In this document: one piece after another, positions 1 through 64,000 of the stretch
Numbering within the stretch: the first letter of the stretch is position 1
Layout: each line of letters begins with the position of its first letter
From: Spirochaetota bacterium
GTDB taxonomy: Bacteria > Spirochaetota > UBA4802 > UBA5550
Assembly: GCA_041737965.1 (NCBI GenBank)
Contig: JBGSQT010000021.1
Location: forward strand, 2,959-66,958
Direction: 5' to 3'
Length of the DNA: 64,000 nucleotides
Program-made: the position numbers and the translations under genes
The notes under the pieces: generated by a model
Seen by the model: only the letters and a program-made list of their open reading frames with translations
What the model was told of the DNA's origin: nothing
Databases searched by the model: none

Positions 1-1181
1 GCGGAATCGTCCGCGAGCACCGAACTATCGCCCCCCTGTTCGGACCGTATCTCAACCACCTGCGGTCCCGCCGAGCGCTTGCCGTTGGTGAAAAAGCGGT
101 ACCGATAGACCCGGTCCAGCGGATTGTCGTACAGATCGGCGATCGATTTCGACAGGGTGAGCAGATAATGTTCGTCGCTTTTCAGCGGCTCCCGGAATCT
201 GACGGTCACCCGGTCCGGCGGGCTTCCGGGAATCAGATAAAAGTCGGCGCCGTTGGAGATCGTAATCGCCCCCTGAAGATTGCCCGATTTTACGTTTTCA
301 CTGAACTGCACGATAATGTCGCAGTCCTTTTCCACAAGCATGGTTTCGGCCGCGCCGGTGGGGTCGGCAAGGGTCACGGACCCTCCGTCTTCGGGATCTG
401 GCTGGGCTGCCCAGAGCACCGCGGGAGGCTGGAAGTCGTTCCCCACCGTGAAGTTGAAGAAACACTCCTCCCTTACGGCGTTTCCGCCCGGGTCCTTTGC
501 CGCAGTAAAAACTGTCACCGAATACGTGGTGCCGTAGGGGAGGGGATAGGTGGGATCGAACAGCGCGGCGGTTACCATCCGGTTCTGTACTGCGTCGAAG
601 CGTTCCTCAAAGCGGATGATTCCCGCCACCGATGGTGATATGGAAAATCCCCGGTGGATGCTGTCGTAGTCCATCGGTTCCGAGAAAATTATCTCGATAT
701 TCTGATGCGGGTCCGCGATAAAGGCGTTGTGCGCCGGCGTGTGACGGACGACCTCCGGCGGCGTGATGTCCGAGCCGACATAAAATACCGACGAATAGGG
801 CCCGGCCAGGTCGTTTCCCGCGGTGTCTTCAGCCGCGGCGGTGATCATTACGGTGTATATCCGGCCGCCGGTGAGCCCGCCGCCCGTGGGATGAAAAGTC
901 ATGATCCTGTTTCCCGGGTCCCAGGTGAAATACCCTTTCACCCTTCCGCCGGAGGAGGAGAGCGTGAACTCGTTTTCTGTCTTGATCCGGTCCATCTCCC
1001 TGCTGAAATAGACCGTGACCGCGGCGTCCTCTCCCACGTTTTCCTCCCGGTTCGCGGGGATCGACCCCATGACTGCGGGCTGGGAAAAATCGAAATTGAA
1101 TGTCCCGAGAAAATTGTCCACCTCGCAGGAGGTCAGCAGCAGTAAAAATGATGCGAATAAGGGCCTGATAACGCGTCTCAT
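1..1181 (-). CDS. Ig-like (SbsA/Big_5-type) domain lipoprotein, C-terminus beyond window edge
   Basis: Absent from the ORF track because it runs off the left edge. Reverse complement from ATG at 1181-1179 reads MRRVIRPLFASFLLLLTSCEVDNFLGTFNFDFSQPAVMGSIPANREENVGEDAAVTVYFSREMDRIKTENEFTLSSSGGRVKGYFTWDPGNRIM... Lipobox L-T-S-C. More than 100 codons hand-translated without a stop. Its ATG overlaps the stop of 1178..2956 (ATGA). Same module style as that upstream paralogue. Confidence 0.7.
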   Translation of the reverse strand, partial: MRRVIRPLFASFLLLLTSCEVDNFLGTFNFDFSQPAVMGSIPANREENVGEDAAVTVYFSREMDRIKTENEFTLSSSGGRVKGYFTWDPGNRIMTFHPTGGGLTGGRIYTVMITAAAEDTAGNDLAGPYSSVFYVGSDITPPEVVRHTPAHNAFIADPHQNIEIIFSEPMDYDSIHRGFSISPSVAGIIRFEERFDAVQNRMVTAALFDPTYPLPYGTTYSVTVFTAAKDPGGNAVREECFFNFTVGNDFQPPAVLWAAQPDPEDGGSVTLADPTGAAETMLVEKDCDIIVQFSENVKSGNLQGAITISNGADFYLIPGSPPDRVTVRFREPLKSDEHYLLTLSKSIADLYDNPLDRVYRYRFFTNGKRSAGPQVVEIRSEQGGDSSVLADDS

Positions 1182-2956
1182 GGCAGTTTCTCCTTGAACT
1201 CAAACGAGAATTTATTTTCCATCGTGTTCCCCGGCGAGTCCCTGATGCCGCCGTTCCCCCCACAAAGGGAGAACCGGTAGAGTACCGGAATCGGCTCGCC
1301 GTGCAGAAGGCCGGCGATGCATATCCTGCCGACGCCGGCGGAAACCCAGTCTATATCGATCACTCTCGGCGCCGTATACGGATCGTAATCTTCCACCAGG
1401 TAATTTTCAAGCAGTGACGTTTTGTTCATTGAAACCTCCGCCCCGCCGACTTCCCTGATGAATTGGACCATGAAGCAATACCTGAAACCGTTTCCGTCAC
1501 CGGTATCGACGTAGTGGTCAATCGTCACAGGCCACGGGATCGCGTTTCCGGAAAAGAGAAGGTTTGCCGCGTCATCCGGCAGCGCGTCCCTGTCGCCCGA
1601 CCCCCATACCTTCCCGACGGTGATGTGTGTGGATTCGATCGCGGTCGTCCGGACGATCACCGAATAAGGCTCCGGGAGGCGCAGTGAATGGATGTCCTTC
1701 GCACCCGTGTCAACGGCGATCCGGTACGCCTGTTCGGTCTGGAGCGGGTTTTCGATATGGTAGCGCATCACCCGGTCCGAAAGCCAGGTCACGTACCCGT
1801 CCGCGGAGGGGGTTATCGAAAAGGCCGATTCCACGCTCGCCTTGTCCATCGGCTCGCTGAAACAGGTGTACACCGTGCTCATGGTGCGGGCGATGCTGTT
1901 TTCAATCCCTGATTCCGGCGTGTACCAGAAGGGGTCCGCGATGCCGCCGGTTTCGTTTATTCCCAGGACAGACGGCGGCTCCGAATCATCCCCTGCGATG
2001 AGGATGAGCGTGAAATCCCGCGCCATGGGATTCCCTGCCGGGTCCTCGGCAGCGGACCCGACGGTGACCGTATAGGTCTTTCCGTATTCCAGCCTGGCGG
2101 AGGTGAACCGGTAGGTGAGGATTGTGCCGTCCGGTGACCACTGGAAAATGCCGGACACGTAGGGTGAGATGGAAAAGGCGGCCTGGGTTTTTTCCCGGCC
2201 CATGGCCCTGGTGAACGTGAAGGTGATCTCCGAAAGCGTTGACGGATCGGTCACCGCGCCGCCGTTCACGTGCGCCGGAACGGATGACGCCACGCCCGGA
2301 TTCGCGGCATGGTCACCCACGTAGAAATCCGACAGAAAGGCGGCGGAGAGCTTCCTGCCGTCGCGGCTCCTGACGCTCGCCGGAATCTCGACGGAATACC
2401 GCTCCGCCATCTTCAGCTGGTACCGGGGGACGAACCTGAACGCGCTTCTGCCGATCCATGAAAAGCTTCCCTCCACCTTTCCCGATGCGCCGGAAAGGGA
2501 AAAGCCGCGTTCCACATCGGGTGCGCTCGCGTCCGTATTAAAGAAGACTTCAACCGCAGTGTCAGGATCGACCCCGGTCTGGCCCGCCATGGGGACGCAC
2601 TGTGCGACATCGAAGTCGTCGAAGTTGAAAAGCTGCGAACCCTCTCCGCCGCATCCGCCGCTTATAAAGACCGCCGCAATAATCGCAGCCAGCCGCGAAA
2701 CGAGGGGAGCCGCCTTTTTCCGGAATCCGTCATTCCCGCGAGGCGCACCGTCATCCCCGCGAGACGCACCGTCATCTCCGCGAGACGCACCGTCATTCCC
2801 GCTGCTGTCACCGTCATTCCCGCGAAAGCGGGAATCCACTTCAGGAAATCTGTCGACATTCCCGCGAAAGCGGATTCTCCCGGCAGGCCGGGACTTCGCT
2901 CCGGCCTGAATGACAGTATGGGAAATGATCGAATCGCGATAAGATTCTTGTTTCAT
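1178..2956 (-). CDS. Ig-like (SbsA/Big_5-type) repeat lipoprotein with REP-derived N-terminal extension
   Basis: 592-aa ORF. Repeated modules of the SbsA-Ig type (PMAGQTGVDPDTAVEVFFNTD.., ..ITFTFTRAMGREKTQAAFSISP.., ..CFSEPMDKASVESAFSITP). Signal-peptide-like RKKAAPLVSRLAAIIAAVFISGGC with Cys at residue ~102. Residues ~25-78 are translated REP-like repeats (RFRGNDG, SRGDDGA). No in-frame ATG/GTG/TTG closer to the lipobox, so the start is uncertain. Confidence 0.75.
   Translation of the reverse strand: MKQESYRDSIISHTVIQAGAKSRPAGRIRFRGNVDRFPEVDSRFRGNDGDSSGNDGASRGDDGASRGDDGAPRGNDGFRKKAAPLVSRLAAIIAAVFISGGCGGEGSQLFNFDDFDVAQCVPMAGQTGVDPDTAVEVFFNTDASAPDVERGFSLSGASGKVEGSFSWIGRSAFRFVPRYQLKMAERYSVEIPASVRSRDGRKLSAAFLSDFYVGDHAANPGVASSVPAHVNGGAVTDPSTLSEITFTFTRAMGREKTQAAFSISPYVSGIFQWSPDGTILTYRFTSARLEYGKTYTVTVGSAAEDPAGNPMARDFTLILIAGDDSEPPSVLGINETGGIADPFWYTPESGIENSIARTMSTVYTCFSEPMDKASVESAFSITPSADGYVTWLSDRVMRYHIENPLQTEQAYRIAVDTGAKDIHSLRLPEPYSVIVRTTAIESTHITVGKVWGSGDRDALPDDAANLLFSGNAIPWPVTIDHYVDTGDGNGFRYCFMVQFIREVGGAEVSMNKTSLLENYLVEDYDPYTAPRVIDIDWVSAGVGRICIAGLLHGEPIPVLYRFSLCGGNGGIRDSPGNTMENKFSFEFKEKLP
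2728..2878. repeat. REP-like palindromic element cluster: 4 tandem 21-bp units + full palindrome + degenerate copy
   Basis: 21-bp units cgtcatYYccgcgagRcgcac at 2728-2748, 2749-2769, 2770-2790 and 2791-2811. Palindrome cGTCATTCCCGCgaaaGCGGGAATcc at 2812-2837. Degenerate cattcccgcgaaagcggattc at 2856-2878. All lie inside the 5' part of ORF 1178..2956. Confidence 0.9.
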
Positions 2957-3039
2957 AACGGTACTTCTCCTATGAAAATATTTTCCTTCCGGTATAACTT
3001 ATCTGCAGCACCTGCGGGGGTACAGCGGCGGCGATGCCG

Positions 3040-6000
3040 TCAAGTATGCGAGGGATCGAACGCTGATCCATGGCGTTCCTCCGTTTGTGTGTGCCTGAGT
3101 TTGTAGCCGAACAGATACGAAGAGATCACCGGAATCACCAACAGGGTGAGGGCCGTGGACACGGCGAGGCCGCTGATCACCGTGGCCGCCAGGGGGCGCC
3201 ACAGGTTTGACCCGTCGCCGCCGGAAAGCAGCATCGGGAGCATGCCGAGGACGGTGGTGATTTTGGTGATGATGACCGGCCGCACCCGTGAAACGCACAC
3301 CTCCTTTATCGCGCCGTCCAGGGAGACGCGCGTCACCGCGCCGTCGAGATATTTCGCGTTCAGCGCGTCCACCAGCAGTATTCCGTTGTTCACCGCAATT
3401 CCGGTGAGGGTGATGACGCCGATGTACACCGCGATGTTCAGGGTGGATGCGGTCACGAAAAGTGCCACGATCACGCCGATGAGCGCCATCGGGACCGTGG
3501 TGAGGATCACCAGGGGGAGGTCCAGGGACTCGAACTGCGACGCCAGCAGCATGTAGACCAGCAGCACCGCCAGGAGCACGGCCGCGGTGACCGCCTTCCT
3601 GTTTTTCCTCATCCGCTCCAGGCTTCTGTCCATCTCGAAGGCGTACTCCGGAGAAAAGCTGACCGTTCCGAGCGCTTCCGCTATTCTTTCAGCAGCCTCG
3701 TCGTACGCCAGGTCGCCGATCCCTGCGGTGATGGTGACGCTTCTGCGGCCGTTCCGCCTCCACACCCGCGTTTCCGCCTCCTTCTCCCTCAGCGTCACCA
3801 GCGCGCTCACCGGTATTGCGTTGCCTTCGCCGTTCCGGACAGTGTAGTTCATAACGTCGGCGATGTCGTCCCTGTGGCGCTTTTCGTAGCGCACCCGCAC
3901 GTCAATCTCCCGGTCCGTGTCGATGAACTTGGTGATCACCGGACCGTAGAGGGCGGAGCGGAAAAACTCGATGATGTCGGACACCGTTACCCCTGTGGCG
4001 GAGGCCCGCTCCCGGTCCACCAGGAGGGAATATTCCGGCCTCCCTTCCCTGAACCGCAGCACGCACTCCTCGATACCCGGCACCTGCCGGATTTTCCCTG
4101 CGGCGTCCCTGGCGAGGTTCCGGAGCACGCCGTTCTCGTCTCCCAGAAAGTGTATGTCCAGCTCCCGGGAGGCGATCTCGTTTGCATCCGAAATATAGGC
4201 GAAACCGCCGTCCTGCCGGATAAGGCCGTTCAGCTCGTCCCGGATCCTGCCTTTGATTTTCCTCTGTTCACTGAGCGAGGCGATGCCTTCGTCGAAGGTT
4301 ATTGCGACCGTGCCGCGCCATTTTTCCACCCTGGTGGTGATTGTCTCTGCGATCCCCATCTTCCGGAGAACCGCCTCCGCTTTTCTCACCGAAGCGTCCG
4401 TGGCTTTGAGGGTGGTGCCGGTGGGGTATTCCATGTACACGTAAAACTCGCGGCCGGCTGACGGGTCCACCACCTCGCTTTTCAGGAAGAAGGAGAGGAT
4501 CACCGCGACCGCCGCCGCGCCTGCCGTGTACAGAATGACGCGGCCCCTGTTGCGGAAAGAGAGGTCCAGCGCCCGTTCATAGAAGCGTAGGAAATTATTT
4601 TCTCCCCGGTCGATCGTCCCTGCTATTTTTGCCAATAGACCGTCATCCCCGCGAGGCGCACTGTCATTCCCGCGAAGGCGGGCCGCGCGTTTTTTCGTCA
4701 TCCTGTCGGCGCTCGGCATTTGGCCATCCTGACCAGCAGAATCTACTTTATGAAATCCATCGAATTTCCCGTAGCAGCTCCCCCCGTCAGGCAGGGGCGT
4801 CGCTTTCCCGGTTTTAGCCGGGAGAATGAGAGTGCTTGAGTAGTCATTCCCGTAGTGGATTCCCGCCTGCGCGGGAATGACGGAAACGAGGGAACGTTTC
4901 GCCTGCGCGGGAATGACGGAAACGAGGGAACGTCCCGCCTGCGCGGGTACGGCCTTTTCGGTTGTCCTGACCGCTCTTGACACGCCGACATCGTGCCGGC
5001 AGGAATGACGGAATATGATGCTGAAAAGGTACCGATACATCATCTGAAGCTTATCCGCGATAATCCCGGGGATGCGCTTCTCCGGGAAGGCCGTCGTGCC
5101 CGTAACCCCTGCCGATAAGAGCACCGGTATGAGCACGACGGACACGAACATCGACGCCAGGAGCGCGGCGGAGACGGTGAAGGCCAGGTCGCCGTAGGTG
5201 CGCCGAGTCTCCGCGTTGCCGAAGACTACGGGGAGGAACACGATCACCGTGGCCAGGGTTGAGGCCACGATGGCGCTTCGCACCGAAAGGACGGACCGGT
5301 GGATGGTGTCGTCGGTGATCGCGCTGTTCTGGAACACCGATTCCGCGATGATGATTCCGTTGTCCACCACCATGCCGGCACCTAGCGCGAGCCCCGAAAG
5401 GCTCATCACGTTAATGTCGATTTTCCCGAAATACATCATGGCGAATACTGCCGAAAGAGAGAAGGGAATCGACAGGCTGATGGCCAGCACCGGCACCGTT
5501 TTTCGGATAAAGAGCGCCAGGACGATGATTACGATGACCACCCCCCAGACGCCCGCCTCTGCCACGGTGCGTACCGCGCGGCGTATGTAATCACCCTGAT
5601 TGTAGAGGATCCTTCCGCGCAATTGCGGGTTTTTCAAGATAACGTCCGCCGCCTGGCTGCACACCGAAAGGGCGTTGGAGTCCGCCGACCGGTGCACGTA
5701 CAGCGTGATCCGCTCCGCGCCGTTCAGCCGGCTGATTTCGTCCGCCTCCCTGAATGAGTAGCCCACCGAGGCCACGTCTCCCAGCCTGACCAGGGAACCA
5801 CGGTTCGCGGTCATCAGCGCCGCCCCGGCGATCTCCGAAGGGGAGCGGAAGCGCGACGAGGTGTTCACCATGTACTCGGTCCCACCGGATTCCAGGACCC
5901 CGCCCGGAAGGGAGACGTTCCCGTCCCGCACCGCGGATGCGACGGTGCCGAAGCTGATTTCACGCGACTCGAAGCGGTCGCGGTTCACGTCAACGTGTAT

Positions 6001-6540
6001 CTCCCTGAGCATGCCGCCGGCCACGTAAATCTCCGACACGCCGTCGATCCGCCGCAGCATCGGCTTCAGCGTCCGCTCCGCGATCTCCCGGACCTCCGCG
6101 GGCGAGGCGCCCTTCTTCTCGACCGTGGCGATGATCACCGGACGGTCCGACGGGTCGTAGCGCACCACCACCGGCTCCTGCACCTCCCGGGGGAAGCTCC
6201 GCCGGATGAGGGATATCCGTTCGCGCACTTTCAGCGCCGACAGCCGCATGTCGGAGTCAATCGTGAAGGTGATGTTGATGCGCGATTTCCCCTCCTCGGA
6301 CACTGAGTCAATCGATTCGATCCCCTCCACCATCTTCACGATTTTTTCAACCGGTCTGGTGATAATCCGCTCGACGGTGTCGGGCGATACGCCCGGGTAC
6401 TCGACAATCACCGAAATCCCCGGCGACTGCGCCTGCGGCATCAGCGAGACGGCGAGTCGGTCGCAGCTTATGGCGCCGATCACGGCGATGGAGGCGCAGA
6501 GCATGTAGGCGCTGATCCTGTTCTCGAGGAAGTATTTCAC
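3040..6540 (-). CDS. RND efflux permease (AcrB/HAE1-like) carrying a ~130-aa repeat-derived insertion in the TM6-TM7 linker
   Basis: 1166-aa ORF with a 12-TM/two-large-loop RND layout. Conserved RND blocks SLSGLALGAGMVVDNGIIIAESV and TLTGIAVNNGILLVDAL. Start overlaps the stop of the upstream RND gene (6537-6540). About 130 aa longer than its 1036-aa neighbour, and the excess maps to 4.6-5.0 kb. Confidence 0.9.
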   Translation of the reverse strand: MKYFLENRISAYMLCASIAVIGAISCDRLAVSLMPQAQSPGISVIVEYPGVSPDTVERIITRPVEKIVKMVEGIESIDSVSEEGKSRINITFTIDSDMRLSALKVRERISLIRRSFPREVQEPVVVRYDPSDRPVIIATVEKKGASPAEVREIAERTLKPMLRRIDGVSEIYVAGGMLREIHVDVNRDRFESREISFGTVASAVRDGNVSLPGGVLESGGTEYMVNTSSRFRSPSEIAGAALMTANRGSLVRLGDVASVGYSFREADEISRLNGAERITLYVHRSADSNALSVCSQAADVILKNPQLRGRILYNQGDYIRRAVRTVAEAGVWGVVIVIIVLALFIRKTVPVLAISLSIPFSLSAVFAMMYFGKIDINVMSLSGLALGAGMVVDNGIIIAESVFQNSAITDDTIHRSVLSVRSAIVASTLATVIVFLPVVFGNAETRRTYGDLAFTVSAALLASMFVSVVLIPVLLSAGVTGTTAFPEKRIPGIIADKLQMMYRYLFSIIFRHSCRHDVGVSRAVRTTEKAVPAQAGRSLVSVIPAQAKRSLVSVIPAQAGIHYGNDYSSTLILPAKTGKATPLPDGGSCYGKFDGFHKVDSAGQDGQMPSADRMTKKRAARLRGNDSAPRGDDGLLAKIAGTIDRGENNFLRFYERALDLSFRNRGRVILYTAGAAAVAVILSFFLKSEVVDPSAGREFYVYMEYPTGTTLKATDASVRKAEAVLRKMGIAETITTRVEKWRGTVAITFDEGIASLSEQRKIKGRIRDELNGLIRQDGGFAYISDANEIASRELDIHFLGDENGVLRNLARDAAGKIRQVPGIEECVLRFREGRPEYSLLVDRERASATGVTVSDIIEFFRSALYGPVITKFIDTDREIDVRVRYEKRHRDDIADVMNYTVRNGEGNAIPVSALVTLREKEAETRVWRRNGRRSVTITAGIGDLAYDEAAERIAEALGTVSFSPEYAFEMDRSLERMRKNRKAVTAAVLLAVLLVYMLLASQFESLDLPLVILTTVPMALIGVIVALFVTASTLNIAVYIGVITLTGIAVNNGILLVDALNAKYLDGAVTRVSLDGAIKEVCVSRVRPVIITKITTVLGMLPMLLSGGDGSNLWRPLAATVISGLAVSTALTLLVIPVISSYLFGYKLRHTQTEERHGSAFDPSHT
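4641..4947. repeat. REP-like elements inside RND gene (21-bp units, palindrome, 36-bp tandem units)
   Basis: cgtcatccccgcgaggcgcac (4641-4661) and tgtcattcccgcgaaggcggg (4662-4682) match the units at 2728-2837. gtcattcccgtagtggATTCCCGCctgcGCGGGAATgac at 4843-4881. 36-bp unit cgcctgcgcgggaatgacggaaacgagggaacgtNN at 4864-4899 and 4900-4935, with a partial copy at 4936-4947. Translated in frame as VSVIPAQAKRSL / VIPAQAGIH. Confidence 0.9.
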
Positions 6541-9500
6541 TTTTTCCTCCCCCTGTCACGGAAGGTCACGGCGAACACCGTGGGGATGAACACCAGCGTG
6601 AGGAACGTGGAGACCGTGATGCCGCCGAGCACTGTTATCGCCATCGGCTGCTGCAGCTCGGTCCCCTCGCCGATACCGACCGCCACCGGAAGGAGCGCGC
6701 ACACGCTCACCAGGGTGGTCATGAGAATGGGTTTCAGCCTGCGCCTGCCGGCGCTCACGATCGAATCGCGGACCGAAAGCCCCCGGCCGAGCTCCAGCAT
6801 GATGTAGTCGAAGAGCACGATGGCGTTGTTCACCACGATCCCGGCAACCAGCACGATGCCTATGCCGGAATTGATGTTCAGCGATTTTCCGGAGAGGAGA
6901 AGCGCCCCTGATACGCCGAGCGACGCCACCGGAATGGAGAGCATCACGATGAGCGGGCTCGTAAAGCTCTGGAACTGCGCGGCCAGCACCATGTAAATGA
7001 GGACGATGGCAAGTATCAGTGCGAAGCGCATCTCGCCGAGCACTTTTACCGCTTCGTCCAGTTCGCCGATGAGCCTCACTTCGTACCCTTCCGGCAGACG
7101 AAGCCGCGAAACTGCTGCCCGCACGCCGTTGATGACGCCGCTGTCGTCTCCGGTCACGTCCGCGGTCACCACGTTCACCCTGCTCTGCTCGGAGCGGATG
7201 ATTCTGCCAGTGCCGGTACCCTCGGTGACCGCCGCGAACTGCGACACCGGTACCACCGCGCCCGATTCCGACTTCACCATGATCCGGCAGAGCGACTCCC
7301 TGCCGTCGCGGTCCGCCTTCCGCAGACGCACGCGCATGTCGATCTCCTCGTCCCGGTCCCGGAAACGGGTCACCACCTCGCCGTGGAGCGCCGCCTTGAT
7401 GGTGGCCGCGAGGTGAAACACCGGCACGCCAAGCGAGGCGAGGCGGTTACGGTCGATTTCGATCTTAAGCTCCGGATCGCCCCGGTCGAAGAGGGAGGAT
7501 GCGTTGGTTGCGCCCGGGACCGTCCCGATGGCGCGTTTCACCGCGTCGCCGACGGATTTCAGCATCGAAAACTCGCTTCCGTACACCTCAAGGTGCACCG
7601 GCTTGCGCCTCCTGGCCACCACAGACTCGATGACGCTCTCCTTCAGTATGACGTCAGCCGTGACCCGGTCGCCGAAGGGGACGTCCTTCCTGAATCGCCG
7701 GATTATCTCGTCGACGCGGGGCCGGTGCCCTTTTGACAGGAGCACTTTTACCAGCACGCTGTTGGCGCGCCTGCCGGACGTCCGCTCAGTGACGCTCTCC
7801 TCCGGGTCGGACCCGATCCTGGCGAAGACCGCGCGCACGTAGGATCTTGTCCGGAAATAGCCCTCCACCCGCGCGCTCAAAGCCGCGGTCTCCTCCAGCG
7901 TGGTCCCCTGCGGCAGCGTGAGGTCCACGGTGAACTCCCCCGGATCCACCCGGGGCATGAGCTCGGCCCGTACCAGCGGAAAGAGCGCAAGCCCCAGCGC
8001 CATCACCGCGACGCCGCCGTACAGAACGTGTTTCTTCTTTGATAATGACGCCTCGATTACCCTGACGTAGAGCTCCTCGGTCCGGTGCATGATGCGGTCC
8101 GCCGTGTCGTGGATTCTCTTCTGGATGTGGGAACCTCCGGAAAGAAATTTCTTCAGCCGCTCCGGTATCGGCACATTTACCGTGGCCAGCATCGGAATGA
8201 GGGTAACGCTCCCCACGGTGGAGAAGATCTGGGTGAAGGTGATGGTGAGGGCCAGTTCGCCGAATAGCGCGCCGGACAGGCCGTTCAGGAACACGATGGG
8301 GAGGAACACCACCACCGAGGCGACGTTCGACGCGATGTTGGCGAGCATCACCTCGTTGGTGCCGTCAATCACCGGCCGTATCGGGTCCTTCCATTTCGTA
8401 TTTTTTTCGTTCCGCTTCAGGTTGATGGACTCCAGCACCACGATGCCGGAATCGGTCATCATGCCGATGGCGAGCGCCAGCCCGCCGAGCGACATGGTAT
8501 TCAGCGATATCCCCCTGAAATACATGAGCCCGAATGTGCCGAGGATCGATACGGGGATCGCCGTGGCGATGATCACCGGCGCGCGGAGCTCCCCGAGGAA
8601 GACGTAGAGCACCAGGAACGCGATGAGCCCCCCGATGACCGCTTCGGAAAACACGTTGTCCACCGAATTTTTTATGAACTCGGACTGGTCGTATACGGGG
8701 CGTATTTCGAAATCGTTCCGGTACTTGTCCCGGATGCGGATGAACTCCTCCTCGATGCGGCGGCATGTCTCCACCGTGTTTTTTCCCGGCTCCTTGCGGA
8801 TGTAGAGCGCCACCGCCTCGCCGCCGTCGCTGCGCACCAGGGACTTCCGGTCGCGGAAGGAGTCCGTCACCGTGCCCACCTGGCGCAGGTACACCGGAAC
8901 CCCCGCCTCGTTCCGACCCACTGCCACGCCGCGGATATCGTCCAGGGATTTAAACTCGCCCACGGCCCGCACCAGGTACTCGACGGTACCCCGCTCGATG
9001 TACCCCGCGGGAAAACTCTGGTTTTCCGCGGCCACGCGCTCCATCACCTCGGCCAGCGAGAGGGAATGTGAATAAATTTTGGCCACATCCAGGTCGATGT
9101 TGATCTGCCGCCGGTATCCGCCGCCTGCCTCCACGAGCGCCACCCCCTCGACCCGCTCCAGATAGGGGATTATCTCCCGCTCGATGCGCCGCCGCACCTG
9201 GCGGAAATCGCCATTTTTGTTTACAATGGAATAGATCATCACCGGTTCTGCCCGGGGATCGAACTTCACCACCATGGACAACTCCGCGTCCTGCGGAAGC
9301 TGTCCCCTGGCCAGGTCCACCTTCTCCTTTGTCTCCACCAGCGCCAGGTCCATGTTGGTGCCCCACTGAAAGGAGGCGGTCACCAGCGAGATTCCCTCAA
9401 GCGACTCCGACTGCACCGACACCACGCCGTTCACCGCGCTGACCGCCTCCTCGACGTGACGGGTCACCAGGGTCTCGATCTCCGAGGGGAGGGCGTTCTC

Positions 9501-9647
9501 GTAGGGGGTGATGACCGTGAGCTTCGGGAACTCGATGCTCGGAAGGAGCTGCACCGGCAGGCGGCCGAGGGAGATCACCCCGAGAAGGCATATCCCAAGG
9601 TATATCATTGCGGTGGTGACCCGCCGGCGTATGAGCTGTTCGATCAT
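6537..9647 (-). CDS. RND efflux permease (AcrB/HAE1-like), second paralogue of a tandem pair
   Basis: 1036-aa ORF. RND blocks SLGGLALAIGMMTDSGIVVLESI and GIVLVAGIVVNNAIVLFDYI. 4-nt overlaps with both neighbours (9644-9647, 6537-6540). Confidence 0.92.
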   Translation of the reverse strand: MIEQLIRRRVTTAMIYLGICLLGVISLGRLPVQLLPSIEFPKLTVITPYENALPSEIETLVTRHVEEAVSAVNGVVSVQSESLEGISLVTASFQWGTNMDLALVETKEKVDLARGQLPQDAELSMVVKFDPRAEPVMIYSIVNKNGDFRQVRRRIEREIIPYLERVEGVALVEAGGGYRRQINIDLDVAKIYSHSLSLAEVMERVAAENQSFPAGYIERGTVEYLVRAVGEFKSLDDIRGVAVGRNEAGVPVYLRQVGTVTDSFRDRKSLVRSDGGEAVALYIRKEPGKNTVETCRRIEEEFIRIRDKYRNDFEIRPVYDQSEFIKNSVDNVFSEAVIGGLIAFLVLYVFLGELRAPVIIATAIPVSILGTFGLMYFRGISLNTMSLGGLALAIGMMTDSGIVVLESINLKRNEKNTKWKDPIRPVIDGTNEVMLANIASNVASVVVFLPIVFLNGLSGALFGELALTITFTQIFSTVGSVTLIPMLATVNVPIPERLKKFLSGGSHIQKRIHDTADRIMHRTEELYVRVIEASLSKKKHVLYGGVAVMALGLALFPLVRAELMPRVDPGEFTVDLTLPQGTTLEETAALSARVEGYFRTRSYVRAVFARIGSDPEESVTERTSGRRANSVLVKVLLSKGHRPRVDEIIRRFRKDVPFGDRVTADVILKESVIESVVARRRKPVHLEVYGSEFSMLKSVGDAVKRAIGTVPGATNASSLFDRGDPELKIEIDRNRLASLGVPVFHLAATIKAALHGEVVTRFRDRDEEIDMRVRLRKADRDGRESLCRIMVKSESGAVVPVSQFAAVTEGTGTGRIIRSEQSRVNVVTADVTGDDSGVINGVRAAVSRLRLPEGYEVRLIGELDEAVKVLGEMRFALILAIVLIYMVLAAQFQSFTSPLIVMLSIPVASLGVSGALLLSGKSLNINSGIGIVLVAGIVVNNAIVLFDYIMLELGRGLSVRDSIVSAGRRRLKPILMTTLVSVCALLPVAVGIGEGTELQQPMAITVLGGITVSTFLTLVFIPTVFAVTFRDRGRKK

Positions 9648-11083
9648 GGCGACGTTGTACCCGCCCGCGCCGGGACGACCATTCCCGGATACACCGTGTG
9701 TACGCCCTCGGCCACCACAGTGTCGTTTTCCTCTATTCCCCGGAGCACCTCGATCTCGCTTCCGAATTCCGTGCCAAGCGAGACCCTCTGGCGGAAGGCG
9801 ATCCCCTTTTTCACCAGATACAGCTCCCCCTCGGTGCCGATCACCGAGATGAGCGACGACCGCGGCACCATGAGCCGCTTCTCCGGGCTCCCCACGCGTA
9901 TCTTCGCGCGCGCGAACATGCCGGGGACAAGGGCCATGCCGGGATTGGCCGTCTCCGCCTTCACTTCCACGGTCCTGGTTTTCACGTCCAGGACGGGGGA
10001 GATGCGGGCGATGCGGGCCTCAAAAGCCCTGTCTCCCAGTGCGTCGACGGTGAAATCGACCTTCTGCCCCTGTTTCAGCTTCTTTAAATCCTTTTCGTTT
10101 ACGTTGACCGCGACATAGACCCTGTCGATGTTCATCACCACCGCGATCACCGAGTCGCTCCTGATCATCTCACCCGCCTCCATGTTCTTGGACGCCACGA
10201 TGCCGTTGATGGGAGAACGGATCACGGTTTCCCGGAGCATGAGCCCGGTTGCCTTCACGTTGTTTTCCGCCAGGCGTATCCTGGATTGCGCCGACTCGAG
10301 CTCGGCGTACTCGATCCTCGTGTTGATTTTTTTCAGGAGCTCGATCTTGTCCCTTTCGCCCTGGGGGAGCGCGTACCCGGCCGAGACGATATCCTCGTCG
10401 CGAAACCCGACGAGCTGTATCTCAAGGTCGGCCCCGGTGTTGAGAAGCGAGGTGTGCACCGTGGTGTGCTGGGCCTTCATGGTCCTCAGCTCGCTTTCGC
10501 TCACTCCCCCGGCCTCGAAGAGCTTCTGCCTGTTTTTCAGCACGCGGTCCATGTTCTCGAAGGACACCTTCTTGTCGTTGAGATCGGCCCTGGCCTTCTG
10601 GATCATCTTGAATTTCACCTCAACGGCCTTGAGCGCGTTCTCGTATTTCGCCCTGGCGAGGTCAAAGGCCTTCCGGGCGATGTCCAGCTCCGCCTCCTGC
10701 TGTTTCAGCTGGATCTCCAGCGGCAGGCGCTCGATCTCGGCGATAAGCGAACCTGCGGCGACCCTGTCCCCCGCGTTGACACGGATTCCGGCGATCCGCC
10801 CCTCCACCTTTGAGGCGACCGCCACCTTTTCCCTGAAAATGATCTGGCCGAGCATCTCCAGCTCCTCTGCCGCCTCTTTCCGTTCGGCCCTGCATGTTTC
10901 CACGTCCCCCGCGCTTATGACGCCCGCGTCCTTCCGGTCCGCCTCGCCGCTCCGTAACGACACCGCGCAGCGCACGACCGCCACCAGCAGCACCAGCGCG
11001 ATCGCCGCGATGCCAGGTTTGGGGAGGCTCCATATTCTCTTCACTTTCTTCGTTACGCCTTCATTCATTTTCATACCGTACAC
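9644..11083 (-). CDS. RND-type periplasmic adaptor (membrane fusion protein, HlyD family)
   Basis: 479-aa ORF. N-terminal TM (IAAIALVLLVAVV), lipoyl-like segment (GRIAGIRVNAGDRVAAGSLIAEIE), long coiled-coil hairpin, and C-terminal beta-barrel/MP-type segment (GMFARAKIRVGSPEKRLMVPRSSL). Start among M1/M4/M6 unresolved. Overlaps the TolC-like gene end. Confidence 0.88.
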   Translation of the reverse strand: MYGMKMNEGVTKKVKRIWSLPKPGIAAIALVLLVAVVRCAVSLRSGEADRKDAGVISAGDVETCRAERKEAAEELEMLGQIIFREKVAVASKVEGRIAGIRVNAGDRVAAGSLIAEIERLPLEIQLKQQEAELDIARKAFDLARAKYENALKAVEVKFKMIQKARADLNDKKVSFENMDRVLKNRQKLFEAGGVSESELRTMKAQHTTVHTSLLNTGADLEIQLVGFRDEDIVSAGYALPQGERDKIELLKKINTRIEYAELESAQSRIRLAENNVKATGLMLRETVIRSPINGIVASKNMEAGEMIRSDSVIAVVMNIDRVYVAVNVNEKDLKKLKQGQKVDFTVDALGDRAFEARIARISPVLDVKTRTVEVKAETANPGMALVPGMFARAKIRVGSPEKRLMVPRSSLISVIGTEGELYLVKKGIAFRQRVSLGTEFGSEIEVLRGIEENDTVVAEGVHTVYPGMVVPARAGTTSP

Positions 11084-12683
11084 CCGCTTTTATTGTCGAG
11101 AGCCGGAGCTCTCCGATGTCGAGCCCCATGGCGATCTCCAGGCTGGACGCGGTGACCAGGTATTTCACCCGCGCGTCGAGGTGGGCCACCGCCGCCCGGC
11201 CCCGCTCCAGCTCCTTTTTCACCAGCTCGTACCGTATCGTCTCCCCCATGTCCGCCTTCAGACGCTCGATGCCGAGCAGGGCATCGTACACATCCAGCCA
11301 TTTTTTGGAGAGGCGTATCATCTTCCATGAATTGTCAAGGTTCATGAGCCCGGTGAGCACCTCCAGGGAAATCCGCTCCCTTGTGTCCAGGGCCTTCTCT
11401 TTTGCGGTGAGCATGTTGATGCGGCTTTCGATGATGCCGCGCCTGTACGAGAGGCTGTCCATGATGCGCACCGACGCGCTCTTTGACGCGGCCCTGCCAG
11501 CCCCGTTGTCCGTGCTGTCGTAGGACAACCCGGCGTCGCCGCTGGAGCCCCAGAGGGCGGAAGAGACCTTGAACATAATCCCCCAGTTCCTGTCGCGCGG
11601 AAGGATCCTGTCCGCGAGGTTGTCGTCGGAGAGCGAATATTTGAGGCCGACTGAAAATTTCGGAAAGTAGTAGAGCCTGTCCAGCTGATGGGCCCTCCTG
11701 TGTATTGCGTACGACACATCGCCAGACTCGACTTCCTTCCGGTTTTTCAGCGCCAGGGCCACGTATTCGTCCACGTCGATATGCTTACCCCCGGCCGGGG
11801 GAGGATAGAGCGCATAATCCGATTCAACGTCGCCGGTAAGCTCTATGGGCCGTCGCCATTTGATCTTAAGGAACTGCTTGAACCTGTTGAGCGCCGTGGC
11901 GTACTCGTCCAGGGCACGCTCCATGTCGAGCCGCGTTTCCATAACCTTGGTTTCGATCTCCAGCACGTTCAGCGGCGTCGCTTCCCCCAGATCCCGCTCC
12001 ATCCTGATGAAGGCGAGCTGGCGCATGCCGTTCTCCAGCGTCTTTTTGTGTATGGCCGCGGTCCCCTTGAGCTGGAGCGTTTCGAGATACGCCGCCTGGA
12101 CCTGCATGATGAGCCGGTTCAGCGCGATGCGGTAGTCGTTCCGGGCAAGGATCGATTCCAGCTTCGCGATATCGTAGGCAAGCCCCCTCTTTCCGCCGTC
12201 GTACACCGTGATGTTGGACTCGAAGGAAAGGGTGTGCCGCCGCGAGTCGGTGTCGTGTCTGCCTGTCTGTTCGCTCTTCAGGTAGGACACCGAAAGTGAG
12301 GGGAAATAATCGCGCCATTTTTCCAGTATGCCGCAACTGTAGATTTCCTTCTTCGCGCCGATTGCCCGGAGCTCGAAATTGTTGGTGATGGCGATGCCCA
12401 GGGAGTCCTCCAGCGTGAGCGTCAGCGGCTCCGCATCCCCGCCGGAGATGGAGAGCCCGCTTCCGCCGCTATCCTTATCGTCACCGACACTCTCCCTGCT
12501 GTCATTCCCGCTGACGCGGGAATCCGCCGTTTCAACGGGGTCTTCGAATTCCGAAACGGTACCCGGAGAAATGACCGAATCGTCCGCGCCTTTTCCCGCC
12601 GATTCCTGCGCGGCAACGCCCCCCGCCAGCAGTCCGGGAACGATCAGCGCCGCGGCGCATAATGTCGCAATAAATCGAACCAT
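11061..12683 (-). CDS. TolC-family outer-membrane efflux protein
   Basis: 540-aa ORF. Signal peptide MVRFIATLCAAALIVPGLLAGGVAAQ. Two OEP-type helical repeats (LEDSLGIAITNNFELRA.., ..YVALALKNRKEVESGD..). Position immediately upstream of MFP + RND genes. Confidence 0.85.
   Translation of the reverse strand: MVRFIATLCAAALIVPGLLAGGVAAQESAGKGADDSVISPGTVSEFEDPVETADSRVSGNDSRESVGDDKDSGGSGLSISGGDAEPLTLTLEDSLGIAITNNFELRAIGAKKEIYSCGILEKWRDYFPSLSVSYLKSEQTGRHDTDSRRHTLSFESNITVYDGGKRGLAYDIAKLESILARNDYRIALNRLIMQVQAAYLETLQLKGTAAIHKKTLENGMRQLAFIRMERDLGEATPLNVLEIETKVMETRLDMERALDEYATALNRFKQFLKIKWRRPIELTGDVESDYALYPPPAGGKHIDVDEYVALALKNRKEVESGDVSYAIHRRAHQLDRLYYFPKFSVGLKYSLSDDNLADRILPRDRNWGIMFKVSSALWGSSGDAGLSYDSTDNGAGRAASKSASVRIMDSLSYRRGIIESRINMLTAKEKALDTRERISLEVLTGLMNLDNSWKMIRLSKKWLDVYDALLGIERLKADMGETIRYELVKKELERGRAAVAHLDARVKYLVTASSLEIAMGLDIGELRLSTIKAGVRYENE
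12501..12525. repeat. solo REP-like palindrome inside TolC-like gene
   Basis: GTCATTCCCGCtgacGCGGGAATCC; translated in frame as ..RVSGNDSRE.. in the post-signal-peptide linker. Confidence 0.85.
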
Positions 12684-12687
12684 GGGT

Positions 12688-13464
12688 TCACTTCGGCAGT
12701 GAATCGATCCTTCCGTGCAGCGCCCGGACGAAACGTTTCGACACCGCCCGCATCACCTCCACGTCCGCGAGCCTGTCGGAACCGGAAAGGTACGCCTCGC
12801 CGATCTTCGCGCCGTCCCGGTCATGAACGCTGAAGGTGACCAGGGTGTGCACGTCGATGTCGGTGAACTCGCCGGTTTCCTGTTCCGACACCGCCCCCTG
12901 GATGAAAAGGTCGGCGCCTCGGGCTCTGCAGGCCTCGCGGACCCTTTCAGGACCGAGTATGGCCGGCCCGCGCTTCGCGTCGGCGCCCGTGTCCCGGTAC
13001 TGGTCGACCGTGTAGCCGAGCCGGAAGAGCTCGTACCCGACGGCGTCCCTGAAGTTCTGCACCAGATAGGGGTTGAAAGACACCTGCCGCCGGTCGAAGT
13101 TGCCGATGACGATTTTTGACGGGCGCGCCGCCATGTTCATGTCCCGTGCCGTGAAATCGAAATGAGCGCAGGACAGGATGCCCGCAAGCAGAAGCGATAC
13201 CGCAATTAAAAGCGCACCGGGAATCCGTATCTTCAGTTTCCACAGGTTCGGGCCGATCTGCTCGATCGCATCACCGTCGGCGTCATTGCTCCCTTTATTC
13301 CGGTGAGCGCGGCTGTTCTCACGTTCCTGTGAGACTCCGGTGTCACCGGTGATGCCGCGTACCCGGATTCTCTCAAAAACCCGTTCAACTCCCCCGCTGC
13401 TGGTATCCGATTCCTTTTTTTTGATCTTTTTCCTTCTTAACGTCTTTTTTTGCCCTTTCATCAT
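12688..13464 (-). CDS. membrane-anchored/lipobox protein with LpoB/CsgG-like (TolB-N-like) periplasmic domain (tentative)
   Basis: 258-aa ORF. Very basic ~85-aa N-terminus, then IPGALLIAVSLLLAGILSC (lipobox-like), then KIVIGNFDRRQVSFNPYLVQNFRDAVGYELFRLGYTV, a pattern reminiscent of small envelope lipoprotein domains. 4-nt overlap with the upstream TPR gene. Domain assignment is from memory only. Confidence 0.55.
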   Translation of the reverse strand: MMKGQKKTLRRKKIKKKESDTSSGGVERVFERIRVRGITGDTGVSQERENSRAHRNKGSNDADGDAIEQIGPNLWKLKIRIPGALLIAVSLLLAGILSCAHFDFTARDMNMAARPSKIVIGNFDRRQVSFNPYLVQNFRDAVGYELFRLGYTVDQYRDTGADAKRGPAILGPERVREACRARGADLFIQGAVSEQETGEFTDIDVHTLVTFSVHDRDGAKIGEAYLSGSDRLADVEVMRAVSKRFVRALHGRIDSLPK

Positions 13465-14081
13465 TCAATCTCCTTTTTTATAGTTTCCAGGTTTTTCACC
13501 GAATGCCCGGCGGCCCGCGCCATGCCGGCCGCAGCGGCGATTTCCTCTCCGGACTTGTCCTTTAATCCCATGCGGAGGTAGAGGACGCTCAGGTTGGCCC
13601 GGGCGTTCAGGAAAACCTCTTCCTCCATCGCGATGCTTTGATACTGGCGGAGCGCGTCGGCATATTTCCCGTTTTTTTCGTACAGAAGAGCCAGAAGCTG
13701 GCGGGCCGGGAGGTGATGGGTGTTCTGCTCCACGACTTTCAGAAGGCATGCCACCGCCTCGCCGTCCTTCGCCGACGACACCGCCAGGGTCCTCCCCTTC
13801 CAGTAGAGCGCGCCGATGTGGTCCGGGTTGCGGTCCAGAATTTCATCCAGGCGCTCCAGGGCGCAGTGGAAATTTTTTTCGAAATAGCAGATTTTCGAGA
13901 GCATCAGGTACGCGTTCAGCAATGAACCGTCGCCGTCAAGGGCCCTCTGAAATAACTCCTTTGCCCGCCTGAATTCTTTTTTCTGAAACGCCCTGGCGCC
14001 TTTCCGGTAGAGTTCAAGCGGGCTTTCGCCGCCGCCGCAGGAAAGGCACAGGATGACCAATACCGCAGGGAGAAATCTCAT
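13461..14081 (-). CDS. TPR-repeat lipoprotein
   Basis: 206-aa ORF. MRFLPAVLVILCLSCGG lipoprotein signal. Several 34-aa TPR-like repeats (..YRKGARAFQKKEFRRAKELFQRAL.., ..ALYWKGRTLAV.., ..ARQLLALLYEKNGKYADALRQY..). First gene of the minus-strand operon. Confidence 0.8.
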   Translation of the reverse strand: MRFLPAVLVILCLSCGGGESPLELYRKGARAFQKKEFRRAKELFQRALDGDGSLLNAYLMLSKICYFEKNFHCALERLDEILDRNPDHIGALYWKGRTLAVSSAKDGEAVACLLKVVEQNTHHLPARQLLALLYEKNGKYADALRQYQSIAMEEEVFLNARANLSVLYLRMGLKDKSGEEIAAAAGMARAAGHSVKNLETIKKEIE

Positions 14082-14596
14082 AATGTCACCTTTTCATCGA
14101 ATGGCTGTGTGATACCCGATAAACGACGGGGAGGGGGAAAAGATAAAAAAATTTTTCAGAGAAGGCGGGAAAGAACGCGTTTGCGGAGGGGAGTGAGAGT
14201 AGAAGATGCGTGCTTGAATCGTATCGGGACTCTCTGTCCGAATGAAGAAAAGCCGTTGGATAAAGCGGGACAAATCCGGCATAACCCCGCCTCCTTGTTG
14301 AAGTACATGAAAGGAATGGAATATTTTTCCGGAAAGAAACGCGCGGGAAGGAATCTAAACGAGGTGATTTTATTTAAGTCTGCTTTTATGAAATACACGA
14401 TATGATTATCTTGGATAAGAATCGGGATTCAATAATTTTTGAATGGAATGGATACAACTTTAATTTTTTTCGAATGAAGGCATTCCTCAGGAACCATGTC
14501 ATATTCATGTAAGGAAAGGCGAAAGTATCGCGAATCCGCCTTCCCCGGGCCTCTCCCGGTCGATCAATTTCGACGATCCCTCCTTCACGAGCCGTC

Positions 14597-17500
14597 TCAT
14601 CTCAGGATTGCTGTTTTCCTCGATCCCGCGTTCAGGACGAACTTCCGGTACTGGCCGGGCGATGTTTCCAAATGGTAAACTCCCGGATCGACTGTTATAA
14701 AGCATTTCCCCTCATCGTCGCTCTGGGCGGAATACTTTTCATCATAGGAGACCATCCTGCCCCCCTCCATGGTCGGGTTCCTGTAGAGCACGATGGACCT
14801 TCGGCCGGGGCACTCGACGCGGAGCAGACTGTCGCGCTCCATGTCGAGGGTGAGGATGTTAAGCCCATTTTTAACCGAGATCGTTTTATCCACCAGGCCC
14901 CCTCCGCCGCCGAAGACAAAACGGGTGCTCCCCTCTTCGATATCCCCGGCGAAGCCGACGCCCTTATCGCCCACCTTGATCGGCCTGGTCGTACCCTGGA
15001 TCAGCTTCGCCTGATATCCCTCCTGGAGCTCCCTGCCGCGAAAGAGCCTGAAAATCAGAACGGTGGATTCCGCGGCGAGAGTCTTGGCGATATCGGCGTA
15101 GACCTGGTACTGGTCATCCTTGATTGATTCGCAATCGACCACTTTCAGCGTTCCCTTTTTCTGCGCCATCACCAGCATCCCCCTTGACCCGACCTTGAAG
15201 TACCGCTCCTCCCCGTTGCTGTAGAGTGATAGTTTCCCGTTGGCATCCGGCCGCAGCGCGTCAAGACGGAACGCCAGGGCCCCCCTGTCAATGTAGGGAA
15301 CGGCGCGGTAGAAGTGCCCGTCATGCTTGTCTACCTTGAAGGAGTACAGGGCGTTGTTGCCAAGTTCCACCGACTCTCTTAATACGCCCTGACCCGGATG
15401 CTTAAAGATATGGACCAGGCATATCCCCGGTTCCGAGTAGGTGAGGGTGCAGGTTTTTCCTGCAACTATGTTTTCGGCGAATATAAAGCCCCACATGTCG
15501 GTCTTTGCGTTCCTCGTCGTCTTGCCGTCATGCAGGGAGACCGTCTTGTTCCTCAGCGGAATTCCCTTTTTGTCCTTGATCCGGGCGATCAGACAGGGAT
15601 TTTCCTTCGGATAGATCGCGCTCAAAACGCGGAACCGTTCATCCATGGAGCCGAAGAGTTCGTCGTTGCGGGGCAGGTTGTCAGGAGGGTTCCCGTCCTT
15701 CGCCGATATCAGGACCGCGTCGTCAATCCTGCCGCTCGGGGAGAAGAAGAAGTCACCGGTGTCGCAAAAAACGCGGTACATTCCCGACTCGTCGCTGGCA
15801 ACCTTCTGCGATATCGGCGTTAAGGAAAAATTCTTGAAGGCCGGGACCAGGTGGATGAAGGTAAGCGGCGACTGCCAGGGGAACATTCCACCGCCGCTGA
15901 AGGTTTTCATCGCCCTATTCTTCAGCGCCGCCGTGTCCACCAGGAGACCCGCCGCACCGGGAGTGACGGCGAATTCTTTCGTTACCATCAGCCCCTTTTC
16001 GTAATAAAACAGCCGGTACCGCCGGTTCTCCCGGTATTTCTCCATGAGGAAGAAACCATCACCGTCCATCGGGTTTTTCACCATCGAATTATCCGCTGTG
16101 TCGTATATCCAGAGAGCGCCTCCGGTACGGATTTCCCCTTCATGGCGGATAACCCCTGCCGCGAAGTCGGCGTTTCCCCTTGCCGCTTTCTGCGCCTTTA
16201 TGAAATCATCCAGAGTCAGCCCGGAGCGGTCATATACCCGCTTTGCCGCGGCTCCACCCATCGGAAAGATCGCCAGTCCCTCCCCGTTGGGGTTGTCCGA
16301 CAAAACATACTCGCCTTGGGGAAAGCTCACCTCGATGCGGTTGTCCCGTGCCGGGTATTTCATGGGGGACTTCCCTCCGTAGTACTCATAGAAATCAGCC
16401 TTCGCGATGAATGACGGCTCATTCGAGACGATCTCGGTGAATCGCTCCTTGCCCGGGTCAACGGCAAGCTTTACGATTTCATCGCCGGTAAAGGAAACCG
16501 CCTTCTTGATGTAGAGGTTTCCCGCCGAAAGGAGGAGCCACATGTCGCCCTTCAGGCTCTTCGAACCGAAATAGGCGACTCCCGGGGCTTCGGCCTTTAT
16601 CGACACCGGGGGCTGGTTTTTACCGAAAAGGGTGATGCTGTCGAATGCATCGGCGCAGGGCACGCCCGTCTCATCGTAGAGAGAGCACACCAGGGCCGGC
16701 CCCCTGGTGATGGATTTTTCCGACAGGTACGCTTCTGCCGGGTCACCCGACTGCCGGCCGGGAGGCACGCGGACCGTCTTCGACTTGGCAAAGGATACGG
16801 AATAACTTTTCTCTGCAAAGGAGGCCTCCGCCATTTCCGCGTCGACGATACAATGCACCGCCCCCTTCTGGTCCGTGAAGAGGGGGTATTTGATCCCCTG
16901 CACCGTGAGAAGGACCGGCGCATTTTTCAGGGCGCCCCCCTTTTCGTCACGAAACAATATCCTCTTCACCTTTCCGGCGTCCGTGAAGTCAATGTCGAAA
17001 TGATACTGACTGATCCCCTTGAATCGAAAAGGAATAACAGCGAGACAGGATTTCAATGTAACGGAAAGGACCTCGTCTTGGTCCTTGTCAAAATACCCGG
17101 CGTCGGTGAGTATAAGGGTGAACCGGCGGGCCCTGTTTGACGTGATCGCACGGATCATGGAACCGCCCACATCAATTTTCATGCCGTCAAGGTCTCGATG
17201 CCCTCCGCCGAAGAAGTTCGATGAAGGGATGTGCTTGAAAGAAACAACTGCATCATCCAGTTCAAAAGTTCCGCTGCTGTTCCTGATCTTAAAGATAAAG
17301 GCGGGATGTGCCTGCTTTCCCTCGAAGACCGCCCGGTACACCGGCCAGGCCTTGGGCTCTTCCTGGAAATCAACGATATACATATCATCTACCCTGGCCA
17401 CTTCCGATTTGAATTCGTTATTCATGATATGATAGGGATCGGCGAAATTGAGGGTCAGCTGGGGGTCTACGCAAAGCCATCCCGCCTTGGGGTGGAAGTA

Positions 17501-18103
17501 CTCGATGAAAGCGTGCCCCCCTCCATTGTTCCCGAATCCCCAGCCGCATTTCGGCGGGACGTAGCAGTGAAGGCTTTTTGCCGGGAGACCCGCGGCGATG
17601 AGAAGCTCGGCGGTGACATTCCCGTAGCCGACGCAGAAAGCCTTCTTCGACTTGATGACCCCGATGGCGTCCATGGGGGCACCCAGCTGATAGGTGACGT
17701 TGTTACGCACCCACCGGGAGATCTTTTCAACCGCGGCGTTTACCGTCGGGGCGTCGCCGATAATGGATGAGGCAAGCTCTTTCAGGTAGGCGCGGTCTTT
17801 TTCATCATGGTAATCGCTCTTAAGATACCTGGCCTCTTCCCCTGTGACCGTCACCGGATAGGGGGCATCATTCCTTATTGTTTTTAAGGTTGCGGTATTC
17901 TTCATGATGACCCCCCGGGGGGTTTTTTTATAGACCATTTCACTGTTGGATGTGTTGGAAAAAGGGACTCCTGTCCCGCCGGTTAGGTAGTAATAATCCC
18001 AGGTGCCCTCAAGATACCAGGTGTAGGAAAACAGGGGAGCCGCGGCGCCGGCGGCGATAACAGCACCAAGGATACAGGACAAGATGATTCCATGGTGTTT
18101 CAT
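14597..18103 (-). CDS. large secreted transglutaminase-like (papain-fold Cys-His-Asp) domain protein
   Basis: ORF track 1188 aa. I prefer the ATG at 18103 (MKHHGIILSCILGAVIAAGAAAP.., GGAGGA RBS 6 nt upstream), giving 1168 aa. Transglutaminase core KKAFCVGYGNVTAELL...GGGHAFIEYFHPKAGWLCVDPQ near the N-terminus. I cannot assign the remaining ~900 aa. Confidence 0.8.
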   Translation of the reverse strand: MKHHGIILSCILGAVIAAGAAAPLFSYTWYLEGTWDYYYLTGGTGVPFSNTSNSEMVYKKTPRGVIMKNTATLKTIRNDAPYPVTVTGEEARYLKSDYHDEKDRAYLKELASSIIGDAPTVNAAVEKISRWVRNNVTYQLGAPMDAIGVIKSKKAFCVGYGNVTAELLIAAGLPAKSLHCYVPPKCGWGFGNNGGGHAFIEYFHPKAGWLCVDPQLTLNFADPYHIMNNEFKSEVARVDDMYIVDFQEEPKAWPVYRAVFEGKQAHPAFIFKIRNSSGTFELDDAVVSFKHIPSSNFFGGGHRDLDGMKIDVGGSMIRAITSNRARRFTLILTDAGYFDKDQDEVLSVTLKSCLAVIPFRFKGISQYHFDIDFTDAGKVKRILFRDEKGGALKNAPVLLTVQGIKYPLFTDQKGAVHCIVDAEMAEASFAEKSYSVSFAKSKTVRVPPGRQSGDPAEAYLSEKSITRGPALVCSLYDETGVPCADAFDSITLFGKNQPPVSIKAEAPGVAYFGSKSLKGDMWLLLSAGNLYIKKAVSFTGDEIVKLAVDPGKERFTEIVSNEPSFIAKADFYEYYGGKSPMKYPARDNRIEVSFPQGEYVLSDNPNGEGLAIFPMGGAAAKRVYDRSGLTLDDFIKAQKAARGNADFAAGVIRHEGEIRTGGALWIYDTADNSMVKNPMDGDGFFLMEKYRENRRYRLFYYEKGLMVTKEFAVTPGAAGLLVDTAALKNRAMKTFSGGGMFPWQSPLTFIHLVPAFKNFSLTPISQKVASDESGMYRVFCDTGDFFFSPSGRIDDAVLISAKDGNPPDNLPRNDELFGSMDERFRVLSAIYPKENPCLIARIKDKKGIPLRNKTVSLHDGKTTRNAKTDMWGFIFAENIVAGKTCTLTYSEPGICLVHIFKHPGQGVLRESVELGNNALYSFKVDKHDGHFYRAVPYIDRGALAFRLDALRPDANGKLSLYSNGEERYFKVGSRGMLVMAQKKGTLKVVDCESIKDDQYQVYADIAKTLAAESTVLIFRLFRGRELQEGYQAKLIQGTTRPIKVGDKGVGFAGDIEEGSTRFVFGGGGGLVDKTISVKNGLNILTLDMERDSLLRVECPGRRSIVLYRNPTMEGGRMVSYDEKYSAQSDDEGKCFITVDPGVYHLETSPGQYRKFVLNAGSRKTAILR

Positions 18104-18422
18104 GGAGCTTCCTCCGAATTGATTTACCCGGAAAATCCGATCATACAGTAACAGCAGTGTCAACAGGATTTGTCATTCCAGGGACATGGCCATTCGTGTG
18201 CCTACTACTGTAGAGACAACGAAAGAATAAATTTTATAAAAAAACAGGCAGGTTAAGGATAAATTTACGGGAATTTCAATAAATTCAACCTGGTAGCTTT
18301 TCAGCAAGCTGAGACATGCTGAGCCGGTTCGGGAACAACCGCTGCTCGGAAATCACGGTGTTCCCCTCTCCTTGTTTTTTCCGGCATATTGCAATTTGCT
18401 TTCCTCTTCTTACCGGAAATTG

Positions 18423-19424
18423 TCATTGACCGGTTTTGGCAATGAGTTTTGGCAGATCCCTTATCGGCAGAGAATCTCTGACAACCTGAGAATAATTGGG
18501 ATGCCCGTTGCTTTTAAAATATTCCGTATCGGCGGTTTCCTTGTCACTCTCATTTTGATTGCCGATCCCATATTCACTGTAGCCGATGGTTATAAACTGA
18601 ATGGCTGAGGGCGGCAGCGTTCTGTCCCAATAATTCTGGTTGAACCGCATGATCTGCAACCCGTCTTTTTTGCCGTTTACATTCAATATTCCGTCCTCAC
18701 TGCCGTAATAAGCCAGTGATTTCAATTCATCACCGCTCATTTTTTCAATAATGGGCTTGATGAAATCATAGAGCATCTTATTGTTTTTGTCCCCTTTATA
18801 AAATTTAAGTTTGGCATCCGCCACTTCTTTCACTGTTACCGGAAGCCAATAGGACGGGCGTGCGGGATTGAAAACCACCAGGCTGCCGCAGGTGCGGGCG
18901 GGACAATCATAATACCGCACACCTGGAGTAATCTCACTGACGAGAGGGAAGACAAGAAACAATTCTTTCAACAGGGAATCTTCGCTCCCATCTTTTAAAT
19001 TGCCGCCATGACCGGTTTCGGTGTTGTTAAAATCAAAGGACCAGAGAGGCGGCTCCACTGTCCATTTTTCCTCTTTCCCATTTTTTTCTTTGAGGAATAA
19101 CTGAAAATCGAACCTTAGTTCACCCCTCAGGCCATAATTACAGGAACGCTTTTGATAGTTATCATCCCAATAACCAAAAAGGGTGGCGGCCAGGTCAAAA
19201 CCCTTATTAGCTTTCATTATGGGTATATTCTGCCGAAAAAAATCCGACACGGTCTTAACATTTTTGCCCAATGAAATTCTTTCCGCATCTTTTAATCCGG
19301 AGTTGTTTTTAAAGGAATACACCCCCTTCTTTTCTGTCAGATACTGTGATTGGGCTGAGAGGGTTGACTGCAAATGGGGCATGCACAGGATTGAAAGTAA
19401 AACAGCCATAATTCGATTTCGCAT
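18423..19424 (-). CDS. secreted hypothetical protein
   Basis: 333-aa ORF. Signal peptide MRNRIMAVLLSILCMPHLQSTLSAQ. Globular composition. Lower GC than neighbours. No motif recognised. Confidence 0.6.
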   Translation of the reverse strand: MRNRIMAVLLSILCMPHLQSTLSAQSQYLTEKKGVYSFKNNSGLKDAERISLGKNVKTVSDFFRQNIPIMKANKGFDLAATLFGYWDDNYQKRSCNYGLRGELRFDFQLFLKEKNGKEEKWTVEPPLWSFDFNNTETGHGGNLKDGSEDSLLKELFLVFPLVSEITPGVRYYDCPARTCGSLVVFNPARPSYWLPVTVKEVADAKLKFYKGDKNNKMLYDFIKPIIEKMSGDELKSLAYYGSEDGILNVNGKKDGLQIMRFNQNYWDRTLPPSAIQFITIGYSEYGIGNQNESDKETADTEYFKSNGHPNYSQVVRDSLPIRDLPKLIAKTGQ

Positions 19425-20044
19425 GTGCTTTCCTTTTATGCGGTATTTTGTGATAACAGGGTTCTACTTATTTTACGAAAATTTCATCTCCGTGGCTCTT
19501 CGCATTGCCATGGTTCGACAACTGGTCGACGAACACCGGGTTCAGTCAGGCGTACCAGACCACAGGCCCGGCGCTCAAGGAAGACAATCGACAGATCTTT
19601 TTATTATACACATGCAGATATAACATTGTCACCATTGAAGAAATCAATTCTTTTTTATCCCGGATCGAGTGTTTTTCAACTGATGAGTGATAGATGATTT
19701 GACGTAATAATAGAATGTATCCGGCCCTTTGTCACGATAGCCAGGCATGCTGGCATAATCATCTATGGCGTATCCGGTTGATTTGCGTACATGAGTCATT
19801 GAAACTCTATTCAGCCTTTTTTGAAAAAAAACAGGGCGGGGATGCACAAGGATGCATCGGTGCGCGTTAGCTCTAATTGGGTTATCGGCATCTGTACAGA
19901 CGCTTTGTTTTCTTGTGAATACCGAATCCGGTATGACACGGGTTGTACCGGGAGCAGTTAAAATTTCACGCCGCTGAAAATTCCTGCGCTGGTCACTGAT
20001 CAAACATCAATTACGGGGGAGGGCCGCATCTCAGGCGGCAATGG

Positions 20045-21370
20045 CTAAAAAACGATCCCGACGGTGATGAGGACCAGCGCCGCGTTTCCAAGGTAGTTGT
20101 ATTCGGTCAGCCTTTTCCCAAAAAAACCGTAGACCTCGATACCCGCGTTGAAGTCGTTGATGTTGGCATATGAGAGGCCGATGGAGACGATCGATGACCT
20201 CTGGGCGATGTTGCCGATGACGTTTGTTTTAAACGTGAAGTCGCTGGTGAAAAATTTATTTACCGTCATGAAAAATGCGGTGTAATACCGCGAATGATAG
20301 TTGACCTCGAAGAGGCCGTTGCCGGAGAGGTAGACGGCCTTTGTCCCCGACGGGACGTATACGTCGAAATCGTTCACCCTGACCTTCACCGGGACGTCGA
20401 AGTCGTATATTGTGTTGTCCCGGAAGATGTTCCGGTGGTATCCGTCGCCGTTGAAGAAGAACTCCAGGTTTACCTGTATCCTGTCCGGCTGGCCGTTGAA
20501 GTCGAAGGCATGACCCAGGTCGATGCACGCTTTGGGAATCCATTTTGAATCGTCGCGGTCGGCGGTCAGGACGTTCCCGATCGTTCTGATCATACGCGTA
20601 TTGCTTCCGCGTGAAAGGCTTGCCTCGCCGACAATGTCTATTTGAAGTATGCGTGTGGAAAAGTCGTAGCCGTACACCGGATGATAATGGTTTTTCCCCC
20701 ACACGGAAAAGGCCATCTCGGTGCCGCCGACCAGGAACTCGATCTTACCGGCCCCCGCGATTTCGCTCGCGTCGTCAATTTTGTGGGTGATGGCAAAACC
20801 GTAGAGGTTGGCGCTGGTGCCGAAGGGGACGTGCATCTTGATTCCGTGGCTCCCCTCGCGCGCCCCGATCTTCGTCAGAAAGGTTTTCTTCTCCGTGTTC
20901 ACGAGGTCAGTCGGGTTCCAGAGATAGCAGCGCCCCCACTGGATGATCTGCTTGCCGGTGCGGAAATAAACGGCCCTGCTGATGTTGAAATCGATGAACA
21001 GTTCCCTGACGAAAAATTCGGCTTTGTTGTCGCTCGCGTTGTAGAGCGTCTCGAAGTTGCCGAAGCCCTTTACGTCCGCCGGGAGGCGGATGTCGGCAAA
21101 AAGCGTGCCGAGAATATAGGGCTGGAACTGGTCCCCCCCCCCGTCGGTCCGCTCGGCGATGTAGCTGTTCACGCTGGAGAGTCTGCCCGATATGCCATAG
21201 CGCTTTTTATTCTGATTCTCGTCCAGGTTGTTTTTCTCGAACTTCGAGCTTTCGATCACCGTGTCCGGGCTGGAAAAGAGCTCGTCTTCCTCCGACTTCT
21301 TTTCGTCGGCGCCCAGGACAAGGGCTGGAACGATCAGCACCGCGAGCGCGGCCATCAGTAGTTTTCTCAT
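20045..21370 (-). CDS. putative outer-membrane beta-barrel protein of the ABC/LolA-like cluster
   Basis: Start moved to ATG 21370 (MRKLLMAALAVLIVPALVLGA signal peptide). Alternating beta-strand pattern, aromatic girdle residues, C-terminal ...LITVGIVF (terminal Phe). 7 nt downstream of the LolA-like gene. Confidence 0.65.
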   Translation of the reverse strand: MRKLLMAALAVLIVPALVLGADEKKSEEDELFSSPDTVIESSKFEKNNLDENQNKKRYGISGRLSSVNSYIAERTDGGGDQFQPYILGTLFADIRLPADVKGFGNFETLYNASDNKAEFFVRELFIDFNISRAVYFRTGKQIIQWGRCYLWNPTDLVNTEKKTFLTKIGAREGSHGIKMHVPFGTSANLYGFAITHKIDDASEIAGAGKIEFLVGGTEMAFSVWGKNHYHPVYGYDFSTRILQIDIVGEASLSRGSNTRMIRTIGNVLTADRDDSKWIPKACIDLGHAFDFNGQPDRIQVNLEFFFNGDGYHRNIFRDNTIYDFDVPVKVRVNDFDVYVPSGTKAVYLSGNGLFEVNYHSRYYTAFFMTVNKFFTSDFTFKTNVIGNIAQRSSIVSIGLSYANINDFNAGIEVYGFFGKRLTEYNYLGNAALVLITVGIVF

Positions 21371-21377
21371 GGCCGGC

Positions 21378-22136
21378 CTACTTGCTGAGGTTTTCAAGAT
21401 ACGCTTTCGTGAAGATTGAGTTCTCGAGCTTGTTCGTCGATATCCCGGAGATCTCAACCAGCGTCCGGTTCCCCGCCTCGAACTCGTCGATGAAAAGCTG
21501 TTTTACCGGCACATACCGGCCTTCAACGATGGTGTAGTTCATGTAGTATGCCGTCTGCATCAGAGTCCCCGACTTGGAAAAAGACTGTTCCTTGAGGGGG
21601 AGGCCGTTGTCCTGCCGCACCCAGTATATCTTCCTGGGATAATCGACGTCGTTCACCTTCGCGCTTATGGAGAATTTGTACACCGGAATCACCCCGAGCT
21701 TTTCCTCGGTGACCGGGTCCTTCGTCGGCTCGTAAAGCTGGGTGAGCTTGCGTTTTTCGAAGTCGTCGGCCTTGGCGTCCGACCCGCCGATGCTCTCGTC
21801 GCGGTTCACGTGCTGGAAGGTTCTGGTGTTGCTCCGGTACATCCAGAAGTTTTCCCCCACCCTGAGGTACCCGTTGCCCTTTTCGGTCTCGGGGGCGATC
21901 ATTACGATAAGAAAGGAATCGTCGGAGTCGCGGCGGTAGTAGAGCATATTTATTTTTTTGGTGCCCTGGCCTGTCTTTGTCTGAGTGAGATCGACCCTGG
22001 CGCGGACGTCGGTGGTCATCTCCTGAAGGTCCTCGATCTTCTTCATCATGCTGAGAGGCGCAGGCTCGGAGAAGGCCGCGGAATAGGCGACGGCCATTGC
22101 GATCGGCATGCACAGGGTAATGATGATTCTTTTCAT
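21378..22136 (-). CDS. outer-membrane lipoprotein-sorting (LolA-like) protein
   Basis: Start at ATG 22136 (AGGAGA RBS). MKRIIITLCMPIAMAVAYSAAFS signal. Motif string ...YLRVGENFWMYRSNTRTFQHVNRDESIGGSDAKADDF... and C-terminal ..SIFTKAYLE match my memory of the LolA_like family consensus. Confidence 0.75.
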   Translation of the reverse strand: MKRIIITLCMPIAMAVAYSAAFSEPAPLSMMKKIEDLQEMTTDVRARVDLTQTKTGQGTKKINMLYYRRDSDDSFLIVMIAPETEKGNGYLRVGENFWMYRSNTRTFQHVNRDESIGGSDAKADDFEKRKLTQLYEPTKDPVTEEKLGVIPVYKFSISAKVNDVDYPRKIYWVRQDNGLPLKEQSFSKSGTLMQTAYYMNYTIVEGRYVPVKQLFIDEFEAGNRTLVEISGISTNKLENSIFTKAYLENLSK

Positions 22137-22260
22137 GTCTGTCTCCTGAAAAGTGCGTGTTGTGAACTCCCGGACCAATGCTTCGCGGGAGCGCCTCGGG
22201 AGCGGTCATGTAACGCCTCAACCGGTCTCCATCCCCCCCGAGGCGGGGGATTTTATTGCA

Positions 22261-24033
22261 TCACTCAAAATGCCGGAGCGCGGCGGCAGCCGACATATTC
22301 GCCGCCCTGCGCGCGGGGAAAAACGCCGTCACCACTGCGATCAGCATGATGAGCACGACATTTCCTATCACCCCGGTGAAGGTCGGCACGAAGTGAAGGT
22401 GCTGCTTCACGAGGAGTATCCCCATGGGATTGTCCACCACATGGAACGAAATGAGCGAGAGCACCCCCATGGCAAGGAACGCCAGGATTACGCCGGCGAT
22501 CGAGGAGAAGAAGGTAAGGAACGCCGTCTCAAGGATGAATATGCTCCGCACGTCCTTACGCTGCATCCCTATGGCGCGGATGGTGCCTATCTCCCGCGTT
22601 CGTTCCCGGATGGTCATCCGCAGTGTATTGATGACCCCGATGAGGATGATAAAGAACAGCACCAGAACGGCCGACAGGGTTATGAGGTTGAGGGCCCCTT
22701 CGAGCTTCAGCACGTCGCTGGCGGTTTCGTACATGGAGCCGACCTGAATCGTCGCCGCCTTGACTTTTCTTCTTGCGATGTCCCGCATGTTCTTTTTCGC
22801 GTCATCCGTGGTCCGTGCGCGGGCGACCAGCTCCCACTCCTTTCCGAGGGCCTGCGCGAAGGGGGCGCCCGTTGCGGGAATGAATGCCTTTTTCGCGTCA
22901 ATTGCCAGGTCCGGAAGGCTCTCGTAGAATCTGGGATAGAAGAGCGCCTCATGCATGTAGACCGTGTCCGTTCCGGTCCACCTGTCGGCGATGAACACCC
23001 CCCTGACCTCGGCGCTGAAAGACGCCTCTTTATTCTCGTATTTCGGCTTGAAACGGAACTCCACCGTGCTTCCGGCGCGCGCGCCGAGAGCCCTGGAGAG
23101 CCTGTCGCTTATCATCACGCCGTTTCTGGAGAGGACGCCGCCCATCTTTCCGCTCTTGAGCCTGAAGGAGCCCGCAATGAGTTTTTTCTTCGCGTCGTCG
23201 TTTCCCATGAAGGGGATCACGGTGACGGCGGCCTTTCGCCCCCCGCGCGAGACGGTTCCGTATATGAAAGCGGGCCCCGGAACGAGCGCGTCGTGAATTT
23301 TGTCCGCCACCCTGATCGCGTCCCTCTGCGGGTCGCGGAGCGTCAGGTGGATACTGCCGCATTCCCATGGACGGTATCCCATGATCTCCTTCAGGTTTTT
23401 GAGCTCCACGAACATCACGCCCTGCATAAAGATGTTGTCGTTCGACATGATGCCGGTCAGGGTGAGGCGGGCCGACTGGGTCTGGCCGTAGATGTTCCGG
23501 AACCGTATCCGGATGATATCATTTCTCTTTACGTTGAGCACGTCCGCCTTTTCCTTTGAAAGGATCACCGCGTTTTCGATCTTCGGATCGGAAAGCTGCT
23601 TGTAATCGCCCTCTATAAGGTGAAAAGACTCGTCGTATTCCTTCATGAGTTTTTCATCGATTGCAATGCCGGTGTTGATGCCCACCAGCACCATGTTCTC
23701 GGTCCTGCCGTTGCCCACCGCCCTGAGAAAAATTCCGATGGCCTCATCCATCAGGACTACGGAATCGCCGGCATTATCCCTTATAATCTTTTCAAAGCGC
23801 TTCTTGTCTCGGAAGATCGCCAGTTCCCTGCCGCGGCCCTCTCCCGGGTGGACGCTCACGTGGCCCGCCACGTGCACGACTATCTTGTTGAAAAGGATGT
23901 CCGAAATTCCGTGCGAGAAGGAATTGGCCAGCACCATTATCATCACGCCGAAGGCCATCGCGCTTCCCAGGAACATGCTTCTTCTCTTCTGCCGAGAGAG
24001 GTTGCGGAGACTCACCATAAAAAGGAATTTCAT
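22261..24033 (-). CDS. ABC transporter permease, FtsX/MacB-type (large periplasmic domain)
   Basis: 590-aa ORF. N-terminal TM (MFLGSAMAFGVMIMVLA), ~400-aa extracytoplasmic domain, and a C-terminal 3-TM FtsX block (..INTLRMTIRERTREIGTIRAIGMQRKDV..). Confidence 0.85.
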   Translation of the reverse strand: MKFLFMVSLRNLSRQKRRSMFLGSAMAFGVMIMVLANSFSHGISDILFNKIVVHVAGHVSVHPGEGRGRELAIFRDKKRFEKIIRDNAGDSVVLMDEAIGIFLRAVGNGRTENMVLVGINTGIAIDEKLMKEYDESFHLIEGDYKQLSDPKIENAVILSKEKADVLNVKRNDIIRIRFRNIYGQTQSARLTLTGIMSNDNIFMQGVMFVELKNLKEIMGYRPWECGSIHLTLRDPQRDAIRVADKIHDALVPGPAFIYGTVSRGGRKAAVTVIPFMGNDDAKKKLIAGSFRLKSGKMGGVLSRNGVMISDRLSRALGARAGSTVEFRFKPKYENKEASFSAEVRGVFIADRWTGTDTVYMHEALFYPRFYESLPDLAIDAKKAFIPATGAPFAQALGKEWELVARARTTDDAKKNMRDIARRKVKAATIQVGSMYETASDVLKLEGALNLITLSAVLVLFFIILIGVINTLRMTIRERTREIGTIRAIGMQRKDVRSIFILETAFLTFFSSIAGVILAFLAMGVLSLISFHVVDNPMGILLVKQHLHFVPTFTGVIGNVVLIMLIAVVTAFFPARRAANMSAAAALRHFE

Positions 24034-24043
24034 ATCATCCTCC

Positions 24044-25576
24044 CTAATCCCTCGATATCGCGTCGAGCGGCGTGATCCCCTTCGCCACTTTGACCGGGTA
24101 AATAACGGTGATGAAGGTCACCAGCAGGAGCTCGCATAAAACCAGAAGGATGTCCCCCGCAGAAAGATAGGGCGCGAATGTGTCTCCGCCGAAAAGAAGC
24201 TGCACGAGGTCGTTGTCAGAGGTTATGCGAAATAGCGGCGCGATGTTGACCATGATGATTCCGGTGACAACGCCGAGTCCGCCGAAGAGCCCCGAAAGGA
24301 TCGCCGTTTCCCCGAGAAACATGCTGCCGATGAATCCCTTCCTCGCCCCGATGGCGCGCATCATGCCGATCTCGGTGGTGCGTTCAAGCGCCGCCATAGT
24401 GAGCGTGTTCACTATGATGATGATCGCCACGAGGAAAAGGAACATGACGAAAATAACGAGCGCCCCTTTGATGATGGTCGCCATGCTGCCTATGAAGCCG
24501 GATGCGCTTTTCCATGTGGTGGCCCTGACACCGAGATTGGCGGCGGACAGCGACCTGTTGAGCCTCGCAAGCCCTTTATTGAGCGAGACGCCGTCTCTGA
24601 GCCTGATGAGCACGAGGTTGTACGCGCCCGCCTCCAGGTCGACCCCCTCGGAGGTTTTTGGGAGCTCCTTCCGCTTGAAACTTATTCCGGAGATGTCTGA
24701 TTTTCCGGTGTCGGCGACCAGAAAATCGGATTTCCCGAACATGGCGTCGAGGTTCTCGCTGTCGAGTTCAAGGAGCTTCTTCCTTTCCCCCTTAACTTCC
24801 TGGGAAGAATCCGATGCGGCAAAGTACCCGAGGCAGCGCCGGTAGGATTCGATGTCAACGATGGAAAAATGGCCCCAGATGGTGTTGAGCGCGTTGTACC
24901 TTATTATTCCCCTGACTGGCAGGCGGATGTCGGAGCTGGAGTATTCATCGGACATGCCCATGAAGACGGCGTTCTTTTTCACGTTCAGGTCTTTCAGATT
25001 CTTTCTGGCGTCCTCACTGAGGTTTTTGCGCGACAGCCCGGCGCCTTCGGGTATGAGCCAGACGTTCATCTGGTCATAAATCTCCTCGCGCCATTTAAGC
25101 GGGATGAGAATCCCGGCTTCGCCCTTTTCCAGGAGCCGCCCCTCGACAGGCAGAAAATTGTCAGGAAAAAACTGCCGGTACTGGGCGAAGTCCGTGCCGA
25201 TCAGCATCGCATACCCCGGTTCGCCCTCCTCCTCGTTGAGGATCATGGCCACGTTCTTTCCGATCGGCAGGAAGGCCTTTATGTAATCTTCCTTTAAAAG
25301 GAGTTTTTTTATGTCCTTGTAATTCCCGATCCTCTCAACGGATTCGCCGTACAGCTTGAAAAGGACATTGTCGGATTTTTCCTTTCCGGGGATGATCACC
25401 AGATCTCCCAGAAATCCGTTCACGATGTTCTTTTCCAGGCCGTGGTCCATCCCCGATATGACGCCGTTGCCTACCGTCATGAGGAGGGAGCCGAGAAAGA
25501 GAATGATCCCGATGATGAGGCTTTTTCCCTTGTGCCGGAGGATGTTCCGCCACGCGATTTTAAATATAAGTGCCAT
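24044..25576 (-). CDS. ABC transporter permease, FtsX/MacB-type
   Basis: 510-aa ORF. MALIFKIAWRNILRHKGKSLIIGIILFLGSLLM start typical of the family. C-terminal FtsX block (..VNTLTMAALERTTEIGMMRAIGARKGFI..). Confidence 0.85.
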   Translation of the reverse strand: MALIFKIAWRNILRHKGKSLIIGIILFLGSLLMTVGNGVISGMDHGLEKNIVNGFLGDLVIIPGKEKSDNVLFKLYGESVERIGNYKDIKKLLLKEDYIKAFLPIGKNVAMILNEEEGEPGYAMLIGTDFAQYRQFFPDNFLPVEGRLLEKGEAGILIPLKWREEIYDQMNVWLIPEGAGLSRKNLSEDARKNLKDLNVKKNAVFMGMSDEYSSSDIRLPVRGIIRYNALNTIWGHFSIVDIESYRRCLGYFAASDSSQEVKGERKKLLELDSENLDAMFGKSDFLVADTGKSDISGISFKRKELPKTSEGVDLEAGAYNLVLIRLRDGVSLNKGLARLNRSLSAANLGVRATTWKSASGFIGSMATIIKGALVIFVMFLFLVAIIIIVNTLTMAALERTTEIGMMRAIGARKGFIGSMFLGETAILSGLFGGLGVVTGIIMVNIAPLFRITSDNDLVQLLFGGDTFAPYLSAGDILLVLCELLLVTFITVIYPVKVAKGITPLDAISRD

Positions 25577-25579
25577 GGG

Positions 25580-26257
25580 TCACCTCTTGACTATCTTTCC
25601 GTCTCGTATCTTGATGATGCCCCGCGCGTATTTGAGGACGTTCGCGTCATGTGTGGAGAAGATGAATGTCGTCTTCTCGATCTTGTTCATCGCCCTCATC
25701 AGCTCGAGTATCTGCTGGCCGGTCACCGAGTCGAGGTTCGCCGTCGGCTCGTCGGCAAGGACGATGTCAGGATTGGTCACCAGCGCCCGTGCGATGGCCA
25801 CACGCTGGCGCTGCCCGCCTGAAAGCTCCGCAGGGCGGTGGCGAATATGCTCGGTGAGCCCCACCTCGTCGATGAGCTTTTCGGCCCGCTCCCTCGATTC
25901 CGACTTTGACATTTTTTTCATCAGAAGAAGGGGGAATTCCACGTTTTCACGGACATCGAGCACCGGTATAAGGTTGAAGGTCTGGAAAATGAAGCCTATC
26001 TTATGAAGCCGCATGTCGGTGATTTTCCTGTCGTCGAGCGTCGTGATCTCGGTGCCGGCTATCTTCACGCTCCCCTCGGTGGCGTTGTCGATGCAGCCGA
26101 TGATGTTCAGAAGCGTCGTCTTGCCGCTTCCCGACGGCCCCACTATGCTCAGGAAATCACCCTCTTTGATATTGAGGTCCATCCTGCGGAGGGCGTGCAC
26201 CGTGGTCGTGCCCAGGGGATAATCCTTTGTAAGATCTCTGATCTCAATGATGTTCAT
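25580..26257 (-). CDS. ABC transporter ATP-binding protein (LolD/MacB-ATPase-like)
   Basis: Start at ATG 26257 (GGAGG RBS). Walker A GPSGSGKTT, signature LSGGQRQRVAIARAL, Walker B IVLADEPT, H-loop STHD. Confidence 0.92.
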   Translation of the reverse strand: MNIIEIRDLTKDYPLGTTTVHALRRMDLNIKEGDFLSIVGPSGSGKTTLLNIIGCIDNATEGSVKIAGTEITTLDDRKITDMRLHKIGFIFQTFNLIPVLDVRENVEFPLLLMKKMSKSESRERAEKLIDEVGLTEHIRHRPAELSGGQRQRVAIARALVTNPDIVLADEPTANLDSVTGQQILELMRAMNKIEKTTFIFSTHDANVLKYARGIIKIRDGKIVKR

Positions 26258-26416
26258 CGCGCCTCCTTCCCCTGTCCGGGTAGTGCAGTAAGGATTATTA
26301 TATGGTTTACAAAAGTGCATTAACAGAATAATGCACCTCTAATTTAGTCAATATTAATATTTCTTATCTGCCAGTCAGCGCGGAATTTCCCGGAGCCGGA
26401 ACGTGAATGGTTTCCC

Positions 26417-26680
26417 CTACTTTTTCTCCCTCCCGATATTCCTGGCGCGCTCGATCTGCTCGAGTATCGTGGAGAGCCGGTCCTGCCGCGGGCGCAGGAT
26501 CGACGATATCTCCTCGTCGCTGAAATGCTCTTTCAGCCAGGCGCCGATTTCGATGGCGTGGAAGGTGCAGTTCATGATCTGCCCGCAGGGCTTTCCCTCC
26601 TCGGCGCTGCGGCAGTAGGAAAAGGGGACGGAGTGGCCCAGCCTTTTGCAATGAAATTCCTGTGAATCGTATCTGTCCAT
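26417..26680 (-). CDS. small Cys-rich hypothetical protein
   Basis: 87-aa ORF with C-x11-C-x8-C-x5-C (CKRLGHSVPFSYCRSAEEGKPCGQIMNC) followed by a charged helix. Sits ~160 nt upstream of the ABC operon on the same strand. Confidence 0.45.
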   Translation of the reverse strand: MDRYDSQEFHCKRLGHSVPFSYCRSAEEGKPCGQIMNCTFHAIEIGAWLKEHFSDEEISSILRPRQDRLSTILEQIERARNIGREKK

Positions 26681-26758
26681 AATGATCTCCTTTTTCAGCT
26701 TAGAGCATATTTACGCGCGCATAAAAAAATCGCGCAGGCCGGTGCTGGCAATGCCCGC

Positions 26759-27685
26759 TCATATACGCCTGATCCACCGGACAAAGGGGTTGCTCTCGTC
26801 GCTTTTCGCGTTCACCACGATGATCCCGGCCACGACCAGCGCCAGAGAGGCGAAGACCATGGGCGTCACCGGCTCGTCCAGCAGAAACCAGGAGAGAGAC
26901 ACCCCGGCGATGGGCATGATGAACAGGTACGAATGGAGCGCCACTGCCCCGTATTTTTTCACCAGCACGTTCCAGGCGATGAACCCGTAGGACCCGGTGA
27001 CCGCGCTCTGGAATGCCATGGAGGCGATCACCTTCCAGTTCAGGTCGAACACCATGGCGCTGTCGAAAAGGCACCCGCCGATCAGGTAGACCGGCACTGC
27101 GACGGTGAGCTGGTACAGCACCACCTGATACGGCATGATCTCGTCGATGATGAGTTTGATGTACACGGCTGACGCGGCCCACAGAATGGTCGCCGCGAGG
27201 ATCATCAGGTCGCCGGGATTCCACGCGCCGCCCGCGATGGACGCGGGGTCCGCCAGCACCACGATCCCGGCGACGCCCAGTATCACGCCGCCGAGCTTCC
27301 GCGCGGTGAACGTGTCGCCCGGAATGAAAAAGTGCGCCATGAACAGCAGGAAAAACGGCTGGATGTTCCCGATGAGTATCGCCTTTGTCGCGCTGGTGCG
27401 GCTGATCCCCTGGTAGAAAAGCCCGAGCTGGGCGGTGAAGGCGACTCCCATGACCAGTGCGCGGACCAGGTTTTTTCTCTCCATCGCCAGGGGCCGTTTC
27501 GTGGCGAGCGCCCAGATCACGATGAAAACCGCCGCCAGGGCGAAACGGACCCCGGCGGTCGTAAAGACACCGATGCCGCCGTAGGCGATTTTTACCGCCA
27601 CCGCGTTGGCGCCGAAAGAGCAGAGGAGAAAGACGGCCAGAAACGAATCCCGGACCGTCAGAGTGTTGTTATGTGCCGTTGTCAT
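26759..27685 (-). CDS. DMT-superfamily (EamA-like) transporter
   Basis: ORF track 356 aa. Likely start is ATG 27685 (MTTAHNNTLTVRDSFLAVFLL..). Ten hydrophobic segments in two EamA-like halves. Confidence 0.8.
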   Translation of the reverse strand: MTTAHNNTLTVRDSFLAVFLLCSFGANAVAVKIAYGGIGVFTTAGVRFALAAVFIVIWALATKRPLAMERKNLVRALVMGVAFTAQLGLFYQGISRTSATKAILIGNIQPFFLLFMAHFFIPGDTFTARKLGGVILGVAGIVVLADPASIAGGAWNPGDLMILAATILWAASAVYIKLIIDEIMPYQVVLYQLTVAVPVYLIGGCLFDSAMVFDLNWKVIASMAFQSAVTGSYGFIAWNVLVKKYGAVALHSYLFIMPIAGVSLSWFLLDEPVTPMVFASLALVVAGIIVVNAKSDESNPFVRWIRRI

Positions 27686-27812
27686 GTTTACGCGCCGCCT
27701 CCGAGGCCCGTCACCGGAATCCGCGGATAAGGAACGCATGGTAGACTCGGACGGCGGTCTGTCAAGCGAATTGCATGTTTTTTGGAAAGCTCCGGATGGG
27801 GGGATTTCTGGA

Positions 27813-28130
27813 ATGCAGGGGGTGATCATATTTTCAACCTCATTGCATATCGGCGACCTTGCGCGTCTTTCTCCCGAAGAGATCGATTCAGTGCGGCGGC
27901 TCCCAGGCGGGGCGAAAAGCTACAAGGCCGCGGTGGACGCCGCGCTGGAGCTTTATCTGCTGTTTCGGTACCGCAATCGCCTTTATCCAGGGCTCTTCGA
28001 TCGACTGGGCGATGTCATTATTGACAGCGAAAAAATGGACGGGATCATGAGGATCATCCGTTCGGAAAGGGATGAGAGACCCTGCCTTTTCACCATGGAT
28101 CCCCATGATGCGGATGTAATGCTCCAATGA
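27813..28130 (+). CDS. hypothetical protein (weak call)
   Basis: Internal ATG of ORF 27606..28130. Moderately GC3-biased codons. No motif. Competes with antisense ORF 27888..28175. Confidence 0.3.
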   Translation: MQGVIIFSTSLHIGDLARLSPEEIDSVRRLPGGAKSYKAAVDAALELYLLFRYRNRLYPGLFDRLGDVIIDSEKMDGIMRIIRSERDERPCLFTMDPHDADVMLQ

Positions 28131-29012
28131 CTCATTCAAACAGCTGTTATTGCTTAAAATCGTGTTTTGCTTCAAATATGGATTTTATTCTTTACATCCA
28201 ATAAATTTTAACTACATAATTACCCTCTTCCAGATCAATCATTGGCTTATGTTGCGATTTGTTTTCATGTGTGTGTAGATTTGGTCAATCCTGGTCATTC
28301 GTATTTTATTACATATTGATTATAAATATATTATTATAACAATAATAAATAAAAAAAGATGTAATGACATAGAAGCTAAAAATTAATCGGCACCATGCAT
28401 TTAGAACGCATTTCTGTATATTATTAAGAGACGCTGTTATGAATTATTCTTGAAAAGAAGGTGATTTTATACTTCGTATAAGTCACGGTTGTTGACCGGG
28501 ATCCAATATACTTAGAGGAATGCTATTTATTTGGTACGAATACAAGTGACAGCCGACCAAATCTAAATTCGTGGTCATAAAATGCCACAGACATTCCTAA
28601 AACCATCTCATGTCCCCTTTCCTTTGACCTGTGTGATTGAGGATAGGTTATTGCCACTTTCTGTTTCGTTATCCGAGTAGGGACACCCAATTGCTCGACG
28701 AGGCAGGAGGTCGTAAGGAGGGCCGACGCAGTTTATGTTGTTGTAAGGCTATCATAACAACCTATATACTTAAACGAAAAAATGGCTTTTTAAAAGCGTA
28801 TAAGGAGGTATATTTTTTATTGACAAACCTTCAAAAATCAAATTAAGGGGAATCAGTCAATGTTTGATACTGACACAATCATTGATATTTATTAGAATAT
28901 ATGCGATTCTAATAAAAAGCATATAATAATGATCGAATCAAATAATTTATCTCGTTGTAAAATGATAGTATATATAGGTAATTAAATAAAAAAGAATTAA
29001 AGTAAGGATTAT

Positions 29013-29525
29013 ATGAAAAATTATGTAATAATTATTGCGATCGGTTTCCTTCTATGTGTGATATCTACATCTTATGTTTTTTCACTTGAAGAAGGTCAGG
29101 AGGTGCCGACTTTCCTTTTTCGCTGTGTCGATAATACCGTTATAAACCTAAAAACGCAATGCTCTAAAGGACCGATGGTTATCTCCTTTTTTGACCACAA
29201 GTGTCCCCCCTGCATGAAAGAAATTCCTTTTATGCAAAAAATTAAGAATGAGAACCCAACACTAAAGGTAATACTCGTGGCTGGGCAAATGACGAACGCA
29301 TATCAGGCAGTTGAATTTATCAAGCAAATTGAGGATGTTTCCAGTATTACAATAAATCTTCCGGTAGTGATCGACAAGCATGGAGGCATTGAGAATGATT
29401 TCGGTGTTACAAGTCATCCGGATGTCTTCATTATTAAAAATGGTTGTCATGTATTCAAACGTTATAAAGGGTATAATGAGTCGAATTCAACTGAAATCGT
29501 GAGCGCTGTTGAATTATTGAAGTAG
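29013..29525 (+). CDS. secreted TlpA/AhpC-TSA-like thioredoxin-fold thiol:disulfide oxidoreductase
   Basis: 170-aa ORF. Signal anchor MKNYVIIIAIGFLLCVISTSYVFS. Active-site FFDHKCPPCMKEIPFM (CxxC). Confidence 0.8.
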   Translation: MKNYVIIIAIGFLLCVISTSYVFSLEEGQEVPTFLFRCVDNTVINLKTQCSKGPMVISFFDHKCPPCMKEIPFMQKIKNENPTLKVILVAGQMTNAYQAVEFIKQIEDVSSITINLPVVIDKHGGIENDFGVTSHPDVFIIKNGCHVFKRYKGYNESNSTEIVSAVELLK

Positions 29526-29634
29526 TTAGTCTCTGGAGTTTTTTCTGATTATATGTTAGAGTTAAATCATAAAATAATTTATTGTATCGCCTTATATAGT
29601 AATATGAAAATGGTTAGGTTATTAGGGGTATCAA

Positions 29635-31809
29635 ATGAAAAAGGCTGTACTAGGTTTACTCATTATAATTATCATTATTTCCGCTTGCTCTTGCAATGGG
29701 CAGCATGTCGGTAGCCAGGATATGAGTAGACCACTCATATATGTAAAAAATTTAATCCAACTTAAAGATGTCTCTGCACCAGAGGCTCAAACTATTTCAG
29801 AGGAAATCGAGAAGGCGGTAATCGCATCGGGTCGCTATGAGGTAATGAGTCAATCACAAGTGAAGGAGCTGTTCAATAATGCCGAAAAGAAGCAGATATT
29901 CGGGTGTAATGCCGAAGAATGTTTACGGCAGATAATGAAAACCACCATGACCGATTATCTTCTCTATGGTACTATTAGCAAAGATGAAGGTGAGTATGCG
30001 ATTTCGGTGAATTTGATGCGTCAGAAAGAGGGGGAAACAGCCGTGGTGGATAAGACAGCCACGAAGTTTACACGATCACTCTCGACCAAATCTCTTACAA
30101 ATATCACCAAGTTATTAATTAGTACTCTTCATGGAGAGAAAGTAATAGATGATAGCTCTAAAATACTGAAGGTGCCTAAATTGGAAGGTGATTTAGTTTA
30201 TTTTATTGTAAATTCAACACCACCAGGGGGTGATTTATATATCAGTGATATAAAGAAGGGATCCACACCTCGACGTTTACTTTTGCCAGCGCTCACTTAC
30301 AAGGGAAAGATTGAGAAATTTGGATACCAAACCGCTGAATTTGATATGAACCTCCAAGATAAACATGACTATAACATTTATCTCAAGAAGGAGGTATATA
30401 CTCTCAGTATAAAGGCCGATACTGGTATGACGAATGAGATTGATATATTTGAGGGTGATTCAATTCTTGGGAAAGTCCATAAAACGGGAATTTTATTAAT
30501 AATTGAGTCAGGTGAGCACCTCCTAACATTAAAAAGTAAGGATTATGAGGAAAAGCATATCGTTGTAAACATTTCGAAATCGACTTCACTTACAGTAAAG
30601 CTCAATAAAATACCTCTTGTTATGAAGAAGGCTACTATTGATGACCTTTCAATAGTAGGAAGTAAGAAACCCTTAATTTACATAAAAAACCTTGAATTGA
30701 CAAAAGAAATATCGGCAGTGGAGGCACAGGCTGTTTCAAGCGAAATCGAGAAGGCTGTAATCGCATCGGGTCGCTATGAGGTAATGAGTCAATCTCAAGT
30801 GAAGGAGCTGTTCAATAATGCTGAAAAGAAGCAGATATTCGGGTGTAATGCCGAAGAGTGTTTACGGCAAATCATGAAAACTACCATGACTGATTATCTT
30901 ATTGTTGGGAAAATTATTAATAATGAGGGTTTATATTCCATCTCAGTAAATCTAATGCGAATGACAGAGGACGAAGTCCCGATGGTGGTGAATAATGTAG
31001 TACGGACAACAGATTCGCTTTCTACAAAATCACTTATGCTCCTTGCCAAGGAGCTGATTGAGGTTTTGCATGGAGAGAAGAAGGAGACAAAGCATGGGAC
31101 AGAAAAGGAAATTGGTGGTATGAATTTTATATATATTAAGGGAGGAACGTTTTTAATGGGATCTCCTAAGGATTGGGATCTAGGCACAGAACGCCCCCAG
31201 CACCAGGTAACCTTGAGCGGTTTTTGGATGGGGAAATATGAGGTGACTCAGAAACAATATGAAGATATCATGGAAAAGAATCCAAGCTTTTTCAACGTAT
31301 TGCTCAAGGGAAATCATCCGGTGGAAACAGTAAGTTGGGATGATGCCACCACTTTCTGTGAAAAGTTCAGTGCTAAACATGGTATAAAATCGCGACTACC
31401 CTATGAGGCTGAGTGGGAATATGCATGCCGAGCCGGGAGTACAACGGAATATTACTGGGGATCAAACATTAAGGATGATTATCTATGGCACGGTTTCAAT
31501 TCCAAAGGAAAAACCCACTCGGTTGGAGGCAAGCTTCCTAATTCCTGGGGATTGTATGATATGAACGGCAATGTAGCTGAATGGTGTATGGACTGGTACG
31601 ATCAAGATTATTATAAGGTGAGTCCAACTATTAATCCAAAGGGCCCTTCATCAGGGGTATACCGTGTTGTGCGGGGTGGGTCTTGGGAAAATAATCTCAC
31701 CATAGGTGTAATCGATTTCATATTCCGCTCGTCGTATCGAAGTCACAAATACCCGGAATACAAGGATAATAAAAGCGGGTTTAGACTCGTAATTACACCG
31801 GGTGATTAA
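29635..31809 (+). CDS. lipoprotein: 2x LpoB/CsgG-like N-domain + PEGA-like domain + C-terminal FGE/SUMF1-like domain lacking catalytic Cys
   Basis: 724-aa ORF. Lipobox IIISAC. Duplicated ~130-aa module (res ~32-160 and ~345-475). STPPGGDLYISDIKKGSTP PEGA-like segment. FGE-sulfatase fold motifs GGTFLMGS, HQVTLSGFWMGKYEVTQKQY, HPVETVSWDDA, LPYEAEWEYACRAG, WGLYDMNGNVAEW, RVVRGGSW, GFRLV. Confidence 0.85.
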   Translation: MKKAVLGLLIIIIIISACSCNGQHVGSQDMSRPLIYVKNLIQLKDVSAPEAQTISEEIEKAVIASGRYEVMSQSQVKELFNNAEKKQIFGCNAEECLRQIMKTTMTDYLLYGTISKDEGEYAISVNLMRQKEGETAVVDKTATKFTRSLSTKSLTNITKLLISTLHGEKVIDDSSKILKVPKLEGDLVYFIVNSTPPGGDLYISDIKKGSTPRRLLLPALTYKGKIEKFGYQTAEFDMNLQDKHDYNIYLKKEVYTLSIKADTGMTNEIDIFEGDSILGKVHKTGILLIIESGEHLLTLKSKDYEEKHIVVNISKSTSLTVKLNKIPLVMKKATIDDLSIVGSKKPLIYIKNLELTKEISAVEAQAVSSEIEKAVIASGRYEVMSQSQVKELFNNAEKKQIFGCNAEECLRQIMKTTMTDYLIVGKIINNEGLYSISVNLMRMTEDEVPMVVNNVVRTTDSLSTKSLMLLAKELIEVLHGEKKETKHGTEKEIGGMNFIYIKGGTFLMGSPKDWDLGTERPQHQVTLSGFWMGKYEVTQKQYEDIMEKNPSFFNVLLKGNHPVETVSWDDATTFCEKFSAKHGIKSRLPYEAEWEYACRAGSTTEYYWGSNIKDDYLWHGFNSKGKTHSVGGKLPNSWGLYDMNGNVAEWCMDWYDQDYYKVSPTINPKGPSSGVYRVVRGGSWENNLTIGVIDFIFRSSYRSHKYPEYKDNKSGFRLVITPGD
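29803..29961 (+). repeat. intragenic direct repeat copy A (pairs with 30742-30900)
   Basis: Hand alignment: 151/159 identical to 30742-30900. All 8 differences are synonymous. Offset 939 bp. Confidence 0.9.
30742..30900 (+). repeat. intragenic direct repeat copy B
   Basis: See 29803-29961. Both encode EIEKAVIASGRYEVMSQSQVKELFNNAEKKQIFGCNAEECLRQIMKTTMTDYL. Confidence 0.9.
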
Positions 31810-31939
31810 TGTTGTTTTATGATTTAATTGCTGGATTCCTTATTCACTGAGAATATACACAAGAAAACCGCGATGATCCATCTGCTACGGAGTGGAACTC
31901 TATCGACAGAAAATGCATGGATAACCAAAGGAGTCAATT

Positions 31940-33421
31940 ATGAATAGTAGCTCTTTATTAGATTTTTTCTTACTATCGTTTTTAATACTGTTTATGAGTT
32001 GTACTTCAAGTTTATCTCGTGAGGAGATAGGTGTTGACGTAAACGAGAAACCACTTATCTATGTAAAAAATCTAATCTCTACCAAAGGGGTGAGTCCAGA
32101 AGAAACGAATATCATTTCCAGTGAGATAGAAAAAGCGGTGATTTCTTGCGGCCGCTACGAGGTTATGAGTCAATCTCAGGTGAATGAGCTCTTTAAAGCC
32201 GCAGAGCAGAAACAGCTCTTAGGTTGTAACGCAGAAGAGTGCCTCCGGAAGATTATGAAATCCACCATGACCGATTACCTGCTCTACGGCTCCATCAGTA
32301 AAGACGAGGGGGAGTATGCAATTTCAGTGAATCTAATCCGTCAGAAAGAGGGAGAAACCTTTGTGGTGGAGAAGACAGCCACGAAGTTTTCGCGCTCGCT
32401 CTCATCCAAATATTTAACGAGCATTGCACAAGAAATCATTAAGGATCTTCGTGGCGATAAGAACGATATAAGTATGATAACATCTGATGATGATTCAGAC
32501 GTCCTTATTGAAGTCAATGTCAAATCAACGCCACCTGGTGCCAAACTTTATATAAACGAAGTATTGAAAGGAGAAACTCCACTAATAATCCGAATGCCAG
32601 CATTTAAATACCAAGGGAAATTAGCTTATACTGGATACATCTTAAACAAGTTTGATATATCTATCCCACAAAAGATTGATTATTACATCAGCCTTGAAAA
32701 GGTATCCAACCAATTACTAAAGACTAAAAAAATTGGAGATATGGATTTTATTTATATTCCTGGTGGATTATTTGTTATGGGTTCAAAAATAAAAACAGGA
32801 AAATGGGTTATTGATGATGTTGTTCCTGAACATGAAGTAACACTTGATAGTTTTTGGATGGGGAAATATGAGGTGACTCAGAAACAATATGAAGATATCA
32901 TGGGAACAAATCCAAGTCATTTCCAGGGAGATCCAAAACTACCGGTTGAGAGGGTAAGTTGGAATAATGCAATGGCTTTTTGTAAAAAATTCAGCGCCAA
33001 GCATGGTATTGAAGTGCGCCTGCCCTATGAGGCCGAGTGGGAATATGCCTGCCGCGCCGGGAGCACAACGGAATATTACTGGGGAGATACAATCGATGGA
33101 GATTACCTTTGGTGGGATGACAATTCAGGATACAGAACTCATCCAGTTGGTAATAAACTCCCGAATGCATGGGGGCTTTACGATATCATTGGTAATGTAG
33201 CGGAATGGTGTATGGACTGGTATGATAAAGACTATTATAAGGTGAGTCCAAATATTAATCCCAAGGGACCTACAGCGGGGAAATCCCGTGTTGTGCGTGA
33301 CGTTTTGCGGTACAATGACGTTGGTAAATCATGCTTCCGCTCGTGGGGCCGTTACTTTGACCACCCGAATTACGCGAGCTATTGGTACGGGTTTCGCTTG
33401 GTGGTTTCACCCGGAGAATAA
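31940..33421 (+). CDS. lipoprotein paralogue: 1x LpoB/CsgG-like N-domain + PEGA-like + divergent FGE/SUMF1-like domain
   Basis: 493-aa ORF. Lipobox LFMSC. Same architecture as 29635..31809 with one N-module. Shares a 53-bp identical stretch with it (31221-31273 = 32851-32903). The RGGSW motif is replaced by RDVLRYND. Confidence 0.85.
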   Translation: MNSSSLLDFFLLSFLILFMSCTSSLSREEIGVDVNEKPLIYVKNLISTKGVSPEETNIISSEIEKAVISCGRYEVMSQSQVNELFKAAEQKQLLGCNAEECLRKIMKSTMTDYLLYGSISKDEGEYAISVNLIRQKEGETFVVEKTATKFSRSLSSKYLTSIAQEIIKDLRGDKNDISMITSDDDSDVLIEVNVKSTPPGAKLYINEVLKGETPLIIRMPAFKYQGKLAYTGYILNKFDISIPQKIDYYISLEKVSNQLLKTKKIGDMDFIYIPGGLFVMGSKIKTGKWVIDDVVPEHEVTLDSFWMGKYEVTQKQYEDIMGTNPSHFQGDPKLPVERVSWNNAMAFCKKFSAKHGIEVRLPYEAEWEYACRAGSTTEYYWGDTIDGDYLWWDDNSGYRTHPVGNKLPNAWGLYDIIGNVAEWCMDWYDKDYYKVSPNINPKGPTAGKSRVVRDVLRYNDVGKSCFRSWGRYFDHPNYASYWYGFRLVVSPGE

Positions 33422-34088
33422 TGATGTGGTTTAACTGCGCAACTGATTTATAGTTTACTATACAACTCGAAGAGTTTAATACATTTGATCATAATTACTG
33501 TGGATTCTTAATTGTCTTAAGAGTTGTTATAATAGACCTACATCACCATAAGCGGTTTAAATTAAAAAGCAGTAATAAAATACTCAAATAAAGCAAGTGA
33601 CCATTTTTAGATGATATGAAGTCTGGAAGTAATATTATGCAGGAGCGACGAGTGTTGCGGTGCGATGAGATCGCCATGTAGACTGTCACCGCCTGCCGAA
33701 TTACCGAAATCAAGAAGAGACGATCTGTTGATTATTTGTTGAGTAAATGTTAAAAAATAGACTAAAACAACTGAGGATCAAACAACTGAGATAATAATGT
33801 TTGATCTGCTGAAGAATTATCTAATGCCTGACGAATTATAGTCGGATTCCTTGGAATTTTTCTGGAAATTTCCTTGCATTTTCTGTGCATTATCAAACAC
33901 ATCTAAAGAATTCTTAGATAACTTTCGTTTTTCAGCAAAAATTCAGTAAAAATTCAGCATATCACTGACTCTTCTTCCTTCATTCGATTGTACAAAAAGT
34001 GATTTACATACATGCTCTAATATTAGAAATATTGTATAGTCATATATTGATTATACTTTAAAACGATATTCAAGCTCCAGCAATATAA

Positions 34089-36482
34089 ATGAACAAGAAA
34101 GCCCTCAGTGAACGCGATATCTGCACCAAGTTTATCATACCTGCCATAAAAGACGCTGGCTGGAACATCGACACACAGTTAAGGGAAGAAGTCTCCTTTA
34201 CCGACGGGCGCATCTATGTGAAGGGGAATAAAACCGCGCGCGGTGAAAAGAAGCGCGCCGATATCATCCTGTACTATAAGCCGAACATCCCGGTTGCGGT
34301 CATTGAAGCGAAGGATAACAATCACTCTGTCGGCGCCGGGATGCAGCAGGCGCTGCACTATGCGGAAATGATGGATATCCCTGTTGTCTATAGCTCCAAC
34401 GGTGATGGCTTTCTGGAGCACGATAAAACGAATGCTACCGGTAAGGTCGAGCAGGAGCTTGGCCTGGACCGTTTCCCCTCGCCGGAGGAGCTCTGGAAGC
34501 GTTATAAGCGGTATAAAGGGATAGAAACACCGGATCAGGAACACATCGCCTCCCACGATTACTTTTTCGATGGAAGCGGCAGAAAGCCCCGGTACTACCA
34601 GCAGAACGCCATCAACAGGGCCGTGGAGGCCATTGCAAAGCAGCAGAAGCGGATTCTCCTGGTGATGGCCACCGGCACGGGAAAGACCTATGTGGCTTTT
34701 CAGATCATCTATCGGCTCTGGAAGAGCGGGAGAGCGAAGCGGATACTGTTTCTTGCCGACAGGAACGCCCTTATCAATCAGACCAAACGGGGCGACTTCA
34801 AGCACTTCAAAGACCGCATGACGGTGATCCGCAAGAAGCAGATAGACAAGGCCTACGAGATATACCTGGCGCTGTACCAGGGGCTGACGGAGTACGATGA
34901 GGACAGGGACGCGTACCGGGAGTTCAGTCCCGATTTCTTTGATCTCATCGTCGTGGACGAGTGCCACCGGGGAAGCGCGGCCGCGGACAGTGCCTGGCGG
35001 GAGATACTGCAATACTTTACCAGCGCTACACAGATCGGTCTTACGGCGACTCCCAGGGAGACGAAAGACATATCGAACATCGAATACTTTGGTGAACCAA
35101 TTTACACCTATTCGTTGAAACAGGGCATCGAGGATGGATTCCTTGCACCCTATAAGGTTATCCGTGTGGGGGTGAATGTCGATCTTGAAGGCTGGCGGCC
35201 CGAAATCGGCAAAAAGGATAAAGAAGGGAATACCATCGAAGACCGTGTGTATAATGCCAAAGATTACGACAGGAACCTCGTCATTGAAGAGAGAACGCTT
35301 TTAGTGGCCCGCAAGGTGACGGAGTTCCTTAAAAAGACCGACCGGTTCGATAAAACCATTATCTTCTGCGTGGATATCGAACATGCCGAGAGAATGCGGC
35401 AGGCCCTGGCCAATGAGAACAGCGACCTGGTACAGATCAATTACAAGTATATCATGCGTATCACCGGCGACGAAGAAGAGGGGAAACGGGAGCTCGATAA
35501 CTTTATCAACCCTGAGGAGCGGTATCCGGTTATCGCCACCACCTCGAAGCTCATGACCACCGGCGTTGACGCGCAGACGTGCAAGCTCATCGTGCTGGAC
35601 AGCGTGATCAATTCCATGACCGAGTTCAAGCAGATCATCGGGCGCGGTACCCGCATCAACGAGGAATACGGGAAAAGTTATTTCACCATCATGGACTTCC
35701 GCAACGTGACGGACCTCTTTGCTGATCCTGCCTTCGACGGCGATCCTGTCATGGTGAAGCAGGTGAGGGGAGATGCCCCGCTTACCGATGAGGATATCAA
35801 TCCCGAAATGGATGGTGATATCATCGACAGTGAAACCGGCAAGCCCATTGATTTCACCGAGTACCAAGAGAGCAGCGGGAAGGCCGAGGTGATCGCCGAT
35901 GGTGACGGCCCCAGGGCCCAGGGCAAGATATATGTCGCCGGTATCGACGTATCAATCCTGAATGAACGGGTACAGCACCTGGACGGGAATGGCAAGCTCA
36001 TTACCGAAAGCCTCAGGGACTACACGAAGCGCACCATACTAAAGGAATTCCGGTCCCTCAAGGATTTCCTCACTAAATGGAATACGGCAGATAAGAAAAA
36101 GGCGATCATCGATGAACTGGAGGAGCACGGGGTCATCCATGAAAACCTCAGGGAAGAGGTGCAGAAAGACCTGGATATCTTCGACCTCATCTGCCATGTG
36201 GCGTGGGACATGCCTGCCCTGACGAGACGAGAACGGGCTGATAACGTGAAGAAGAGGAACTACTTCACGAAATACGGCGACAAGGCCCGCCTGGTCATCC
36301 AGGCGCTGCTGGACAAGTATGCCGACGAAGGCATCGAGAATATCGAGGACCTGTCGGTGCTGAAGATTGAACCATTTACCGCCATGGGTACCCCGGCGGA
36401 AATAGTTTCGATCTTTGGTGGCAAAGAGGCGTATTTGAAAGCGATCAAAGAACTTGAACAAGAGATCTATAGAGCCGCCTGA
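34089..36482 (+). CDS. hsdR: Type I restriction enzyme R subunit (EcoAI/EcoEI, type IB-like)
   Basis: 797-aa ORF. N-terminal nuclease ..RADIILYYKPNIPVAVIEAKD.. (D...ExK). SF2 motor LLVMATGTGKT (Walker A) and VVDECHRGS (DEAH box). C-terminal EcoEI_R_C-like tail. Confidence 0.92.
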   Translation: MNKKALSERDICTKFIIPAIKDAGWNIDTQLREEVSFTDGRIYVKGNKTARGEKKRADIILYYKPNIPVAVIEAKDNNHSVGAGMQQALHYAEMMDIPVVYSSNGDGFLEHDKTNATGKVEQELGLDRFPSPEELWKRYKRYKGIETPDQEHIASHDYFFDGSGRKPRYYQQNAINRAVEAIAKQQKRILLVMATGTGKTYVAFQIIYRLWKSGRAKRILFLADRNALINQTKRGDFKHFKDRMTVIRKKQIDKAYEIYLALYQGLTEYDEDRDAYREFSPDFFDLIVVDECHRGSAAADSAWREILQYFTSATQIGLTATPRETKDISNIEYFGEPIYTYSLKQGIEDGFLAPYKVIRVGVNVDLEGWRPEIGKKDKEGNTIEDRVYNAKDYDRNLVIEERTLLVARKVTEFLKKTDRFDKTIIFCVDIEHAERMRQALANENSDLVQINYKYIMRITGDEEEGKRELDNFINPEERYPVIATTSKLMTTGVDAQTCKLIVLDSVINSMTEFKQIIGRGTRINEEYGKSYFTIMDFRNVTDLFADPAFDGDPVMVKQVRGDAPLTDEDINPEMDGDIIDSETGKPIDFTEYQESSGKAEVIADGDGPRAQGKIYVAGIDVSILNERVQHLDGNGKLITESLRDYTKRTILKEFRSLKDFLTKWNTADKKKAIIDELEEHGVIHENLREEVQKDLDIFDLICHVAWDMPALTRRERADNVKKRNYFTKYGDKARLVIQALLDKYADEGIENIEDLSVLKIEPFTAMGTPAEIVSIFGGKEAYLKAIKELEQEIYRAA

Positions 36483-36877
36483 TGAAACCACGAATGGACA
36501 CGAATACACACGAATTGATTTACAAGGAAGAAGTTTATGAAATTGTCAATGCGGCGATGGAGGTTTTGAACACACTCGGTCATGGTCTGTTTGAAAAGGT
36601 GTATGAGAATGCATTGGTTGTCGAAATAAAAAGACGTGGCATATCTATCGATCAACAGAAGCGTTTTGATGTAATCTATAAAGACGAGCTCGTCGGAGAA
36701 TATATGCCTGATCTGATAGTGTACGATCGCATCATACTCGAAATAAAAACAATTGACACGATTACCAATCATGAGAGGGGGCAGGTCATTAACTATCTCC
36801 GGTTGACCGGCTTGAAACTTGGATTAATACTTAATTTTAAAAAGGCAAAGCTTGAATGGGAGCGAATTGTATTATAA
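36482..36877 (+). CDS. GxxExxY family protein (PD-(D/E)xK-fold) inserted between hsdR and hsdM
   Basis: 131-aa ORF. GHGLFEKVYENAL (GxxExxY motif), ..PDLIVYDRIILEIKT.. (D...ExK). ATG overlaps the hsdR stop (TGATG at 36480-36484). The N-terminus MKPRMDTNTHE is encoded by CACGAAT repeats. Confidence 0.88.
   Translation: MKPRMDTNTHELIYKEEVYEIVNAAMEVLNTLGHGLFEKVYENALVVEIKRRGISIDQQKRFDVIYKDELVGEYMPDLIVYDRIILEIKTIDTITNHERGQVINYLRLTGLKLGLILNFKKAKLEWERIVL
36489..36515. repeat. CACGAAT x3 (10-bp period), left arm of GxxExxY cassette
   Basis: cacgaat at 36489, 36499 and 36509. Confidence 0.85.
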
Positions 36878-36883
36878 AACCAT

Positions 36884-36910
36884 ATTCGTGCTCATTCGTG
36901 TTAATTAGTG
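36884..36910. repeat. ATTCGTG x2(+1 degenerate), inverted right arm of GxxExxY cassette
   Basis: attcgtg at 36884 and 36894, attagtg at 36904. Reverse complement of the left-arm motif with the same 10-bp period. Lies just after the GxxExxY stop. Confidence 0.8.
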
Positions 36911-36922
36911 GTTATTGCTTAT

Positions 36923-38356
36923 ATGAAAAACATCGGTAGTATCATCAAGTCATTACAGAACATCATGCGCAAGGACCCGGGCGTATCCGGCGACGCCCAG
37001 CGCATCGAGCAACTGGGCTGGCTCATCTCCCTGAAGATACTGGACGACAAGGACAAGGAGTTGGAGCTCATCAACGATTCCTACGCGTCGCCGATCCCGG
37101 AGGAACTGCGGTGGAGGAACTGGGCGGCGAACGACGAGGGGATGACCGGCGACGAGCTGAAGAACTTCATCGACGGCAAACTATTCCCGAAGCTCAAGAA
37201 CCTCGACGTGAGCACCGGCAACAAGCGGGCCCTCATCATCCGGGAGATCTTCGAGGGGACCAACAACTACATGAAAAACGGCACCGTCATCCGCCAGGTG
37301 CTGAACCAGCTCAACCAGATCGACTTCAATATCTCCGAAGACCGGCACATGTTCGGCGACATGTATGAAACCATCCTCCGGGACCTGCAGAGCGCCGGAA
37401 ATTACGGTGAATTCTACACCCCCCGGGCGATCACCGACATCATGACCGAGCTCGTCAATCCCCGGCTGGGCGAGAAGGTGCTGGACCCCGCCTGCGGCAC
37501 CGGGGGCTTCCTCACCAGCGCCATCGAGAACATCCGACGGCAGGACGTGAAGGGCGTCGACGACCTGAAAACGCTGGAAGCCACCATCCACGGCATGGAA
37601 TTCAAGCCCCTGCCGTTCATGCTGGCGGTGACCAACCTCATCCTCCACGACATCGAAGTGCCCAACATCGATTATACCGACAGCCTGAACCGGGAATACA
37701 CCGGCATCGGCCAGAAGGACCGGGTGGACGTGATCCTGGCCAACCCGCCCTTCGGCGCGTCCGTAACCGACGGCGCTGAGACCAACTTTCCCCAGAACTA
37801 CCGCACCACGGAAAGTGCGGACCTGTTCCTGGTGCTCATGATCCGCTACCTGAAAGAGGGTGGCCGCGCGGCGATCGTGCTGCCCGACGGGTCGCTCACC
37901 GGCGACGGGGTGAAGCAGCGCATACGCCAGCATTTCCTGGAGAGCTGTAACCTCCATACGATCGTGCGTCTGCCCAATTCGGTGTTCCAGCCCTACGCGA
38001 GCGTGGCGACGAATCTGCTTTTCTTCATCAAGGGCGAGCCGACTAAAGAGATCTGGTACTGGGAGCACAAACTTCCCGAAGGAGTTAAGGCATATTCCAA
38101 GACGAAGCCGATACAGAAAAGCGAGTTTGAGAACCTGAAAAAGTGGTGGAAGAAGCGGAAAGAGAGCGAGCTGGCCTGGAAGGTATCGATAAAGACAATT
38201 GCTGAGAATGGATATACTCTTGATATAAAAAATCCCCATACGCCGGAGGCGGAGCATACATACTCAAGTAAAGAATTATTGTCTATGCTTCATGATTCTT
38301 TCAGGAAGAGTGATGAGTTGTTGGGTAAGTTGAAGAAGGAACTGACTGAGAGATAA
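36923..38356 (+). CDS. hsdM: Type I R-M N6-adenine DNA methyltransferase subunit
   Basis: ORF 36908..38356 (GTG). ATG at 36923 preferred. SAM motif VLDPACGTGGFL, catalytic ILANPPFGAS, HsdM N-terminal helical domain. Confidence 0.92.
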   Translation: MKNIGSIIKSLQNIMRKDPGVSGDAQRIEQLGWLISLKILDDKDKELELINDSYASPIPEELRWRNWAANDEGMTGDELKNFIDGKLFPKLKNLDVSTGNKRALIIREIFEGTNNYMKNGTVIRQVLNQLNQIDFNISEDRHMFGDMYETILRDLQSAGNYGEFYTPRAITDIMTELVNPRLGEKVLDPACGTGGFLTSAIENIRRQDVKGVDDLKTLEATIHGMEFKPLPFMLAVTNLILHDIEVPNIDYTDSLNREYTGIGQKDRVDVILANPPFGASVTDGAETNFPQNYRTTESADLFLVLMIRYLKEGGRAAIVLPDGSLTGDGVKQRIRQHFLESCNLHTIVRLPNSVFQPYASVATNLLFFIKGEPTKEIWYWEHKLPEGVKAYSKTKPIQKSEFENLKKWWKKRKESELAWKVSIKTIAENGYTLDIKNPHTPEAEHTYSSKELLSMLHDSFRKSDELLGKLKKELTER

Positions 38357-38478
38357 TGGTTCTCGCAAAGAACGCGAAGGTCGCAAAGATAAAGCAATAT
38401 CCTTTCTTCGCGTACTTTGCTGTCTTTGCGTGAAATATAAAATGTCACATAGACTACGCAGAGAGCGCAGAGGAGAAC

Positions 38479-38505
38479 CACGAATGGACACAAATGGACA
38501 CGAAT
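38479..38505. repeat. solo third copy of the CACGAAT-type arm in the hsdM-hsdS spacer
   Basis: aaccacgaatggacacaaatggacacgaat, compared with aaccacgaatggacacgaatacacacgaat at 36486-36515. Same orientation as the left arm. Confidence 0.8.
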
Positions 38506-38516
38506 AAGGATTTATA

Positions 38517-39881
38517 ATGAGTCATTTTGATATTGTTAAGCTTTCTGAAGTAATTAAACAACGCAAAGGGAGCATTATTATTGATAATGATAAGGAATAT
38601 AAACTATGCCGAGTTCAATTGCACCGACGAGGTGTTGTCCTACGCGGGAAACAATTTGGATATCAGATAAAAACAAAAAAACAGCAGATATGTCATGCTG
38701 GTGATTTAATTGTCGCTGAGATGGATGCCAAATTTGGAGGATATGGTTTTATTCCCTCAGAATTAGAAGGAGCAATTGTAAGTAGTCATTATTATTTATA
38801 TAGTCTTGATAAATCAAAAATAACTCAAGAGTACTTACAGACTTTGATTAAAACTGATTATATTCAAAATCAAATTGAAGCAAAAGGGAGTACTAATTAT
38901 TCTTCAATAAGGGCATGGGAATTTCTGGATTATAAAATTCCATTACCAAGCTTAGAAAGACAACATGAAATTTCTTTGAATTATATTAGACATGATAATT
39001 TTAAAGAATCATTTATTCGGGAAAACGATTATCAATCCTCCTACCTCTCCCTTCTCCGACAAGCCATCCTGCAGGAAGCCATCGAAGGAAAATTAACCGA
39101 GGCCTGGCGTAAGAAAAATCCTGTCAAACCGGGCGACCCGGACTACGACGCGGCGTCGCTTCTTGAGAAGATCAAGGCTGAAAAGCAGAAGCTCATTGCG
39201 GAAGGGAACCCTTCGACCGGGCTCAGGGCGAGGATTAAGAAAGAGAAGCCCCTTGTCCCGATTAAGCCCGAGGAGGTGCCGTTCCAGGTGCCGGAGGGGT
39301 GGGTGTGGTGCAGGTTGGGGGAGGTGTGTTTTAAAATAACTGATGGTTTTCACAATACTCCTAAAAAATTATTAAAAGGAATTCCTTACATAGCTGCGAC
39401 ACATGTGAAATCAGATAAAATTGATTGGGAACAATGTCATTATGTATCTGAAAAGGATCATAAAGAACTATTTACGAAAACGTATCCACAAAAAGGAGAA
39501 ATATTATTAGTTAACATTGGAGCTGGATGTGGTACACCTGCAATTATTGATGTTGACTTTGAGTTTAGTTTTAAAAATACAGCAATTTTAAAATTTAACC
39601 AATCACATATTTCTAATAAATATATATTCAATTATTTTATTCTTAAACGTAATGAAATTTATTCAGAGCTTACAAAGGGAGGTTTACAACCTTTTTTAAG
39701 TTTAAGTATACTAAATAATATTATAATCCCGCTTCCCCCTCTTGATGAACAGTATGCTGTTGTTGAGCGAGTTGAGCGGCTTGTCGCAATGGTGAATGAG
39801 CTGGAAATGCAGGTGGCCGAGCGGAAGGAGCGGGCGGAGGAGTTGATGCAGGCAGTGTTAAGGGAGGCGTTTGAGGCATGA
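38517..39881 (+). CDS. hsdS: Type I R-M specificity subunit (two TRDs)
   Basis: 454-aa ORF. Two AT-rich variable TRDs separated by a GC-rich central conserved helix (SYLSLLRQAILQEAIEGKLTEAWRKKNP...) and a C-terminal conserved helix (LDEQYAVVERVERLVAMVNELEMQVAERKERAEELMQAVLREAF). Confidence 0.88.
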   Translation: MSHFDIVKLSEVIKQRKGSIIIDNDKEYKLCRVQLHRRGVVLRGKQFGYQIKTKKQQICHAGDLIVAEMDAKFGGYGFIPSELEGAIVSSHYYLYSLDKSKITQEYLQTLIKTDYIQNQIEAKGSTNYSSIRAWEFLDYKIPLPSLERQHEISLNYIRHDNFKESFIRENDYQSSYLSLLRQAILQEAIEGKLTEAWRKKNPVKPGDPDYDAASLLEKIKAEKQKLIAEGNPSTGLRARIKKEKPLVPIKPEEVPFQVPEGWVWCRLGEVCFKITDGFHNTPKKLLKGIPYIAATHVKSDKIDWEQCHYVSEKDHKELFTKTYPQKGEILLVNIGAGCGTPAIIDVDFEFSFKNTAILKFNQSHISNKYIFNYFILKRNEIYSELTKGGLQPFLSLSILNNIIIPLPPLDEQYAVVERVERLVAMVNELEMQVAERKERAEELMQAVLREAFEA

Positions 39882-39968
39882 GGCGGGGGATTTGGGGAGA
39901 GCAATGGGGGATTGTTGGGAGTTATGTGTTCTGATGCTGTAAAAAAATGATTTTCGAGTTATTATAAA

Positions 39969-40859
39969 ATGAGAAAAATATTAAAATTATCAGATACAAT
40001 TCACTCCATTCCGCTTGGTGATTTTCCAATTACCGGCAATCTTAATAAAGATGTGGAAGCTTATGTTAAGTATAAAAATATACCAAGTCATATTCAAAAT
40101 TTAAACGACAATATTTTTGTGACACTCATTTTTCGGTTAGGATTTGGACAAAAAATGACTGTTCATACACTTACTGAAGGTGTAATAGATAAAGTAAAAA
40201 ATACAAAAATTGAAAATGTACCTAATGAAGTTCCAGATTTAATGAAACATTCGTTTCTATTTGAAGCAAAAAATGATAATGTTCTTTTTGATAATATTGT
40301 TTCAATTGGCGGCTTTACATATAATAATGAAATATGCTTATTAATTGGTAAAAAAGATAGTTATTATATCCAACACCATGATGCGTCCTTTGATGGTAGA
40401 AAAATTGAAGACCTTAACTTGGTTTACAATACAAATATTAATTACCCTGAGTCATTTATTCAAATGAAGGAAAGGAAAGATACTTTTGCTTTTGTAACAA
40501 TTCTTTCATTAATGCTTGAGGCTGACCGAACACCTTTGATGGTTGATAGTAAAGCAGAGAAGAAAAATTACAAAACTAAAAGTATAATAAAGAATATTAC
40601 TGAAACAGGTTGGATTAATAAACGTATCTATATAGATAAAAATATTCAATATAAAAATAATTCTAAAGGCTATAGCGAATTAAATAAAAATGGTAAACTA
40701 TTAAAAGATGTTATTGTTCATGGATTTTTAAGGAAGCAGCATTATGGTAAAGATAATGCTCAAATAAAATGGATATATATAGATAGTTTTGATTCAACAA
40801 GATGGGCAAGTAATAAGGATATAAATGTTACTGTGGATATATATGATAAAAAAGAATGA
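39969..40859 (+). CDS. hypothetical protein, no recognisable domain (island module gene 1)
   Basis: 296-aa ORF, very AT-rich, Lys/Asn/Ile-rich but non-repetitive. Co-directional with hsdS, 87 nt downstream. Confidence 0.6.
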   Translation: MRKILKLSDTIHSIPLGDFPITGNLNKDVEAYVKYKNIPSHIQNLNDNIFVTLIFRLGFGQKMTVHTLTEGVIDKVKNTKIENVPNEVPDLMKHSFLFEAKNDNVLFDNIVSIGGFTYNNEICLLIGKKDSYYIQHHDASFDGRKIEDLNLVYNTNINYPESFIQMKERKDTFAFVTILSLMLEADRTPLMVDSKAEKKNYKTKSIIKNITETGWINKRIYIDKNIQYKNNSKGYSELNKNGKLLKDVIVHGFLRKQHYGKDNAQIKWIYIDSFDSTRWASNKDINVTVDIYDKKE

Positions 40860-40928
40860 AAACAAATTTATTGTATAAGCGCGCGTTGCTCGGCCATCCT
40901 GGTCTCGCAAAAGATAAGAAGAGTACTT

Positions 40929-41651
40929 TTGGAAAGTATTAAAAAGCGTAAAATGAATCGAGAGGAAAAACTCGCTGATGATTATTTAAAAAATATTTAT
41001 AACAATGTACTTTTTGAACCTGATGGTAATATCCCACCTGATTTTTTAATAAATAATGACATAGCTGTTGAAGTTCGTAGATTAAATCAGCACAAAATAA
41101 TTTCAGGTAAATACCAACCATTAGATAATAAATCGCTATCTATATTTCATTCTATTGAAAAGGCCATAGAAAGTATAAAATCAGAAAATAATAATTGTTA
41201 TATCGTTAGTATTGATTTTGAACAACCAATCGATATTAGATTTATTAAAAAAGAAATTATTAATAGACTCAAACAATTCTTAGGAAATCCAGTACCATTA
41301 CCATGTAAAATTGAAATTAATGATAGTTTTAGTTTTGAAATTTATCCTGCTGAACCAAAATATTCTTCCACATTTATTTTAGGTGCTATGAATGATCTTG
41401 ATAATGGTGGATTTATATTATCGCTCCTGATAAAAAATATAAATATTTGTATCGACGAAAAGACGGAAAAGATTCAACGTTATAGGAATAAATATAGAAT
41501 ATGGTGGTTAATACTTATTGATACCATTGGATATGGTTCTTATAAATCAGAAATTAATTCAATAAAATCGAAATTAGTAATTGATCCCGTTTGGTCTAAA
41601 ATAATAATATTGAATACTTTGAATGGTGAATTTATAGCAGAAATAACATGA
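40929..41651 (+). CDS. hypothetical protein with PD-(D/E)xK-like N-terminal signature (island module gene 2)
   Basis: 240-aa ORF (TTG start in track; ATG at 40953 also possible). EEKLADDYLKNIYNNVLFEPDGNIPPDFLINNDIAVEVRRL resembles E...PD...(D/E)x(K/R) nuclease cores. Assignment is pattern-based only. Confidence 0.55.
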   Translation: MESIKKRKMNREEKLADDYLKNIYNNVLFEPDGNIPPDFLINNDIAVEVRRLNQHKIISGKYQPLDNKSLSIFHSIEKAIESIKSENNNCYIVSIDFEQPIDIRFIKKEIINRLKQFLGNPVPLPCKIEINDSFSFEIYPAEPKYSSTFILGAMNDLDNGGFILSLLIKNINICIDEKTEKIQRYRNKYRIWWLILIDTIGYGSYKSEINSIKSKLVIDPVWSKIIILNTLNGEFIAEIT

Positions 41652-41796
41652 CACCATCAAGCTCAACATCCATGTTTCAATTGTTTTCTGTATCATAAAT
41701 ATAGACAAGTGCTTACTGCATATAACTCAGTGTATGGTGCTTGCGCTCCTCGGGCAGTGGTAAAGTGACATTGATGAATATTTTAGGAGAATATTT

Positions 41797-42053
41797 ATGC
41801 AATCATTACATATTTTACAAGGTGGATATAAAATGATGATAAAGCATTATTTGTAAAACAAAGTAAGATGAAATCACTTACTTGGACTGTCCCCAAGAAA
41901 GCCATCATGGGAGATGATGTAGTTATTTTTATTAATGCATTTGGTTTTTATGCGACCGGATACGTTAAATCCTTGCCAGTAAAGGATAAGAATTGGAGTA
42001 ATAGGTATTCAGCTCTAATAGATAATATATCATTAATTGTACAATTATCGTAA
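41797..42053 (+). pseudogene. frameshifted small gene relic
   Basis: ATG 41797 with TAGGAGA RBS reads MQSLHILQGGYK, then stops at 41854. The -1 frame continues NDDKALFVKQSKMKSLTWTVPKKAIMGDDVVIFINAFGFYATGYVKSL... to 42053. The frames join at the A-run 41830-41833 (one base missing). Confidence 0.5.
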
Positions 42054-42129
42054 TGACCTGACAATCATTTGAAAAACAGAAGAAGTGGGTGCATACAGTG
42101 GAGAGGTTGAAGCAGAGGTGGGTGGTACT

Positions 42130-44223
42130 ATGACAACCCTTTTTGGCAAGCTGGATAAGATTAAATATTTGCAGATTGTGCATAATGACAAACCAGCAGA
42201 TTTAAGTTTCACAGAGATATTCGACACGAATTCATTTGATGAAATTTCAATAACCACATTTGTATCATCTCCCGGTTTTTTCTTTGAAAACACAAAAAAA
42301 TTTAAAGATGTGACACTCGTCCTTGGTATTGAAGATAATGAATCGATCAGCAGGTTTTATTTTGATCCGGTTGTACAGAATGAGTTTTATAAAGACGCGG
42401 ACAAAGAAACGATTTTAAAAATAAAAAATGGAAGTTTGAAAATTTACTTTGCCCCTTTAAATACATCTATTCATTCTAAATTATACATTCTGAAAAATTC
42501 AACAACGGGCAATGCGAGATTGATTTTGGGTTCCGCTAATTTCACCGAAAACGCCTTTTCCGGTAAAAGACAGTTTGAAGAAATTATAGTATTTGATAAT
42601 GATTATAATCCGGCAATCGTTAAGCTTTATGAGGAACGGTTTTCATATATTCTTAGCCAGTGTGTTGACTTTGTACCAGAAAGATTAAAAAAGAAGATCA
42701 AAGATGGAATCACCATTAATAACATCAATCTTAGTGAAGACGATTTTATTGAAGCTCTAAAGGATAATGTAAAAAGAATAACTCAGACAATTACAATAAC
42801 TGAAGATACAGCTCGGGAGTTTGATATTCTTAAAACAAGTCTTCACAATGACGAAGCAAATGTAAAAAGTAAACTTGAGAGCATTAATCGTACCAGGACA
42901 ATATTTGAGAATATCAGTAAAAACAAGGACGGTATAGTCGCAATTATTACTCCCTCTGAAATTACACGGAAAAAGGAAACGATTATTTCTAAGACCTTTA
43001 TTAAAGAAGATAAGAAAATATTTACCGACAACAGAATCAAAGCATATTACTCTAAAAGCGCGGATAGCATTTTTAGGGAAGACGTATCGAGCGGCTGCAG
43101 TATACATTATGCAGCGAAAGCCGATCTTAATGTATTAAAGGAAAAATTTATTCTATTAAACAGGTTTATTGATGCCTATGACGAGTTTACAATTAATGAT
43201 GTAAAAGAGACAAAGCTCCGTATTTTTGAAGCGATTCTATACTCATTTATTTCGCCGTATATCTGGAAGATAAGAGACGAATATGCCCGTATAGATAATA
43301 AAAACGAGGCAAGAGCATCTGTTCCAATTTTTTTATTAATTGCGGGACAATCTCAATCGGGGAAAACTCATCTAATCAAATTCATTAGCAAGATCATGGG
43401 AAATTATGGAAATTATTATCATTTCACAAAGCAGGGTCGGCTATTTTCGCAGGATCATATAAATCCTCAGATTATTGATAATTTTCTTTATGAAGAGATC
43501 CTTACTCCTGTATTTGTAGATGAAATCTCCAAGGAATACTTTAGCTCGCAAAGCTCCGTTACGAGCAATTATATGGGTGAGGATTTTGTAAAAAAGATTA
43601 CTAATACCAAAGAGGGAGTATTTCCCGGAGTCATAGCAACAAGCAATACCGATTTTTCAGCGAATCCCCAGGTGATGAGAAGAATTTACTATATACAACT
43701 CAATAATCCCTTTGATCCGGATAAAAAGACTGAGACTTCAAACTACTTTAATGAAATATATGAAGCATTCGGTACGGAGCTTTTTCAAGATTTTTTATTT
43801 AGACTTGAACAAAAGTTCAAAGAGGAAATGATAATCAATCAAGAAGATTTTTTATGTGTTGGCAGATCAATCTTTCTTGAATACTTTACGGAAATCGGTA
43901 TTCCTGTTCCTTCATGGTTTTCTCCTGGAAGAATCGATGATTATTATTTAAGGGGAAAACAATTATGGCAACGACTCTATAGAATGAAGAAAAAAGGTTT
44001 TAATGAAGATAAATCAAAAAATGAAATTACTATTGATGATGATATTGTCTTTGGCAGTAAGCTTACCGTAAGCAGGGATAAACGTGAATGCTTACAGTAT
44101 CTTCATGCCGGAATAATTATTGAGGACAAGGGACTCGTTGTTTTGAACAGGAAAAAGTTTTTGGGGTTTATCAGCGAAGAAAATTCCGTAATATCATTTA
44201 TAAAACGGTTAAAAAAATCATAG
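42130..44223 (+). CDS. PLD-family (single HKD) nuclease domain fused to SF3/D5-like P-loop NTPase (island module gene 3)
   Basis: ORF 42085..44223; ATG 42130 preferred (AGAGGTG upstream). N-terminal IHSKLYILKNSTTGNARLILGSANFTENAF (HxK...GSxN). C-terminal Walker A LLIAGQSQSGKTHL, Walker B TPVFVDEISK, motif C GVIATSNTDF. Confidence 0.75.
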   Translation: MTTLFGKLDKIKYLQIVHNDKPADLSFTEIFDTNSFDEISITTFVSSPGFFFENTKKFKDVTLVLGIEDNESISRFYFDPVVQNEFYKDADKETILKIKNGSLKIYFAPLNTSIHSKLYILKNSTTGNARLILGSANFTENAFSGKRQFEEIIVFDNDYNPAIVKLYEERFSYILSQCVDFVPERLKKKIKDGITINNINLSEDDFIEALKDNVKRITQTITITEDTAREFDILKTSLHNDEANVKSKLESINRTRTIFENISKNKDGIVAIITPSEITRKKETIISKTFIKEDKKIFTDNRIKAYYSKSADSIFREDVSSGCSIHYAAKADLNVLKEKFILLNRFIDAYDEFTINDVKETKLRIFEAILYSFISPYIWKIRDEYARIDNKNEARASVPIFLLIAGQSQSGKTHLIKFISKIMGNYGNYYHFTKQGRLFSQDHINPQIIDNFLYEEILTPVFVDEISKEYFSSQSSVTSNYMGEDFVKKITNTKEGVFPGVIATSNTDFSANPQVMRRIYYIQLNNPFDPDKKTETSNYFNEIYEAFGTELFQDFLFRLEQKFKEEMIINQEDFLCVGRSIFLEYFTEIGIPVPSWFSPGRIDDYYLRGKQLWQRLYRMKKKGFNEDKSKNEITIDDDIVFGSKLTVSRDKRECLQYLHAGIIIEDKGLVVLNRKKFLGFISEENSVISFIKRLKKS

Positions 44224-44298
44224 CAAATATACTGCTCCCCTGACCTGACAATCCACCTATAAAACATGATATATTGTAAAATACTGAGAGAATATATC

Positions 44299-44560
44299 AT
44301 GGGGAATGAATCTGATTTTGATAGTCCACAAAGATTGACAACGAAAAGAAAGACGGTATTGGTGTTGAGTATTTTTATAGGTGATATTTCAACACAGGAA
44401 GCAGCCCGCCAGAATGGGTTAACAGTGGCAGAAATTCAGGAATGGAAAGACTGTTTTCTATCGGGTGCAGAAAGCGCGTTGCAGAGCCGTTCCAAAGACG
44501 AAGAAGCGCTCAAGGATGAACAGATCAAGAAACTGGAACGCAAGGTGTGCCAGTTGGTGA
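44299..44560 (+). pseudogene. IS3-family OrfA-like HTH transposase fragment
   Basis: MGNESDFDSPQRLTTKRKTVLVLSIFIGDISTQEAARQNGLTVAEIQEWKDCFLSGAESALQSRSKDEEALKDEQIKKLERKV has the HTH + leucine-zipper start typical of IS3/IS911 OrfA. Similarity ends at ~44550. No OrfB/DDE part follows. Confidence 0.55.
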
Positions 44561-44816
44561 AGAATTTGGGCGATACTCTACTTTTGATATCGATTATAAC
44601 GGATTCGTTGAAGATGAAACCCTTGGCCGCAGTTTCGTCCGAAGCCTTGAAGTGATCGGTGAAGCGGTGAAACACCTGCCTCAGGATTTCAGGGACTCCG
44701 ATGACGGCATTGAATGGAAGAAGATCGCCGGAATGAGAGATATGTTGATTCAGCATATTTTCGGCGTCGATTACAAGCTGGTATGGGACGTGGTGAAAAA
44801 CCATGTTCCCGATTAA
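44547..44816 (+). pseudogene. N-terminally truncated HepT (DUF86) toxin remnant
   Basis: ..FVRSLEVIGEAVKHLPQDFRDSDDGIEWKKIAGMRDMLIQHIFGVDYKLVWDVVKNHVP carries the R-x4-H-x-(Y/F) HepT motif. About 25-30 N-terminal residues appear to be missing. No MNT antitoxin gene is adjacent. Confidence 0.6.
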
Positions 44817-44971
44817 AAAAAAAGTATATTGAGACATTGATATGAGTTTCCCCGCCCGGATCGTCCGGAAACCCTGGAACTACTGCAACATCCGTGACTT
44901 TCGGTTGAATTATGATTTCAGGCTGACATACGGAAAAATCGCCAAAAACCGCTAAAAAACAACATAAAAAC

Positions 44972-45001
44972 TTGACAGTACATTGTGTTGTATCCATTTT
45001 A
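44972..45001 (+). promoter_or_regulatory. candidate sigma70-type promoter for tRNA-Thr
   Basis: Perfect TTGACA at 44972-44977. Weak -10 candidates CATTTT/ATTTTA at 17-18 nt spacing. tRNA begins at 45021. Confidence 0.3.
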
Positions 45002-45020
45002 AACAGCAGAAAAAAGTTTC

Positions 45021-45093
45021 GCCAACGTGGCTCAGTCGGTAGAGCAGCTCACTCGTAATGAGCAGGTCGCCGGTTCGATTCCGGCCGTTGGCT
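45021..45093 (+). tRNA. tRNA-Thr (anticodon CGU)
   Basis: Hand-folded cloverleaf: acceptor GCCAACG/CGTTGGC, D arm GCTC-AGTCGGTA-GAGC, anticodon stem GCTCA/TGAGC with loop CTCGTAA, T arm GCCGG-TTCGATT-CCGGC. CCA not encoded. Confidence 0.9.
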
Positions 45094-45266
45094 CACACGC
45101 ACAGGGGCGTCCCGGAAGGGGCGCCCCTCTGTTATCCCGCCGCTGCGACCTCCGGGGCATACCCAATTTATATTGACACCACTGAATCAATAGACGATAA
45201 TTTGACGGATGATTATCGCGAACCGGCATTGTTGACGGTTCGACCCATGCCAATGCGGAGGCGGTC

Positions 45267-46433
45267 ATGGCCGGTCCCCTGGAAGGGCTCAAGATTCTGG
45301 ACTTCACCTATCTGCTACCCGGTCCCTTCGGGACAATGATGCTGGCGGACCTGGGCGCCGACATCATCAAAATCGAAAACAGCGGGAGCCCGGACATCGT
45401 GCGGCTCATGCCCCCCCACATAGACGGCATGAGCGCCCTCTACTCGCACCTGAACCGGGGGAAGAGATCGCTCACCCTGGACCTGAAAAAACCTGAGGCG
45501 CGGGAGATCGTGTTCCGGCTGGTGCGGGAATACGACACGGTGATTGAACAGTTCAGGCCGGGAGCCATGGACAGGCTCGGCATCGGCTACGGGGCGCTCG
45601 GCGCCATCGCCCCCTCCCTGATATTTTGCTCCCTCACCGGCTATGGGCAGACCGGCTCGTACGCCTGCCGCGCCGGGCACGACATCAACTATATGGCCCT
45701 CTCAGGCGCGGACTCCCTTTCGGGACGGCCGGACACCGGGCCGGTCCTCTCCGCGATACAGGTTGCGGACATCGCCGGCGGGTCAAAGAACCTTGTCATC
45801 GGTCTGCTGGCCGCGCATATCGGAAGGATGAACACGGGGAAGGGCGATAGGGTCGACGTGTCCATCACCGACGGCGTCTTCGCCATGACCGCCTTTTCCA
45901 CTGCCGGTTATCTTGCCGGCGGTGCGGAGCCCCACAGGGGCGATCTCCTGACCGGCGGCGCCCTGTACGACTACTATCCCGCGGCCGGCGGCGGGTATCT
46001 TTCCGTGGGGCCCATCGAACCGAAATTTTTTGCCGAGTTCTGTGAAATAATCGGGTGCCCCGACATCGCCGCACACGGCATATTGAACTGGGAGGCCAAA
46101 GGGCGCGTGGCAGAAATTATCGCCGGGAAGCCCCTGTCCCACTGGCGCGAAAAATTCAGAGACCGCGACGCCTGCGTCGAGCCGGTGCGGACGGTGGCGG
46201 AAACGGTGTCATCCCCGCCGATATCTGAGCGCGACATGGTGGTGCCGGTGACCGCCTTCGGCGGCAGGGAGGAGCGGCAGATCGGGAACCCGATAAAGTT
46301 TTCGTCGGGGCGTCACTACGCCCGGCTGGGAGGGGTGCCGCCGGGGTTCCACAACGAGGAGATACTCAGGGGTATCGGCTACGGCCCGGATGAAATCGCC
46401 CGGTTCAGGGAATCGGGCGCGGTGGGGCCGTAA
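45267..46433 (+). CDS. family III CoA-transferase (CaiB/BaiF/Frc-like)
   Basis: 388-aa ORF. N-terminal MAGPLEGLKILDFTYLLPGPFGTMMLADLGADIIKIE is the hallmark start of the family. Confidence 0.88.
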   Translation: MAGPLEGLKILDFTYLLPGPFGTMMLADLGADIIKIENSGSPDIVRLMPPHIDGMSALYSHLNRGKRSLTLDLKKPEAREIVFRLVREYDTVIEQFRPGAMDRLGIGYGALGAIAPSLIFCSLTGYGQTGSYACRAGHDINYMALSGADSLSGRPDTGPVLSAIQVADIAGGSKNLVIGLLAAHIGRMNTGKGDRVDVSITDGVFAMTAFSTAGYLAGGAEPHRGDLLTGGALYDYYPAAGGGYLSVGPIEPKFFAEFCEIIGCPDIAAHGILNWEAKGRVAEIIAGKPLSHWREKFRDRDACVEPVRTVAETVSSPPISERDMVVPVTAFGGREERQIGNPIKFSSGRHYARLGGVPPGFHNEEILRGIGYGPDEIARFRESGAVGP

Positions 46434-46447
46434 ACCTCGGATTTATG

Positions 46448-47482
46448 TCATTTTTTTTTACGGGGCGCCTTTTTCTTTTTCTGTTCCGCTTCTTTGAAAT
46501 GCTGTTTGAACGCCTCGAAATCCAGGGGACCGTCGATGTCGTTTTCCCAGTGCGCCGCGTTTTTTTTAATATGATACAGTATTCCGCCGGTTTTGCTGAA
46601 GTCCGTTTTATGAAGGAAGGTGATGACGCTGAAAAAGGTGTCATTGATGTCGTTTTCCACGATACACCTGTTCTTCACCTGTCTGATGGTATTGAACTGC
46701 TTCGTCCTCCACATGTGGTACAGGATTTTCGAGAATGTCCTGGGGGTCAGAGCCTTCCGGAGGTTGTAGAAAAAGTTCGCTGTCTCATTTTCGATCATTC
46801 CGTCGACAGTCGGATGTTTTATGATCGCGCCGGTATTGCCGACCCTGGCCTGAAAGGTGTCGAAGCCCACGAAGCTCTTGAGCTTTCCCGCGTTTTTCCC
46901 GCGTTTGATGTACCTGATCCTGTGATGGAGCCAGTTGTCGTCCTTCATGTCTTCGTATTCGACGATCCCGTATATCAGATGCACCGTGTTTCCGCGGTGG
47001 TCCTTCCGCTTTCCGAGGATCGAGTTATACTCCTGATGCATGTACGTTACGTCCTCGGGAGTGATCCGGGGCGTGTCGCCGAAGAATATGTCGACCCGCT
47101 GTCCGTATTCAACGTGGTTGAAATAAAAGTCTTTCCAGTGGCCGCCCACGGTCTTTTTCATCTGAACGACCTTCAATCCTTTATAGCGCGACGCGTCTAT
47201 CACGCGATTGAAGCTCTGCACATCGTTGTAGACATAAATTTCGTCGTATATTCTTTTCCCGTTTATTTCCGCCCCGTATACCGCGTCGATTACGTACTGT
47301 ATGACCGGCTTCCCCGCGAGGTCGCGGAGGAATTTGTTCTGGCCTATGAAAATTTCGTCGCCGTCGTAGGCCTTGCGTATCTCCTCCTCTTTCTTCTTCC
47401 TTTTCTCGGAATCGATTTTATCGTAACCCGCCAGTATAAGCGCTATGGGGGGTTTCCCACGGTGCTTCTTCGTGTCCGCCAT
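46448..47482 (-). CDS. nucleotidyltransferase-like (GT-A/MobA-like) protein, function unknown
   Basis: ORF 46448..47530; ATG 47482 preferred (MADTKKHRGKPPIALILAGYDK...LAGKPVIQYVIDAV resembles the NTP_transferase N-terminal signature). Lys-rich C-terminal tail. Confidence 0.6.
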   Translation of the reverse strand: MADTKKHRGKPPIALILAGYDKIDSEKRKKKEEEIRKAYDGDEIFIGQNKFLRDLAGKPVIQYVIDAVYGAEINGKRIYDEIYVYNDVQSFNRVIDASRYKGLKVVQMKKTVGGHWKDFYFNHVEYGQRVDIFFGDTPRITPEDVTYMHQEYNSILGKRKDHRGNTVHLIYGIVEYEDMKDDNWLHHRIRYIKRGKNAGKLKSFVGFDTFQARVGNTGAIIKHPTVDGMIENETANFFYNLRKALTPRTFSKILYHMWRTKQFNTIRQVKNRCIVENDINDTFFSVITFLHKTDFSKTGGILYHIKKNAAHWENDIDGPLDFEAFKQHFKEAEQKKKKAPRKKK

Positions 47483-47612
47483 TTCAAAGTCCCCGCATGA
47501 ATTAATTGTACCTGGCAATGGCGCCGGCACATAATTGTAAGAATCCTATATCACACCGAAGGCGGTGAAAAGCAATGACTTTTTCAAGAAAGGGCCGGGG
47601 TTTTAACATCAA

Positions 47613-49283
47613 TTATTGAAACGACGCGAGAATGTTTCTTAAAATGGCGATAGTCGCGGCGTACACCGGCGTAACTCCCGTATCGCCCAGGGGGATGGAA
47701 AGCAGGTCTCCCCGCAATGGTGCGTCAGAAGCGTAGTAGACGATGCCGACCTTAAGATTACTGGCCCTTTTTCTGAGCGTTGCCTGGGCCAGGGCCCGCG
47801 CGTACGGGATTCCTTCCATCTCCACCCCCATGGCGGACCAGTTGTCGCGGAAATATCGGAGAACGTCCTCGTTCTGGAGAAAAGTACCGGCAACGGTAAG
47901 CATCGGGCCCCTGTCGAACACCTCGTGGCGGTCAAGAATGCCGATAAAGTCGTCCCGGTTGAGGCAGTTGCCGAGATCGTACACGTCGCCGGTCCCCTGT
48001 TTCACGAAAAATGAAGGAAGCATGATGTCTCCCCTTTCTCCCACGAGAGTTCCGGCCTTCCCCATTATGTACACGCCGCGAAGCCTCGGCCCGAAGGTTT
48101 CGCACAGTTCGTTGAAGAGATAGAACCCTTCCTCGCCGAAGGCGTAATCCATGTTCAGGATTACCGCATCGATCGCCCCCGTATTCCAGCCGATTCGGTC
48201 ATCGGCACGCGCGCCGTCAACGCGTTTCATGTCAATCAGCTGGCAGAACGGCATCCCGACCGGCGTCTCCAGATAGTGGATGCCCCCCTGCCGGTCCCTG
48301 GCGATGCGTTCAAGATCGATTCCGTCCCGGCCAGATTTGCGCATTTCTGCGTAACGCTGGAATCCGTCTCCTTCGCCGGTGAAGGCGCTCCGGACATGGG
48401 GTGAGAGGCAGTTCACCAGGCTGTGTCTGTTGCTTGAAACGAGATGGATCCGCTTGTCCGCCAGATCCAAAGCCGCCATCGATTCGAGTACCATCGTGCA
48501 CCATGCCTTCGCGCGTTTGCTGTAGGCGCCCACGATGCTGAACCTGTCAGGAAAAATTATTTTGAGGTCCTTGGTGTGCGACATGATTACGGCCCTTACG
48601 AAATCCAGGAGGCCTCCTTCAAGTGTCCTGTCCAGGTTTTTCATGGCGCCGTAATCGGCCTTTAATTCCACTGACAGCTCGTGGAGCAGGGATTTGCGCT
48701 CCTCCGGTGAGAGCGACGCGTAATCCTCGATTTTTTCTATCGCATCCCATACCGAGTAACTCTCTCCGTCCTCCTGGGATTTCTCCAGATGATGGGCGTA
48801 CTTGATGCGTATTTTGTCCGACTCAATCTGATAGCAGGTGAGGGCGGAGATGAAGTCGATAAGATCGCTCATGCCGCCGCTGAATGCGGTAACCAGGCTG
48901 TGTTCGCCGGTGCGATAGGTCGGCCTCCGGCGGGCACGGGTCTCCACCGGCACGAAATCCTCGGCAACCTCGCTTGCGATTTCACCTGTGACGGTTATCT
49001 GCCGTACGTTCCAGATGCCGACCGGGAGCCGCATGAGGACGTAGCTCAGCGCCGCCGCGTCGACGCGGTCATCATCGGCAACGTATTCGTACAGCGCCGG
49101 TCTTGACATCGCCATCAGCTGGCGGAGACTCGCCCCCGAATCGCCCCCCGGTTTATAGTATCCCCGCAGTATGATGCCCTTTGCGAGCGTTTCAAATTCC
49201 TCTATGGCAAGTCTGTTCTCAATGCTCATTGGCCGCATCTCCATAATAATGCGCCGGTGAAATAATAAATCGCCGAAACGCAA
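47613..49283 (-). CDS. protein with C-terminal PNP/UDP-phosphorylase-superfamily domain and large unknown N-terminal domain
   Basis: 556-aa ORF (start among M1/M14/M16/M19 unresolved). C-terminus ..RGVYIMGKAGTLVGERGDIMLPS...SAMGVEMEGIPYARAL.. resembles the nucleoside phosphorylase/AMP-nucleosidase fold. N-terminal ~330 aa unassigned. Confidence 0.6.
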   Translation of the reverse strand: MRFGDLLFHRRIIMEMRPMSIENRLAIEEFETLAKGIILRGYYKPGGDSGASLRQLMAMSRPALYEYVADDDRVDAAALSYVLMRLPVGIWNVRQITVTGEIASEVAEDFVPVETRARRRPTYRTGEHSLVTAFSGGMSDLIDFISALTCYQIESDKIRIKYAHHLEKSQEDGESYSVWDAIEKIEDYASLSPEERKSLLHELSVELKADYGAMKNLDRTLEGGLLDFVRAVIMSHTKDLKIIFPDRFSIVGAYSKRAKAWCTMVLESMAALDLADKRIHLVSSNRHSLVNCLSPHVRSAFTGEGDGFQRYAEMRKSGRDGIDLERIARDRQGGIHYLETPVGMPFCQLIDMKRVDGARADDRIGWNTGAIDAVILNMDYAFGEEGFYLFNELCETFGPRLRGVYIMGKAGTLVGERGDIMLPSFFVKQGTGDVYDLGNCLNRDDFIGILDRHEVFDRGPMLTVAGTFLQNEDVLRYFRDNWSAMGVEMEGIPYARALAQATLRKRASNLKVGIVYYASDAPLRGDLLSIPLGDTGVTPVYAATIAILRNILASFQ

Positions 49284-49398
49284 CGCTTGTATTAATGATG
49301 CGATGTGCCGGATGAAATGTCAAATGTTATATCCATCAGGAACGGATGCTGTTCCCAATTCCCATAAGATACAATTGAGGAGGCGTCTTCTCTATCGG

Positions 49399-50481
49399 TC
49401 AAAGAAGTTTCTTATGCTCATCTCCGCGGTTTCTTGCGATATTTCTCAGTTTCATCCATTCCTTTTCATCCTGCGGAACATGTTCGAAATCCTTCTGATC
49501 CCTGCGCCGCAGCTTGATCGCCTCCACAGGACAATCGGTGACGCAGAGCCCGCAGCCGATGCAGCGTTCGTTGACCGTCGCGGTTGAGTCGAGTTCGATG
49601 GCCCTGACCTGGCAGCGGTCGAGACAGATGCCGCAGGCGGTGCAGAGATCGTGATCGACGACTGCTTCGAAGTTTGAGGACGCCAGCGCCTCCCGGTACC
49701 CCAGTTCGTTCATGGCCCGCATGAGGCCGCAGCAGCAGCCGCAGCAGTTGCAAATCACCATATGGCCCGTCTTCTGATTGTTCACCATATGAACCAGCCC
49801 GGACTGCTCCGCCGCGTCAAGAATTCTGAACGCCTCCTCTTTCGTGATGGGCCGTGAGAGGAAATGTCCCTCGAAATAATTCTCGATCGGCGCGACTGCG
49901 ATGCACACCTCCTGCGGATGGTCGCATCCTTCGCCGAGCATCTTTTTCTCCTTTTTACATATGCAATCGGTGACCCCCCATGCTTTCGCTCCCTCTATAA
50001 TGCCGGATATGCTTTCATACGGTTCGATCTGGGAGGGGTTGGGTATTTCTTTTTCGATGGGAATGACTTTGAGCAGCGCTGGCTTTTTCGTGAAGTAATC
50101 CCTGCCGAACACGTTATGCATGTATTCTTCCGACATGCGCACGAACTCTTCATCCATGCGTTTGTTCTGGAATTCGTAAATGCCGAACACAAAGGGGAGG
50201 AGTTTGTAAAGCATCACCGCTCCGAGCTTTACGCCCCATATTTGCCCCTTTTCATGCATCTCCAGGAGCTTTTCTGCAAGATAATTCCTGTCGAGGCCGG
50301 TGCGTTCGGCGATCGCTTCGGGAGTCTCCCAATTTAGCTTTAATTTCGTGGTGAGATCGGCTTCTTCTTCGGTAAATATTTTTTCCAAAATTTTTATCTC
50401 AAGCCCGTCGGGTGATGAAGGGTACCCGTTTGGGATCGTATCCAGTATTTCCCTTAATTTGTAATACACTTCTTTAGCCAT
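49399..50481 (-). CDS. Fe-S protein with Cys-cluster (CNCCGCCCG) and C-terminal 2x[4Fe-4S] ferredoxin domain
   Basis: ORF 49399..50619; ATG 50481 preferred (GGAGA RBS; MAKEVYYKLREILD..). CTACGICLDRCQ and CIGCGLCVTDCP ferredoxin motifs. Confidence 0.8.
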   Translation of the reverse strand: MAKEVYYKLREILDTIPNGYPSSPDGLEIKILEKIFTEEEADLTTKLKLNWETPEAIAERTGLDRNYLAEKLLEMHEKGQIWGVKLGAVMLYKLLPFVFGIYEFQNKRMDEEFVRMSEEYMHNVFGRDYFTKKPALLKVIPIEKEIPNPSQIEPYESISGIIEGAKAWGVTDCICKKEKKMLGEGCDHPQEVCIAVAPIENYFEGHFLSRPITKEEAFRILDAAEQSGLVHMVNNQKTGHMVICNCCGCCCGLMRAMNELGYREALASSNFEAVVDHDLCTACGICLDRCQVRAIELDSTATVNERCIGCGLCVTDCPVEAIKLRRRDQKDFEHVPQDEKEWMKLRNIARNRGDEHKKLL

Positions 50482-50718
50482 GGTTTTCTCCAAAGATAAC
50501 AGTGTTATGTTCCGTGATGTCCATATTCCCGCATTCCCATTCGGGTTCAACCATTTTTTTTGAATTTGAAGAATTTTCAGTGCTCTATTAAATCTAATAG
50601 ATTCGGTAAAAGTAACCATTTTTTACAGAATAAATCGTTTCTATATTGTGATACACGGTTCATGCTTTCTGTTTATGCTGGTAGTGGTCATAATCAATAT
50701 TTTAATGAGGTAATTCCC

Positions 50719-51165
50719 ATGAGAACTACTCTTAATATCCATGTTGAAGTAGTAAATAGAATTGATAGTGCGGCAAAGGCAAGCGGCATATCCCGTTCAG
50801 AAATGATTGCAACATTACTGCGATTTTTTATGAATGAAAAGGTTAAACCGGACAATATTGGTAAAATGGTTCAATATCAGGACAGGTGTAAAAACGATGA
50901 GTGGCGTACCGTTCATGTTCGCTTCCGTGTTGATGACTATGAATGTTTTATTGATATGCGTAAATTTTATAAAATGTCAGTTTCCAAGCTCGTTGCACTT
51001 TCTGTAAAAAAATTTATCATAAATAAATCTGGGTTTTCATTAATTGGGGATAACTATCCCCATAAAAATTATGTTTTAATGAAACATGTGATTAATGATA
51101 CAATTACTTGGAAAATAATATGGGGGTATCCGCCGGAGATTGAAAAAATACTGACAATTCAGTAA
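50719..51165 (+). CDS. tandem ribbon-helix-helix-like protein (hypothetical)
   Basis: Internal ATG 50719 with GAGG RBS. MRTTLNIHVEVVNRIDSAAKASGISRSEMIATLLRFF has an RHH pattern. A second RHH-like unit is VHVRFRVDDYECFIDMRKFYKMSVSKLVALSVKKFI. Lies in a small AT-rich islet. Confidence 0.55.
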   Translation: MRTTLNIHVEVVNRIDSAAKASGISRSEMIATLLRFFMNEKVKPDNIGKMVQYQDRCKNDEWRTVHVRFRVDDYECFIDMRKFYKMSVSKLVALSVKKFIINKSGFSLIGDNYPHKNYVLMKHVINDTITWKIIWGYPPEIEKILTIQ

Positions 51166-51295
51166 AAAAGTACATATAGTAAGCGAATCTTTTCCATATT
51201 GACAAAGCTGATTTCTTCAGCCATAATACAACATACAAATAAGGTAGCCGATGTAATCATTTTTTCATCATCGGCGATAATAAGGAGGTTGTCCG

Positions 51296-51787
51296 ATGGA
51301 ACCGAAAAGTGTGTGCATAAGCAGCGTGACAATAATACAGCAGATGACACAGCAGGATGCGAATCTGGCCGGAAATGTTCATGGCGGTGTCATCATGAGA
51401 TTGATAGATAACACTGCCGGGATTGTGGCGGTCAGGCATACGAAAATGAACTGCGTTACCGCATCGCTGGACCAGCTTGATTTCCACAGTCCAGTTTTTG
51501 TGGGAGACCTGCTCCGTATTTCAGCAAGCATAAATTATACTGGAAGGACTTCGATGGAGCTCGGCGTCAGGGTCGAAGCGGAAAATTTCGTCACCGGCCA
51601 GGTAAGGCACACTGCTTCGGCATACCTTACTTTTGTCGCTCTGGACCAGGGGGGAAGACCCGCGCCAATTGTACCGTGCCTGTTCGAGAGCGAAAATGAA
51701 AAGCGGCGCAATTGCGAGGCGAAACGGCGCAGGGAAATAAGACTGATGGAGAAGAAAATCGGGAAAGAAATTCAATGTCCTGAATAA
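51296..51787 (+). CDS. acyl-CoA thioesterase (hotdog fold, YciA/Acot-like)
   Basis: 163-aa ORF. ..TQQDANLAGNVHGGVIMRLIDNTAGIVAVRH.. and ..TASLDQLDFHSPVFVGDLL.. are typical of 4HBT/acyl-CoA hydrolases. Confidence 0.82.
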   Translation: MEPKSVCISSVTIIQQMTQQDANLAGNVHGGVIMRLIDNTAGIVAVRHTKMNCVTASLDQLDFHSPVFVGDLLRISASINYTGRTSMELGVRVEAENFVTGQVRHTASAYLTFVALDQGGRPAPIVPCLFESENEKRRNCEAKRRREIRLMEKKIGKEIQCPE

Positions 51788-51853
51788 TGAATTCCGATAT
51801 CATGAAAACAGATGGACATATATGCGAGAACCATTCAGGAAGAGGGTAGAAAA

Positions 51854-53185
51854 TTACAGAAACGCATATCGCAACACAAAAATTATCCCTATGACATACA
51901 TTATCGGATGGACTTCTTTTGCTTTTCCAGTACACACTTTAAGCAGAGGGTAACTGACAAAACCGAAGGCAAGACCGTCGGCAATGGAGTAGGTGAGAGG
52001 CATGCCGATGATTACAAGGAAAGCCGGTATGGATTCGGTTATATCGCTGAAATCAATTTTTATTACATTCCCCAGAAGTATGGAACCGACAAAAATAAGC
52101 GCGGGAGCAATCACAGGATACAGAGTTAAGCCGGTACCTGCGGGAGTAAACCCGCCTCCGATCATTCGGGCAAGAGGTTCAAAGAATAGGGCGCCCAGAA
52201 ACAGCAATCCGGCCATTACAGCGGTAAGACCGGTACGTCCACCTTCCTGAATTCCGGAAGAGCTTTCCACGTATGTGACGATAGTTGAAGTGCCGAAAAA
52301 TGCGCCGTAAACAGACGCAAGGGAATCGGTAATGAGAATTTCCCTGATTTTCGGAATACTTCCATCCGGACGCATGAGGCCGGCCTGCTGTGTGACTCCC
52401 ACCACTGTGCCGATCGTATCAAAAAGGTCCATAAAAAGAAACACTAATATATAGGGAATATATTGCGGCGACAACGCCTCCAGTATCCTCATTTTTCCAA
52501 GTGTTGGCATTATAGATGGAGGGGCGCTTACGATGCCGTGATACTGGACGATGCCGAATGGGAGTGCGAGCAGTGTGACCGACAGTATGCCAATAAGCAT
52601 AGCCCCCCTGACCCTGAGATATGAGCATACGGCGATGATCAGAATTCCCAACAGCGCAAGAAGTACATGGGGCGATCTGACGTTGCCGAGCTGAAGAACG
52701 CCGTCAGCCGATTTCTGGACTATGCCGCCGTAAACAAGGCCTATGAATGCGATAAATACGCCGATTCCCACCGCGATACCTGCCTTGAATGAGGGGGGAA
52801 TTGAATTGATTATCGCCTCGCGAATATTAAAAAATGTCAATAGTAGAAACAGTAATCCCGAAATGAAAATAATTCCCAGGGCGATATCCCAGGGAACCCC
52901 TAGGGCCTGTATCACCACAAAGGAGAAAAAAAAGTTTTCCCCCATTGCCGGAGCTAGGGCGATGGGATAGTTTGCATAAAGTCCCATCATGATGCACGCT
53001 GCAGCCGAGGTTATACAGGTTGCCGTAAGCACCGCACCGAAATCCATCCCCCCCGCGGCGAGAATGGCGGGTTGAACGAAGATAATATATGCCATTGTGA
53101 TGAAGGTAGTACAGCCGGACAGTAATTCTGTTTTTATGGAAGAGTTCCGTTCGGTGATGCGGAAAAAGGAATCGAGAAGCTTCAT
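51854..53185 (-). CDS. NCS2-family purine (adenine/guanine/hypoxanthine, AzgA-like) permease
   Basis: 443-aa ORF. N-terminal FRITERNSSIKTELLSGCTTFITMAYIIFVQP and the multi-TM pattern are typical of AzgA/PbuG-type permeases. Confidence 0.85.
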   Translation of the reverse strand: MKLLDSFFRITERNSSIKTELLSGCTTFITMAYIIFVQPAILAAGGMDFGAVLTATCITSAAACIMMGLYANYPIALAPAMGENFFFSFVVIQALGVPWDIALGIIFISGLLFLLLTFFNIREAIINSIPPSFKAGIAVGIGVFIAFIGLVYGGIVQKSADGVLQLGNVRSPHVLLALLGILIIAVCSYLRVRGAMLIGILSVTLLALPFGIVQYHGIVSAPPSIMPTLGKMRILEALSPQYIPYILVFLFMDLFDTIGTVVGVTQQAGLMRPDGSIPKIREILITDSLASVYGAFFGTSTIVTYVESSSGIQEGGRTGLTAVMAGLLFLGALFFEPLARMIGGGFTPAGTGLTLYPVIAPALIFVGSILLGNVIKIDFSDITESIPAFLVIIGMPLTYSIADGLAFGFVSYPLLKVCTGKAKEVHPIMYVIGIIFVLRYAFL

Positions 53186-53403
53186 TGGAAATCCTGGTAA
53201 TTTAGTGTAGTGCTGCTAACAAATTATATCCATGTCGAATTCTGTTACAGATTTATTATTAATCAAGAATATTTACATTAGAAGATGAATTTACTTGCAT
53301 TTCAACGAATGAAGTGTATATGCTGTAAAAATGAAGTTCAATACGGTCATAAGATTTCAAGCACGATTGCATCAATAACCAGACGACCCTCAATGAGGGC
53401 TTT

Positions 53404-54765
53404 ATGGAAAAAAATGTGGAAAAGAAAACAAAAAAAATTCTGATTGTGGAAGATTCACTCATTGTTGCGATGGAATTGCGTGAGAACCTGAAACGAGCCG
53501 GCTATGAAATTGCCGGTAATGCGGTTTCAGGCGAAGAAGCCATCGCGATGTACAATGCGACAAAACCTGATCTTATCCTAATGGACATCATGCTGCAGGG
53601 GAAGATGAACGGAATTGAGGCCGCGGCTGAAATTCAAAAAATTGACGAAGTTCCGATAATATACACAACCGCATATTCCGATGAGGAAACACTCAAGGAT
53701 TTGAAGCTTACCGATCCTTTTGCCTACCTGAAAAAACCCTACGACAACAAGGAACTGCTTATTACAATTGAGCTCGCTATCGAAAGATCGTCATACCAGA
53801 AAAAATTAACCACAAGCGAATATAAATACCGGAGTCTTTTTGAAAATTCCGTCGATGCTATTTTCATTATTTCTCCCACCGGCGAATTCGTGGAATATAA
53901 TATTTCACTTATGAGGCTGACCGGCTATGGTAAGGATGAACTTGACACACTGCATGTATCGGAAATCATGGAAGAGGGCGACGATTTTCAGGCAATAAAG
54001 GATATAATCGAAGATAAGGGGATGATAAAAGATTATGAGGTCAGAATCAAGCATCGTGACGGATCAATCCTCAGCTGCCAGATTATCGCTTCGGCGGTGT
54101 ATATCGAATCTGTCAGTAAATTCGGTTATCAGGGGATTCTAAGGGATGTCACAGATCTAAAGCGCAGTCTCGAAAGACAGAGCAACCTGATACAGGGGAT
54201 GATTCACGTGATGGCGGCAACCGTTGAAGCGCGGGACCCTTATACCGCGGGGCATCAAGAGAGAGTTGCTGTCATCAGCGGTCTAATAGCCGCCGAGATG
54301 GGCCTCCAGGAAGTGGAAATCAACAGAATTAAAATGGCGGCAATGATCCATGATCTCGGGAAAATCCATATCCCTTCCGAGATACTCACCAAACCGACCA
54401 AGCTGAATAATACAGAATATGAACTCATGATGACGCATCCGACGATTGGGTATGAAATTTTGAAAGGAGTGGAATTCCCATTCGATCTGGCAGGGATTGT
54501 ATACCAGCATCATGAGCGATGTGACGGTTCAGGATATCCGAAAAAGTTAGTAAAAAATGAAATCTATATCGAGGCGAGAATCATATCGGTCGCCGATGTG
54601 GTGGAGGCAATGGCGTCCCACAGGCCGTATCGTCCGTCCCAGGGCATAGAGCCTGCGATTGAAGAGATAAAGCAGGGCAGGGGCGTACGATACGACGAAG
54701 ATGTGGTCGACGCTTTCTGCCGCCTGATCGATGTAAATGCATTCGAGGGTATCATTATCAATTGA
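53404..54765 (+). CDS. response regulator with REC-PAS-HD-GYP domains (c-di-GMP phosphodiesterase type)
   Basis: 453-aa ORF. REC (KILIVEDSLIV..PDLILMDIML..), PAS (YRSLFENSVDAIFII..), HD-GYP (AAMIHDLGKIHIP..., YQHHERCDGSGYP). Confidence 0.9.
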   Translation: MEKNVEKKTKKILIVEDSLIVAMELRENLKRAGYEIAGNAVSGEEAIAMYNATKPDLILMDIMLQGKMNGIEAAAEIQKIDEVPIIYTTAYSDEETLKDLKLTDPFAYLKKPYDNKELLITIELAIERSSYQKKLTTSEYKYRSLFENSVDAIFIISPTGEFVEYNISLMRLTGYGKDELDTLHVSEIMEEGDDFQAIKDIIEDKGMIKDYEVRIKHRDGSILSCQIIASAVYIESVSKFGYQGILRDVTDLKRSLERQSNLIQGMIHVMAATVEARDPYTAGHQERVAVISGLIAAEMGLQEVEINRIKMAAMIHDLGKIHIPSEILTKPTKLNNTEYELMMTHPTIGYEILKGVEFPFDLAGIVYQHHERCDGSGYPKKLVKNEIYIEARIISVADVVEAMASHRPYRPSQGIEPAIEEIKQGRGVRYDEDVVDAFCRLIDVNAFEGIIIN

Positions 54766-54782
54766 TAGATACTCGGCATAAT

Positions 54783-54824
54783 AAAAAAAAATGACGGGCC
54801 CGTTACAGACCCGTCATTTTTTTT
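54783..54824. terminator. bidirectional rho-independent terminator
   Basis: A8 run, stem ATGACGGG (54791-54798), 11-nt loop, stem CCCGTCAT (54810-54817), T7 run. Sits between the convergent HD-GYP and hydrogenase large-subunit genes. Confidence 0.85.
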
Positions 54825-54841
54825 ATTACTATAGACTCTTA

Positions 54842-56407
54842 TTACACTATTCTGTAGGAGCCAATCTCTTTGTCTCCCTCAACGATATGTACCGCACAGG
54901 CGATACAGGGATCGAAAGACCGCACTACGCGCGCCACTTCAATGGGGTTTTCGTTGTCCGCCACCGGCGTACCCATAAGGGCCTGCTCCACCGGGCCTTT
55001 CACACCTCGGTCGTCCGTCGGCCCGCAATACCAGGTTGTGGGGACCACGCACTGATAGGTCGCGATTTTCTTGTCTTCCACCACGATCCAGTGCCCGAGC
55101 GCTCCCCTTGGGGCTTCTGCAAGACCTTCGCCTTCGCCGCGGTCCGGAATTTCGTATGTGGTTCTCGGGGCTCCGCCTGTTTCAAGCTGATCGAGCCAGC
55201 CGTACAGTTCGGTGCAGATGAGCTTGGCCTCGATTGCGCGGGCCGCGTGTCTTCCAAGTGCCGAGAAAACCGCGTTTATGTCCGCGTTGAACCTGCTGAG
55301 TACCGCGTCCACTTCCCGTTTTACCGGCTCCACATTGGACAGATAGCTGATGGCGACCCGGGCCAGCGGCCCCACTTCCATGGGCTGTTCTTTGTACCTC
55401 GGTGCCTTCAGCCATGTGTAGGCGCCCGGTTTTGTCGGCTGGGGTTCCGTCTGGCCGCGGAGCGGATGGAGATTTGAGCCGGAACTGTATCTTGCGTAGC
55501 GCACCTGCTCTCTGATATTGTTGGTGTCAAGCGCTTCAACGTTGCCGTTTATGAAAGAACCGGACGGCATCATGAATTGCGTGTATTCGTTATTCAATTC
55601 AAAAAGTCCGAAAGAGAGCATGTTCCTGAAACTTCCGAGCCTGAAATAGGGCCTGTATGCGTCGGCCACGGCCAGGACGTCGGGAACGTATACTTCGTTG
55701 ACAAACTTCTCGACTTTTTTCAGGCGCCGCTTGAACTGACGGATTTTATCCCTGGTCGGGACGGTCGTCACGCCGCCGGGTACAAGGCCGATGAGATGCG
55801 GCGCCCTCCCGCCGAAGATGGTGACCATTTCGTGCGCGATCATCCTCATGTCCAGCGCTTCCAGATAGTGGGCGATAGCGGCAATGTTCAGGTCGCTGTC
55901 CTTGATGTAGGAATCGCTGTCGTACCTGGGGAGGAAGGGGCTTACCGCGGTAAGGCGGATGTTCGGGTCTTTTTTGGTGTCAAGTTCGTTTTTGGCCCAT
56001 GCTTTAACCGATTGCAGTTTGTCATCGCCGCCGGAATAGTTCAGAATGGCGGTGATGTCCACATAATCCAGCGCCGCGAGATGATAGAAGTGAAGTATAT
56101 GCGACTGCAAGTAGTTTGCCGCCAGAACGATATTTCGCAGGATTCTGCCGTTATCGTTGGGCCTGATTTTAAAGGCGGAGTCCAGACACCGGCTGGACGC
56201 AAGGCCGTGGGAAACGGGGCACACGCCGCAGATGCGCTGGGTAATCTGGTTCGCGTCGACCGGGTTTCTTCCCTTGAGAATTTTTTCCCAGCCGCGGAAC
56301 ATATCGCCCTTGCTTTTCGCGTCGACGACTCTTCCGCCCTGGACGTCCACTTCTATAGAGAGATGACCTTCTATTCGAGTGATGGGATCTAAGTATACCT
56401 TAGCCAT
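54842..56407 (-). CDS. [NiFe] hydrogenase large subunit
   Basis: 521-aa ORF. N-terminal RICGVCPVSHG and C-terminal DPCIACAVH Ni-binding motifs, followed by a 14-aa cleavable tail. 8-nt overlap with the small-subunit gene. Confidence 0.95.
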   Translation of the reverse strand: MAKVYLDPITRIEGHLSIEVDVQGGRVVDAKSKGDMFRGWEKILKGRNPVDANQITQRICGVCPVSHGLASSRCLDSAFKIRPNDNGRILRNIVLAANYLQSHILHFYHLAALDYVDITAILNYSGGDDKLQSVKAWAKNELDTKKDPNIRLTAVSPFLPRYDSDSYIKDSDLNIAAIAHYLEALDMRMIAHEMVTIFGGRAPHLIGLVPGGVTTVPTRDKIRQFKRRLKKVEKFVNEVYVPDVLAVADAYRPYFRLGSFRNMLSFGLFELNNEYTQFMMPSGSFINGNVEALDTNNIREQVRYARYSSGSNLHPLRGQTEPQPTKPGAYTWLKAPRYKEQPMEVGPLARVAISYLSNVEPVKREVDAVLSRFNADINAVFSALGRHAARAIEAKLICTELYGWLDQLETGGAPRTTYEIPDRGEGEGLAEAPRGALGHWIVVEDKKIATYQCVVPTTWYCGPTDDRGVKGPVEQALMGTPVADNENPIEVARVVRSFDPCIACAVHIVEGDKEIGSYRIV

Positions 56408-57407
56408 TGATGGTACCTCCGTTCTTCAGATTCAGCACGGCTGATCTGATTTCTTCATTTTCTATGCTGTTGATTTCATCCAGGCTTGCGGTCAAGTGCT
56501 GATAGATGCCCCTTGTTCCGGTATCCGGGAACACCGATTCAGTACAGCCTATACAGCCGGATCCGCTTCCGGTACAGGAGTTCATTCCGTTCAGCCATTT
56601 CCTCTTTGGAATGTCGCATCCGGAATCCATGCCCAGGCAACCGAGGAGATACAGGCATCCCTCTTCCCCCCAGTGTCTCGCGAAACGTCCCCTGTTGTAA
56701 TCGTTAAGCCGTTCGCAATTGCTGTGAACCGTTTCACCGAAGAACATTTTCGGCCTGTTGTACTCGTCCAGTTCCGGAACGCCGTAGGCTATGTAATGCA
56801 CCAGGGTCCCCACCATCCATGCGGGATGGGGCGGGCAGCCAGGAACGTTTATGATCGTTTTTCCGGGAAGGATTTCGGAAAGGCTTTTCGCGCCTGTGGG
56901 ATTGGACCCGTCAGCACGAAGTTTTGCTCCCGGGATGCCGCCGAAGGCCGAGCAGGTGCCGACCGTGACAAGCGCCTTGGCGTTCCTTCCGAGGTCTTCG
57001 ATCCATTTTTTCGCCGGCACATGATGTCCGTGGACCATGCCGATCGTGCAGTATTCAGGCGCCAGTGTGGGAATGGAGCCTTCAACTATAAGAACGAAAT
57101 CGTCTCGGTTGTTCTCCACGGCTTCCTGCAGAACATCGATCGCCTTGTGGCCGGTGCCTCCCATAACTGTCTGGTGATAGTTGAGGCTGATCGTCTGGGT
57201 GATGACCGACGCGATGTCGGGATCGGTGCTGTTCAAAAGCGAAACGCTGCAGCCCGAGCAGGACTGCGCCTGGATCCATATTACCGGGACCCGCGCGGAG
57301 ACTTGCTGAAGCGCGCGCTTGCAACCGTCAAGAAATGCGGTGGGGACGGTGACGGCCGCGGCCGCTCCCCCCATGAGTTTTAAAAATTCTTTTCTGCTTA
57401 TTGACAT
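56400..57407 (-). CDS. [NiFe] hydrogenase small subunit, periplasmic (Tat-type signal, no C-terminal anchor)
   Basis: 335-aa ORF. Signal MSISRKEFLKLMGGAAAAVTVP (RK instead of the RR twin). Proximal-cluster motif WIQAQSCSGCSVSLLN. Further Cys ligands ..GTCSAFGGIP.., ..PGCPP.., ..CTGSGSGCIGC... Confidence 0.93.
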   Translation of the reverse strand: MSISRKEFLKLMGGAAAAVTVPTAFLDGCKRALQQVSARVPVIWIQAQSCSGCSVSLLNSTDPDIASVITQTISLNYHQTVMGGTGHKAIDVLQEAVENNRDDFVLIVEGSIPTLAPEYCTIGMVHGHHVPAKKWIEDLGRNAKALVTVGTCSAFGGIPGAKLRADGSNPTGAKSLSEILPGKTIINVPGCPPHPAWMVGTLVHYIAYGVPELDEYNRPKMFFGETVHSNCERLNDYNRGRFARHWGEEGCLYLLGCLGMDSGCDIPKRKWLNGMNSCTGSGSGCIGCTESVFPDTGTRGIYQHLTASLDEINSIENEEIRSAVLNLKNGGTING

Positions 57408-57422
57408 GGTAACCTCCAGTAT

Positions 57423-57878
57423 CTAAATAGTGGCGGCGCTGAGTATCAACTCAATGGCCCTGGGTACTGACCTCTTTACTGCGTCGCTCAAGTTGATGTC
57501 CATAGTCGTGATATTTTCCGGAACTATGCCGATGATTTCCACTTCGGGGCTGTGCCCCATAAGCTTCATCATGCCCAGTACTTCGGTAATGCCGCCTTCA
57601 TGCATTGAAAAGGCGCTTTTCACCGGCATTGCATGTTCAGGTTTGAATCGATATATGCTTCCCGGTTCGCTGTCGGCCTTAAGCGCGTCCACTATGATGA
57701 TCTTTTCTCGATCTTTCATCAGAGGAATAAGGTCGAATCCCGCAGTGCCTCCGTCGACAATCTCCACATCGTCCGGGAAAATCGTGTCCCCTGATGCGAT
57801 CTGGTTTACAATATGAACGCCGAGGCCTTCGTCGCTCTGCAGGATGTTTCCGATACCGAGAATCAGCTTTTTCTTCAT
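57423..57878 (-). CDS. hydrogenase maturation endopeptidase (HybD/HyaD/HynC family)
   Basis: 151-aa ORF. MKKKLILGIGNILQSDEGLGVHIV...VDGGTAG...IIVDAL... are hallmark motifs of the family. Confidence 0.9.
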   Translation of the reverse strand: MKKKLILGIGNILQSDEGLGVHIVNQIASGDTIFPDDVEIVDGGTAGFDLIPLMKDREKIIIVDALKADSEPGSIYRFKPEHAMPVKSAFSMHEGGITEVLGMMKLMGHSPEVEIIGIVPENITTMDINLSDAVKRSVPRAIELILSAATI

Positions 57879-57905
57879 CGTAAATATCGCGTATGCACAG
57901 TGCTA

Positions 57906-58331
57906 TTACAGCTTCTGCTGAACAGGCTCATGGCATTCCTGGCACATTGTAGGTCCCGCTTTTCTGGTAAGGTGACAACTCATACAGGCCGTATGCATAA
58001 CGTCCCTTCCCTGGGCACCTTTGTGACACTGTGCACACTGTTTGATCCGATTATCATTATTTACTTTGTGATGACATTCTTTACACTCGATATTCTTACT
58101 TTCATGAACCGAATGAGACATGGATACTGCCGTTACCTCGTTCTTGGTTTTCACAACACCGGCATTTACGTCAGCATCGGTAACCAGGGCATTGACATCG
58201 GTTACTTTTACGACATCGTTATGATGGGGATTGACATTTGCTGTAAAATCACCGCAACTTAACATTACCAGTGAGATGGAGAAGAGGCCCACAACTGCCA
58301 GTTCTCCCCTGAGCAGATGTTTGAATTTCAC
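57906..58331 (-). CDS. small tetraheme c-type cytochrome (c3/STC-like), possible lipoprotein
   Basis: 141-aa ORF. Four CxxCH motifs (CKECH, CAQCH, CMSCH, CQECH). Signal with lipobox-like VMLSCG. First gene of the hydrogenase operon. Confidence 0.88.
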   Translation of the reverse strand: MKFKHLLRGELAVVGLFSISLVMLSCGDFTANVNPHHNDVVKVTDVNALVTDADVNAGVVKTKNEVTAVSMSHSVHESKNIECKECHHKVNNDNRIKQCAQCHKGAQGRDVMHTACMSCHLTRKAGPTMCQECHEPVQQKL

Positions 58332-58532
58332 GAAATACCTCCCTAAAAATGAATATAAAGCTTAATGATGCAGTAGGATTTTATTGAGTTTTAATAATTG
58401 CATTATTTTTTACCGAAAAAGTGCTTTTGTCAATGGATTATGCATCTTTTTATAAAATTTTAAAAGAGCTTATTAATTCGTCCATGTTATCGGTTTAAAT
58501 ATTCAGGATAAGGCTTTTTTTGTAAATAACTT

Positions 58533-59069
58533 TTATTCCTTATTTATTCTTTGTATTGAAATATTTTTCGGAATCGGGGAATTGAGGCTCTTCCATCCGT
58601 TAAGCATTATTGACATGGCCATTTTATTGTACCAACCGGGCAGTCTGCCGGGTTGGGCGATTCTGAGGAACCCCGCAAGGACAATGAGTTCCATTGTGGT
58701 CGCCCCGGCGGTGGCTTCGTTGGAGCGTATTTCCAGCCGCTCGCGCCTTGAGAGCGATCGGGGGATAATCATCGACATGCCGACGTCCCAATCCAGTTCC
58801 TGCAAAGATACGAGGTCCTTTCTTGAAAGACCGCCGGATCGGACAAGTCCCCTCGAAATAATAATGGTACGCTTTGTGAGCCCCAGTTTAAGCGCCACCC
58901 GATAGGAAAAAGTGGTGATATCCTTGGGAACGCCTGAGGCGAAATAACAATTTCCTCTCCGGCGAAATAGACCCTTCAGCCTCAATGAGCCGGCGCACCG
59001 GTTCGGAATCGGAACCCAGCGGTCCGAGGGATCGGTTTTATCCATTGGAATGATTTTTTTTAATGACAC
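58533..59069 (-). CDS. hypothetical protein
   Basis: 178-aa ORF, basic, with one hydrophobic segment (MELIVLAGFLRIA). No motif recognised. The antisense alternative 58582..58905 is less protein-like. Confidence 0.4.
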   Translation of the reverse strand: MSLKKIIPMDKTDPSDRWVPIPNRCAGSLRLKGLFRRRGNCYFASGVPKDITTFSYRVALKLGLTKRTIIISRGLVRSGGLSRKDLVSLQELDWDVGMSMIIPRSLSRRERLEIRSNEATAGATTMELIVLAGFLRIAQPGRLPGWYNKMAMSIMLNGWKSLNSPIPKNISIQRINKE

Positions 59070-59289
59070 CGGTCGGGATTTTAATCCTCTTTTTGAAAAA
59101 TCATATGTCCGTTATATTGTTCTTGACCTCGCGGAAGCGCAAGCTATATTTTCATATAACGGGAAAAGGGAAGGGGAGATTGTTATCTCCAATCAGCCCT
59201 GACGGACACACAATGTGTTCTTGCCGGCCTGAAGTGTCAGAAAAAACATTGACATGATTGAGCCCCCTCTGTAGCGTGTGCATACCATT

Positions 59290-59364
59290 CGGGGTGTGGC
59301 TCAGTCCGGTTAGAGCGCGTGGTTTGGGACCATGAGGTCGGAGGTTCGAATCCTCTCACCCCGA
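59290..59364 (+). tRNA. tRNA-Pro (anticodon UGG)
   Basis: Acceptor CGGGGTG/CACCCCG, anticodon stem CGTGG/CCATG with loop TTTGGGA, T arm GGAGG-TTCGAAT-CCTCT, discriminator A. Confidence 0.9.
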
Positions 59365-59369
59365 AAAAT

Positions 59370-59443
59370 GCGCCAGTAGCTCAGCTGGATAGAGCAACGG
59401 CCTTCTAAGCCGTAGGTCACTGGTTCGAGTCCAGTCTGGCGTG
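59370..59443 (+). tRNA. tRNA-Arg (anticodon UCU)
   Basis: Acceptor GCGCCAG/CTGGCGT (G1-U72 wobble), D arm GCTC-AGCTGGATA-GAGC, anticodon stem ACGGC/GCCGT with loop CTTCTAA, T arm ACTGG-TTCGAGT-CCAGT. Lies 5 nt after tRNA-Pro. Confidence 0.88.
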
Positions 59444-59448
59444 CATGT

Positions 59449-59473
59449 CCCCGGAGTATCACGGGGTTTTTTT
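59449..59473 (+). terminator. rho-independent terminator after tRNA-Pro/Arg pair
   Basis: CCCCG (59449-59453), 8-nt loop, CGGGG (59462-59466), T7 run 59467-59473. Confidence 0.7.
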
Positions 59474-59536
59474 ATCGCATTTCTGTGCACTATCCGGATA
59501 GTGTACCCGGATATCCGTTATTTTGAGGAGCCAGAC

Positions 59537-59731
59537 ATGAGACGAAAAGAAATGGAACAGTTCATCCAGGATATCATCAATAAAGTCGAAGTTGTTGAAT
59601 ATGTGGATTCAACCGAAGAGGGGAATATCTATATCGACTCCTTTGCGAAACAGTTTCTGAAAGAGTACAGCGGAATTGTGTCCAGGGAGAAGATGAAAGA
59701 ACTGACCGCTTTTATAAAGAAATTAGTGTAA
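59537..59731 (+). CDS. small hypothetical protein
   Basis: Internal ATG of ORF 59441..59731 with a GAGGAG RBS 6 nt upstream. 64 aa: MRRKEMEQFIQDIINKVEVVEYVDSTEEGNIYIDSF... Confidence 0.5.
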   Translation: MRRKEMEQFIQDIINKVEVVEYVDSTEEGNIYIDSFAKQFLKEYSGIVSREKMKELTAFIKKLV

Positions 59732-59761
59732 TGTGGCCGCTTAACCCTGCGATTATGTGCG

Positions 59762-59998
59762 TTATGTATCTTCAGATTTTCTTCCATGCTGAATAGTCTC
59801 GCGTTTTTTCCCGGACATCATGGCTGAAGTGAAAAATCCCGCCGCGAATCCCAGGGCCAACAGGATATAGAACAGCAGGATAAGGGATATCCCGAAGTCC
59901 CAGAATAAAAAATCAACACGGATTGAATCCATGTTTTGAAGTGAGATGATCCCCAGGAATACTATCGCAGCAATAATGGCGATCTGTTTCGGTTTCAT
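59762..59998 (-). CDS. LapA-domain (DUF1049) small membrane protein
   Basis: 78-aa ORF. Two TM helices with ..LQNMDSIRVDFLFWDFGISLILL.. typical of the lipopolysaccharide assembly protein A domain. Confidence 0.7.
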   Translation of the reverse strand: MKPKQIAIIAAIVFLGIISLQNMDSIRVDFLFWDFGISLILLFYILLALGFAAGFFTSAMMSGKKRETIQHGRKSEDT

Positions 59999-60027
59999 TC
60001 GGTTTTCTCCCTTTATATGATTTGGCG

Positions 60028-60405
60028 TTATTCGTGCTGTTTCGGCACCAGGCAGAGGATTCTCATCGCGGAATCTTCCGCGGTTTCCATGTGATGCTGT
60101 TCCATGGCAGGGATAAACACCGCGGAACCGGATTTCATCGGATACCGTGAGTTTTCCGTCACCAGGACTCCGGTTCCCTCCAGGACGAATATTTCATGCT
60201 CGAAATCATGCCGGTGGGAAGGGGTCATGCCGCCGGGTTCCACCGTGAACATTCTCATGGAAAACAGCGGTACCCCGTCGCTGCTTCCCAGAAGGAGCCG
60301 CTTGGTTGTGCCGATAGCCCCGTCAATCTCGACTTTTATTTCTTCAATTTCTGAAAAGTGTCTTATTATGGCCATGGTGCTCCCCGTCAGTGAGGTTAAC
60401 GTCAT
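60028..60405 (-). CDS. cupin-domain protein
   Basis: 125-aa ORF. Cupin metal motif PGGMTPSHRHDFEHEIFVLEGTG ... and a second motif ..GSAVFIPAMEQHHM... Confidence 0.8.
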   Translation of the reverse strand: MTLTSLTGSTMAIIRHFSEIEEIKVEIDGAIGTTKRLLLGSSDGVPLFSMRMFTVEPGGMTPSHRHDFEHEIFVLEGTGVLVTENSRYPMKSGSAVFIPAMEQHHMETAEDSAMRILCLVPKQHE

Positions 60406-60476
60406 CTATTAATGAAAATAGCAACGCAATGTATCTCGGTCAATATAAAAACCGGGATGTCCCATAAATGACGTTG

Positions 60477-60773
60477 TTATCGTTCCGACGGTGTCCGCTG
60501 TTTTTCGCAAAATTTCAAACACTGGCGGTATTTTGCCGTGCAGTAGTCGGTGGAGAGGTCAAGGGAATTATTCATGTCCCTGGTGACAAAGGAGAAGGTG
60601 ATATGCCCTGAGTCTGAACGGACCTCTTCGCTGCAGTCCTTGTAATTGTACCTGCATCGTTCGGCGCAGGGTATTTCATCGATGCTGCGGACCATGCCGC
60701 ATGAAGCGAAATGCAGCAGAACCACCGCCGCGGCGGCAAGGGGCATCCGGATTTTCATGCGGTGTATGCTCAT
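60477..60773 (-). CDS. small Cys-rich lipoprotein (hypothetical)
   Basis: 98-aa ORF. Signal ..PLAAAAVVLLHFASCG (lipobox). Mature part has 6 further Cys. Confidence 0.55.
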   Translation of the reverse strand: MSIHRMKIRMPLAAAAVVLLHFASCGMVRSIDEIPCAERCRYNYKDCSEEVRSDSGHITFSFVTRDMNNSLDLSTDYCTAKYRQCLKFCEKQRTPSER

Positions 60774-60776
60774 TTT

Positions 60777-61103
60777 TTATGAGGCTATTGATATTCTGTA
60801 GGTCGTCGCGTCTTCGTCCACGGTCACCTTGATGTTGGTTAGGAACGCCTGTTCAAGCTCGTATTCGAATGAATGGACCCACCGGTCAAATTTCATATTT
60901 TCAAAATGCATTTTGGCGATATGAAGCTCCATTATAAAGGGACCGTTTATCAATGTGCAGGAAATCTCCGCCCCCGTTTTGTCTTTGAACGTGACAGTGT
61001 AGGAATTGTTCCTTTCCCTGTTTTCAGTCAGGTCGAAATCCGGGACAATGTCCATAATCCGCCCGAATATCAGCAGTACCTTTCGAAATTCAAGCTGGGG
61101 CAT
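60777..61103 (-). CDS. hypothetical protein
   Basis: 108-aa ORF, globular composition. Overlaps the PilZ gene end by 14 nt and ends 3 nt before the next gene, so it is probably in the same operon. Confidence 0.5.
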   Translation of the reverse strand: MPQLEFRKVLLIFGRIMDIVPDFDLTENRERNNSYTVTFKDKTGAEISCTLINGPFIMELHIAKMHFENMKFDRWVHSFEYELEQAFLTNIKVTVDEDATTYRISIAS

Positions 61104-61593
61104 GATTGCCTTTCGCGGGCCGCTGCTCCCGCTCCCTTTTGAAAAATTTTTCCATTTCCTGCTGCGCGTAAATCATGATGTTCCGTAAGGTGATGATTCC
61201 GTCAAGTTCAAGCTGACGGAACTGGACCGCGAGTCCCGTGGCGTCGTTTCGCCGGATGATCCCCTTGAGCGGAATATGGAGGTTTTTTTCCGGACCGCCG
61301 AGCTGAAGCGTGATCTCCACTGTCGTCCCCGGCTCACAGCGATCGGGTGTCCGCATGTACATTCCTGAAAGGCTGAGGTCCCGCACATCGCCGGCGATCG
61401 AACCGCAACCTTTGCTGATTTCCGCCTTGGTTTTAAGGGAGACACGGGTGCTCTTTCGCTTATCCATGGGACCATGTGCGTATGGAATCAGGTGAAAATC
61501 AAGTACAAAACGATCGAGAATCCCCCATGCCGAAGACATTTCATCGAGTGCCCTTAGGCTCTCTATAAAAAATGTTGACATCAAAAAGGTCAC
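61090..61593 (-). CDS. PilZ-domain protein
   Basis: KRKSTRVSLKTKAEI (RxxxR-like) ... GDVRDLSLSGMYM (D/NxSxxG). Start uncertain (ATG 61593 or 61467). Confidence 0.75.
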   Translation of the reverse strand: MTFLMSTFFIESLRALDEMSSAWGILDRFVLDFHLIPYAHGPMDKRKSTRVSLKTKAEISKGCGSIAGDVRDLSLSGMYMRTPDRCEPGTTVEITLQLGGPEKNLHIPLKGIIRRNDATGLAVQFRQLELDGIITLRNIMIYAQQEMEKFFKREREQRPAKGNHAPA

Positions 61594-61631
61594 CGCTAAT
61601 GTAGTCTCGTTTCACGGACCTTTACGGTTTT

Positions 61632-61705
61632 GGTGGCTGTAGCTCAGTTGGTAGAGCCCTGGATTGTGGCTCCAGTGGTCGCGGGTTCAAGTCCCGTCAG
61701 CCACC
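61632..61705 (+). tRNA. tRNA-His (anticodon GUG) with encoded G-1
   Basis: Extra 5' G (G-1) opposite discriminator C73. Acceptor GTGGCTG/CAGCCAC, anticodon stem CTGGA/TCCAG with loop TTGTGGC, T arm GCGGG-TTCAAGT-CCCGT. Confidence 0.9.
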
Positions 61706-61808
61706 CATTCCGCATTCACCCTCCGGTCCCGGCGCGAAAGGCCAACGCCGCGGCTGAAACAATCTTAAGAGAACACGATTTCCAATTTATTAAAAGGATA
61801 TTTCTCCC

Positions 61809-62237
61809 ATGGATGAACAGACCCTTCTGAATTTTGAACGCATCTGCTGTTCCATCCGGAACAACACGCCGGCGCGGTATAAATGGCAGTGGGACGAACG
61901 GTTCCATGTCGCCCTTATCGCCTTTGATAAAGAGGACATGGAGACGATATTCTCCGCGGTCATAGGCGGGTTCATGGAGCAGTGGGACGTAAAAACAATC
62001 GCCAAAGCATCGAAGTCGGTACGGAGGATTGTGAAGGACATTTTCGATATCAAACCCGGCCAGATTATCTTTGCCGCCGACGAATCCGTGCATTCCGTGC
62101 TCCTGGGCGCCTGGTGGCCCTGGGCGGATGGCACCATTATATCACTCCGCATTGGCATGTTTCCTGCAGGGAAAGACGCTCTGGACCCCGAGGAGTCGAA
62201 AAACGCGCTTGTCCGGTGGTTTGGCATAGAATTGTAG
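61809..62237 (+). CDS. hypothetical protein
   Basis: 142-aa ORF with a protein-like sequence (..FMEQWDVKTIAKASKSVRRIVKDIFDIKPGQIIFAADE..). The two overlapping minus-strand ORFs are Arg/Pro-rich shadows. Confidence 0.55.
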   Translation: MDEQTLLNFERICCSIRNNTPARYKWQWDERFHVALIAFDKEDMETIFSAVIGGFMEQWDVKTIAKASKSVRRIVKDIFDIKPGQIIFAADESVHSVLLGAWWPWADGTIISLRIGMFPAGKDALDPEESKNALVRWFGIEL

Positions 62238-62310
62238 CACCTCATTTTTCGGTATTTTTTATTCCGCAGTAATTTATTCTCTATCGGCATAAAACCCCGG
62301 CTCCTCTTTT

Positions 62311-63504
62311 TTGAAAAACTACTTGCAATTATTGCATGCAATAATTAGAATATTTAAAGAAATGGTTTCCCCGATGAGTACCGCGTTATTTACCCGCTAT
62401 CCTCTCTCCGGCAGATACTGCCCGAACCGCTTTGCGGCCCAGGCAATGGAGATAAACTCGGCCGATGAGGGCGGCAGGGCCGGGGACGCGGTTCTGGACA
62501 GGTACCGTCAGCTTGCCCGGGGAGCCTGGGGCCTGGTTTTTTCCGAGGCGGTGGCGGTAGACGCCGGCGCCCTGGCGCGCCTCCATGGTCTGGTGCTTGA
62601 CAGGGGCTCGCTGGACAGCTTTAAACGGCTGGTCGGTGCATTCAAACGCATCAATGAAAAATCGCCCTTTATTATACAGCTGAATCATCCAGGAAGGAAC
62701 AATTACGACACTGCGAAGAGAATAAAGGCGTTTCACGACGGGCTTGACGATGTTCCGGTGGCAGCGGAACATGAAATAGACCGGATCCGGGAAGCATTTG
62801 TCGGTGCCGCGGCACTGGCATTTGAGGCCGGGGCAGACGGGGTGGACATAAAGGCGTGCCACGGTTATTTCGGCGGAGAGCTTCTTCGTCCTGCCAATTC
62901 CAGGAGCGACCGGTACGGCGGTTCAAGGGAAGGGCGGGCGTTTTTCCTCTCGTCAGTTATCGGCGAAGTGAAATCGCGGTTTCCCCGCCGTATCGTCGGG
63001 TCCAGGATATCTCTCTATGAGGGGATCCGGGGCGGCTGCGGCACCTCCTCTCCCGATGAGCTGATTGAGGATTTGGACGATATGATCGCCCTCCTTAAAA
63101 TAATCGCCGGGGCGGGGGCGGATTTTTTCAACGTCTCCGCCGGCATTCCGGTTTTGACGCCGATGCTGACCCGTCCCGAGGCGAAGTCATCCCTGCTTAT
63201 GCTGGACCATTTTCGGTACACCAAAACGGTGAAGCGGGAATTTCCCGGTATCGCGGTGATCGGATCCGCCTACAGCGCGGGAACCAGGGGATCGCAGGCA
63301 CTGGCAGAGGACAACGTTGCCAGAGGGTACGCTGATTTTGCGGGATTCGGCAGGCAGAACCTGGCTGACCCCTTGTTTCCAGAAAAGGCGGCGACGGCGC
63401 CAGAACGCATCGATTACTGCACCCTGTGCGGCGGGTGTTCCCGGCTTTTAAAAGAACAGAAACGGGTATTCTGCACCGTATACCGCAGGAACGGGGGCGC
63501 GTAA
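62311..63504 (+). CDS. Old-Yellow-Enzyme-like NADH:flavin oxidoreductase (TIM barrel)
   Basis: 397-aa ORF (start may be 62362 or 62374). ..IQLNHPGR.., ..GADGVDIKACHGYFGGELLRPANSRSDRYGGSREGRAFF.. match Oxidored_FMN motifs. Confidence 0.8.
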   Translation: MKNYLQLLHAIIRIFKEMVSPMSTALFTRYPLSGRYCPNRFAAQAMEINSADEGGRAGDAVLDRYRQLARGAWGLVFSEAVAVDAGALARLHGLVLDRGSLDSFKRLVGAFKRINEKSPFIIQLNHPGRNNYDTAKRIKAFHDGLDDVPVAAEHEIDRIREAFVGAAALAFEAGADGVDIKACHGYFGGELLRPANSRSDRYGGSREGRAFFLSSVIGEVKSRFPRRIVGSRISLYEGIRGGCGTSSPDELIEDLDDMIALLKIIAGAGADFFNVSAGIPVLTPMLTRPEAKSSLLMLDHFRYTKTVKREFPGIAVIGSAYSAGTRGSQALAEDNVARGYADFAGFGRQNLADPLFPEKAATAPERIDYCTLCGGCSRLLKEQKRVFCTVYRRNGGA

Positions 63505-64000
63505 ATGGCAGGGGCGACTCCGAAGACGCTCGACGATATCGCCGCATACTGCGGGGTATCGGCAAGCACCGTATCCCGGGTGCTGAACAACGAACCGGGC
63601 ATATCCGAATCCACCAGGGAAAGGGTTCTCGCCGCCGCGGAGACCCACCGGTTTACCCACCAGAGAAGAAAAAAGCAGGAGGGGCGGGCCAATATCCGCA
63701 TTACCGTGGTGATCCCGGACAGGGAGATGACCCGTAACAACCCATTCTATGAAATGACCGACATTCTCGGCGCCATCAACGGCACCTTTTCTGAAAAAAA
63801 ACGGATAGAGGTCGTCACATTCCCGGATTTCGAGGAGGGGATATTCGGCGATTCATTTCACGCTGACGGGATCATTCTGGCCTTCGGGTCCATCGGGGCC
63901 GACGCCGTGTATCGCCTCCGTGAGCGAGAAATCCCCCACGTGTTTCTGAACCGGACCCCCGAGGGCGGAAATTATGTGAGCTGCAACCACGTAAAGGGGA
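63505..64000 (+). CDS. LacI-family transcriptional regulator, 3' end beyond window
   Basis: Not in track (no stop before the edge). Hand translation from ATG 63505: MAGATPKTLDDIAAYCGVSASTVSRVLNNEPGISESTRERVLAAAETHRF... (LacI HTH), followed by the start of a periplasmic-binding-like domain. No stop through 64000. Confidence 0.85.
   Translation, partial: MAGATPKTLDDIAAYCGVSASTVSRVLNNEPGISESTRERVLAAAETHRFTHQRRKKQEGRANIRITVVIPDREMTRNNPFYEMTDILGAINGTFSEKKRIEVVTFPDFEEGIFGDSFHADGIILAFGSIGADAVYRLREREIPHVFLNRTPEGGNYVSCNHVKG

Follow-up and report, generated by a model that had tools for sequence, protein, structure and literature searches.

An in-frame mosaic of NTS/dRS3 repeats in the cytoplasmic linker of a Spirochaetota RND efflux permease

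By analyzing a 64,000-nucleotide stretch of a Spirochaetota metagenome-assembled genome (hereafter the window), we found an RND efflux permease whose inter-repeat linker is lengthened by an in-frame block of repeats, here called element B. Element B is quite probably a non-autonomous NTS mosaic that is translated through as a 125-residue basic, disordered loop, in a pump that is most likely functional.

The permease gene and its efflux operon

The permease is encoded next to an insert-free paralogue in an efflux operon with the following genes:

3040-6540, minus strand: RND (HAE1-type) permease gene, 1166 aa (ORF list and translation)
6537-9647, minus strand: insert-free RND paralogue, 1036 aa, upstream of the permease (ORFs, Pfam ACR_tran)
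9644-11083, minus strand: membrane-fusion protein gene (Pfam HlyD_D23)
11061-12683, minus strand: outer-membrane factor (OEP) gene of the operon (Pfam OEP)

The GTG start of the 1166-aa permease gene overlaps the stop codon of the upstream paralogue by 4 nt, and the gene order around the OEP gene is the same in contigs L001 and L002. That the permease gene lies on the minus strand is a correction to the earlier note on this DNA. Pfam ACR_tran matches the permease with E=1e-184 in two stretches, with a break around residue 515. The presence of ACR_tran in both halves, an AcrB-like fold and sequence matches in the PDB place the protein among the HAE1-type permeases, and a Foldseek comparison of its model with AcrB, MtrD and AdeJ gave TM-scores of 0.84-0.88 on the target.

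The two ORF lengths, 1166 aa against 1036 aa for the neighbor, are as stated in the earlier note, which had mapped the excess to 4.6-5.0 kb. Protein alignment places it between TM6 and the I-alpha helix, as follows:

4639-5013, minus strand: element B, a 375-nt, 125-codon in-frame NTS mosaic, F510-G634 (alignment to orthologues)

These boundaries were set by protein alignment because the linker DNA is too diverged from that of the orthologue in L002, and at the nucleotide level they rest on a fast-evolving linker. No clear target-site duplication was seen at 5013/4639, where the orthologue's empty site has diverged too far at the DNA level for alignment.

Composition of element B

Element B is bordered by inverted NTS copies, one at each end, and its parts are, in the direction of translation:

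4999-5013, minus strand: 5' terminal partial NTS TTCCGTCATTCCTGC, the left inverted end (pairs I10, I15 and I16), with the palindrome motif match at 4999-5009
4861-4947, minus strand: 36-bp (12-codon) tandem array, 2.4 copies with 92% matches (TRF; families D6-D8)
4855-4882, minus strand: complete NTS hairpin CGTCATTCCCGCGCAGGCGGGAATCCAC, stem 8 bp, loop 4 nt (consensus match, SRM motif)
4683-4842, minus strand: non-NTS core, ~160 nt, one copy in the window
4639-4689, plus strand: 3' end, one 21-bp unit and a degenerate NTS (families D1 and D4, inverted pair I2)

The unit of the 36-bp array, for which about 2.3 copies had been claimed, consists of the NTS 5' half plus GTTCCCTCGTTT and encodes (R/K)SLVSVIPAQA. 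As ssDNA, the complete NTS folds at -8.9 kcal/mol (z=-3.6); Neisseria gonorrhoeae and Azospirillum have copies with 97-100% identity to it. The core includes a hairpin, ATTCTCCCGGC-N5-CCGGGA, and a segment encoding VDSAGQDGQMP. The core shares a homologous part with element A, described below; no second copy was found in the window, metagenome contigs or plasmids, and the matches of a 20-mer from the core to metagenome contigs were all by chance. The 3' end runs counter to the 5' copies and translates as RLRGNDSAPRGDDG; its degenerate NTS has 6 mismatches to NTS, while its 21-bp unit (family D1) is indeed common to 2726-2832 and 4639-4682. The stop-free peptide quoted in the earlier note is exact. 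Three-frame translation of the repeat, which the note had recognized in such motifs, does yield VIPAxAGI, SFPRxRES, RHSRxGGNP, DSRLRGND and IPAxAGMT, and these occur in spurious ORFs of many metagenomes.

Identity of the repeat family

The window contains 14 sequences that match GTCATTCCCGC with at most one mismatch, where 1.65 would be expected and 100 shuffles gave 5 at most. Eleven of these fall in two clusters, at 2729-2865 and 4642-5009, the latter being the excess region in which this palindrome family had been reported. The 28-nt NTS consensus CGTCATTCCCGCGMAVGCGGGAATCYRG, which was published with the definition of the family (Nat Commun 2025, PMC11893778), is matched with 1 mismatch each at 2812-2839 (plus strand) and 4855-4882 (minus strand), both of which fit the SRM pattern, and with 4 mismatches at 12500-12527. 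Perfect dRS3 copies (ATTCCC-N8-GGGAAT) number three in the window, each forming a hairpin with an 8-bp stem at -8.6 to -9.0 kcal/mol (z=-3.3 to -4.5). A BLAST search with element B matched only NTS copies (Neisseria gonorrhoeae, Photobacterium, Azospirillum), and the exact NTS pattern was found at more than 120 loci in more than 10 phyla. Judged by these matches, element B is a mosaic of NTS/dRS3 hairpins, i.e. Ssn-related motifs, which are the recognition sites of the small GIY-YIG ssDNA nuclease SsnA (PMC11893778). A text search of that paper gave no mention of Spirochaetota. No ssnA (GIY-YIG) gene was identified among the ORFs of the window; contig L060 has a GIY-YIG ORF with inverted NTS copies on both sides, as in the typical ssnA architecture.

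The palindromes had earlier been described as REP-type. They are normally intergenic palindromic repeats, but the family is NTS/dRS3, and the classical RAYT-associated REP was rejected in favor of NTS/SRM on sequence grounds. An ssnA remnant inside element B was also rejected, as were an intein, an intron and a known RNA, because the insert has no Pfam domain and its sole Rfam match, FtrB, is sub-threshold, scoring 26 bits where the gathering score is 66. With the insert peptide as the query of a protein search, spurious repeat ORFs were the only matches.

Reading frame and protein integrity

Only one of the six frames, the one in use, is stop-free over the 375-nt block, whereas 1.5% of shuffled sequences are open, and the tandem periods of 36 bp and 21 bp are both multiples of three. 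The AlphaFold (AF2) model of the permease has a mean pLDDT of 82.5 and a confident RND fold, with values below 50 only at residues 482-496, 508-632 and in the C-terminal tail (1162-1166). The insert (508-632) is predicted to be unstructured, with a pLDDT of ~30, between helices 493-511 and 635-663, and the fold around it to be intact. With 19 K+R against 11 D+E, its composition fits a cytoplasmic loop. As modelled, the insertion site is the disordered cytoplasmic linker that joins the two 6-TM pseudo-repeats of the pump, and not the essential core. The claim of an in-frame insertion in a transporter core is hence right as to the frame and the TM6-TM7 cytoplasmic linker, but not as to the core. 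Of the 146 highly conserved columns the permease keeps 140 (96%), which ranks it 20 of 60. Model and sequence together suggest that the pump fold is most likely untouched by the insert and the gene still functional.

A large insert that is missing from the nearest full-length orthologue could also mark a pump that was recently disrupted and is becoming a pseudogene, its frame being open by luck and its function covered by the adjoining paralogous permease. A single NTS unit is open in 5 of 6 frames, and short NTS units are therefore easily read through. Over the whole block, however, chance openness is as rare as given above, and the length is a multiple of three. The conservation of the permease is mid-range among the homologues, the same insert is in frame in a diverged lineage (P0017, below), and the syntenic orthologous locus likewise keeps the two adjacent RND paralogues together, which suggests that both are needed. 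We thus regard disruption as very unlikely, and among the fates that the earlier note had raised, i.e. a functional, an mRNA-regulated or a decaying pump, decay is the least supported.

Orthologues and recurrence of the insert

The closest orthologue, P0002 (76% identity, syntenic, 1031 aa), is without the element B block. The linker from TM6 to I-alpha is 165 aa long in the permease, against a median of 30 aa and a maximum of 61 aa in 59 homologues, so that comparison with insert-free orthologues upholds the earlier claim of an insertion. The longest of these linkers, in P0020, itself carries an NTS pair, situated in the same loop, read in another frame and independent of element B. P0017, on the other hand, has a homologous, shorter insert at the same site and in the same frame, sharing with element B the derived features VIPAxAKR, AGIHxxN, VDSAGQDGxMP and RAARxRGND, and is 92% identical to the insert-free P0002. 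The two inserts are very different in length and composition. Close relatives with and without the insert make a natural system for studying NTS mobility.

In all, NTS DNA occurs in the TM6-TM7 linker in three lineages of the spirochaete RND clade, and the empty site of P0002 (...CTTCACTCAATCC...) resembles the NTS 5' end CGTCATTCC. There is a small chance that the linker is a recurrent, possibly sequence-directed NTS landing site, at which one insert has been kept in frame, across lineages that are ~24% diverged, for some function. If so, the insert could act as a cytoplasmic linker domain or, alternatively, as a site for an Ssn nuclease within the gene, which would control recombination or transformation of the efflux operon jointly with the NTS loci on its flanks.

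Support from assemblies

A Logan contig (L001) is identical to the window over 14,744 nt and covers the 5' junction plus 110 nt of element B. Its assembly breaks at 4904, inside the 36-bp array, because 31-mers are repeated there. Only one assembly supports the 3' junction and the number of 36-bp copies (2.4), and no second contig over the 3' junction was found in searches with the downstream genes and the predicted partial product. Since L001 is 100% identical to the window, it may come from the same reads. The repeated 31-mers, the break and the single-assembly 3' junction are what would be expected if gene halves had been joined via a repeat from elsewhere, or the array given a wrong copy number. 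Such an artefact is nevertheless extremely unlikely: a different assembler reproduces the 5' junction, a chimeric join would rarely be both in frame and stop-free, and P0017, from an independent sample and assembly (JGI), has both junctions of the homologous insert in one ORF. Errors in the number of 36-bp copies would moreover leave the frame unchanged.

Other NTS loci read in frame

Two further NTS loci were found in genes of the window:

2725-2919, plus strand: element A, a second NTS mosaic of ~195 nt (TRF, NTS match)
1178-2956, minus strand: Big_5 lipoprotein ORF, 592 aa, with an N-terminus encoded across element A (Pfam Big_5)
12500-12527, plus strand: single NTS hairpin in the N-terminal linker of the OEP gene (perfect dRS3)

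Element A includes a 21-bp array (4.7 copies), the complete NTS at 2812-2839 and another, NTS-like copy at 2854-2873, and is 69% identical to element B over the ~147 nt that can be aligned. It is an in-frame part of the downstream lipoprotein gene, placed after ATG 2956 and before the lipobox, and is translated as ...DSRFRGNDGDSSGNDGASRGDDG...FRKKAAPLVSRLAAIIAAVFISGGC, while the orthologue of the lipoprotein begins MQRLLIACYCALIALTAATGC. A Shine-Dalgarno AGGAG is located 9 nt upstream of ATG 2956, and the sequence between element A and the lipobox has no alternative in-frame start. The NTS in the OEP gene (-8.6 kcal/mol) is read as ADSRVSGNDSRE, at a position where the OEP orthologue has an unrelated linker. 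In other phyla, a Mur ligase domain and the anticodon-binding domain of an aaRS were found to contain in-frame NTS copies.

The efflux operon is bracketed by its NTS loci, at 12.5, 4.6-5.0 and 2.7-2.9 kb, with the other 51 kb being without any, although three loci clustered in 64 kb make weak statistics. Neisseria NTS copies, too, cluster around membrane-protein genes, and they lower transformation (PMC11893778). The insert might on this basis be regarded as an exapted or regulatory feature, and not as a passenger, all the more as the inserts of two lineages, with host proteins of only ~76% identity, are in frame and share a conserved non-NTS core (VDSAGQDGxMP) and the predicted RNA fold of element B pairs its two ends with each other (z=-4.2). 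Against this stand the lack of both a Pfam match and a modelled structure, the close relative P0002 that manages without the insert, the great difference in length and composition between the two carriers and the absence of ssnA from the window, and we hold such a role to be unlikely.

Proposed origin and implications

Element B may have arrived by the mechanism, mobility or recombination, that NTS elements use, and could then have grown by slipped-strand duplication of its 36-bp and 21-bp units, in multiples of three. Variants that were out of frame or contained stops would have been purged by selection on the pump, and the insert would be carried along as a tolerated passenger, not as a functional domain.

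As it appears, an RND pump accommodates considerably more than 100 extra residues in its inter-repeat linker, a property of use for tags and fusions in AcrB-type pumps. For annotation, peptides such as VIPAQAGI, RLRGND and RHSRAGGNP in a conserved protein should be read as an NTS insertion and not as a new domain, and the gene is not necessarily a pseudogene. Furthermore, 'selfish DNA inside protein-coding genes', best known from Rickettsia, reaches the widespread NTS/Ssn family and the Spirochaetota.

Comparison with known systems

The 12-TM, two-porter-domain fold of the AcrB/MexB-type HAE1 permeases is also complete in the window permease, and the operon context, with membrane-fusion protein and outer-membrane factor genes, is likewise shared. 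The differences are the TM6-I-alpha linker, 165 aa against ~30 in the AcrB/MexB type, and the AcrB pair D407-D408, which is D-N in the clade of the window permease.

Compared with the described NTS/dRS3 repeats (PMC11893778), the window copies share the 28-nt motif (one mismatch) together with its oriented CGTCA 5' flank, the 8-bp stem with a 4-nt loop, and the arrangement as inverted pairs and as clusters close to membrane-protein genes. All three window loci are read in frame, whereas only ~2% of the NTS copies in N. meningitidis are intragenic (PMC11893778). The host also differs from described carriers, being a Spirochaetota MAG with no ssnA gene in the 64-kb window, and many of the window copies are, unlike known NTS, half-hairpins multiplied into arrays with units of 21 bp and 36 bp.

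Neisseria intergenic mosaic elements (NIMEs) and bacterial MITEs are short units between inverted dRS3/NTS, below 500 bp and transposase-free, and element B is alike: inverted NTS ends, small size (375 nt, and ~195 nt for element A), no Pfam domain and more than one copy are all present, the related elements A and B lying within 2 kb of each other. NIMEs are intergenic, however, while element B is intragenic, and its core is single-copy in the searched collections.

A parallel in kind is that of the Rickettsia palindromic elements (RPE), palindromic mobile repeats found in frame within conserved, unrelated genes (2000 study reviewed in PMC10969869). The likeness suggested in the earlier note is apt, as both RPE and element B are in frame, absent from orthologues and at fold-compatible positions, and an in-frame repeat that the orthologue of a conserved gene lacks is seen not only in the permease but also in the OEP and lipoprotein genes. 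The RPE family and NTS are different repeats, and the likeness is one of kind and not of family membership; the RPE unit is ~150 bp long while element B is a 375-nt composite, and the RPE host is obligate intracellular, in contrast to the free-living or environmental host of the window. The insert is real and, we infer, a tolerated passenger of the Rickettsia-palindromic-element kind, and as such not unprecedented.

Extent of the insert

The 1166-aa RND permease is encoded in an efflux region with the following genes, to which one site in the permease itself is added. Its homologues assign the host to Spirochaetota, and the identical protein is known from a single NCBI contig (85 kb).

3040..6540, minus strand: RND permease of 1166 aa, second of two adjacent RND permease genes (ORF)
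6537..9647: RND permease paralogue of 1036 aa, first of the pair (ORF, Pfam)
9644..11083: membrane-fusion protein gene, upstream of the RND pair (ORF, Pfam)
11061..12683, minus strand: outer-membrane factor gene, upstream of the RND pair (ORF, Pfam)
5330-5360: site of the 1166-aa permease, residues ~393-394, aligned to AcrB D407-D408

By aligning the 1166-aa permease with its nearest full-length orthologue, P0002 (1031 aa, 76% identical, from locus L002 with the same gene order), and six other sequences, we found one large block without a counterpart, namely F510-G634, or window 4639-5013 (375 nt). The Pfam domain ACR_tran covers the protein in two stretches with a gap near residue 515, and PDB sequence matches end at query residue 476-534 and restart at ~residue 649. 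Between the TM6 end and the conserved IDRGE of the I-alpha helix there are 165 aa of linker, as compared to a median of 30 and a maximum of 61 in 59 homologues. The excess length is thus located in the TM6-TM7 linker, as the earlier note had proposed, and the equally long linkers in repeat-free orthologues that it had named as contrary evidence are therefore not found. The block is an in-frame insertion in the TM6-I-alpha linker, absent from orthologues such as P0002.

AcrB D407-D408 is the proton-relay pair. At this site both window permeases have D-N or D-S (VVDNGI and MTDSGI versus VDDAIV), as does the consensus of those spirochaete homologues that were aligned to the longer permease.

Repeat structure and family

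Allowing at most one mismatch, the window has 14 matches to GTCATTCCCGC, where 1.65 would be expected, and 11 of these matches fall in two clusters (2729-2865 and 4642-5009). Both repeat units described earlier were recovered, i.e. a 21-bp family common to 2726-2832 and 4639-4682, and a 36-bp tandem unit at 4861-4947 (2.4 copies). On the sense strand the block reads as follows.

5013-4999: partial copy of the repeat, opening the block
next: three 36-bp units, each a 5' half-hairpin followed by GTTCCCTCGTTT
4882-4855: complete hairpin at the end of the last 36-bp unit
4842-4683: core of ~160 nt without repeats
4689-4639: two opposite-orientation copies, closing the block

As the opening and closing copies are in opposite orientation, the block ends are inverted repeats, and the block folds end to end as RNA or ssDNA (-173 kcal/mol, z=-4.2).

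A full-text literature search with the DNA string led to a study of the Ssn nuclease family (PMC11893778, 2025), where the Neisseria Transformation Sequence (NTS) is defined as CGTCATTCCCGCGMAVGCGGGAATCYRG. The NTS extends the classical dRS3 repeat, ATTCCC-N8-GGGAAT, into an oriented sequence, and is bound and cut by SsnA, a small GIY-YIG ssDNA nuclease. Related sequences, the NTS-like "Ssn-related motifs" (SRM), are distributed across bacterial phyla and frequently flank ssnA itself (PMC11893778). The copies at 2812-2839 (+) and 4855-4882 (-) each have one mismatch to the 28-nt NTS consensus and also fit the SRM pattern, while the copy at 12500-12527 has four; each of these hairpins has an 8-bp stem and a 4-nt loop (z=-3.3 to -4.5). 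Three perfect dRS3 copies are present in the window. The repeat family of the block is therefore NTS/dRS3/SRM; the earlier description as a widespread repeat was right, while the name REP has to be replaced. Peptide motifs of the kind named in the earlier note are indeed its translations (VIPAxAGI, SFPRxRES, DSRLRGND, IPAxAGMT), and these are also found in spurious ORFs of many metagenomes.

When the 375-nt block was compared by BLAST with annotated replicons, only the 28-36-nt unit was matched (94-100% identity), in Neisseria gonorrhoeae, Photobacterium and Azospirillum. The exact NTS pattern was found at at least 120 loci in species-representative genomes, the loci listed including Bacteroidota, Chloroflexota, Planctomycetota, Verrucomicrobiota, Nitrospirota, Gemmatimonadota, many Proteobacteria and others. 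One of these, in a Sphingorhabdus MAG (L060 4362-4882), reproduces the published NTS-ssnA-NTS arrangement, with a GIY-YIG ORF (4446-4775, Pfam E=4e-13) between inverted NTS copies. No ssnA gene was found in the 64-kb window.

A weak Rfam match at window 4822-4905 (-) is to the Francisella sRNA FtrB (RF02748; 26 bits versus a gathering score of 66, E=0.2), and the string GCGGGAATGAC is present in a Francisella sRNA paper (PMC3091763). Taken together, these suggest that FtrB may include an NTS-like repeat.

Intactness of the permease gene

Across the 375 nt, five of the six frames carry 2-6 stops each and the frame used by the gene has none, and in composition-matched shuffles of the block a given frame was open 1.5% of the time. 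Block length and the 36-bp and 21-bp periods are all multiples of three. An AlphaFold model of the permease (60 homologues) has a mean pLDDT of 82.5 and a pTM of 0.76, with low confidence only at 482-496, 508-632 and the last five residues, and superposes on AcrB, MtrD, AdeJ, BpeF and CusA with TM-scores of 0.84-0.88. In the model, the insert lacks secondary structure and is situated between helices 493-511 and 635-663; it is thus predicted to be a disordered loop in an otherwise intact pump. Of 146 columns conserved at ≥90% in the other homologues, the permease keeps 140 (rank 20 of 60). The sole open frame, the predicted fold and the conserved columns all argue against the decay that the earlier note had raised as one possibility, and we regard early pseudogenisation of the gene as very improbable.

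A, G, S and R are abundant in the insert peptide (19 K+R versus 11 D+E), a composition that would suit a cytoplasmic loop after an even-numbered TM helix, and no Pfam match to it was found. That the insert has a functional or regulatory role appears unlikely to us. We consider it quite probable that the block is an NTS insert carried in frame as a passenger, with no function of its own, in an intact pump. On this reading it would have arrived through NTS-associated mobility or recombination and grown by slippage in three-base multiples, and it would owe its retention solely to selection on the pump, which spares the variants that keep the frame.

An assembly artefact is the least credible alternative, with only a very slight chance of being true. 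A Logan contig from run SRR28170473 is identical to window 4904-19647, thereby spanning the 5' junction together with 110 nt of the block. It stops exactly at the onset of repeated 31-mers. This contig may share source reads with the window assembly, so that it tests the assembler and not the sample, and no second contig was found for either the 3' junction or the copy number of the 36-bp unit. Other samples, with inserts in the same loop, do provide independent support.

Inserts in the same loop of other lineages

The partial orthologue P0017 comes from a JGI metagenome. Past the linker it has 92% identity to P0002, which has no insert, and over a 175-residue stretch ending in the linker 81%. 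P0017 nevertheless carries an insert that coincides in site and frame with the window's block, FTHS-VIPAAAKR-RAGIHSRNE-VDSAGQDGRMP...RAARFRGND, followed by another NTS-like stretch. Common to both inserts are the VIPAxAKR half-hairpin variant, AGIHxxN(D/E), the non-NTS segment VDSAGQDGxMP and the inverted RAARxRGND end, and by these joint derived details the two are homologous. Large internal indels set them apart. Given the tree (window,(P0002,P0017)), three histories are possible: the insertion is old and P0002 has since lost it cleanly, the insert was transferred by recombination, or the same element inserted repeatedly at this site.

In P0020 (locus L123, 53% identical) the same linker holds a short NTS pair, whose reading frame differs from the window's (CHSCAGGNP...GIPA...VGMT), and this is an independent event. 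The TM6-I-alpha loop is evidently a permissive site for NTS, and possibly a preferred one.

Other copies in the window

Two further NTS loci were found.

2725-2919: element A, another NTS mosaic, including an array of 21-bp (7-codon) units, within ORF 1178-2956 (-)
12500-12527: single NTS hairpin, read in frame as ADSRVSGNDSRE, within the outer-membrane factor ORF 11061-12683 (-)

Element A aligns with the permease block over ~147 nt, extending past the hairpins themselves. It is in frame with a Big_5 lipoprotein, downstream of a plausible start codon that has a good Shine-Dalgarno sequence (ATG 2956, AGGAG) and ahead of the lipobox, and would read as ...DSRFRGNDGDSSGNDGASRGDDGASRGDDGAPRGNDG-FRKKAAPLVSRLAAIIAAVFISGGC. 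Started from this ATG, the protein would have an n-region of ~80 residues ahead of its signal peptide, while the orthologue opens directly with a 21-residue lipoprotein signal peptide. No alternative in-frame start was found downstream of element A in this ORF, which leaves two options, translation of the repeats or loss of the gene start. At L002 13065-13541, an extra gene for a 158-aa membrane protein lies between the second RND and Big_5 lipoprotein genes, and P0017's contig has a 158-aa gene at the matching position; the window lacks it, having element A there instead.

In the outer-membrane factor, the hairpin at 12500-12527 falls in the low-complexity N-terminal linker that follows the signal peptide. 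The orthologous linker (L002 3900-4110) has a degenerate motif (EIPALPG, AIPAVHD, TIPSIPAGHGDE, EVIPAGRL), and its DNA contains GTCATCCCGGCCGGCCGG; this could be old, decayed NTS-derived coding sequence, or coincidence. The remaining 51 kb of the window yielded no NTS, and the 23-kb orthologous locus L002 none above chance.

Elsewhere in the window, near-identical stretches of 50-110 nt occur in neighbouring genes (29810-29925 versus 30750-30865, and 31215-31280 versus 32845-32910). One of the pairs encodes FWMGKYEVTQKQYEDIM, which looks like a formylglycine-generating-enzyme/SUMF1-type domain, and the pairs suggest a tandem family of paralogues.

Comparison with known in-frame elements

In N. 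meningitidis, 2% of NTS copies are inside genes (PMC11893778). Of 162 exact NTS copies checked in 120 loci, a few were found deep and in frame inside conserved genes of unrelated bacteria, as follows.

L015 1561-1644: NTS pair in frame in a Mur_ligase_M domain (Massilia sp. LXY-6 isolate)
L099 4080-4104: exact NTS in frame in the anticodon-binding domain of a class I aminoacyl-tRNA synthetase
L051 7193-7217: exact NTS in frame in a UvrA-like ORF

In-frame intragenic MITEs, above all the Rickettsia palindromic elements, are an established phenomenon (PMC10969869), and with such precedents, and the other NTS-bearing genes, the present case belongs to a known class. The likeness to the Rickettsia elements drawn in the earlier note holds. 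What distinguishes this case is the size of the insert (125 aa), the repeat family, the presence of three in-frame loci in one 10-kb efflux region, and the recurrence of NTS inserts in the same pump loop.

Follow-up and report, generated by a model that had tools for sequence, protein, structure and literature searches.

What is the function of two envelope proteins that carry the fold of a formylglycine-generating enzyme (FGE), have lost its catalytic cysteine pair and are encoded next to a thiol-disulfide oxidoreductase? This question is raised by three genes, g1, g2 and g3, located in a 64-kb stretch of DNA (64,000 nt, hereafter the window) that forms part of an 85-kb contig. The genes are co-directional open reading frames that occupy exactly 29013-33421 on the + strand, to which all coordinates below refer. 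A sequence-only reading had described a TlpA-like protein followed by proteins with PEGA and FGE-fold domains; the open reading frames and Pfam searches bear out this arrangement, and the C-terminal strings quoted in that reading match the sequence exactly. The block holding g1-g3 has a GC content of 34-41% (39.5% for the cassette itself), compared with ~55-61% in the flanks. The closest match of a native flank gene is found in Ca. Fermentibacteria, whereas the closest matches of the cassette genes are found in Spirochaetota. The low GC content and the different phyla of the cassette and flank relatives suggest that g1-g3 are a horizontally acquired operon. A promoter-like site (CTGACA-17-TAGAAT, 28870-28898, 10/12 matches in a consensus scan) lies ~115 nt 5' of g1, and no terminator-like sites were seen on the + strand between the three genes; tentatively, this site may drive g1-g2-g3 as an operon. 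The surrounding island, a single AT-rich block, also contains hsdRMS and a PLD/Zeta-like protein. The GC content of hsdR and hsdM (45-61%) differs from that of the cassette (39%), a mismatch that suggests a mosaic island.

The g2 protein (29635-31809, 724 aa) is composed of a lipobox, a first N-terminal module (N-module A), a PEGA domain, a second β domain, N-module B and an FGE-sulfatase/C-type-lectin fold domain. The g3 protein (31940-33421, 493 aa), also predicted to be exported, contains a lipobox-like signal, one N-module, a PEGA domain and an FGE-sulfatase/C-type-lectin fold domain. By pattern inspection, the g2 lipobox is canonical (IISAC, with a KK n-region), its cysteine being Cys18 (29686-29688), while g3 has a lipobox-like LFMSC with Cys21 (32000-32002) and no K/R in its first seven residues. 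Both are probably exported, lipid-anchored binding proteins. Of 16 family members inspected, three show a lipobox pattern (g2, g3 and the distant P0136), and lipidation, as predicted from this pattern, is not conserved in the family. The PEGA domain spans residues 191-251 in g2 (30205-30387; PF08308, E 1.8e-8) and residues ~191-251 in g3 (32510-32692; Pfam, 6.5e-6), where β strands are present in the model.

The C-terminal domains of g2 (residues 498-719, 31126-31791) and g3 (residues 269-488, 32744-33403) have the FGE-sulfatase fold (PF03781), with E values of 7.8e-52 and 5.1e-46, respectively. The best PDB sequence match of both is TvpA (2Y3C; E 9.4e-32 for g2 and 2.8e-30 for g3), a Treponema variable protein whose diversity is generated by a diversity-generating retroelement (DGR); it outranks every catalytic FGE, PvdO, PorK and EgtB, and the same entry is the best Foldseek match of the g3 model (E 2.5e-19, 30% identity, RMSD 2.8 Å). 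In the HMMER alignment, g2 has no cysteine at the positions of human FGE C336 and C341, while g3 has an aspartate at the first and a single cysteine (KSCFRS) aligned with the second. The earlier description of the domains as Cys-less therefore holds for g2 and only in part for g3, the catalytic pair being absent in both. No sulfatase domains were found among the annotated neighbours of the cassette in the window, and no sulfatase neighbours at nine homologous loci (including L049, L051, L052, L054, L055 and L056-58). Given the missing cysteine pair, the lack of sulfatase neighbours and TvpA as the best structural match, the FGE domains are judged non-catalytic and most likely ligand-binding, in agreement with the sequence-only reading, which had considered them unlikely to make formylglycine.

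The closest full-length homologue, P0014 of locus L001 (Spirochaetota MAG DAOMJL010000141.1), is 46% identical over residues 35-489. Downstream of P0014 there are an Avd-like ORF, a template repeat (TR) and a reverse transcriptase (RT) with YVDD and GNLTSQ motifs. The TR matches the variable region (VR) over 124 nt with 27 mismatches, and 27/27 of these fall at TR adenines; on this sequence evidence P0014 is a proven, active DGR target. It resembles the cassette proteins in its N-module, PEGA domains, FGE domain and VR scaffold, and a homologous redoxin is encoded on the same contig. It differs from g2 and g3 in having a plain signal peptide with no lipobox, and its redoxin gene follows the target gene at a distance of 3.7 kb downstream, while g1 is directly upstream of g2. 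The main difference is the complete retroelement of L001, with its adenine-only TR/VR pair, which has no counterpart in the window. No adenine-tolerant TR for g2 or g3 was found in the whole 64-kb window on either strand, nor was one found by a blastn self-scan; these scan methods do recover the L001 TR/VR pair. When the L001 RT and Avd were used as tblastn queries against the 64 kb, no RT or Avd emerged, and a Pfam search of the island and of the low-GC ORFs gave no RVT domain. As the window contains no RT or TR, g2 and g3 would be orphan or remote targets of the DGR type. Both situations have precedents: T. denticola isolates devoid of RT or TR retain DGR target genes (PMC4891356), and targets >100 kb from the RT have been documented for non-phage DGRs (PMC5758913).

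The VR-equivalent segment comprises GGSWENNLTIGVIDFIFRSSYRSHKYPEYKDNKS (31675-31776) in g2 and DVLRYNDVGKSCFRSWGRYFDHPNYASYWY (33299-33388) in g3. Identity between the two proteins falls from 71% in the FGE core to 27% in the VR and is back at 70% in the tail after it, and hypervariability appears to be confined to this segment. The family scaffold R..RSA.R....P.......GFR is kept, and the residues that vary within the family fall at the Asn positions of the template. In its longer form, RGGSW...RSA.R....P.......GFR, which aligns with the peptide encoded by the L001 TR, the scaffold is complete in g2 and complete except for GGSW in g3. DGRs do not normally mutate the GGSW that g3 has lost, which counts against a DGR origin.

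The VR of g3 displays a footprint of the adenine-mutagenesis type. Its adenine content is 20%, versus 33% (p 0.01), a depletion confined to 90 nt, and NNC codons amount to 43%, versus 18% (p 0.003). NNC codons occupy 11/16 template-Asn positions (p 1e-5) in an alignment that contains indels; the positive control, L001, has 16/16 NNY. In two-fold codon boxes the C:T ratio is 11:4 versus 33:85 (p 3e-4), which corresponds to a synonymous T to C shift. The g2 VR, which has no catalytic cysteine, shows no clear DGR footprint: its base composition is normal, with no adenine depletion and a weak NNY bias (p 0.02-0.08). The VRs of g2 and g3 differ in length by four residues and both differ from the L001 TR, so they cannot share one template. 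No significant hairpin was found 3' of the g3 VR (z -0.15). As a counterpoint to a DGR origin, a homologue richer in GC could have donated the C-rich patch of g3 by recombination. Among 15 billion proteins, g2 and g3 each form a single-member cluster, hence no variants were seen, and an independent Logan assembly breaks at g2 and carries no information on variants. The segment after RGGSW that the sequence-only reading had flagged is not a decayed active site; the L001 DGR target and the g3 codon footprint point instead to the VR of a TvpA-type C-type-lectin scaffold. This scaffold is the commonest class of DGR targets, and FGE-type targets make up 19% of the DGRs in a 2018 survey, the main text of which does not mention PEGA (PMC5758913).

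The N-module is found twice in g2 (copy A, residues 30-169, 29722-30141; copy B, residues 343-482, 30661-31080) and once in g3 (residues 35-174, 32042-32461), the copy numbers given by the sequence-only reading. Copies A of g2 and that of g3 are supported by profile match and fold, and copy B is 70% identical to copy A; pairwise identities among the three range from 59 to 73%. Each contains a C-x4-C motif, formed by Cys91 and Cys96 (29905-29922) and by Cys404 and Cys409 (30844-30861) in g2, and by Cys96 and Cys101 (32225-32242) in g3. Across 30 diverse N-modules, the only invariant columns are the two cysteines and one glycine. The family is large, with ~1,600 cluster representatives at E<1e-3 in a profile search, and one member, P0153, has an Lcl_C/DUF1566 domain in place of the FGE domain. 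The AlphaFold model of the module (pLDDT 87) matched TolB in Foldseek (E 3.5e-7, TMq ~0.62-0.67), as well as GNA1162; superposition on LpoB (4Q6L) gave a TM-score of 0.68/0.70 with an RMSD of 2.9 Å, and PelC gave ~0.5. Sequence identity to these LpoB, TolB, GNA1162 and PelC structures is 11-16%. Assignment of g2 to Pfam LpoB (PF13036) fell just below threshold (20.9 versus 22.3 bits), and orthology to NCBIfam LpoB (TIGR02722) was rejected (33 and 21.9 versus 110.55 bits), while distant members of the N-module family pass the Pfam thresholds for LpoB and DUF3280. As modelled, the N-module is a member of the LpoB/TolB-N/PelC fold class and not an LpoB orthologue. The label 'LpoB/CsgG-style' thus survives at the level of the predicted fold, shared with TolB-N, GNA1162, LpoB and PelC, but not at the level of sequence, where the scores are sub-threshold.

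The first gene, g1 (29013-29525, 170 aa), encodes a TlpA/ResA-like thiol-disulfide oxidoreductase predicted to be exported or membrane-anchored. It matches the Pfam families AhpC-TSA (E 9.5e-12), Redoxin (E 2.2e-9) and Thioredoxin, and inspection of the sequence reveals a CPPC motif and a hydrophobic N-terminus. It thus combines the thioredoxin fold, CxxC motif and predicted N-terminal signal or anchor of the TlpA/ResA/DsbE type. Orthology to characterised proteins was rejected for ResA (58.8 versus a cut-off of 170 bits), StoA (44.8 versus 210) and DsbE(CcmG) (34.1 versus 123) with NCBIfam, and g1 groups in a separate subfamily that is linked to N-module genes. The redoxin is found adjacent to or near N-module genes at all ten informative loci (the window, L001, L049, L051, L052, L053, L054, L055, L056-58 and L060). 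The dedicated exported CxxC oxidoreductase of the sequence-only reading is therefore a co-conserved partner, although its position directly upstream is not kept in L001. The redoxin also accompanies members of the N-module family that have no FGE domain: it tracks the N-terminal C-x4-C module, not the FGE domain. From this gene linkage, g1 would determine whether the C-x4-C cysteines are reduced or oxidised while the proteins are exported or assembled, with reduction suggested as the direction by analogy with ResA and TlpA. No description of the redoxin/N-module pair was found in the full-text literature searches or the DGR papers covered, and to that extent a conserved redox partner of DGR-type binding proteins is previously undescribed.

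Taken together, the cassette is probably an acquired operon that encodes a dedicated TlpA-like redoxin of the periplasm and two non-catalytic TvpA-class binding proteins with hypervariable tips of the DGR-hypermutated type. In g2 and g3, the TolB-N/LpoB-like C-x4-C module(s) and PEGA β-sandwich spacers would be followed by a distal non-catalytic TvpA-class domain, the last 30-35 residues of the lectin domain constituting the hypervariable ligand-binding face. The tip of g3 would have been written by adenine-specific mutagenic retrohoming, either in the donor lineage before transfer or via a DGR elsewhere in the genome, and g3 would now be frozen (orphan) or a remote target. The g2 gene would represent an older copy with a footprint erased by ordinary mutation, and the two paralogues may give the cell two envelope binding specificities.

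It is also conceivable, if rather unlikely, that g2 and g3 are ordinary FGE-fold paralogues that were never linked to a DGR, in which the C-terminal loop, as the surface that evolves fastest, diverged once the gene had duplicated, through point mutation, indels and positive selection. The lack of an RT or TR in the window, the unequal VR lengths of g2, g3 and the L001 TR, and the normal base composition of the g2 VR favour this explanation. Of the 48 genome loci that encode homologues of the FGE domain, only 2 have an RT within 10 kb, so that most proteins of this fold do not adjoin a DGR, and the loci of the homologues P0018 and P0130 also have no nearby DGR. However, amino-acid selection does not account for the synonymous switch to C-ending codons in g3, nor for the adenine depletion restricted to its 90 nt; moreover, an active DGR targets the closest full-length homologue, and variability falls on the Asn codons of the template. 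A narrower form of the reading we favour holds that g3, and perhaps g2, is actively diversified at present by a DGR of the same genome outside the window. The strong, unerased NNC footprint within the AT-rich g3 gene and the documented remote targets are compatible with such activity, which we nevertheless regard as unlikely: the g3 VR is not followed by a hairpin, the single-member clusters reveal no variants, the break of the independent assembly at g2 leaves no variant information, and the cassette has the look of a recent import from a different phylum, with which a matching TR would have had to travel. More doubtful still is a broader proposal, in which the redoxin and the C-x4-C module constitute a widespread two-gene 'display chassis' of the envelope, so far undescribed, into which DGRs would plug time and again, with a DGR from beyond the window still rewriting g3. 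The redoxin would then control assembly or anchoring of the module, e.g., in disulfide-locked rings of the PelC type, and the interchangeable distal domains would be PEGA only, FGE-type CLec, DUF1566-type CLec or other β-repeats. If this were true, a DGR target would have crossed phyla, from a Spirochaetota-like donor to Ca. Fermentibacteria, and stayed targetable.

Two functional assignments within known frameworks fare worse. The g2 and g3 proteins could belong to a characterised family, as a true FGE, a lipoprotein of the PorK/GldK T9SS ring, a PvdO-like enzyme or a sulfoxide synthase of the EgtB/OvoA type, an assignment that we find barely credible despite the significant Pfam FGE-sulfatase matches and the partial NCBIfam matches to GldK, EgtB and PvdO. 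Judged by the closest match of the flank gene, the host appears to be a member of Ca. Fermentibacteria, a phylum of the FCB group, and T9SS is known in that group. The NCBIfam scores are, however, far below the cut-offs for GldK (98 and 79 versus 350 bits, TIGR03525), PvdO (63 and 59 versus 500) and EgtB (66 and 47 versus 360). PorK reaches a TM-score of only ~0.4 in Foldseek, with 17-18% identity versus 30% for TvpA; the catalytic cysteine pair is missing, and there are no sulfatase or porLMN-like neighbours and no por/gld genes in the cassette. The DinB-type domain with an iron-binding His triad, which has a role in EgtB, was not found in g2 or g3. A defence function, in which g2 and g3 would act as envelope sensors that recognise phage or foreign molecules and pass the signal on to the PLD nuclease and the type I restriction-modification system, is highly improbable. 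In its favour, the cassette shares an AT-rich island with hsdRMS and the PLD/Zeta-like protein, the sequence-only reading having proposed a surface sensing or modification system from a location in a defence-type island, and conflict systems are reported to include FGE-type sensors that are fused to NTPases (PMC10907252). Against it, a Pfam search of g2 and g3 gave neither an NTPase or kinase nor an effector or a transmembrane signalling domain, PADLOC gave no meaningful matches, and the cassette and hsdR/hsdM differ in GC content as described above. Homologous cassettes show no consistent defence context, being located among housekeeping and miscellaneous genes (HSP20, MS channel, UbiD/UbiA, MFS); as the defence setting is not conserved, nothing supports a function tied to the restriction-modification genes nearby.

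Under the preferred reading, the vague label of a 'Cys-less FGE-like sensor' gives way to an identity that is specific and can be tested, that of TvpA-class hypervariable binding proteins which would be orphan or remote DGR targets on a laterally transferred cassette. Codon footprints such as NNC enrichment and the synonymous T to C shift may flag past DGR activity even where the retroelement is missing, and could be used to annotate metagenomic proteins that carry the label 'formylglycine-generating enzyme family', of which there are very many. The redoxin and the C-x4-C TolB-N/LpoB-like module, as a strictly conserved gene pair, offer a concrete biochemical hypothesis for a family with no assigned function.

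Regarding known systems, the aerobic FGEs (human SUMF1 and the S. coelicolor and T. curvata enzymes) share the fold with g2 and g3 at 24-29% identity, but they use the Cu(I)-binding pair C336/C341, of which g2 has neither residue and g3 only the C341 equivalent; g2 and g3 also differ from them in having extra N-terminal modules and no sulfatase partner gene. With LpoB, TolB, GNA1162 and PelC, the N-module shares a small α/β envelope-protein fold; to our knowledge, an invariant C-x4-C pair and a partner redoxin are not features of LpoB, TolB or PelC. The g1 protein resembles the TlpA/ResA/CcmG(DsbE)/StoA family in its thioredoxin fold, CxxC motif and N-terminal signal or anchor, and in its genetic linkage to a specific cysteine-containing putative substrate, as ResA is linked to apocytochrome c and TlpA to ScoI/CoxB. 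It differs in that the presumed substrate is a C-x4-C motif in a TolB-N/LpoB-like module, not a haem- or copper-binding motif, and no cytochrome-maturation or CcdA/DsbD gene adjoins g1. LdtA of Legionella pneumophila is a DGR-diversified surface lipoprotein that, as predicted for g2 and g3, exposes a hypervariable C-type-lectin face of its C-terminus on the envelope (PMC5758913), but it belongs to a different subclass (CLec2/DUF1566), it showed no sequence similarity to g2 or g3, and it adjoins its DGR within a mobile element. The best match in both sequence and structure is provided by TvpA and the T. denticola CLec1 variable proteins (2Y3C), which are exported and often lipidated, with a variable segment that is C-terminal and directly follows RGGSW, as does that of g2. 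Unlike the TvpA system, the 64-kb window around g2 and g3 contains no RT, TR or accessory gene, and g3 has no GGSW motif; what sets g2 and g3 apart from TvpA is, in addition, a long N-terminal extension composed of the TolB-N/LpoB-like C-x4-C module and PEGA, and an attached redoxin gene.

The cassette comprises three co-directional genes: g1 (29013-29525), which encodes a TlpA-like redoxin with a CPPC motif, and the paralogous g2 (29635-31809) and g3 (31940-33421). Pfam assigned an AhpC-TSA/Redoxin domain to g1 and FGE-sulfatase and PEGA domains to g2 and g3 (FGE-sulfatase E 8e-52 and 5e-46, respectively), with LpoB matches below the Pfam threshold; the sequence-only reading had placed all three reading frames exactly, and its domain calls are borne out. 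A sequence scan located a promoter-like site upstream of g1 (28870-28898) and no terminator-like site on the + strand between the genes, so a single g1-g2-g3 operon is plausible. The cassette forms the first 5 kb of an AT-rich stretch, with 34-41% GC there versus about 55-61% in the flanks, and this island ends on its right edge at a tRNA-Thr(CGT) gene (45021-45094). Searches for repeats and for the island boundaries detected neither an integrase nor a tRNA-derived direct repeat at its left end (about 28.1 kb). The best named relatives of a native flanking gene, 47613-49283, which encodes a DUF6909 protein, belong to Ca. Fermentibacteria (about 61% identity), while the best full-length relatives of the cassette are from Spirochaetota; together with the cassette GC content of 39.5%, this indicates lateral acquisition. 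By the DUF6909 match, the host probably belongs to Ca. Fermentibacteria. In an independent assembly, the Logan contig carrying g1 stops 322 nt past g1, at the start of g2, and covers no variable region. The left flank (about 20-26.3 kb, via Logan contig L050) contains a Lol-like ABC/FtsX set and a TP_0789-like protein. Further left, 21-nt tandem repeats (ACCGTCAT[TC]CCCGCGAG[AG]CGC...) are found at 2726-2832, within a 592-aa ORF on the - strand (1178-2956); similar copies recur at 4639-4682 and 12477-12520.

The FGE domains lack the catalytic Cys pair. In an HMMER alignment to human FGE, g2 has no Cys at the C336 or C341 position, and g3 has an Asp at C336 and a single Cys (KSCFRS) at C341; the earlier description of both domains as Cys-less holds for g2 and needs a small correction for g3. 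The NCBIfam scores for GldK, PvdO, EgtB, SenA and OvoA are all far under the curated cut-offs, and membership among the catalytic FGEs, PorK/GldK, PvdO or EgtB was rejected on these scores and on the absence of the defining residues. Sulfatase genes, which as neighbours would have signalled a maturation role, are not annotated beside the cassette or any homologous cassette examined. The proposal that these domains make no formylglycine is upheld by the Cys alignment, the low scores and the gene neighbours, and a non-catalytic binding role is highly probable.

The best match of known structure, by sequence, is TvpA (2Y3C; E 2.8e-30 for g3 and 9.4e-32 for g2), the variable protein of a Treponema denticola diversity-generating retroelement (DGR). 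In a Foldseek comparison with the AlphaFold model of g3 (pLDDT 86.6), 2Y3C again came first (E 2.5e-19, 30% identity, RMSD 2.8 Å) and outranked PvdO, PorK, EgtB and every catalytic FGE. TvpA-type proteins use the FGE-type C-type-lectin fold as a scaffold, and the DGR rewrites their C-terminal variable region (VR) from RGGSW on; FGE-type targets are the largest DGR target class, with 19% of 372 surveyed DGRs (PMC5758913). The C-terminal motif taken for degenerate in the sequence-only reading corresponds to the VR of a TvpA-class DGR-type protein, an identity that had been missed. We consider it very likely that g2 and g3 are homologous to DGR variable proteins.

The closest full-length relative, P0014, is encoded by a Spirochaetota MAG (locus L001, DAOMJL010000141.1) and is 46% identical over residues 35-489. 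On its 3' side come an Avd-like four-helix accessory ORF (Avd), a template repeat (TR) and a reverse transcriptase (RT) of 345 aa that contains the motifs YVDD and GNLTSQ. Over 124 nt, the TR (3268-3391) aligns to the VR (2635-2758) with 27 mismatches, 27/27 of them at TR adenines. In the C-terminal alignment, the Asn positions of the peptide encoded by the TR, RVLRGGSWNNNNDNNRSANRNNNNPDNRNNNNGFRVV, are exactly the variable positions of g2, g3 and their relatives, with the scaffold residues retained. The nearest full-length homologue of g2 and g3 is thus the target of a bona fide DGR. An RT fragment was also seen directly 3' of an FGE-domain homologue in a Chloroflexota MAG (L042, JBFMDB010000007.1, 10001-10884); compared with the L001 RT, it shows 51% identity across the first 82 residues, and L042 is probably another FGE-type DGR.

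The divergence between g2 and g3 is sharply confined to the VR-equivalent segment, where identity is 26.7%, versus 70.6% in the FGE core and 70% in the ten residues past GFR. The segment of g3 (33299-33388) bears a footprint of the adenine-mutagenesis type: adenine amounts to 20% versus 33% in the remaining gene (p 0.01) and C-ending codons to 43% versus 18% (p 0.003), and the 16 positions aligned with template Asn codons are NNY in 14 and NNC in 11 (p 1e-5). The L001 positive control gave NNY at 16/16 positions. Amino-acid selection is unable to account for the shift, since it extends to the synonymous choice of C or T in two-fold Y-ending boxes (11:4, versus 33:85 in the remainder of g3; p 3e-4). 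The segment of g2 (31675-31776) has an ordinary base composition and a weak NNY bias (p 0.02-0.08). Outside these segments, a stretch of 54 nt encoding FWMGKYEVTQKQYEDIM is 100% identical between g2 (31220-31273) and g3 (32850-32903), in surroundings about 75% identical, which could reflect gene conversion or very strong constraint.

The machinery that would produce such a footprint was not found in the window. An adenine-tolerant scan of both strands over its whole length (segments of 60, 90 and 120 nt; <=12% non-adenine mismatches) detected no TR, nor did blastn; across the loci, blastn self-matches scored for adenine bias recovered only that of L001. No RT or Avd homologue was found in the window by tblastn, which over the window plus 60 loci returned only L001 and the L042 fragment, and Pfam revealed no RT among the low-GC ORFs of the window. 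RTs lie <=10 kb from FGE-domain homologues in 2 of 48 genome loci, again L001 and L042 (fragment). A hairpin 3' of the g3 VR scored no better than shuffled sequence. The VR lengths of g2, g3 and the L001 template all differ, so that no single template could serve them, and g2 was rejected as a template for g3 because many mismatches sit at non-adenine positions. On the missing TR, RT and Avd, the differing VR lengths and the rarity of nearby RTs, g2 and g3 cannot be counted as strict DGR targets; they are related to DGR variable proteins by homology and are either orphans or remote targets. Recombination with a GC-richer homologue may be an alternative source of the C-rich patch in g3. We regard a DGR origin of the g3 tip as rather probable.

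The N-terminal module with its C-x4-C pair (N-module) is present twice in g2 (residues 30-169 and 343-482) and once in g3 (residues 35-174). Its model (pLDDT 87) can be superposed on the N-terminal domain of TolB, on GNA1162, on the ring-forming PelC and on the LpoB C-terminal domain (for the latter, TM 0.68/0.70 and RMSD 2.9 Å), which confirms the LpoB/CsgG-style fold proposed earlier. An exhaustive HMMER profile search over 1.84 billion representatives gave 1,641 matches at E<1e-3, of which 65 were at E<1e-10 and 10, the close relatives, at E<1e-30; distant members attain the Pfam LpoB and DUF3280 thresholds. A word-indexed homology search with the module alone gave no matches, a metagenome scan with its alignment gave 600 pattern matches and 0 confirmed, and full-text searches for literature on the LpoB/DUF3280 module family returned nothing relevant. 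No column other than the C-x4-C cysteines and one glycine is invariant among 30 diverse copies. The C-terminal payload is variable: none in P0127, PEGA repeats only in P0128 and P0129, FGE without PEGA in P0130, and other beta-repeat domains in P0132 and P0133. A lipobox pattern occurs in g2, g3 and the distant P0136 among 16 family members, the others having plain signal peptides; as predicted from these signals, export is conserved in the family and lipidation is not. The designation as lipoproteins may fit g2, whose lipobox is canonical, and g3, whose lipobox-like signal has no K/R in the n-region, and is not a family trait.

A homologue of g1 adjoins or lies near the N-module gene in all 10 loci with enough flanking DNA (the window, L001, L049, L051, L052, L053 (truncated), L054, L055, L056-58 and L060 (truncated); L059 was too short to be counted), and the thioredoxin partner noted previously is thus co-conserved. 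The host GC content of these loci ranges from 36% to 61%, and in L056-58 the redoxin is present with an N-module only 23% identical. The subfamily, with a consensus of roughly SFFxHxC[PLV][PN]C..EIP..Q, scores far under the ResA, StoA and DsbE equivalog cut-offs. Given this linkage and the varied payloads of the N-module, the redoxin tracks the C-x4-C module and not the FGE domain. From the gene linkage, there is about an even chance that it controls the redox state of the C-x4-C pair. A second redoxin and N-module pair, with five PEGA domains and no FGE, is found on a 47% GC contig (L052, Logan SRR28170473_32815, 6540-9283) from the same sequencing run as the window's Logan contig. This contig presumably belongs to a different organism, so the sample may contain the cassette alongside relatives of it. 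HepT/MNT-type toxin-antitoxin pairs lie beside the redoxin and N-module cassette in two unrelated loci (L049, 12308-13029; L054, 10404-10926), and in L049 the pair separates the target gene from the redoxin, taking up the interval where L001 has its Avd-TR-RT unit.

The island also holds a complete type I restriction-modification system, formed by hsdR (34089-36482), hsdM (36908-38356) and hsdS (38517-39881). The GC content of hsdR and hsdM (45-61%) versus that of hsdS (38-41%) makes the island a mosaic. One copy of a 30-nt repeat (AACCACGAATGGACAC[G/A]AAT...) directly follows hsdR (36486-36515), and another directly precedes hsdS (38476-38505). Two ORFs without a Pfam or PADLOC match (39969-40859 and 40929-41651) and a 712-aa protein (42085-44223), which combines an N-terminal PLD-nuclease domain with a P-loop region resembling Zeta toxin and matches ZacB weakly in PADLOC, may constitute an uncharacterised defence gene set (39969-44223). 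PADLOC gave no meaningful match to g1-g3. Homologous cassettes elsewhere have unrelated gene neighbours; the defence context, to which the sequence-only reading had tied the cassette, is therefore incidental.

Of that reading, the binding role without catalysis and the co-conservation of the redoxin stand, and the TvpA-class identity has to be added. Most likely, the cassette would encode redoxin-assisted envelope proteins that bind a ligand through a distal, lectin-like tip, with the paralogues g2 and g3 providing two binding specificities. At least the g3 tip would have been made by adenine-specific retro-mutagenesis, either in a donor lineage or through a DGR outside the window. As a whole, this reading of redoxin-assisted, DGR-type variable binding proteins seems moderately likely. 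TvpA itself has no FGE activity (PMC5758913). Orphan and remote states both have precedents: T. denticola isolates without RT and TR retain FGE-type target genes, which have been read as left over from recurrent gains and losses (PMC4891356), and some documented remote DGR targets lie more than 100 kb away from their RT (PMC5758913). P0014 of the L001 DGR shares with g2 and g3 the order N-module, PEGA and FGE. In P0153 (L059, 128-1129) an Lcl_C/DUF1566 domain takes the place of FGE on the N-module; LdtA, a DGR target of Legionella, belongs to this lectin class, so that both DGR-type lectin scaffolds occur on the N-module.

Follow-up and report, generated by a model that had tools for sequence, protein, structure and literature searches.

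A PLD-SF3-like fusion gene in a low-GC island

The window, the whole 64-kb stretch of DNA (64,000 nt) that was analysed, contains at positions 42130..44223 of the + strand (stop codon included) an intact gene whose 697-aa product joins a PLD nuclease to an SF3-like ATPase; that the gene is complete is indicated by the ORF list, by an identical public protein (P0001) and by 61 homologous clusters with the same length and architecture. The open reading frame has two candidate starts, a GTG at 42085 and an ATG at 42130, and ends at 44223. The ATG is the start codon, because homologues begin with MTTLF and the identical P0001 is also 697 aa long; it is preceded by a GGTGG at a distance of about 9 nt. 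The original prediction, made from the letters alone, described an N-terminal single-HKD PLD nuclease followed by a C-terminal SF3/D5-type NTPase, and both halves of this architecture are supported. In particular, every motif that it quoted is found in place on the + strand: the HKD stretch IHSKLYILKNSTTGNARLILGSANFTENAF (aa 114-143, nt 42469-42558), the Walker A stretch LLIAGQSQSGKTHL with K412 (aa 402-415, nt 43333-43374), the Walker B sequence PVFVDEISK with D464/E465 (aa 460-468, nt 43507-43533) and the motif C, or sensor-1, sequence VIATSNT with N506 (aa 501-507, nt 43630-43650). The P-loop, placed about 300 aa after the HKD motif, lies 297 aa beyond it (H115 to K412).

The fusion gene has a GC content of 33.1%, compared with about 57% in the host backbone, and this strongly atypical composition indicates a recent transfer. 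It is located in a low-GC mosaic island by a type I RM system (hsdR/M/S), a PDDEXK_3 gene and tRNA-Thr; no att-like repeats of tRNA-Thr bounding the island were found. A 13-nt perfect direct repeat, TGACCTGACAATC, brackets the gene, with its upstream copy at 42054..42066 (+) and its downstream copy at 44241..44253 (+), 18 nt past the stop codon. These are the only two copies in the window when up to one mismatch is allowed, where 0 of 100 shuffles reach two, and 0 of 300 shuffles of the flanks reach a 13-nt repeat. Flanking repeats are present at 2-3 of 23 loci and are significant only in the window and at one other locus (L008). As a family trait, a cassette structure marked by conserved ends or by target-site duplications was rejected, because DNA homology to relatives of 71-78% identity ends at the ORF boundaries.

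The N-terminal PLD nuclease domain

Pfam and Foldseek place a PLD-fold nuclease domain with a single HKD motif at about aa 10-182 (42157..42675, +). Its catalytic motif, H115-S-K117 ... G134-S-A-N137 (42469..42558, +), is located by motif positions and family conservation, and an invariant E150 (nt 42577-42579) follows the GSxN. The window protein scores 32.7 bits against PLDc_2 (cut-off 27), 29.6 bits against RE_NgoFVII (cut-off 23.8) and 23.5 bits against Tyr-DNA_phospho, which is barely over the 22-bit cut-off; the first two families are both matched in 22 of the 23 relatives scanned. At the level of fold, the PLD half matches NgoAVII-R (4rct), BfiI (2c1l), Tdp1 and Zucchini with a Foldseek probability of 1.00, and SauUSI (7clg) is the top match of the full model (E 4.4e-6). 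These profile and model comparisons place the PLD half in the nuclease branch, and within it in the restriction-endonuclease type.

As predicted, a single HxK exists across the entire fusion protein, and Lys replaces the usual HKD Asp at position 122; the protein departs from the HxK(x)4D pattern at this residue, which varies within the family (K/S/E/R). In Nuc this Asp has no catalytic role, and Tdp1 lacks it too. The original prediction had allowed that the HKD motif might prove degenerate, and instead its H, K, G, S and N are each retained in 168-169 of 169 full-length relatives. The sole match in PADLOC-DB 2.0 is ZacB (E 7.3e-6), located at the HKD motif; with only 40 of 586 profile positions matched, the fusion protein is not a ZacB member. 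NCBIfam returned no match to it.

The C-terminal ATPase module

Motifs, conservation, hhalign and Foldseek delimit an SF3-like AAA+ ATPase core at aa 398-528 (43321..43713, +). K412, D464/E465 and N506 all fall inside 95 aa, as SF3 motifs A, B and C require (about 100-130 aa). A candidate RR arginine finger (R517/R518; 43678-43683, +), identified by position and conservation, is located 11-12 residues past N506 and aligns with the RR of P4/D5-type helicases.

Curated sequence models do not capture this half. No SF3 Pfam family (Pox_D5, D5_N, DUF5906, Parvo_NS1, PPV_E1_C, RNA_helicase and similar) is matched by the window protein, and no SF3 model is among the 25 families that turn up most often in 23 relatives (E<=1); by such models, the NTPase half is a member of no SF3 family. 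PDB sequence searches, run with the protein itself and with two profiles, yielded no C-terminal relative, only P-loop noise and weak PLD matches, and PHROG 1139 'DNA primase' gave weak, marginal P-loop matches in 9 of 23 relatives. A Zeta_toxin Pfam match, confined to the P-loop and under the cut-off, was discarded. Classical AAA (PF00004) is not matched by the window protein; one relative (P0034) reaches 26.6 bits vs 21.2 at aa 382-498, and 8 of 23 relatives match at E<=1, which is consistent with general membership of the AAA+ class, of which SF3 is a branch.

Profile-profile comparison was carried out with a 169-sequence family profile and a 13-sequence P4-alpha/D5-type profile, the SF3 profile having been assembled from 12 phage genomes. 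The two align by hhalign with 96.1% probability (E 3.1e-9) over 136 columns, spanning the pre-Walker-A helix, Walker A, Walker B, motif B', motif C and the RR finger; within this alignment, the conserved G483-E484..K488..N492 falls on the LKxxTGGD (motif B') region of P4/D5 helicases. The reversed-template control gives 0.1%, and non-SF3 P-loop proteins reach at most 53%, mostly over the P-loop alone, in a ranking that covers part of the AAA+ families. When a shallow profile of 16 sequences was compared with P4 alpha alone, hhalign reached 12.9%, on the P-loop only; the test is informative only because the profiles were deepened on both sides. A search seeded with P4 alpha retrieved only near-identical enterobacterial sequences, unusable for a diverse profile, and the C-terminal profile, used in a word-indexed search for homologues, yielded 7 fragments only.

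The predicted structure points in the same direction. The best PDB fold matches of the C-terminal 370 aa are SCCmec Cch, poxvirus E5/D5, SV40/JCV large T antigen, NrS-1 helicase, AAV Rep40 and B19 NS1, and such SF3-type matches rank above the classical AAA+ proteins Mpa, RFC, FtsH and TRIP13 in Foldseek, at modest TM-scores of 0.2-0.44. Alignments to Cch and the primase-helicases cover about 350-500 columns, far past the core of about 140 aa. Among BFVD viral models, there are 111 matches at E<=1e-3; many top rows are nameless, and the named ones are mostly D5-type, DUF927, virophage and other primase-helicases or SF3-type replication proteins. Overall, sequence profiles and model agree that the C-terminal module is homologous to D5/P4-type SF3 helicases. 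The original prediction would have fallen had profile-profile searches found the P-loop not to be SF3-like, and it stands at 96%. Between Walker B and motif C the model has helices and shows no sign of a pre-sensor-1 beta-hairpin, so true helicase activity is uncertain.

Linker and C-terminal tail

The structure model has a pLDDT of 83.6 for the full protein and 87.9 for its C-terminal half, and from this confident model the linker and tail, originally left unassigned, gain descriptions at the level of fold, which lifts that label in part. In the linker (aa 186-327; 42685..43110, +), the model shows a helical, coiled-coil-like segment (186-261) and a small alpha/beta domain (263-326), with a pLDDT of about 59-80; the linker is the family's most variable part, and a profile of this mid-region goes undetected in most of the more distant relatives. 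It is followed by a modelled helical region before the ATPase core (aa 328-397; 43111..43320, +), whose helices (333-352, 360-389 and 392-397) have a pLDDT >90 and whose end aligns with the pre-Walker-A helix of P4/D5-type helicases. After the core, model and conservation define a four-helix bundle (aa 529-620; 43714..43989, +) with conserved D573, R579 and W613, and the secondary structure of the model ends in a small alpha/beta winged-helix-like domain (aa 621-685; 43990..44184, +), which by analogy is a candidate DNA-binding module. Pfam detected no domain that reads modified bases (SRA, EVE, YTH or similar) in the window protein and 23 relatives.

Conservation and distribution of the family

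The catalytic residues of both halves reach 96-100% conservation in the 169 full-length relatives. In the PLD half, H115 and N137 are present in 169, K117, G134 and S135 in 168, and E150 in 165; in the ATPase, G411, K412, T/S413, N506 and R518 are present in all 169, D464 in 165 and E465 in 162 (with D in a further 7). Because these key residues are conserved over 169 relatives, the motif pattern did not arise by chance, and both active sites are under strong purifying selection. Both modules occur in all of these relatives. Moreover, an exhaustive search with the C-terminal profile only, which yielded 510 representatives at E<=1e-3 (338 at E<=1e-10), found a PLD N-terminus in every full-length match, including one apparent exception (P0196) that carries PLDc_2 at 4.5e-10. 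The PLD-ATPase fusion is thus obligate in the family. A 392-aa 'NTPase-only' relative from Thermodesulfovibrio aggregans was rejected as a split version, being truncated by an IS256-type transposase.

The family is Pfam PF27394 'Aq_aa27', annotated merely as 'PLD family protein' and listed in precomputed Pfam results for P0001 and 61 of 62 clusters. No description or literature was found for this entry, and searches on Aq_aa27, on PLD with SF3 or D5 and on PLD with primase-helicase returned nothing relevant. The original prediction had considered that the architecture might turn out to be a common annotated family with a housekeeping role; the family is rare, and neither such a role nor experimental literature was found. 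It occurs in 28 of 185,579 species representatives, from at least 8 phyla including archaea, and on 14 of 72,556 plasmids, all of them large replicons; it is found in 0 of 50,697 phage genomes and is absent from a pattern scan of IMG/VR. Some copies are IS-disrupted or truncated. A sparse and patchy spread, broken copies and absence from phages are typical of defence genes.

Genomic neighborhoods

All-against-all BLAST of neighbors and pooled Pfam scans at about 25 loci revealed no conserved partner gene, shared neighbors being limited to the synteny of close relatives; the fusion gene therefore travels alone, without a methyltransferase or other conserved partner. Defence or mobile-element contexts nonetheless recur among the inspected loci. 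One relative adjoins BREX within a conjugative element, where it follows a relaxase, and a plasmid copy in Athalassotoga adjoins a UvrD-PDDEXK helicase, a methyltransferase and ResIII. At other loci the neighbors are PIN toxin-antitoxin pairs with WYL and N6_Mtase, or AAA_15/21 with a Cap4 nuclease and an integrase, or else a TOTE conflict-system gene. The pooled scan also contains two AAA_5 (McrB-type) matches, not resolved per locus, and an Arcobacter neighbor taken as McrB-type aligns with the fusion family at only 12% by hhalign.

Replication and repair genes are found nearby as well. On the Arcobacter p82 plasmid, the family gene is directly next to parA/parB, rep and a dnaB-like gene, and about 1.7-1.9 kb separates it from the replication-initiation genes of L. 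salivarius megaplasmids. In an Arcobacter chromosomal island, the upstream ORFs resemble, by eye only, a DnaB-like helicase and an AlpA-like HTH protein, and MSIKFIHCADVHLG... motifs, read directly, suggest SbcCD-like genes downstream of the Arcobacter family gene. Mre11/Rad50/NurA-type genes come after it in Halobaculum. Roughly half of the inspected loci have ordinary housekeeping surroundings (MFS, MCP, Na/H antiporter, P-type ATPase), including three Desulfurellales MAGs with a stable syntenic position by rpsT/groESL, so guilt by association is only moderate.

Comparison with known systems

The S. aureus type IV ATP-dependent enzyme SauUSI (7clg) resembles the fusion protein in that a single polypeptide runs from a single-HKD PLD domain through an NTP motor to a C-terminal DNA-recognition part, and in that it stands alone, without a methyltransferase. 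It differs in having an SF2 motor (DEAD/ResIII-type) rather than an SF3/AAA+ one and an SRA-like target-recognition domain, and sequence similarity between the two proteins is confined to the PLD domain. By Pfam RE_NgoFVII and by fold, the closest PLD domains are those of NgoAVII/NgoFVII/CglI and BfiI (4rct, 2c1l). In the NgoAVII, CglI and BfiI type, a single HKD dimerises into one active site, and NgoAVII and CglI need an ATPase too; however, recognition by these enzymes is B3-like, a methyltransferase is present, the ATPase of NgoAVII and CglI is a separate SF2-like subunit, and BfiI has none.

The fold of the C-terminal 370 aa is common to P4 alpha, D5-E5 and Cch. The P4/D5-type profile shares with the fusion family Walker A, Walker B, motif B', the TxN of sensor-1 and an RR finger followed by PF, and the order of parts is similar (helical region, core, helical part and winged-helix-like end), whereas those proteins carry an N-terminal primase (Toprim or AEP) and serve replication in phages, satellites and plasmids. 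HUH-SF3 Reps (AAV Rep, parvovirus NS1 and CRESS-DNA Rep) likewise fuse an N-terminal DNA-cleaving domain to an SF3 helicase, although their nuclease, an HUH nickase, links to DNA covalently through a tyrosine and they are viral replication initiators. The type IV restriction system McrBC is like the proposed enzyme in combining a ring-forming AAA+-class NTPase motor with an endonuclease and no methyltransferase, but its nuclease is of the PD-(D/E)xK type on a separate subunit and its motor, a GTPase, comes from another AAA+ branch. Mokosh, Azaca and DISARM DrmC also pair a PLD-like nuclease with an NTPase in phage defence, Azaca and Mokosh being treated as PLD-type nuclease-NTPase systems (bioRxiv 10.1101/2025.07.10.664194); their NTPases are not of SF3 type, and the systems are mostly multi-gene. 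PLD nucleases coupled to NTPases are an established class of defence system and, by analogy, a precedent for a defence function here. Across the compared defence systems, the NTPases are SF1/SF2, classical AAA+ or ABC-type.

Proposed function and alternatives

NTP-dependent nucleases are a major theme of prokaryotic immunity, as in type I, III and IV restriction, McrBC, SauUSI, Mokosh, Azaca and Gabija. We infer a defence function and, with the original prediction, an NTP-driven nuclease effector: the reading that we prefer, with roughly an even chance of being correct, is that the fusion protein is a self-sufficient NTP-dependent DNA nuclease acting against invading phage or plasmid DNA, much as type IV restriction enzymes or nuclease-NTPase systems do, but with an SF3 motor in place of an SF1/SF2 one. 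The SF3-like module would form an oligomeric ring on DNA, as its relatives do; the DNA would be recognised by the winged-helix-like domain, the linker domains or both; and ATP hydrolysis would drive DNA translocation or remodelling. Two PLD domains would thereby be brought together, so that the single HKD pairs into one active site, compare Nuc, BfiI and SauUSI, and the paired site would cut DNA via a phosphohistidine intermediate, without a metal ion. The layout would then be that of the P4 alpha or poxvirus D5 primase-helicase with the primase swapped for a restriction-type nuclease. The recurring defence or mobile-element contexts argue for this reading, and the gene is stand-alone as in type IV systems, with neither a cognate methyltransferase nor any other conserved neighbor at about 25 loci; against it, PADLOC-DB 2.0 contains no full-length match, no reader domain for modified bases was detected, roughly half of the inspected loci are of the housekeeping kind, and the close structural relatives of the ATPase are all replication proteins, none of them from defence.

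The same domain and context evidence would also fit a nuclease for defence or abortive infection whose ATPase works as a regulatory switch, an infection cue leading to nucleotide binding or oligomerisation, PLD dimerisation and indiscriminate cleavage. The NTPase serves control in many nuclease-NTPase systems (bioRxiv 10.1101/2025.07.10.664194), the variable linker could act as a sensor, and no beta-hairpin of the DNA-translocating kind stands out in the model between Walker B and motif C. We regard such a switch as possible, though unlikely, since the conserved Walker B, sensor-1 and Arg finger argue for real hydrolysis cycles and the nearest homologues are processive helicases. Those homologues, all replicative helicases of viruses, satellites and plasmids, raise instead the prospect that a mobile element uses the protein as a Rep-like initiator or for its mobility: the PLD domain would nick where the winged-helix-like domain binds, perhaps via a covalent phosphohistidine, and the SF3 module would unwind from the nick. 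It would be the PLD analogue of an HUH-SF3 Rep or of a primase-SF3 protein (P4 alpha), whose order of N-terminal nucleic-acid enzyme, SF3 and winged-helix-like part it mirrors. The copies near replication genes (Arcobacter p82 and the L. salivarius megaplasmids), the copy after a relaxase in one conjugative element, the DnaB-like and AlpA-like ORFs seen by eye in the Arcobacter island and the 13-nt direct repeat around the window gene all favor an initiator, and yet we find it unlikely. The family gene is often the sole foreign gene among housekeeping genes; conserved flanking DNA or iterons were not found, and flanking repeats occur at only the 2-3 loci noted above; the 50,697 phage genomes searched contain none, and the gene is on just 14 of 72,556 plasmids, all large and several with their own annotated rep near the locus; and the closest PLD relatives are restriction endonucleases.

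A still bolder version, which we rate as doubtful, is that of a PLD-based counterpart of Reps and primase-helicases, a one-protein machine for nicking and SF3 unwinding that either replicates or mobilises its own cassette or shreds invading replicons processively. If true, the cassette version would be a new kind of selfish single-gene element, and the shredding version would found a new class of restriction enzymes whose ring motor derives from a viral replication helicase that was captured. Finally, the protein could be a cellular factor for DNA repair or processing, for example a Tdp1-like phosphodiesterase acting on 3' or 5' adducts and coupled to a helicase. Tdp1 is among the fold matches, Tyr-DNA_phospho scores just over its cut-off, synteny is stable by rpsT/groESL in the three Desulfurellales MAGs, and Mre11/Rad50/NurA-type genes (Halobaculum) or an SbcCD-like pair (Arcobacter) follow the gene; but RE_NgoFVII and PLDc_2 fit better than Tdp1, and the extremely sparse, patchy spread (28 of 185,579 species), the IS-disrupted or truncated copies and the atypical GC of the window gene, with the recent transfer that it indicates, make a repair role very improbable.

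Under any of these readings, a D5/P4-type SF3 module, elsewhere the signature of replication proteins from viruses and plasmids, is joined to a restriction-type PLD nuclease in a fusion that bacteria and archaea alike have retained whole. A defence enzyme, the reading preferred here, would be a compact 2.1-kb single-gene system, probably metal-independent and with a new mechanistic flavor, in which immunity has recruited a parasite's replication motor, and it could become a tool enzyme; if it is Rep-like, it would represent a new class of replication or mobility initiator. PF27394 is currently without functional annotation, and its catalytic residues are now defined as H115, K117, N137 and E150 in the nuclease and K412, D464/E465, N506 and R518 in the ATPase.

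Domain architecture of the PLD-SF3 protein

The PLD-SF3 gene is an intact open reading frame on the + strand, which the ORF list begins at either GTG 42085 or ATG 42130 and ends at 44223. The ATG, which has a GGTGG upstream, is taken as the start because the homologues begin with MTTLF... and because an identical 697-aa protein is known from public assemblies (P0001). All four motifs quoted in the original prediction are found in this protein: the HKD block at aa 114-143, Walker A at aa 402-415, Walker B at aa 460-468 and VIATSNT at aa 501-507. The prediction had counted one HKD copy only, and HxK indeed occurs exactly once in the whole protein. Overall, its observation of a paired PLD domain and SF3/D5-type NTPase is confirmed, and its interpretation is supported.

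The N-terminus exceeds the Pfam cut-offs for PLDc_2 and RE_NgoFVII, and barely that for Tyr-DNA_phospho. The AlphaFold model of the protein is confident (mean pLDDT 83.6); its N-terminal fold matches the NgoAVII R-protein, BfiI, Tdp1 and Zucchini with a Foldseek probability of 1.00, and the best overall match of the full model is SauUSI. The Pfam and Foldseek matches together establish the N-terminal half as a PLD nuclease domain, as had been proposed.

The C-terminal ATPase module

At the sequence level, the C-terminus matches nothing specific in Pfam, NCBIfam or PDB sequences. In particular, Pfam returns only a sub-threshold P-loop match (Zeta_toxin), the NCBIfam and PDB sequence searches return no match, and PHROGs yields only marginal P-loop matches to a 'DNA primase' family. 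Modelled on their own, the C-terminal 370 aa give a pLDDT of 87.9 and a pTM of 0.84, and among PDB structures the fold of this model is best matched by the Cch helicase of SCCmec, monkeypox E5, vaccinia D5, SV40/JCV large T antigen, NrS-1 helicase, AAV Rep40 and B19 NS1. The scores of the classical AAA+ proteins Mpa, RFC, FtsH and TRIP13 are somewhat lower. Moreover, 111 predicted viral structures match the module at E<=1e-3, and the named top ones are mostly D5-type, DUF927, virophage or other primase-helicases and SF3-type replication proteins. The TM-scores of the fold matches are modest (0.2-0.44), and the predicted fold by itself says that the module is nearest to SF3, not that it is a member.

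A profile-profile comparison, the kind of test by which the original prediction could have been refuted, supports the proposed SF3-like assignment. With hhalign, the C-terminal module of the family, as a profile built from 169 sequences, was aligned to 13 P4-alpha/D5-type helicase domains (P4 alpha and 12 diverse phage primase-helicases); the probability is 96.1% (E 3.1e-9), versus 0.1% for the reversed template. The 136 aligned columns span the pre-Walker-A helix, Walker A, Walker B, the B' region, the TxN sensor-1, and the RR finger followed by PF. Single SF3 sequences scored 67-89% over 113-144 columns, and CbbX-like AAA, IstB, putative McrB-type, DnaB-like and SbcC-like proteins scored at most 53%, mostly over the P-loop only. 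Further, the relative P0034 exceeds the Pfam AAA cut-off across the whole core, which is consistent with SF3 belonging to the AAA+ class as one of its branches. The safest statement is that the C-terminus is an ATPase of the AAA+ class and that, among the proteins compared, the D5/P4-type SF3 helicases are the closest relatives that can be detected; this cautious wording is chosen because the non-SF3 comparison consists of five P-loop proteins and because the AlphaFold model shows no pre-sensor-1 hairpin.

Family membership and conservation

A word-indexed search finds 62 family clusters with lengths of 600-711 aa, apart from one 466-aa fragment. Precomputed Pfam assignments place PF27394 'Aq_aa27' on 61 of the 62 and PLD models on nearly all. 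When only the C-terminal profile is used as query, an exhaustive HMMER search retrieves 510 representatives at E<=1e-3 (338 at E<=1e-10), and every full-length protein among those retrieved carries the family's PLD N-terminus, including the single apparent PLD-less exception, where PLDc_2 is present at 4.5e-10. The fusion is therefore obligate, as all full-length proteins retrieved contain both modules. Among 169 full-length members, conservation is 96-100% at the catalytic residues of the two halves, establishing conserved active sites; the variable part of the family is the linker (aa 186-327). Public annotations read only 'phospholipase D family protein', 'restriction endonuclease PLD domain-containing protein' or 'hypothetical', and no literature was found on the Aq_aa27 family or on the PLD-SF3 pairing. 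PLD-SF3 is a real, conserved and uncharacterised architecture.

Some family copies are truncated or IS-disrupted. A 392-aa 'NTPase-only' relative in Thermodesulfovibrio aggregans (L040, 4083-6179) was rejected as such, its PLD half having been lost to an IS256-type (Transposase_mut) insertion. A ParE/RHH toxin-antitoxin pair lies just downstream of this disrupted copy.

Distribution and gene neighbourhoods

Of 185,579 species representatives, 28 have a relative; they are distributed over Spirochaetota, Campylobacterota, Nitrospirota, Desulfurellales, Thermotogota, Bacillota, Gracilibacteria and an Aenigmatarchaeote. Relatives are also present on 14 of 72,556 plasmids, every one a large replicon. 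None is found in 50,697 phage genomes or by a pattern scan of IMG/VR. DNA similarity to relatives with 71-78% identity ends exactly at the ORF ends, and there is no conserved neighbour gene beyond synteny between close relatives. Stand-alone inheritance and horizontal spread of the gene are both established.

Several neighbourhoods are defence or mobile settings: the type I RM island at the window locus; BREX within a conjugative element; an Athalassotoga plasmid with a UvrD-PDDEXK helicase, a methyltransferase and ResIII; toxin-antitoxin pairs, WYL and N6_Mtase; AAA_15/21, Cap4 and an integrase; and a TOTE system gene. To these belongs Arcobacter, where the genes downstream look SbcCD-like by eye; a pooled scan of the neighbours also gives AAA_5 (McrB-type) matches. 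Plain housekeeping neighbourhoods occur as well, and in three Desulfurellales MAGs the gene holds a stable position adjoining rpsT-groESL.

Candidate functions

Single-HKD PLD domains, such as those of Nuc, BfiI and SauUSI, need pairing to build an active site. By analogy, two PLD domains of this family would pair into one active site that cuts DNA via a phosphohistidine intermediate, while the SF3-like module would assemble as a ring on DNA and hydrolyse ATP; the target might be chosen by the winged-helix-like end, the linker or both. PLD nucleases do not depend on a metal ion. That the protein serves in defence or conflict, in the manner of nuclease-NTPase or type IV systems, is given about even chances. 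SauUSI is a precedent for such a role, as are Mokosh and Azaca (bioRxiv 10.1101/2025.07.10.664194). The ATPase could alternatively act as a regulatory switch, although this is rather unlikely.

The motor's ancestry in replication would also suit a Rep-like initiator of replication or mobility, and on two plasmid types the family gene does lie near replication and partition genes: it adjoins parA/parB on Arcobacter plasmid p82 (L041), where rep and a dnaB-like gene are farther away, and is about 1.7-1.9 kb from repA/replication-initiation genes on Ligilactobacillus salivarius megaplasmids (L042, L044). However, the family is absent from phages and small plasmids and has no conserved ends, and such a role is quite unlikely. 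Genes for an Mre11/SbcD-like phosphoesterase and a Rad50/SbcC-like ATPase come after the family member in two hosts that are unrelated: Arcobacter cryaerophilus (L014, 10596-14605), where they were identified by eye only, and the archaeon Halobaculum (plasmid, L046, 8127-13599), where NurA and an ATP-binding protein follow too. This arrangement may be coincidental, or it may point to a functional connection with the processing of DNA ends. That the protein is a repair factor is very improbable. The family falls within a known kind, the NTP-dependent PLD nucleases, and differs in having a motor borrowed from viral replication machinery. It does not break a paradigm, yet it offers a clean candidate for testing, its catalytic residues being defined.

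The low-GC island surrounding the gene

The gene (33% GC, in a genome of ~57%) lies inside a mosaic low-GC island at about 27.9-45.0 kb, just upstream of a tRNA-Thr (45021-45094); no att-like repeat of this tRNA was found at the other island end. It is flanked by a perfect 13-nt direct repeat, TGACCTGACAATC, at 42054-42066 and 44241-44253, with no further copy in the 64-kb window. A comparable flanking repeat exists at only 1-2 of 22 other family loci, ruling it out as a family trait. The repeat may mark an insertion event at this locus, either as a duplicated target site or as the scar left by the insertion. Its upstream copy exactly abuts the 3′ end of a 61-aa ORF (41868-42053, +), directly upstream of the gene, that matches no family and is possibly a fragment of a gene. 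Downstream, fragments of an IS3-type transposase HTH (44266-44655) and a HepT-like RNase toxin (44547-44816) overlap and are apparently decayed.

Further upstream, a complete type I restriction-modification system (34089-39881, +) comprises hsdR (34089-36482), hsdM (36908-38356) and hsdS (38517-39881), with a PDDEXK_3 gene (36482-36877, +) between hsdR and hsdM. Two copies of a 30-nt repeat, AACCACGAATGGACAC..., are present, one where the PDDEXK_3 gene starts (36486-36515) and one shortly before hsdS (38476-38505). In the interval from hsdS to the PLD-SF3 gene, two ORFs of 296 aa (39969-40859, +) and 240 aa (40929-41651, +), with about 28-31% GC, have no significant match in Pfam, NCBIfam or PADLOC and no homologue adjoining any other family member. 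Read by eye, the PDF...AVEVRR stretch of the 240-aa protein might be a PD-(D/E)xK-like motif.

At 29013-33421 (+), the low-GC part of the island encodes an AhpC/TSA-like redoxin and, at 29635-31809 and 31940-33421 (+), a paralogous pair of predicted lipoproteins with PEGA and FGE-sulfatase domains. In the first lipoprotein, a ~300-nt N-terminal module is duplicated internally, giving three copies in total that are 72-78% identical.
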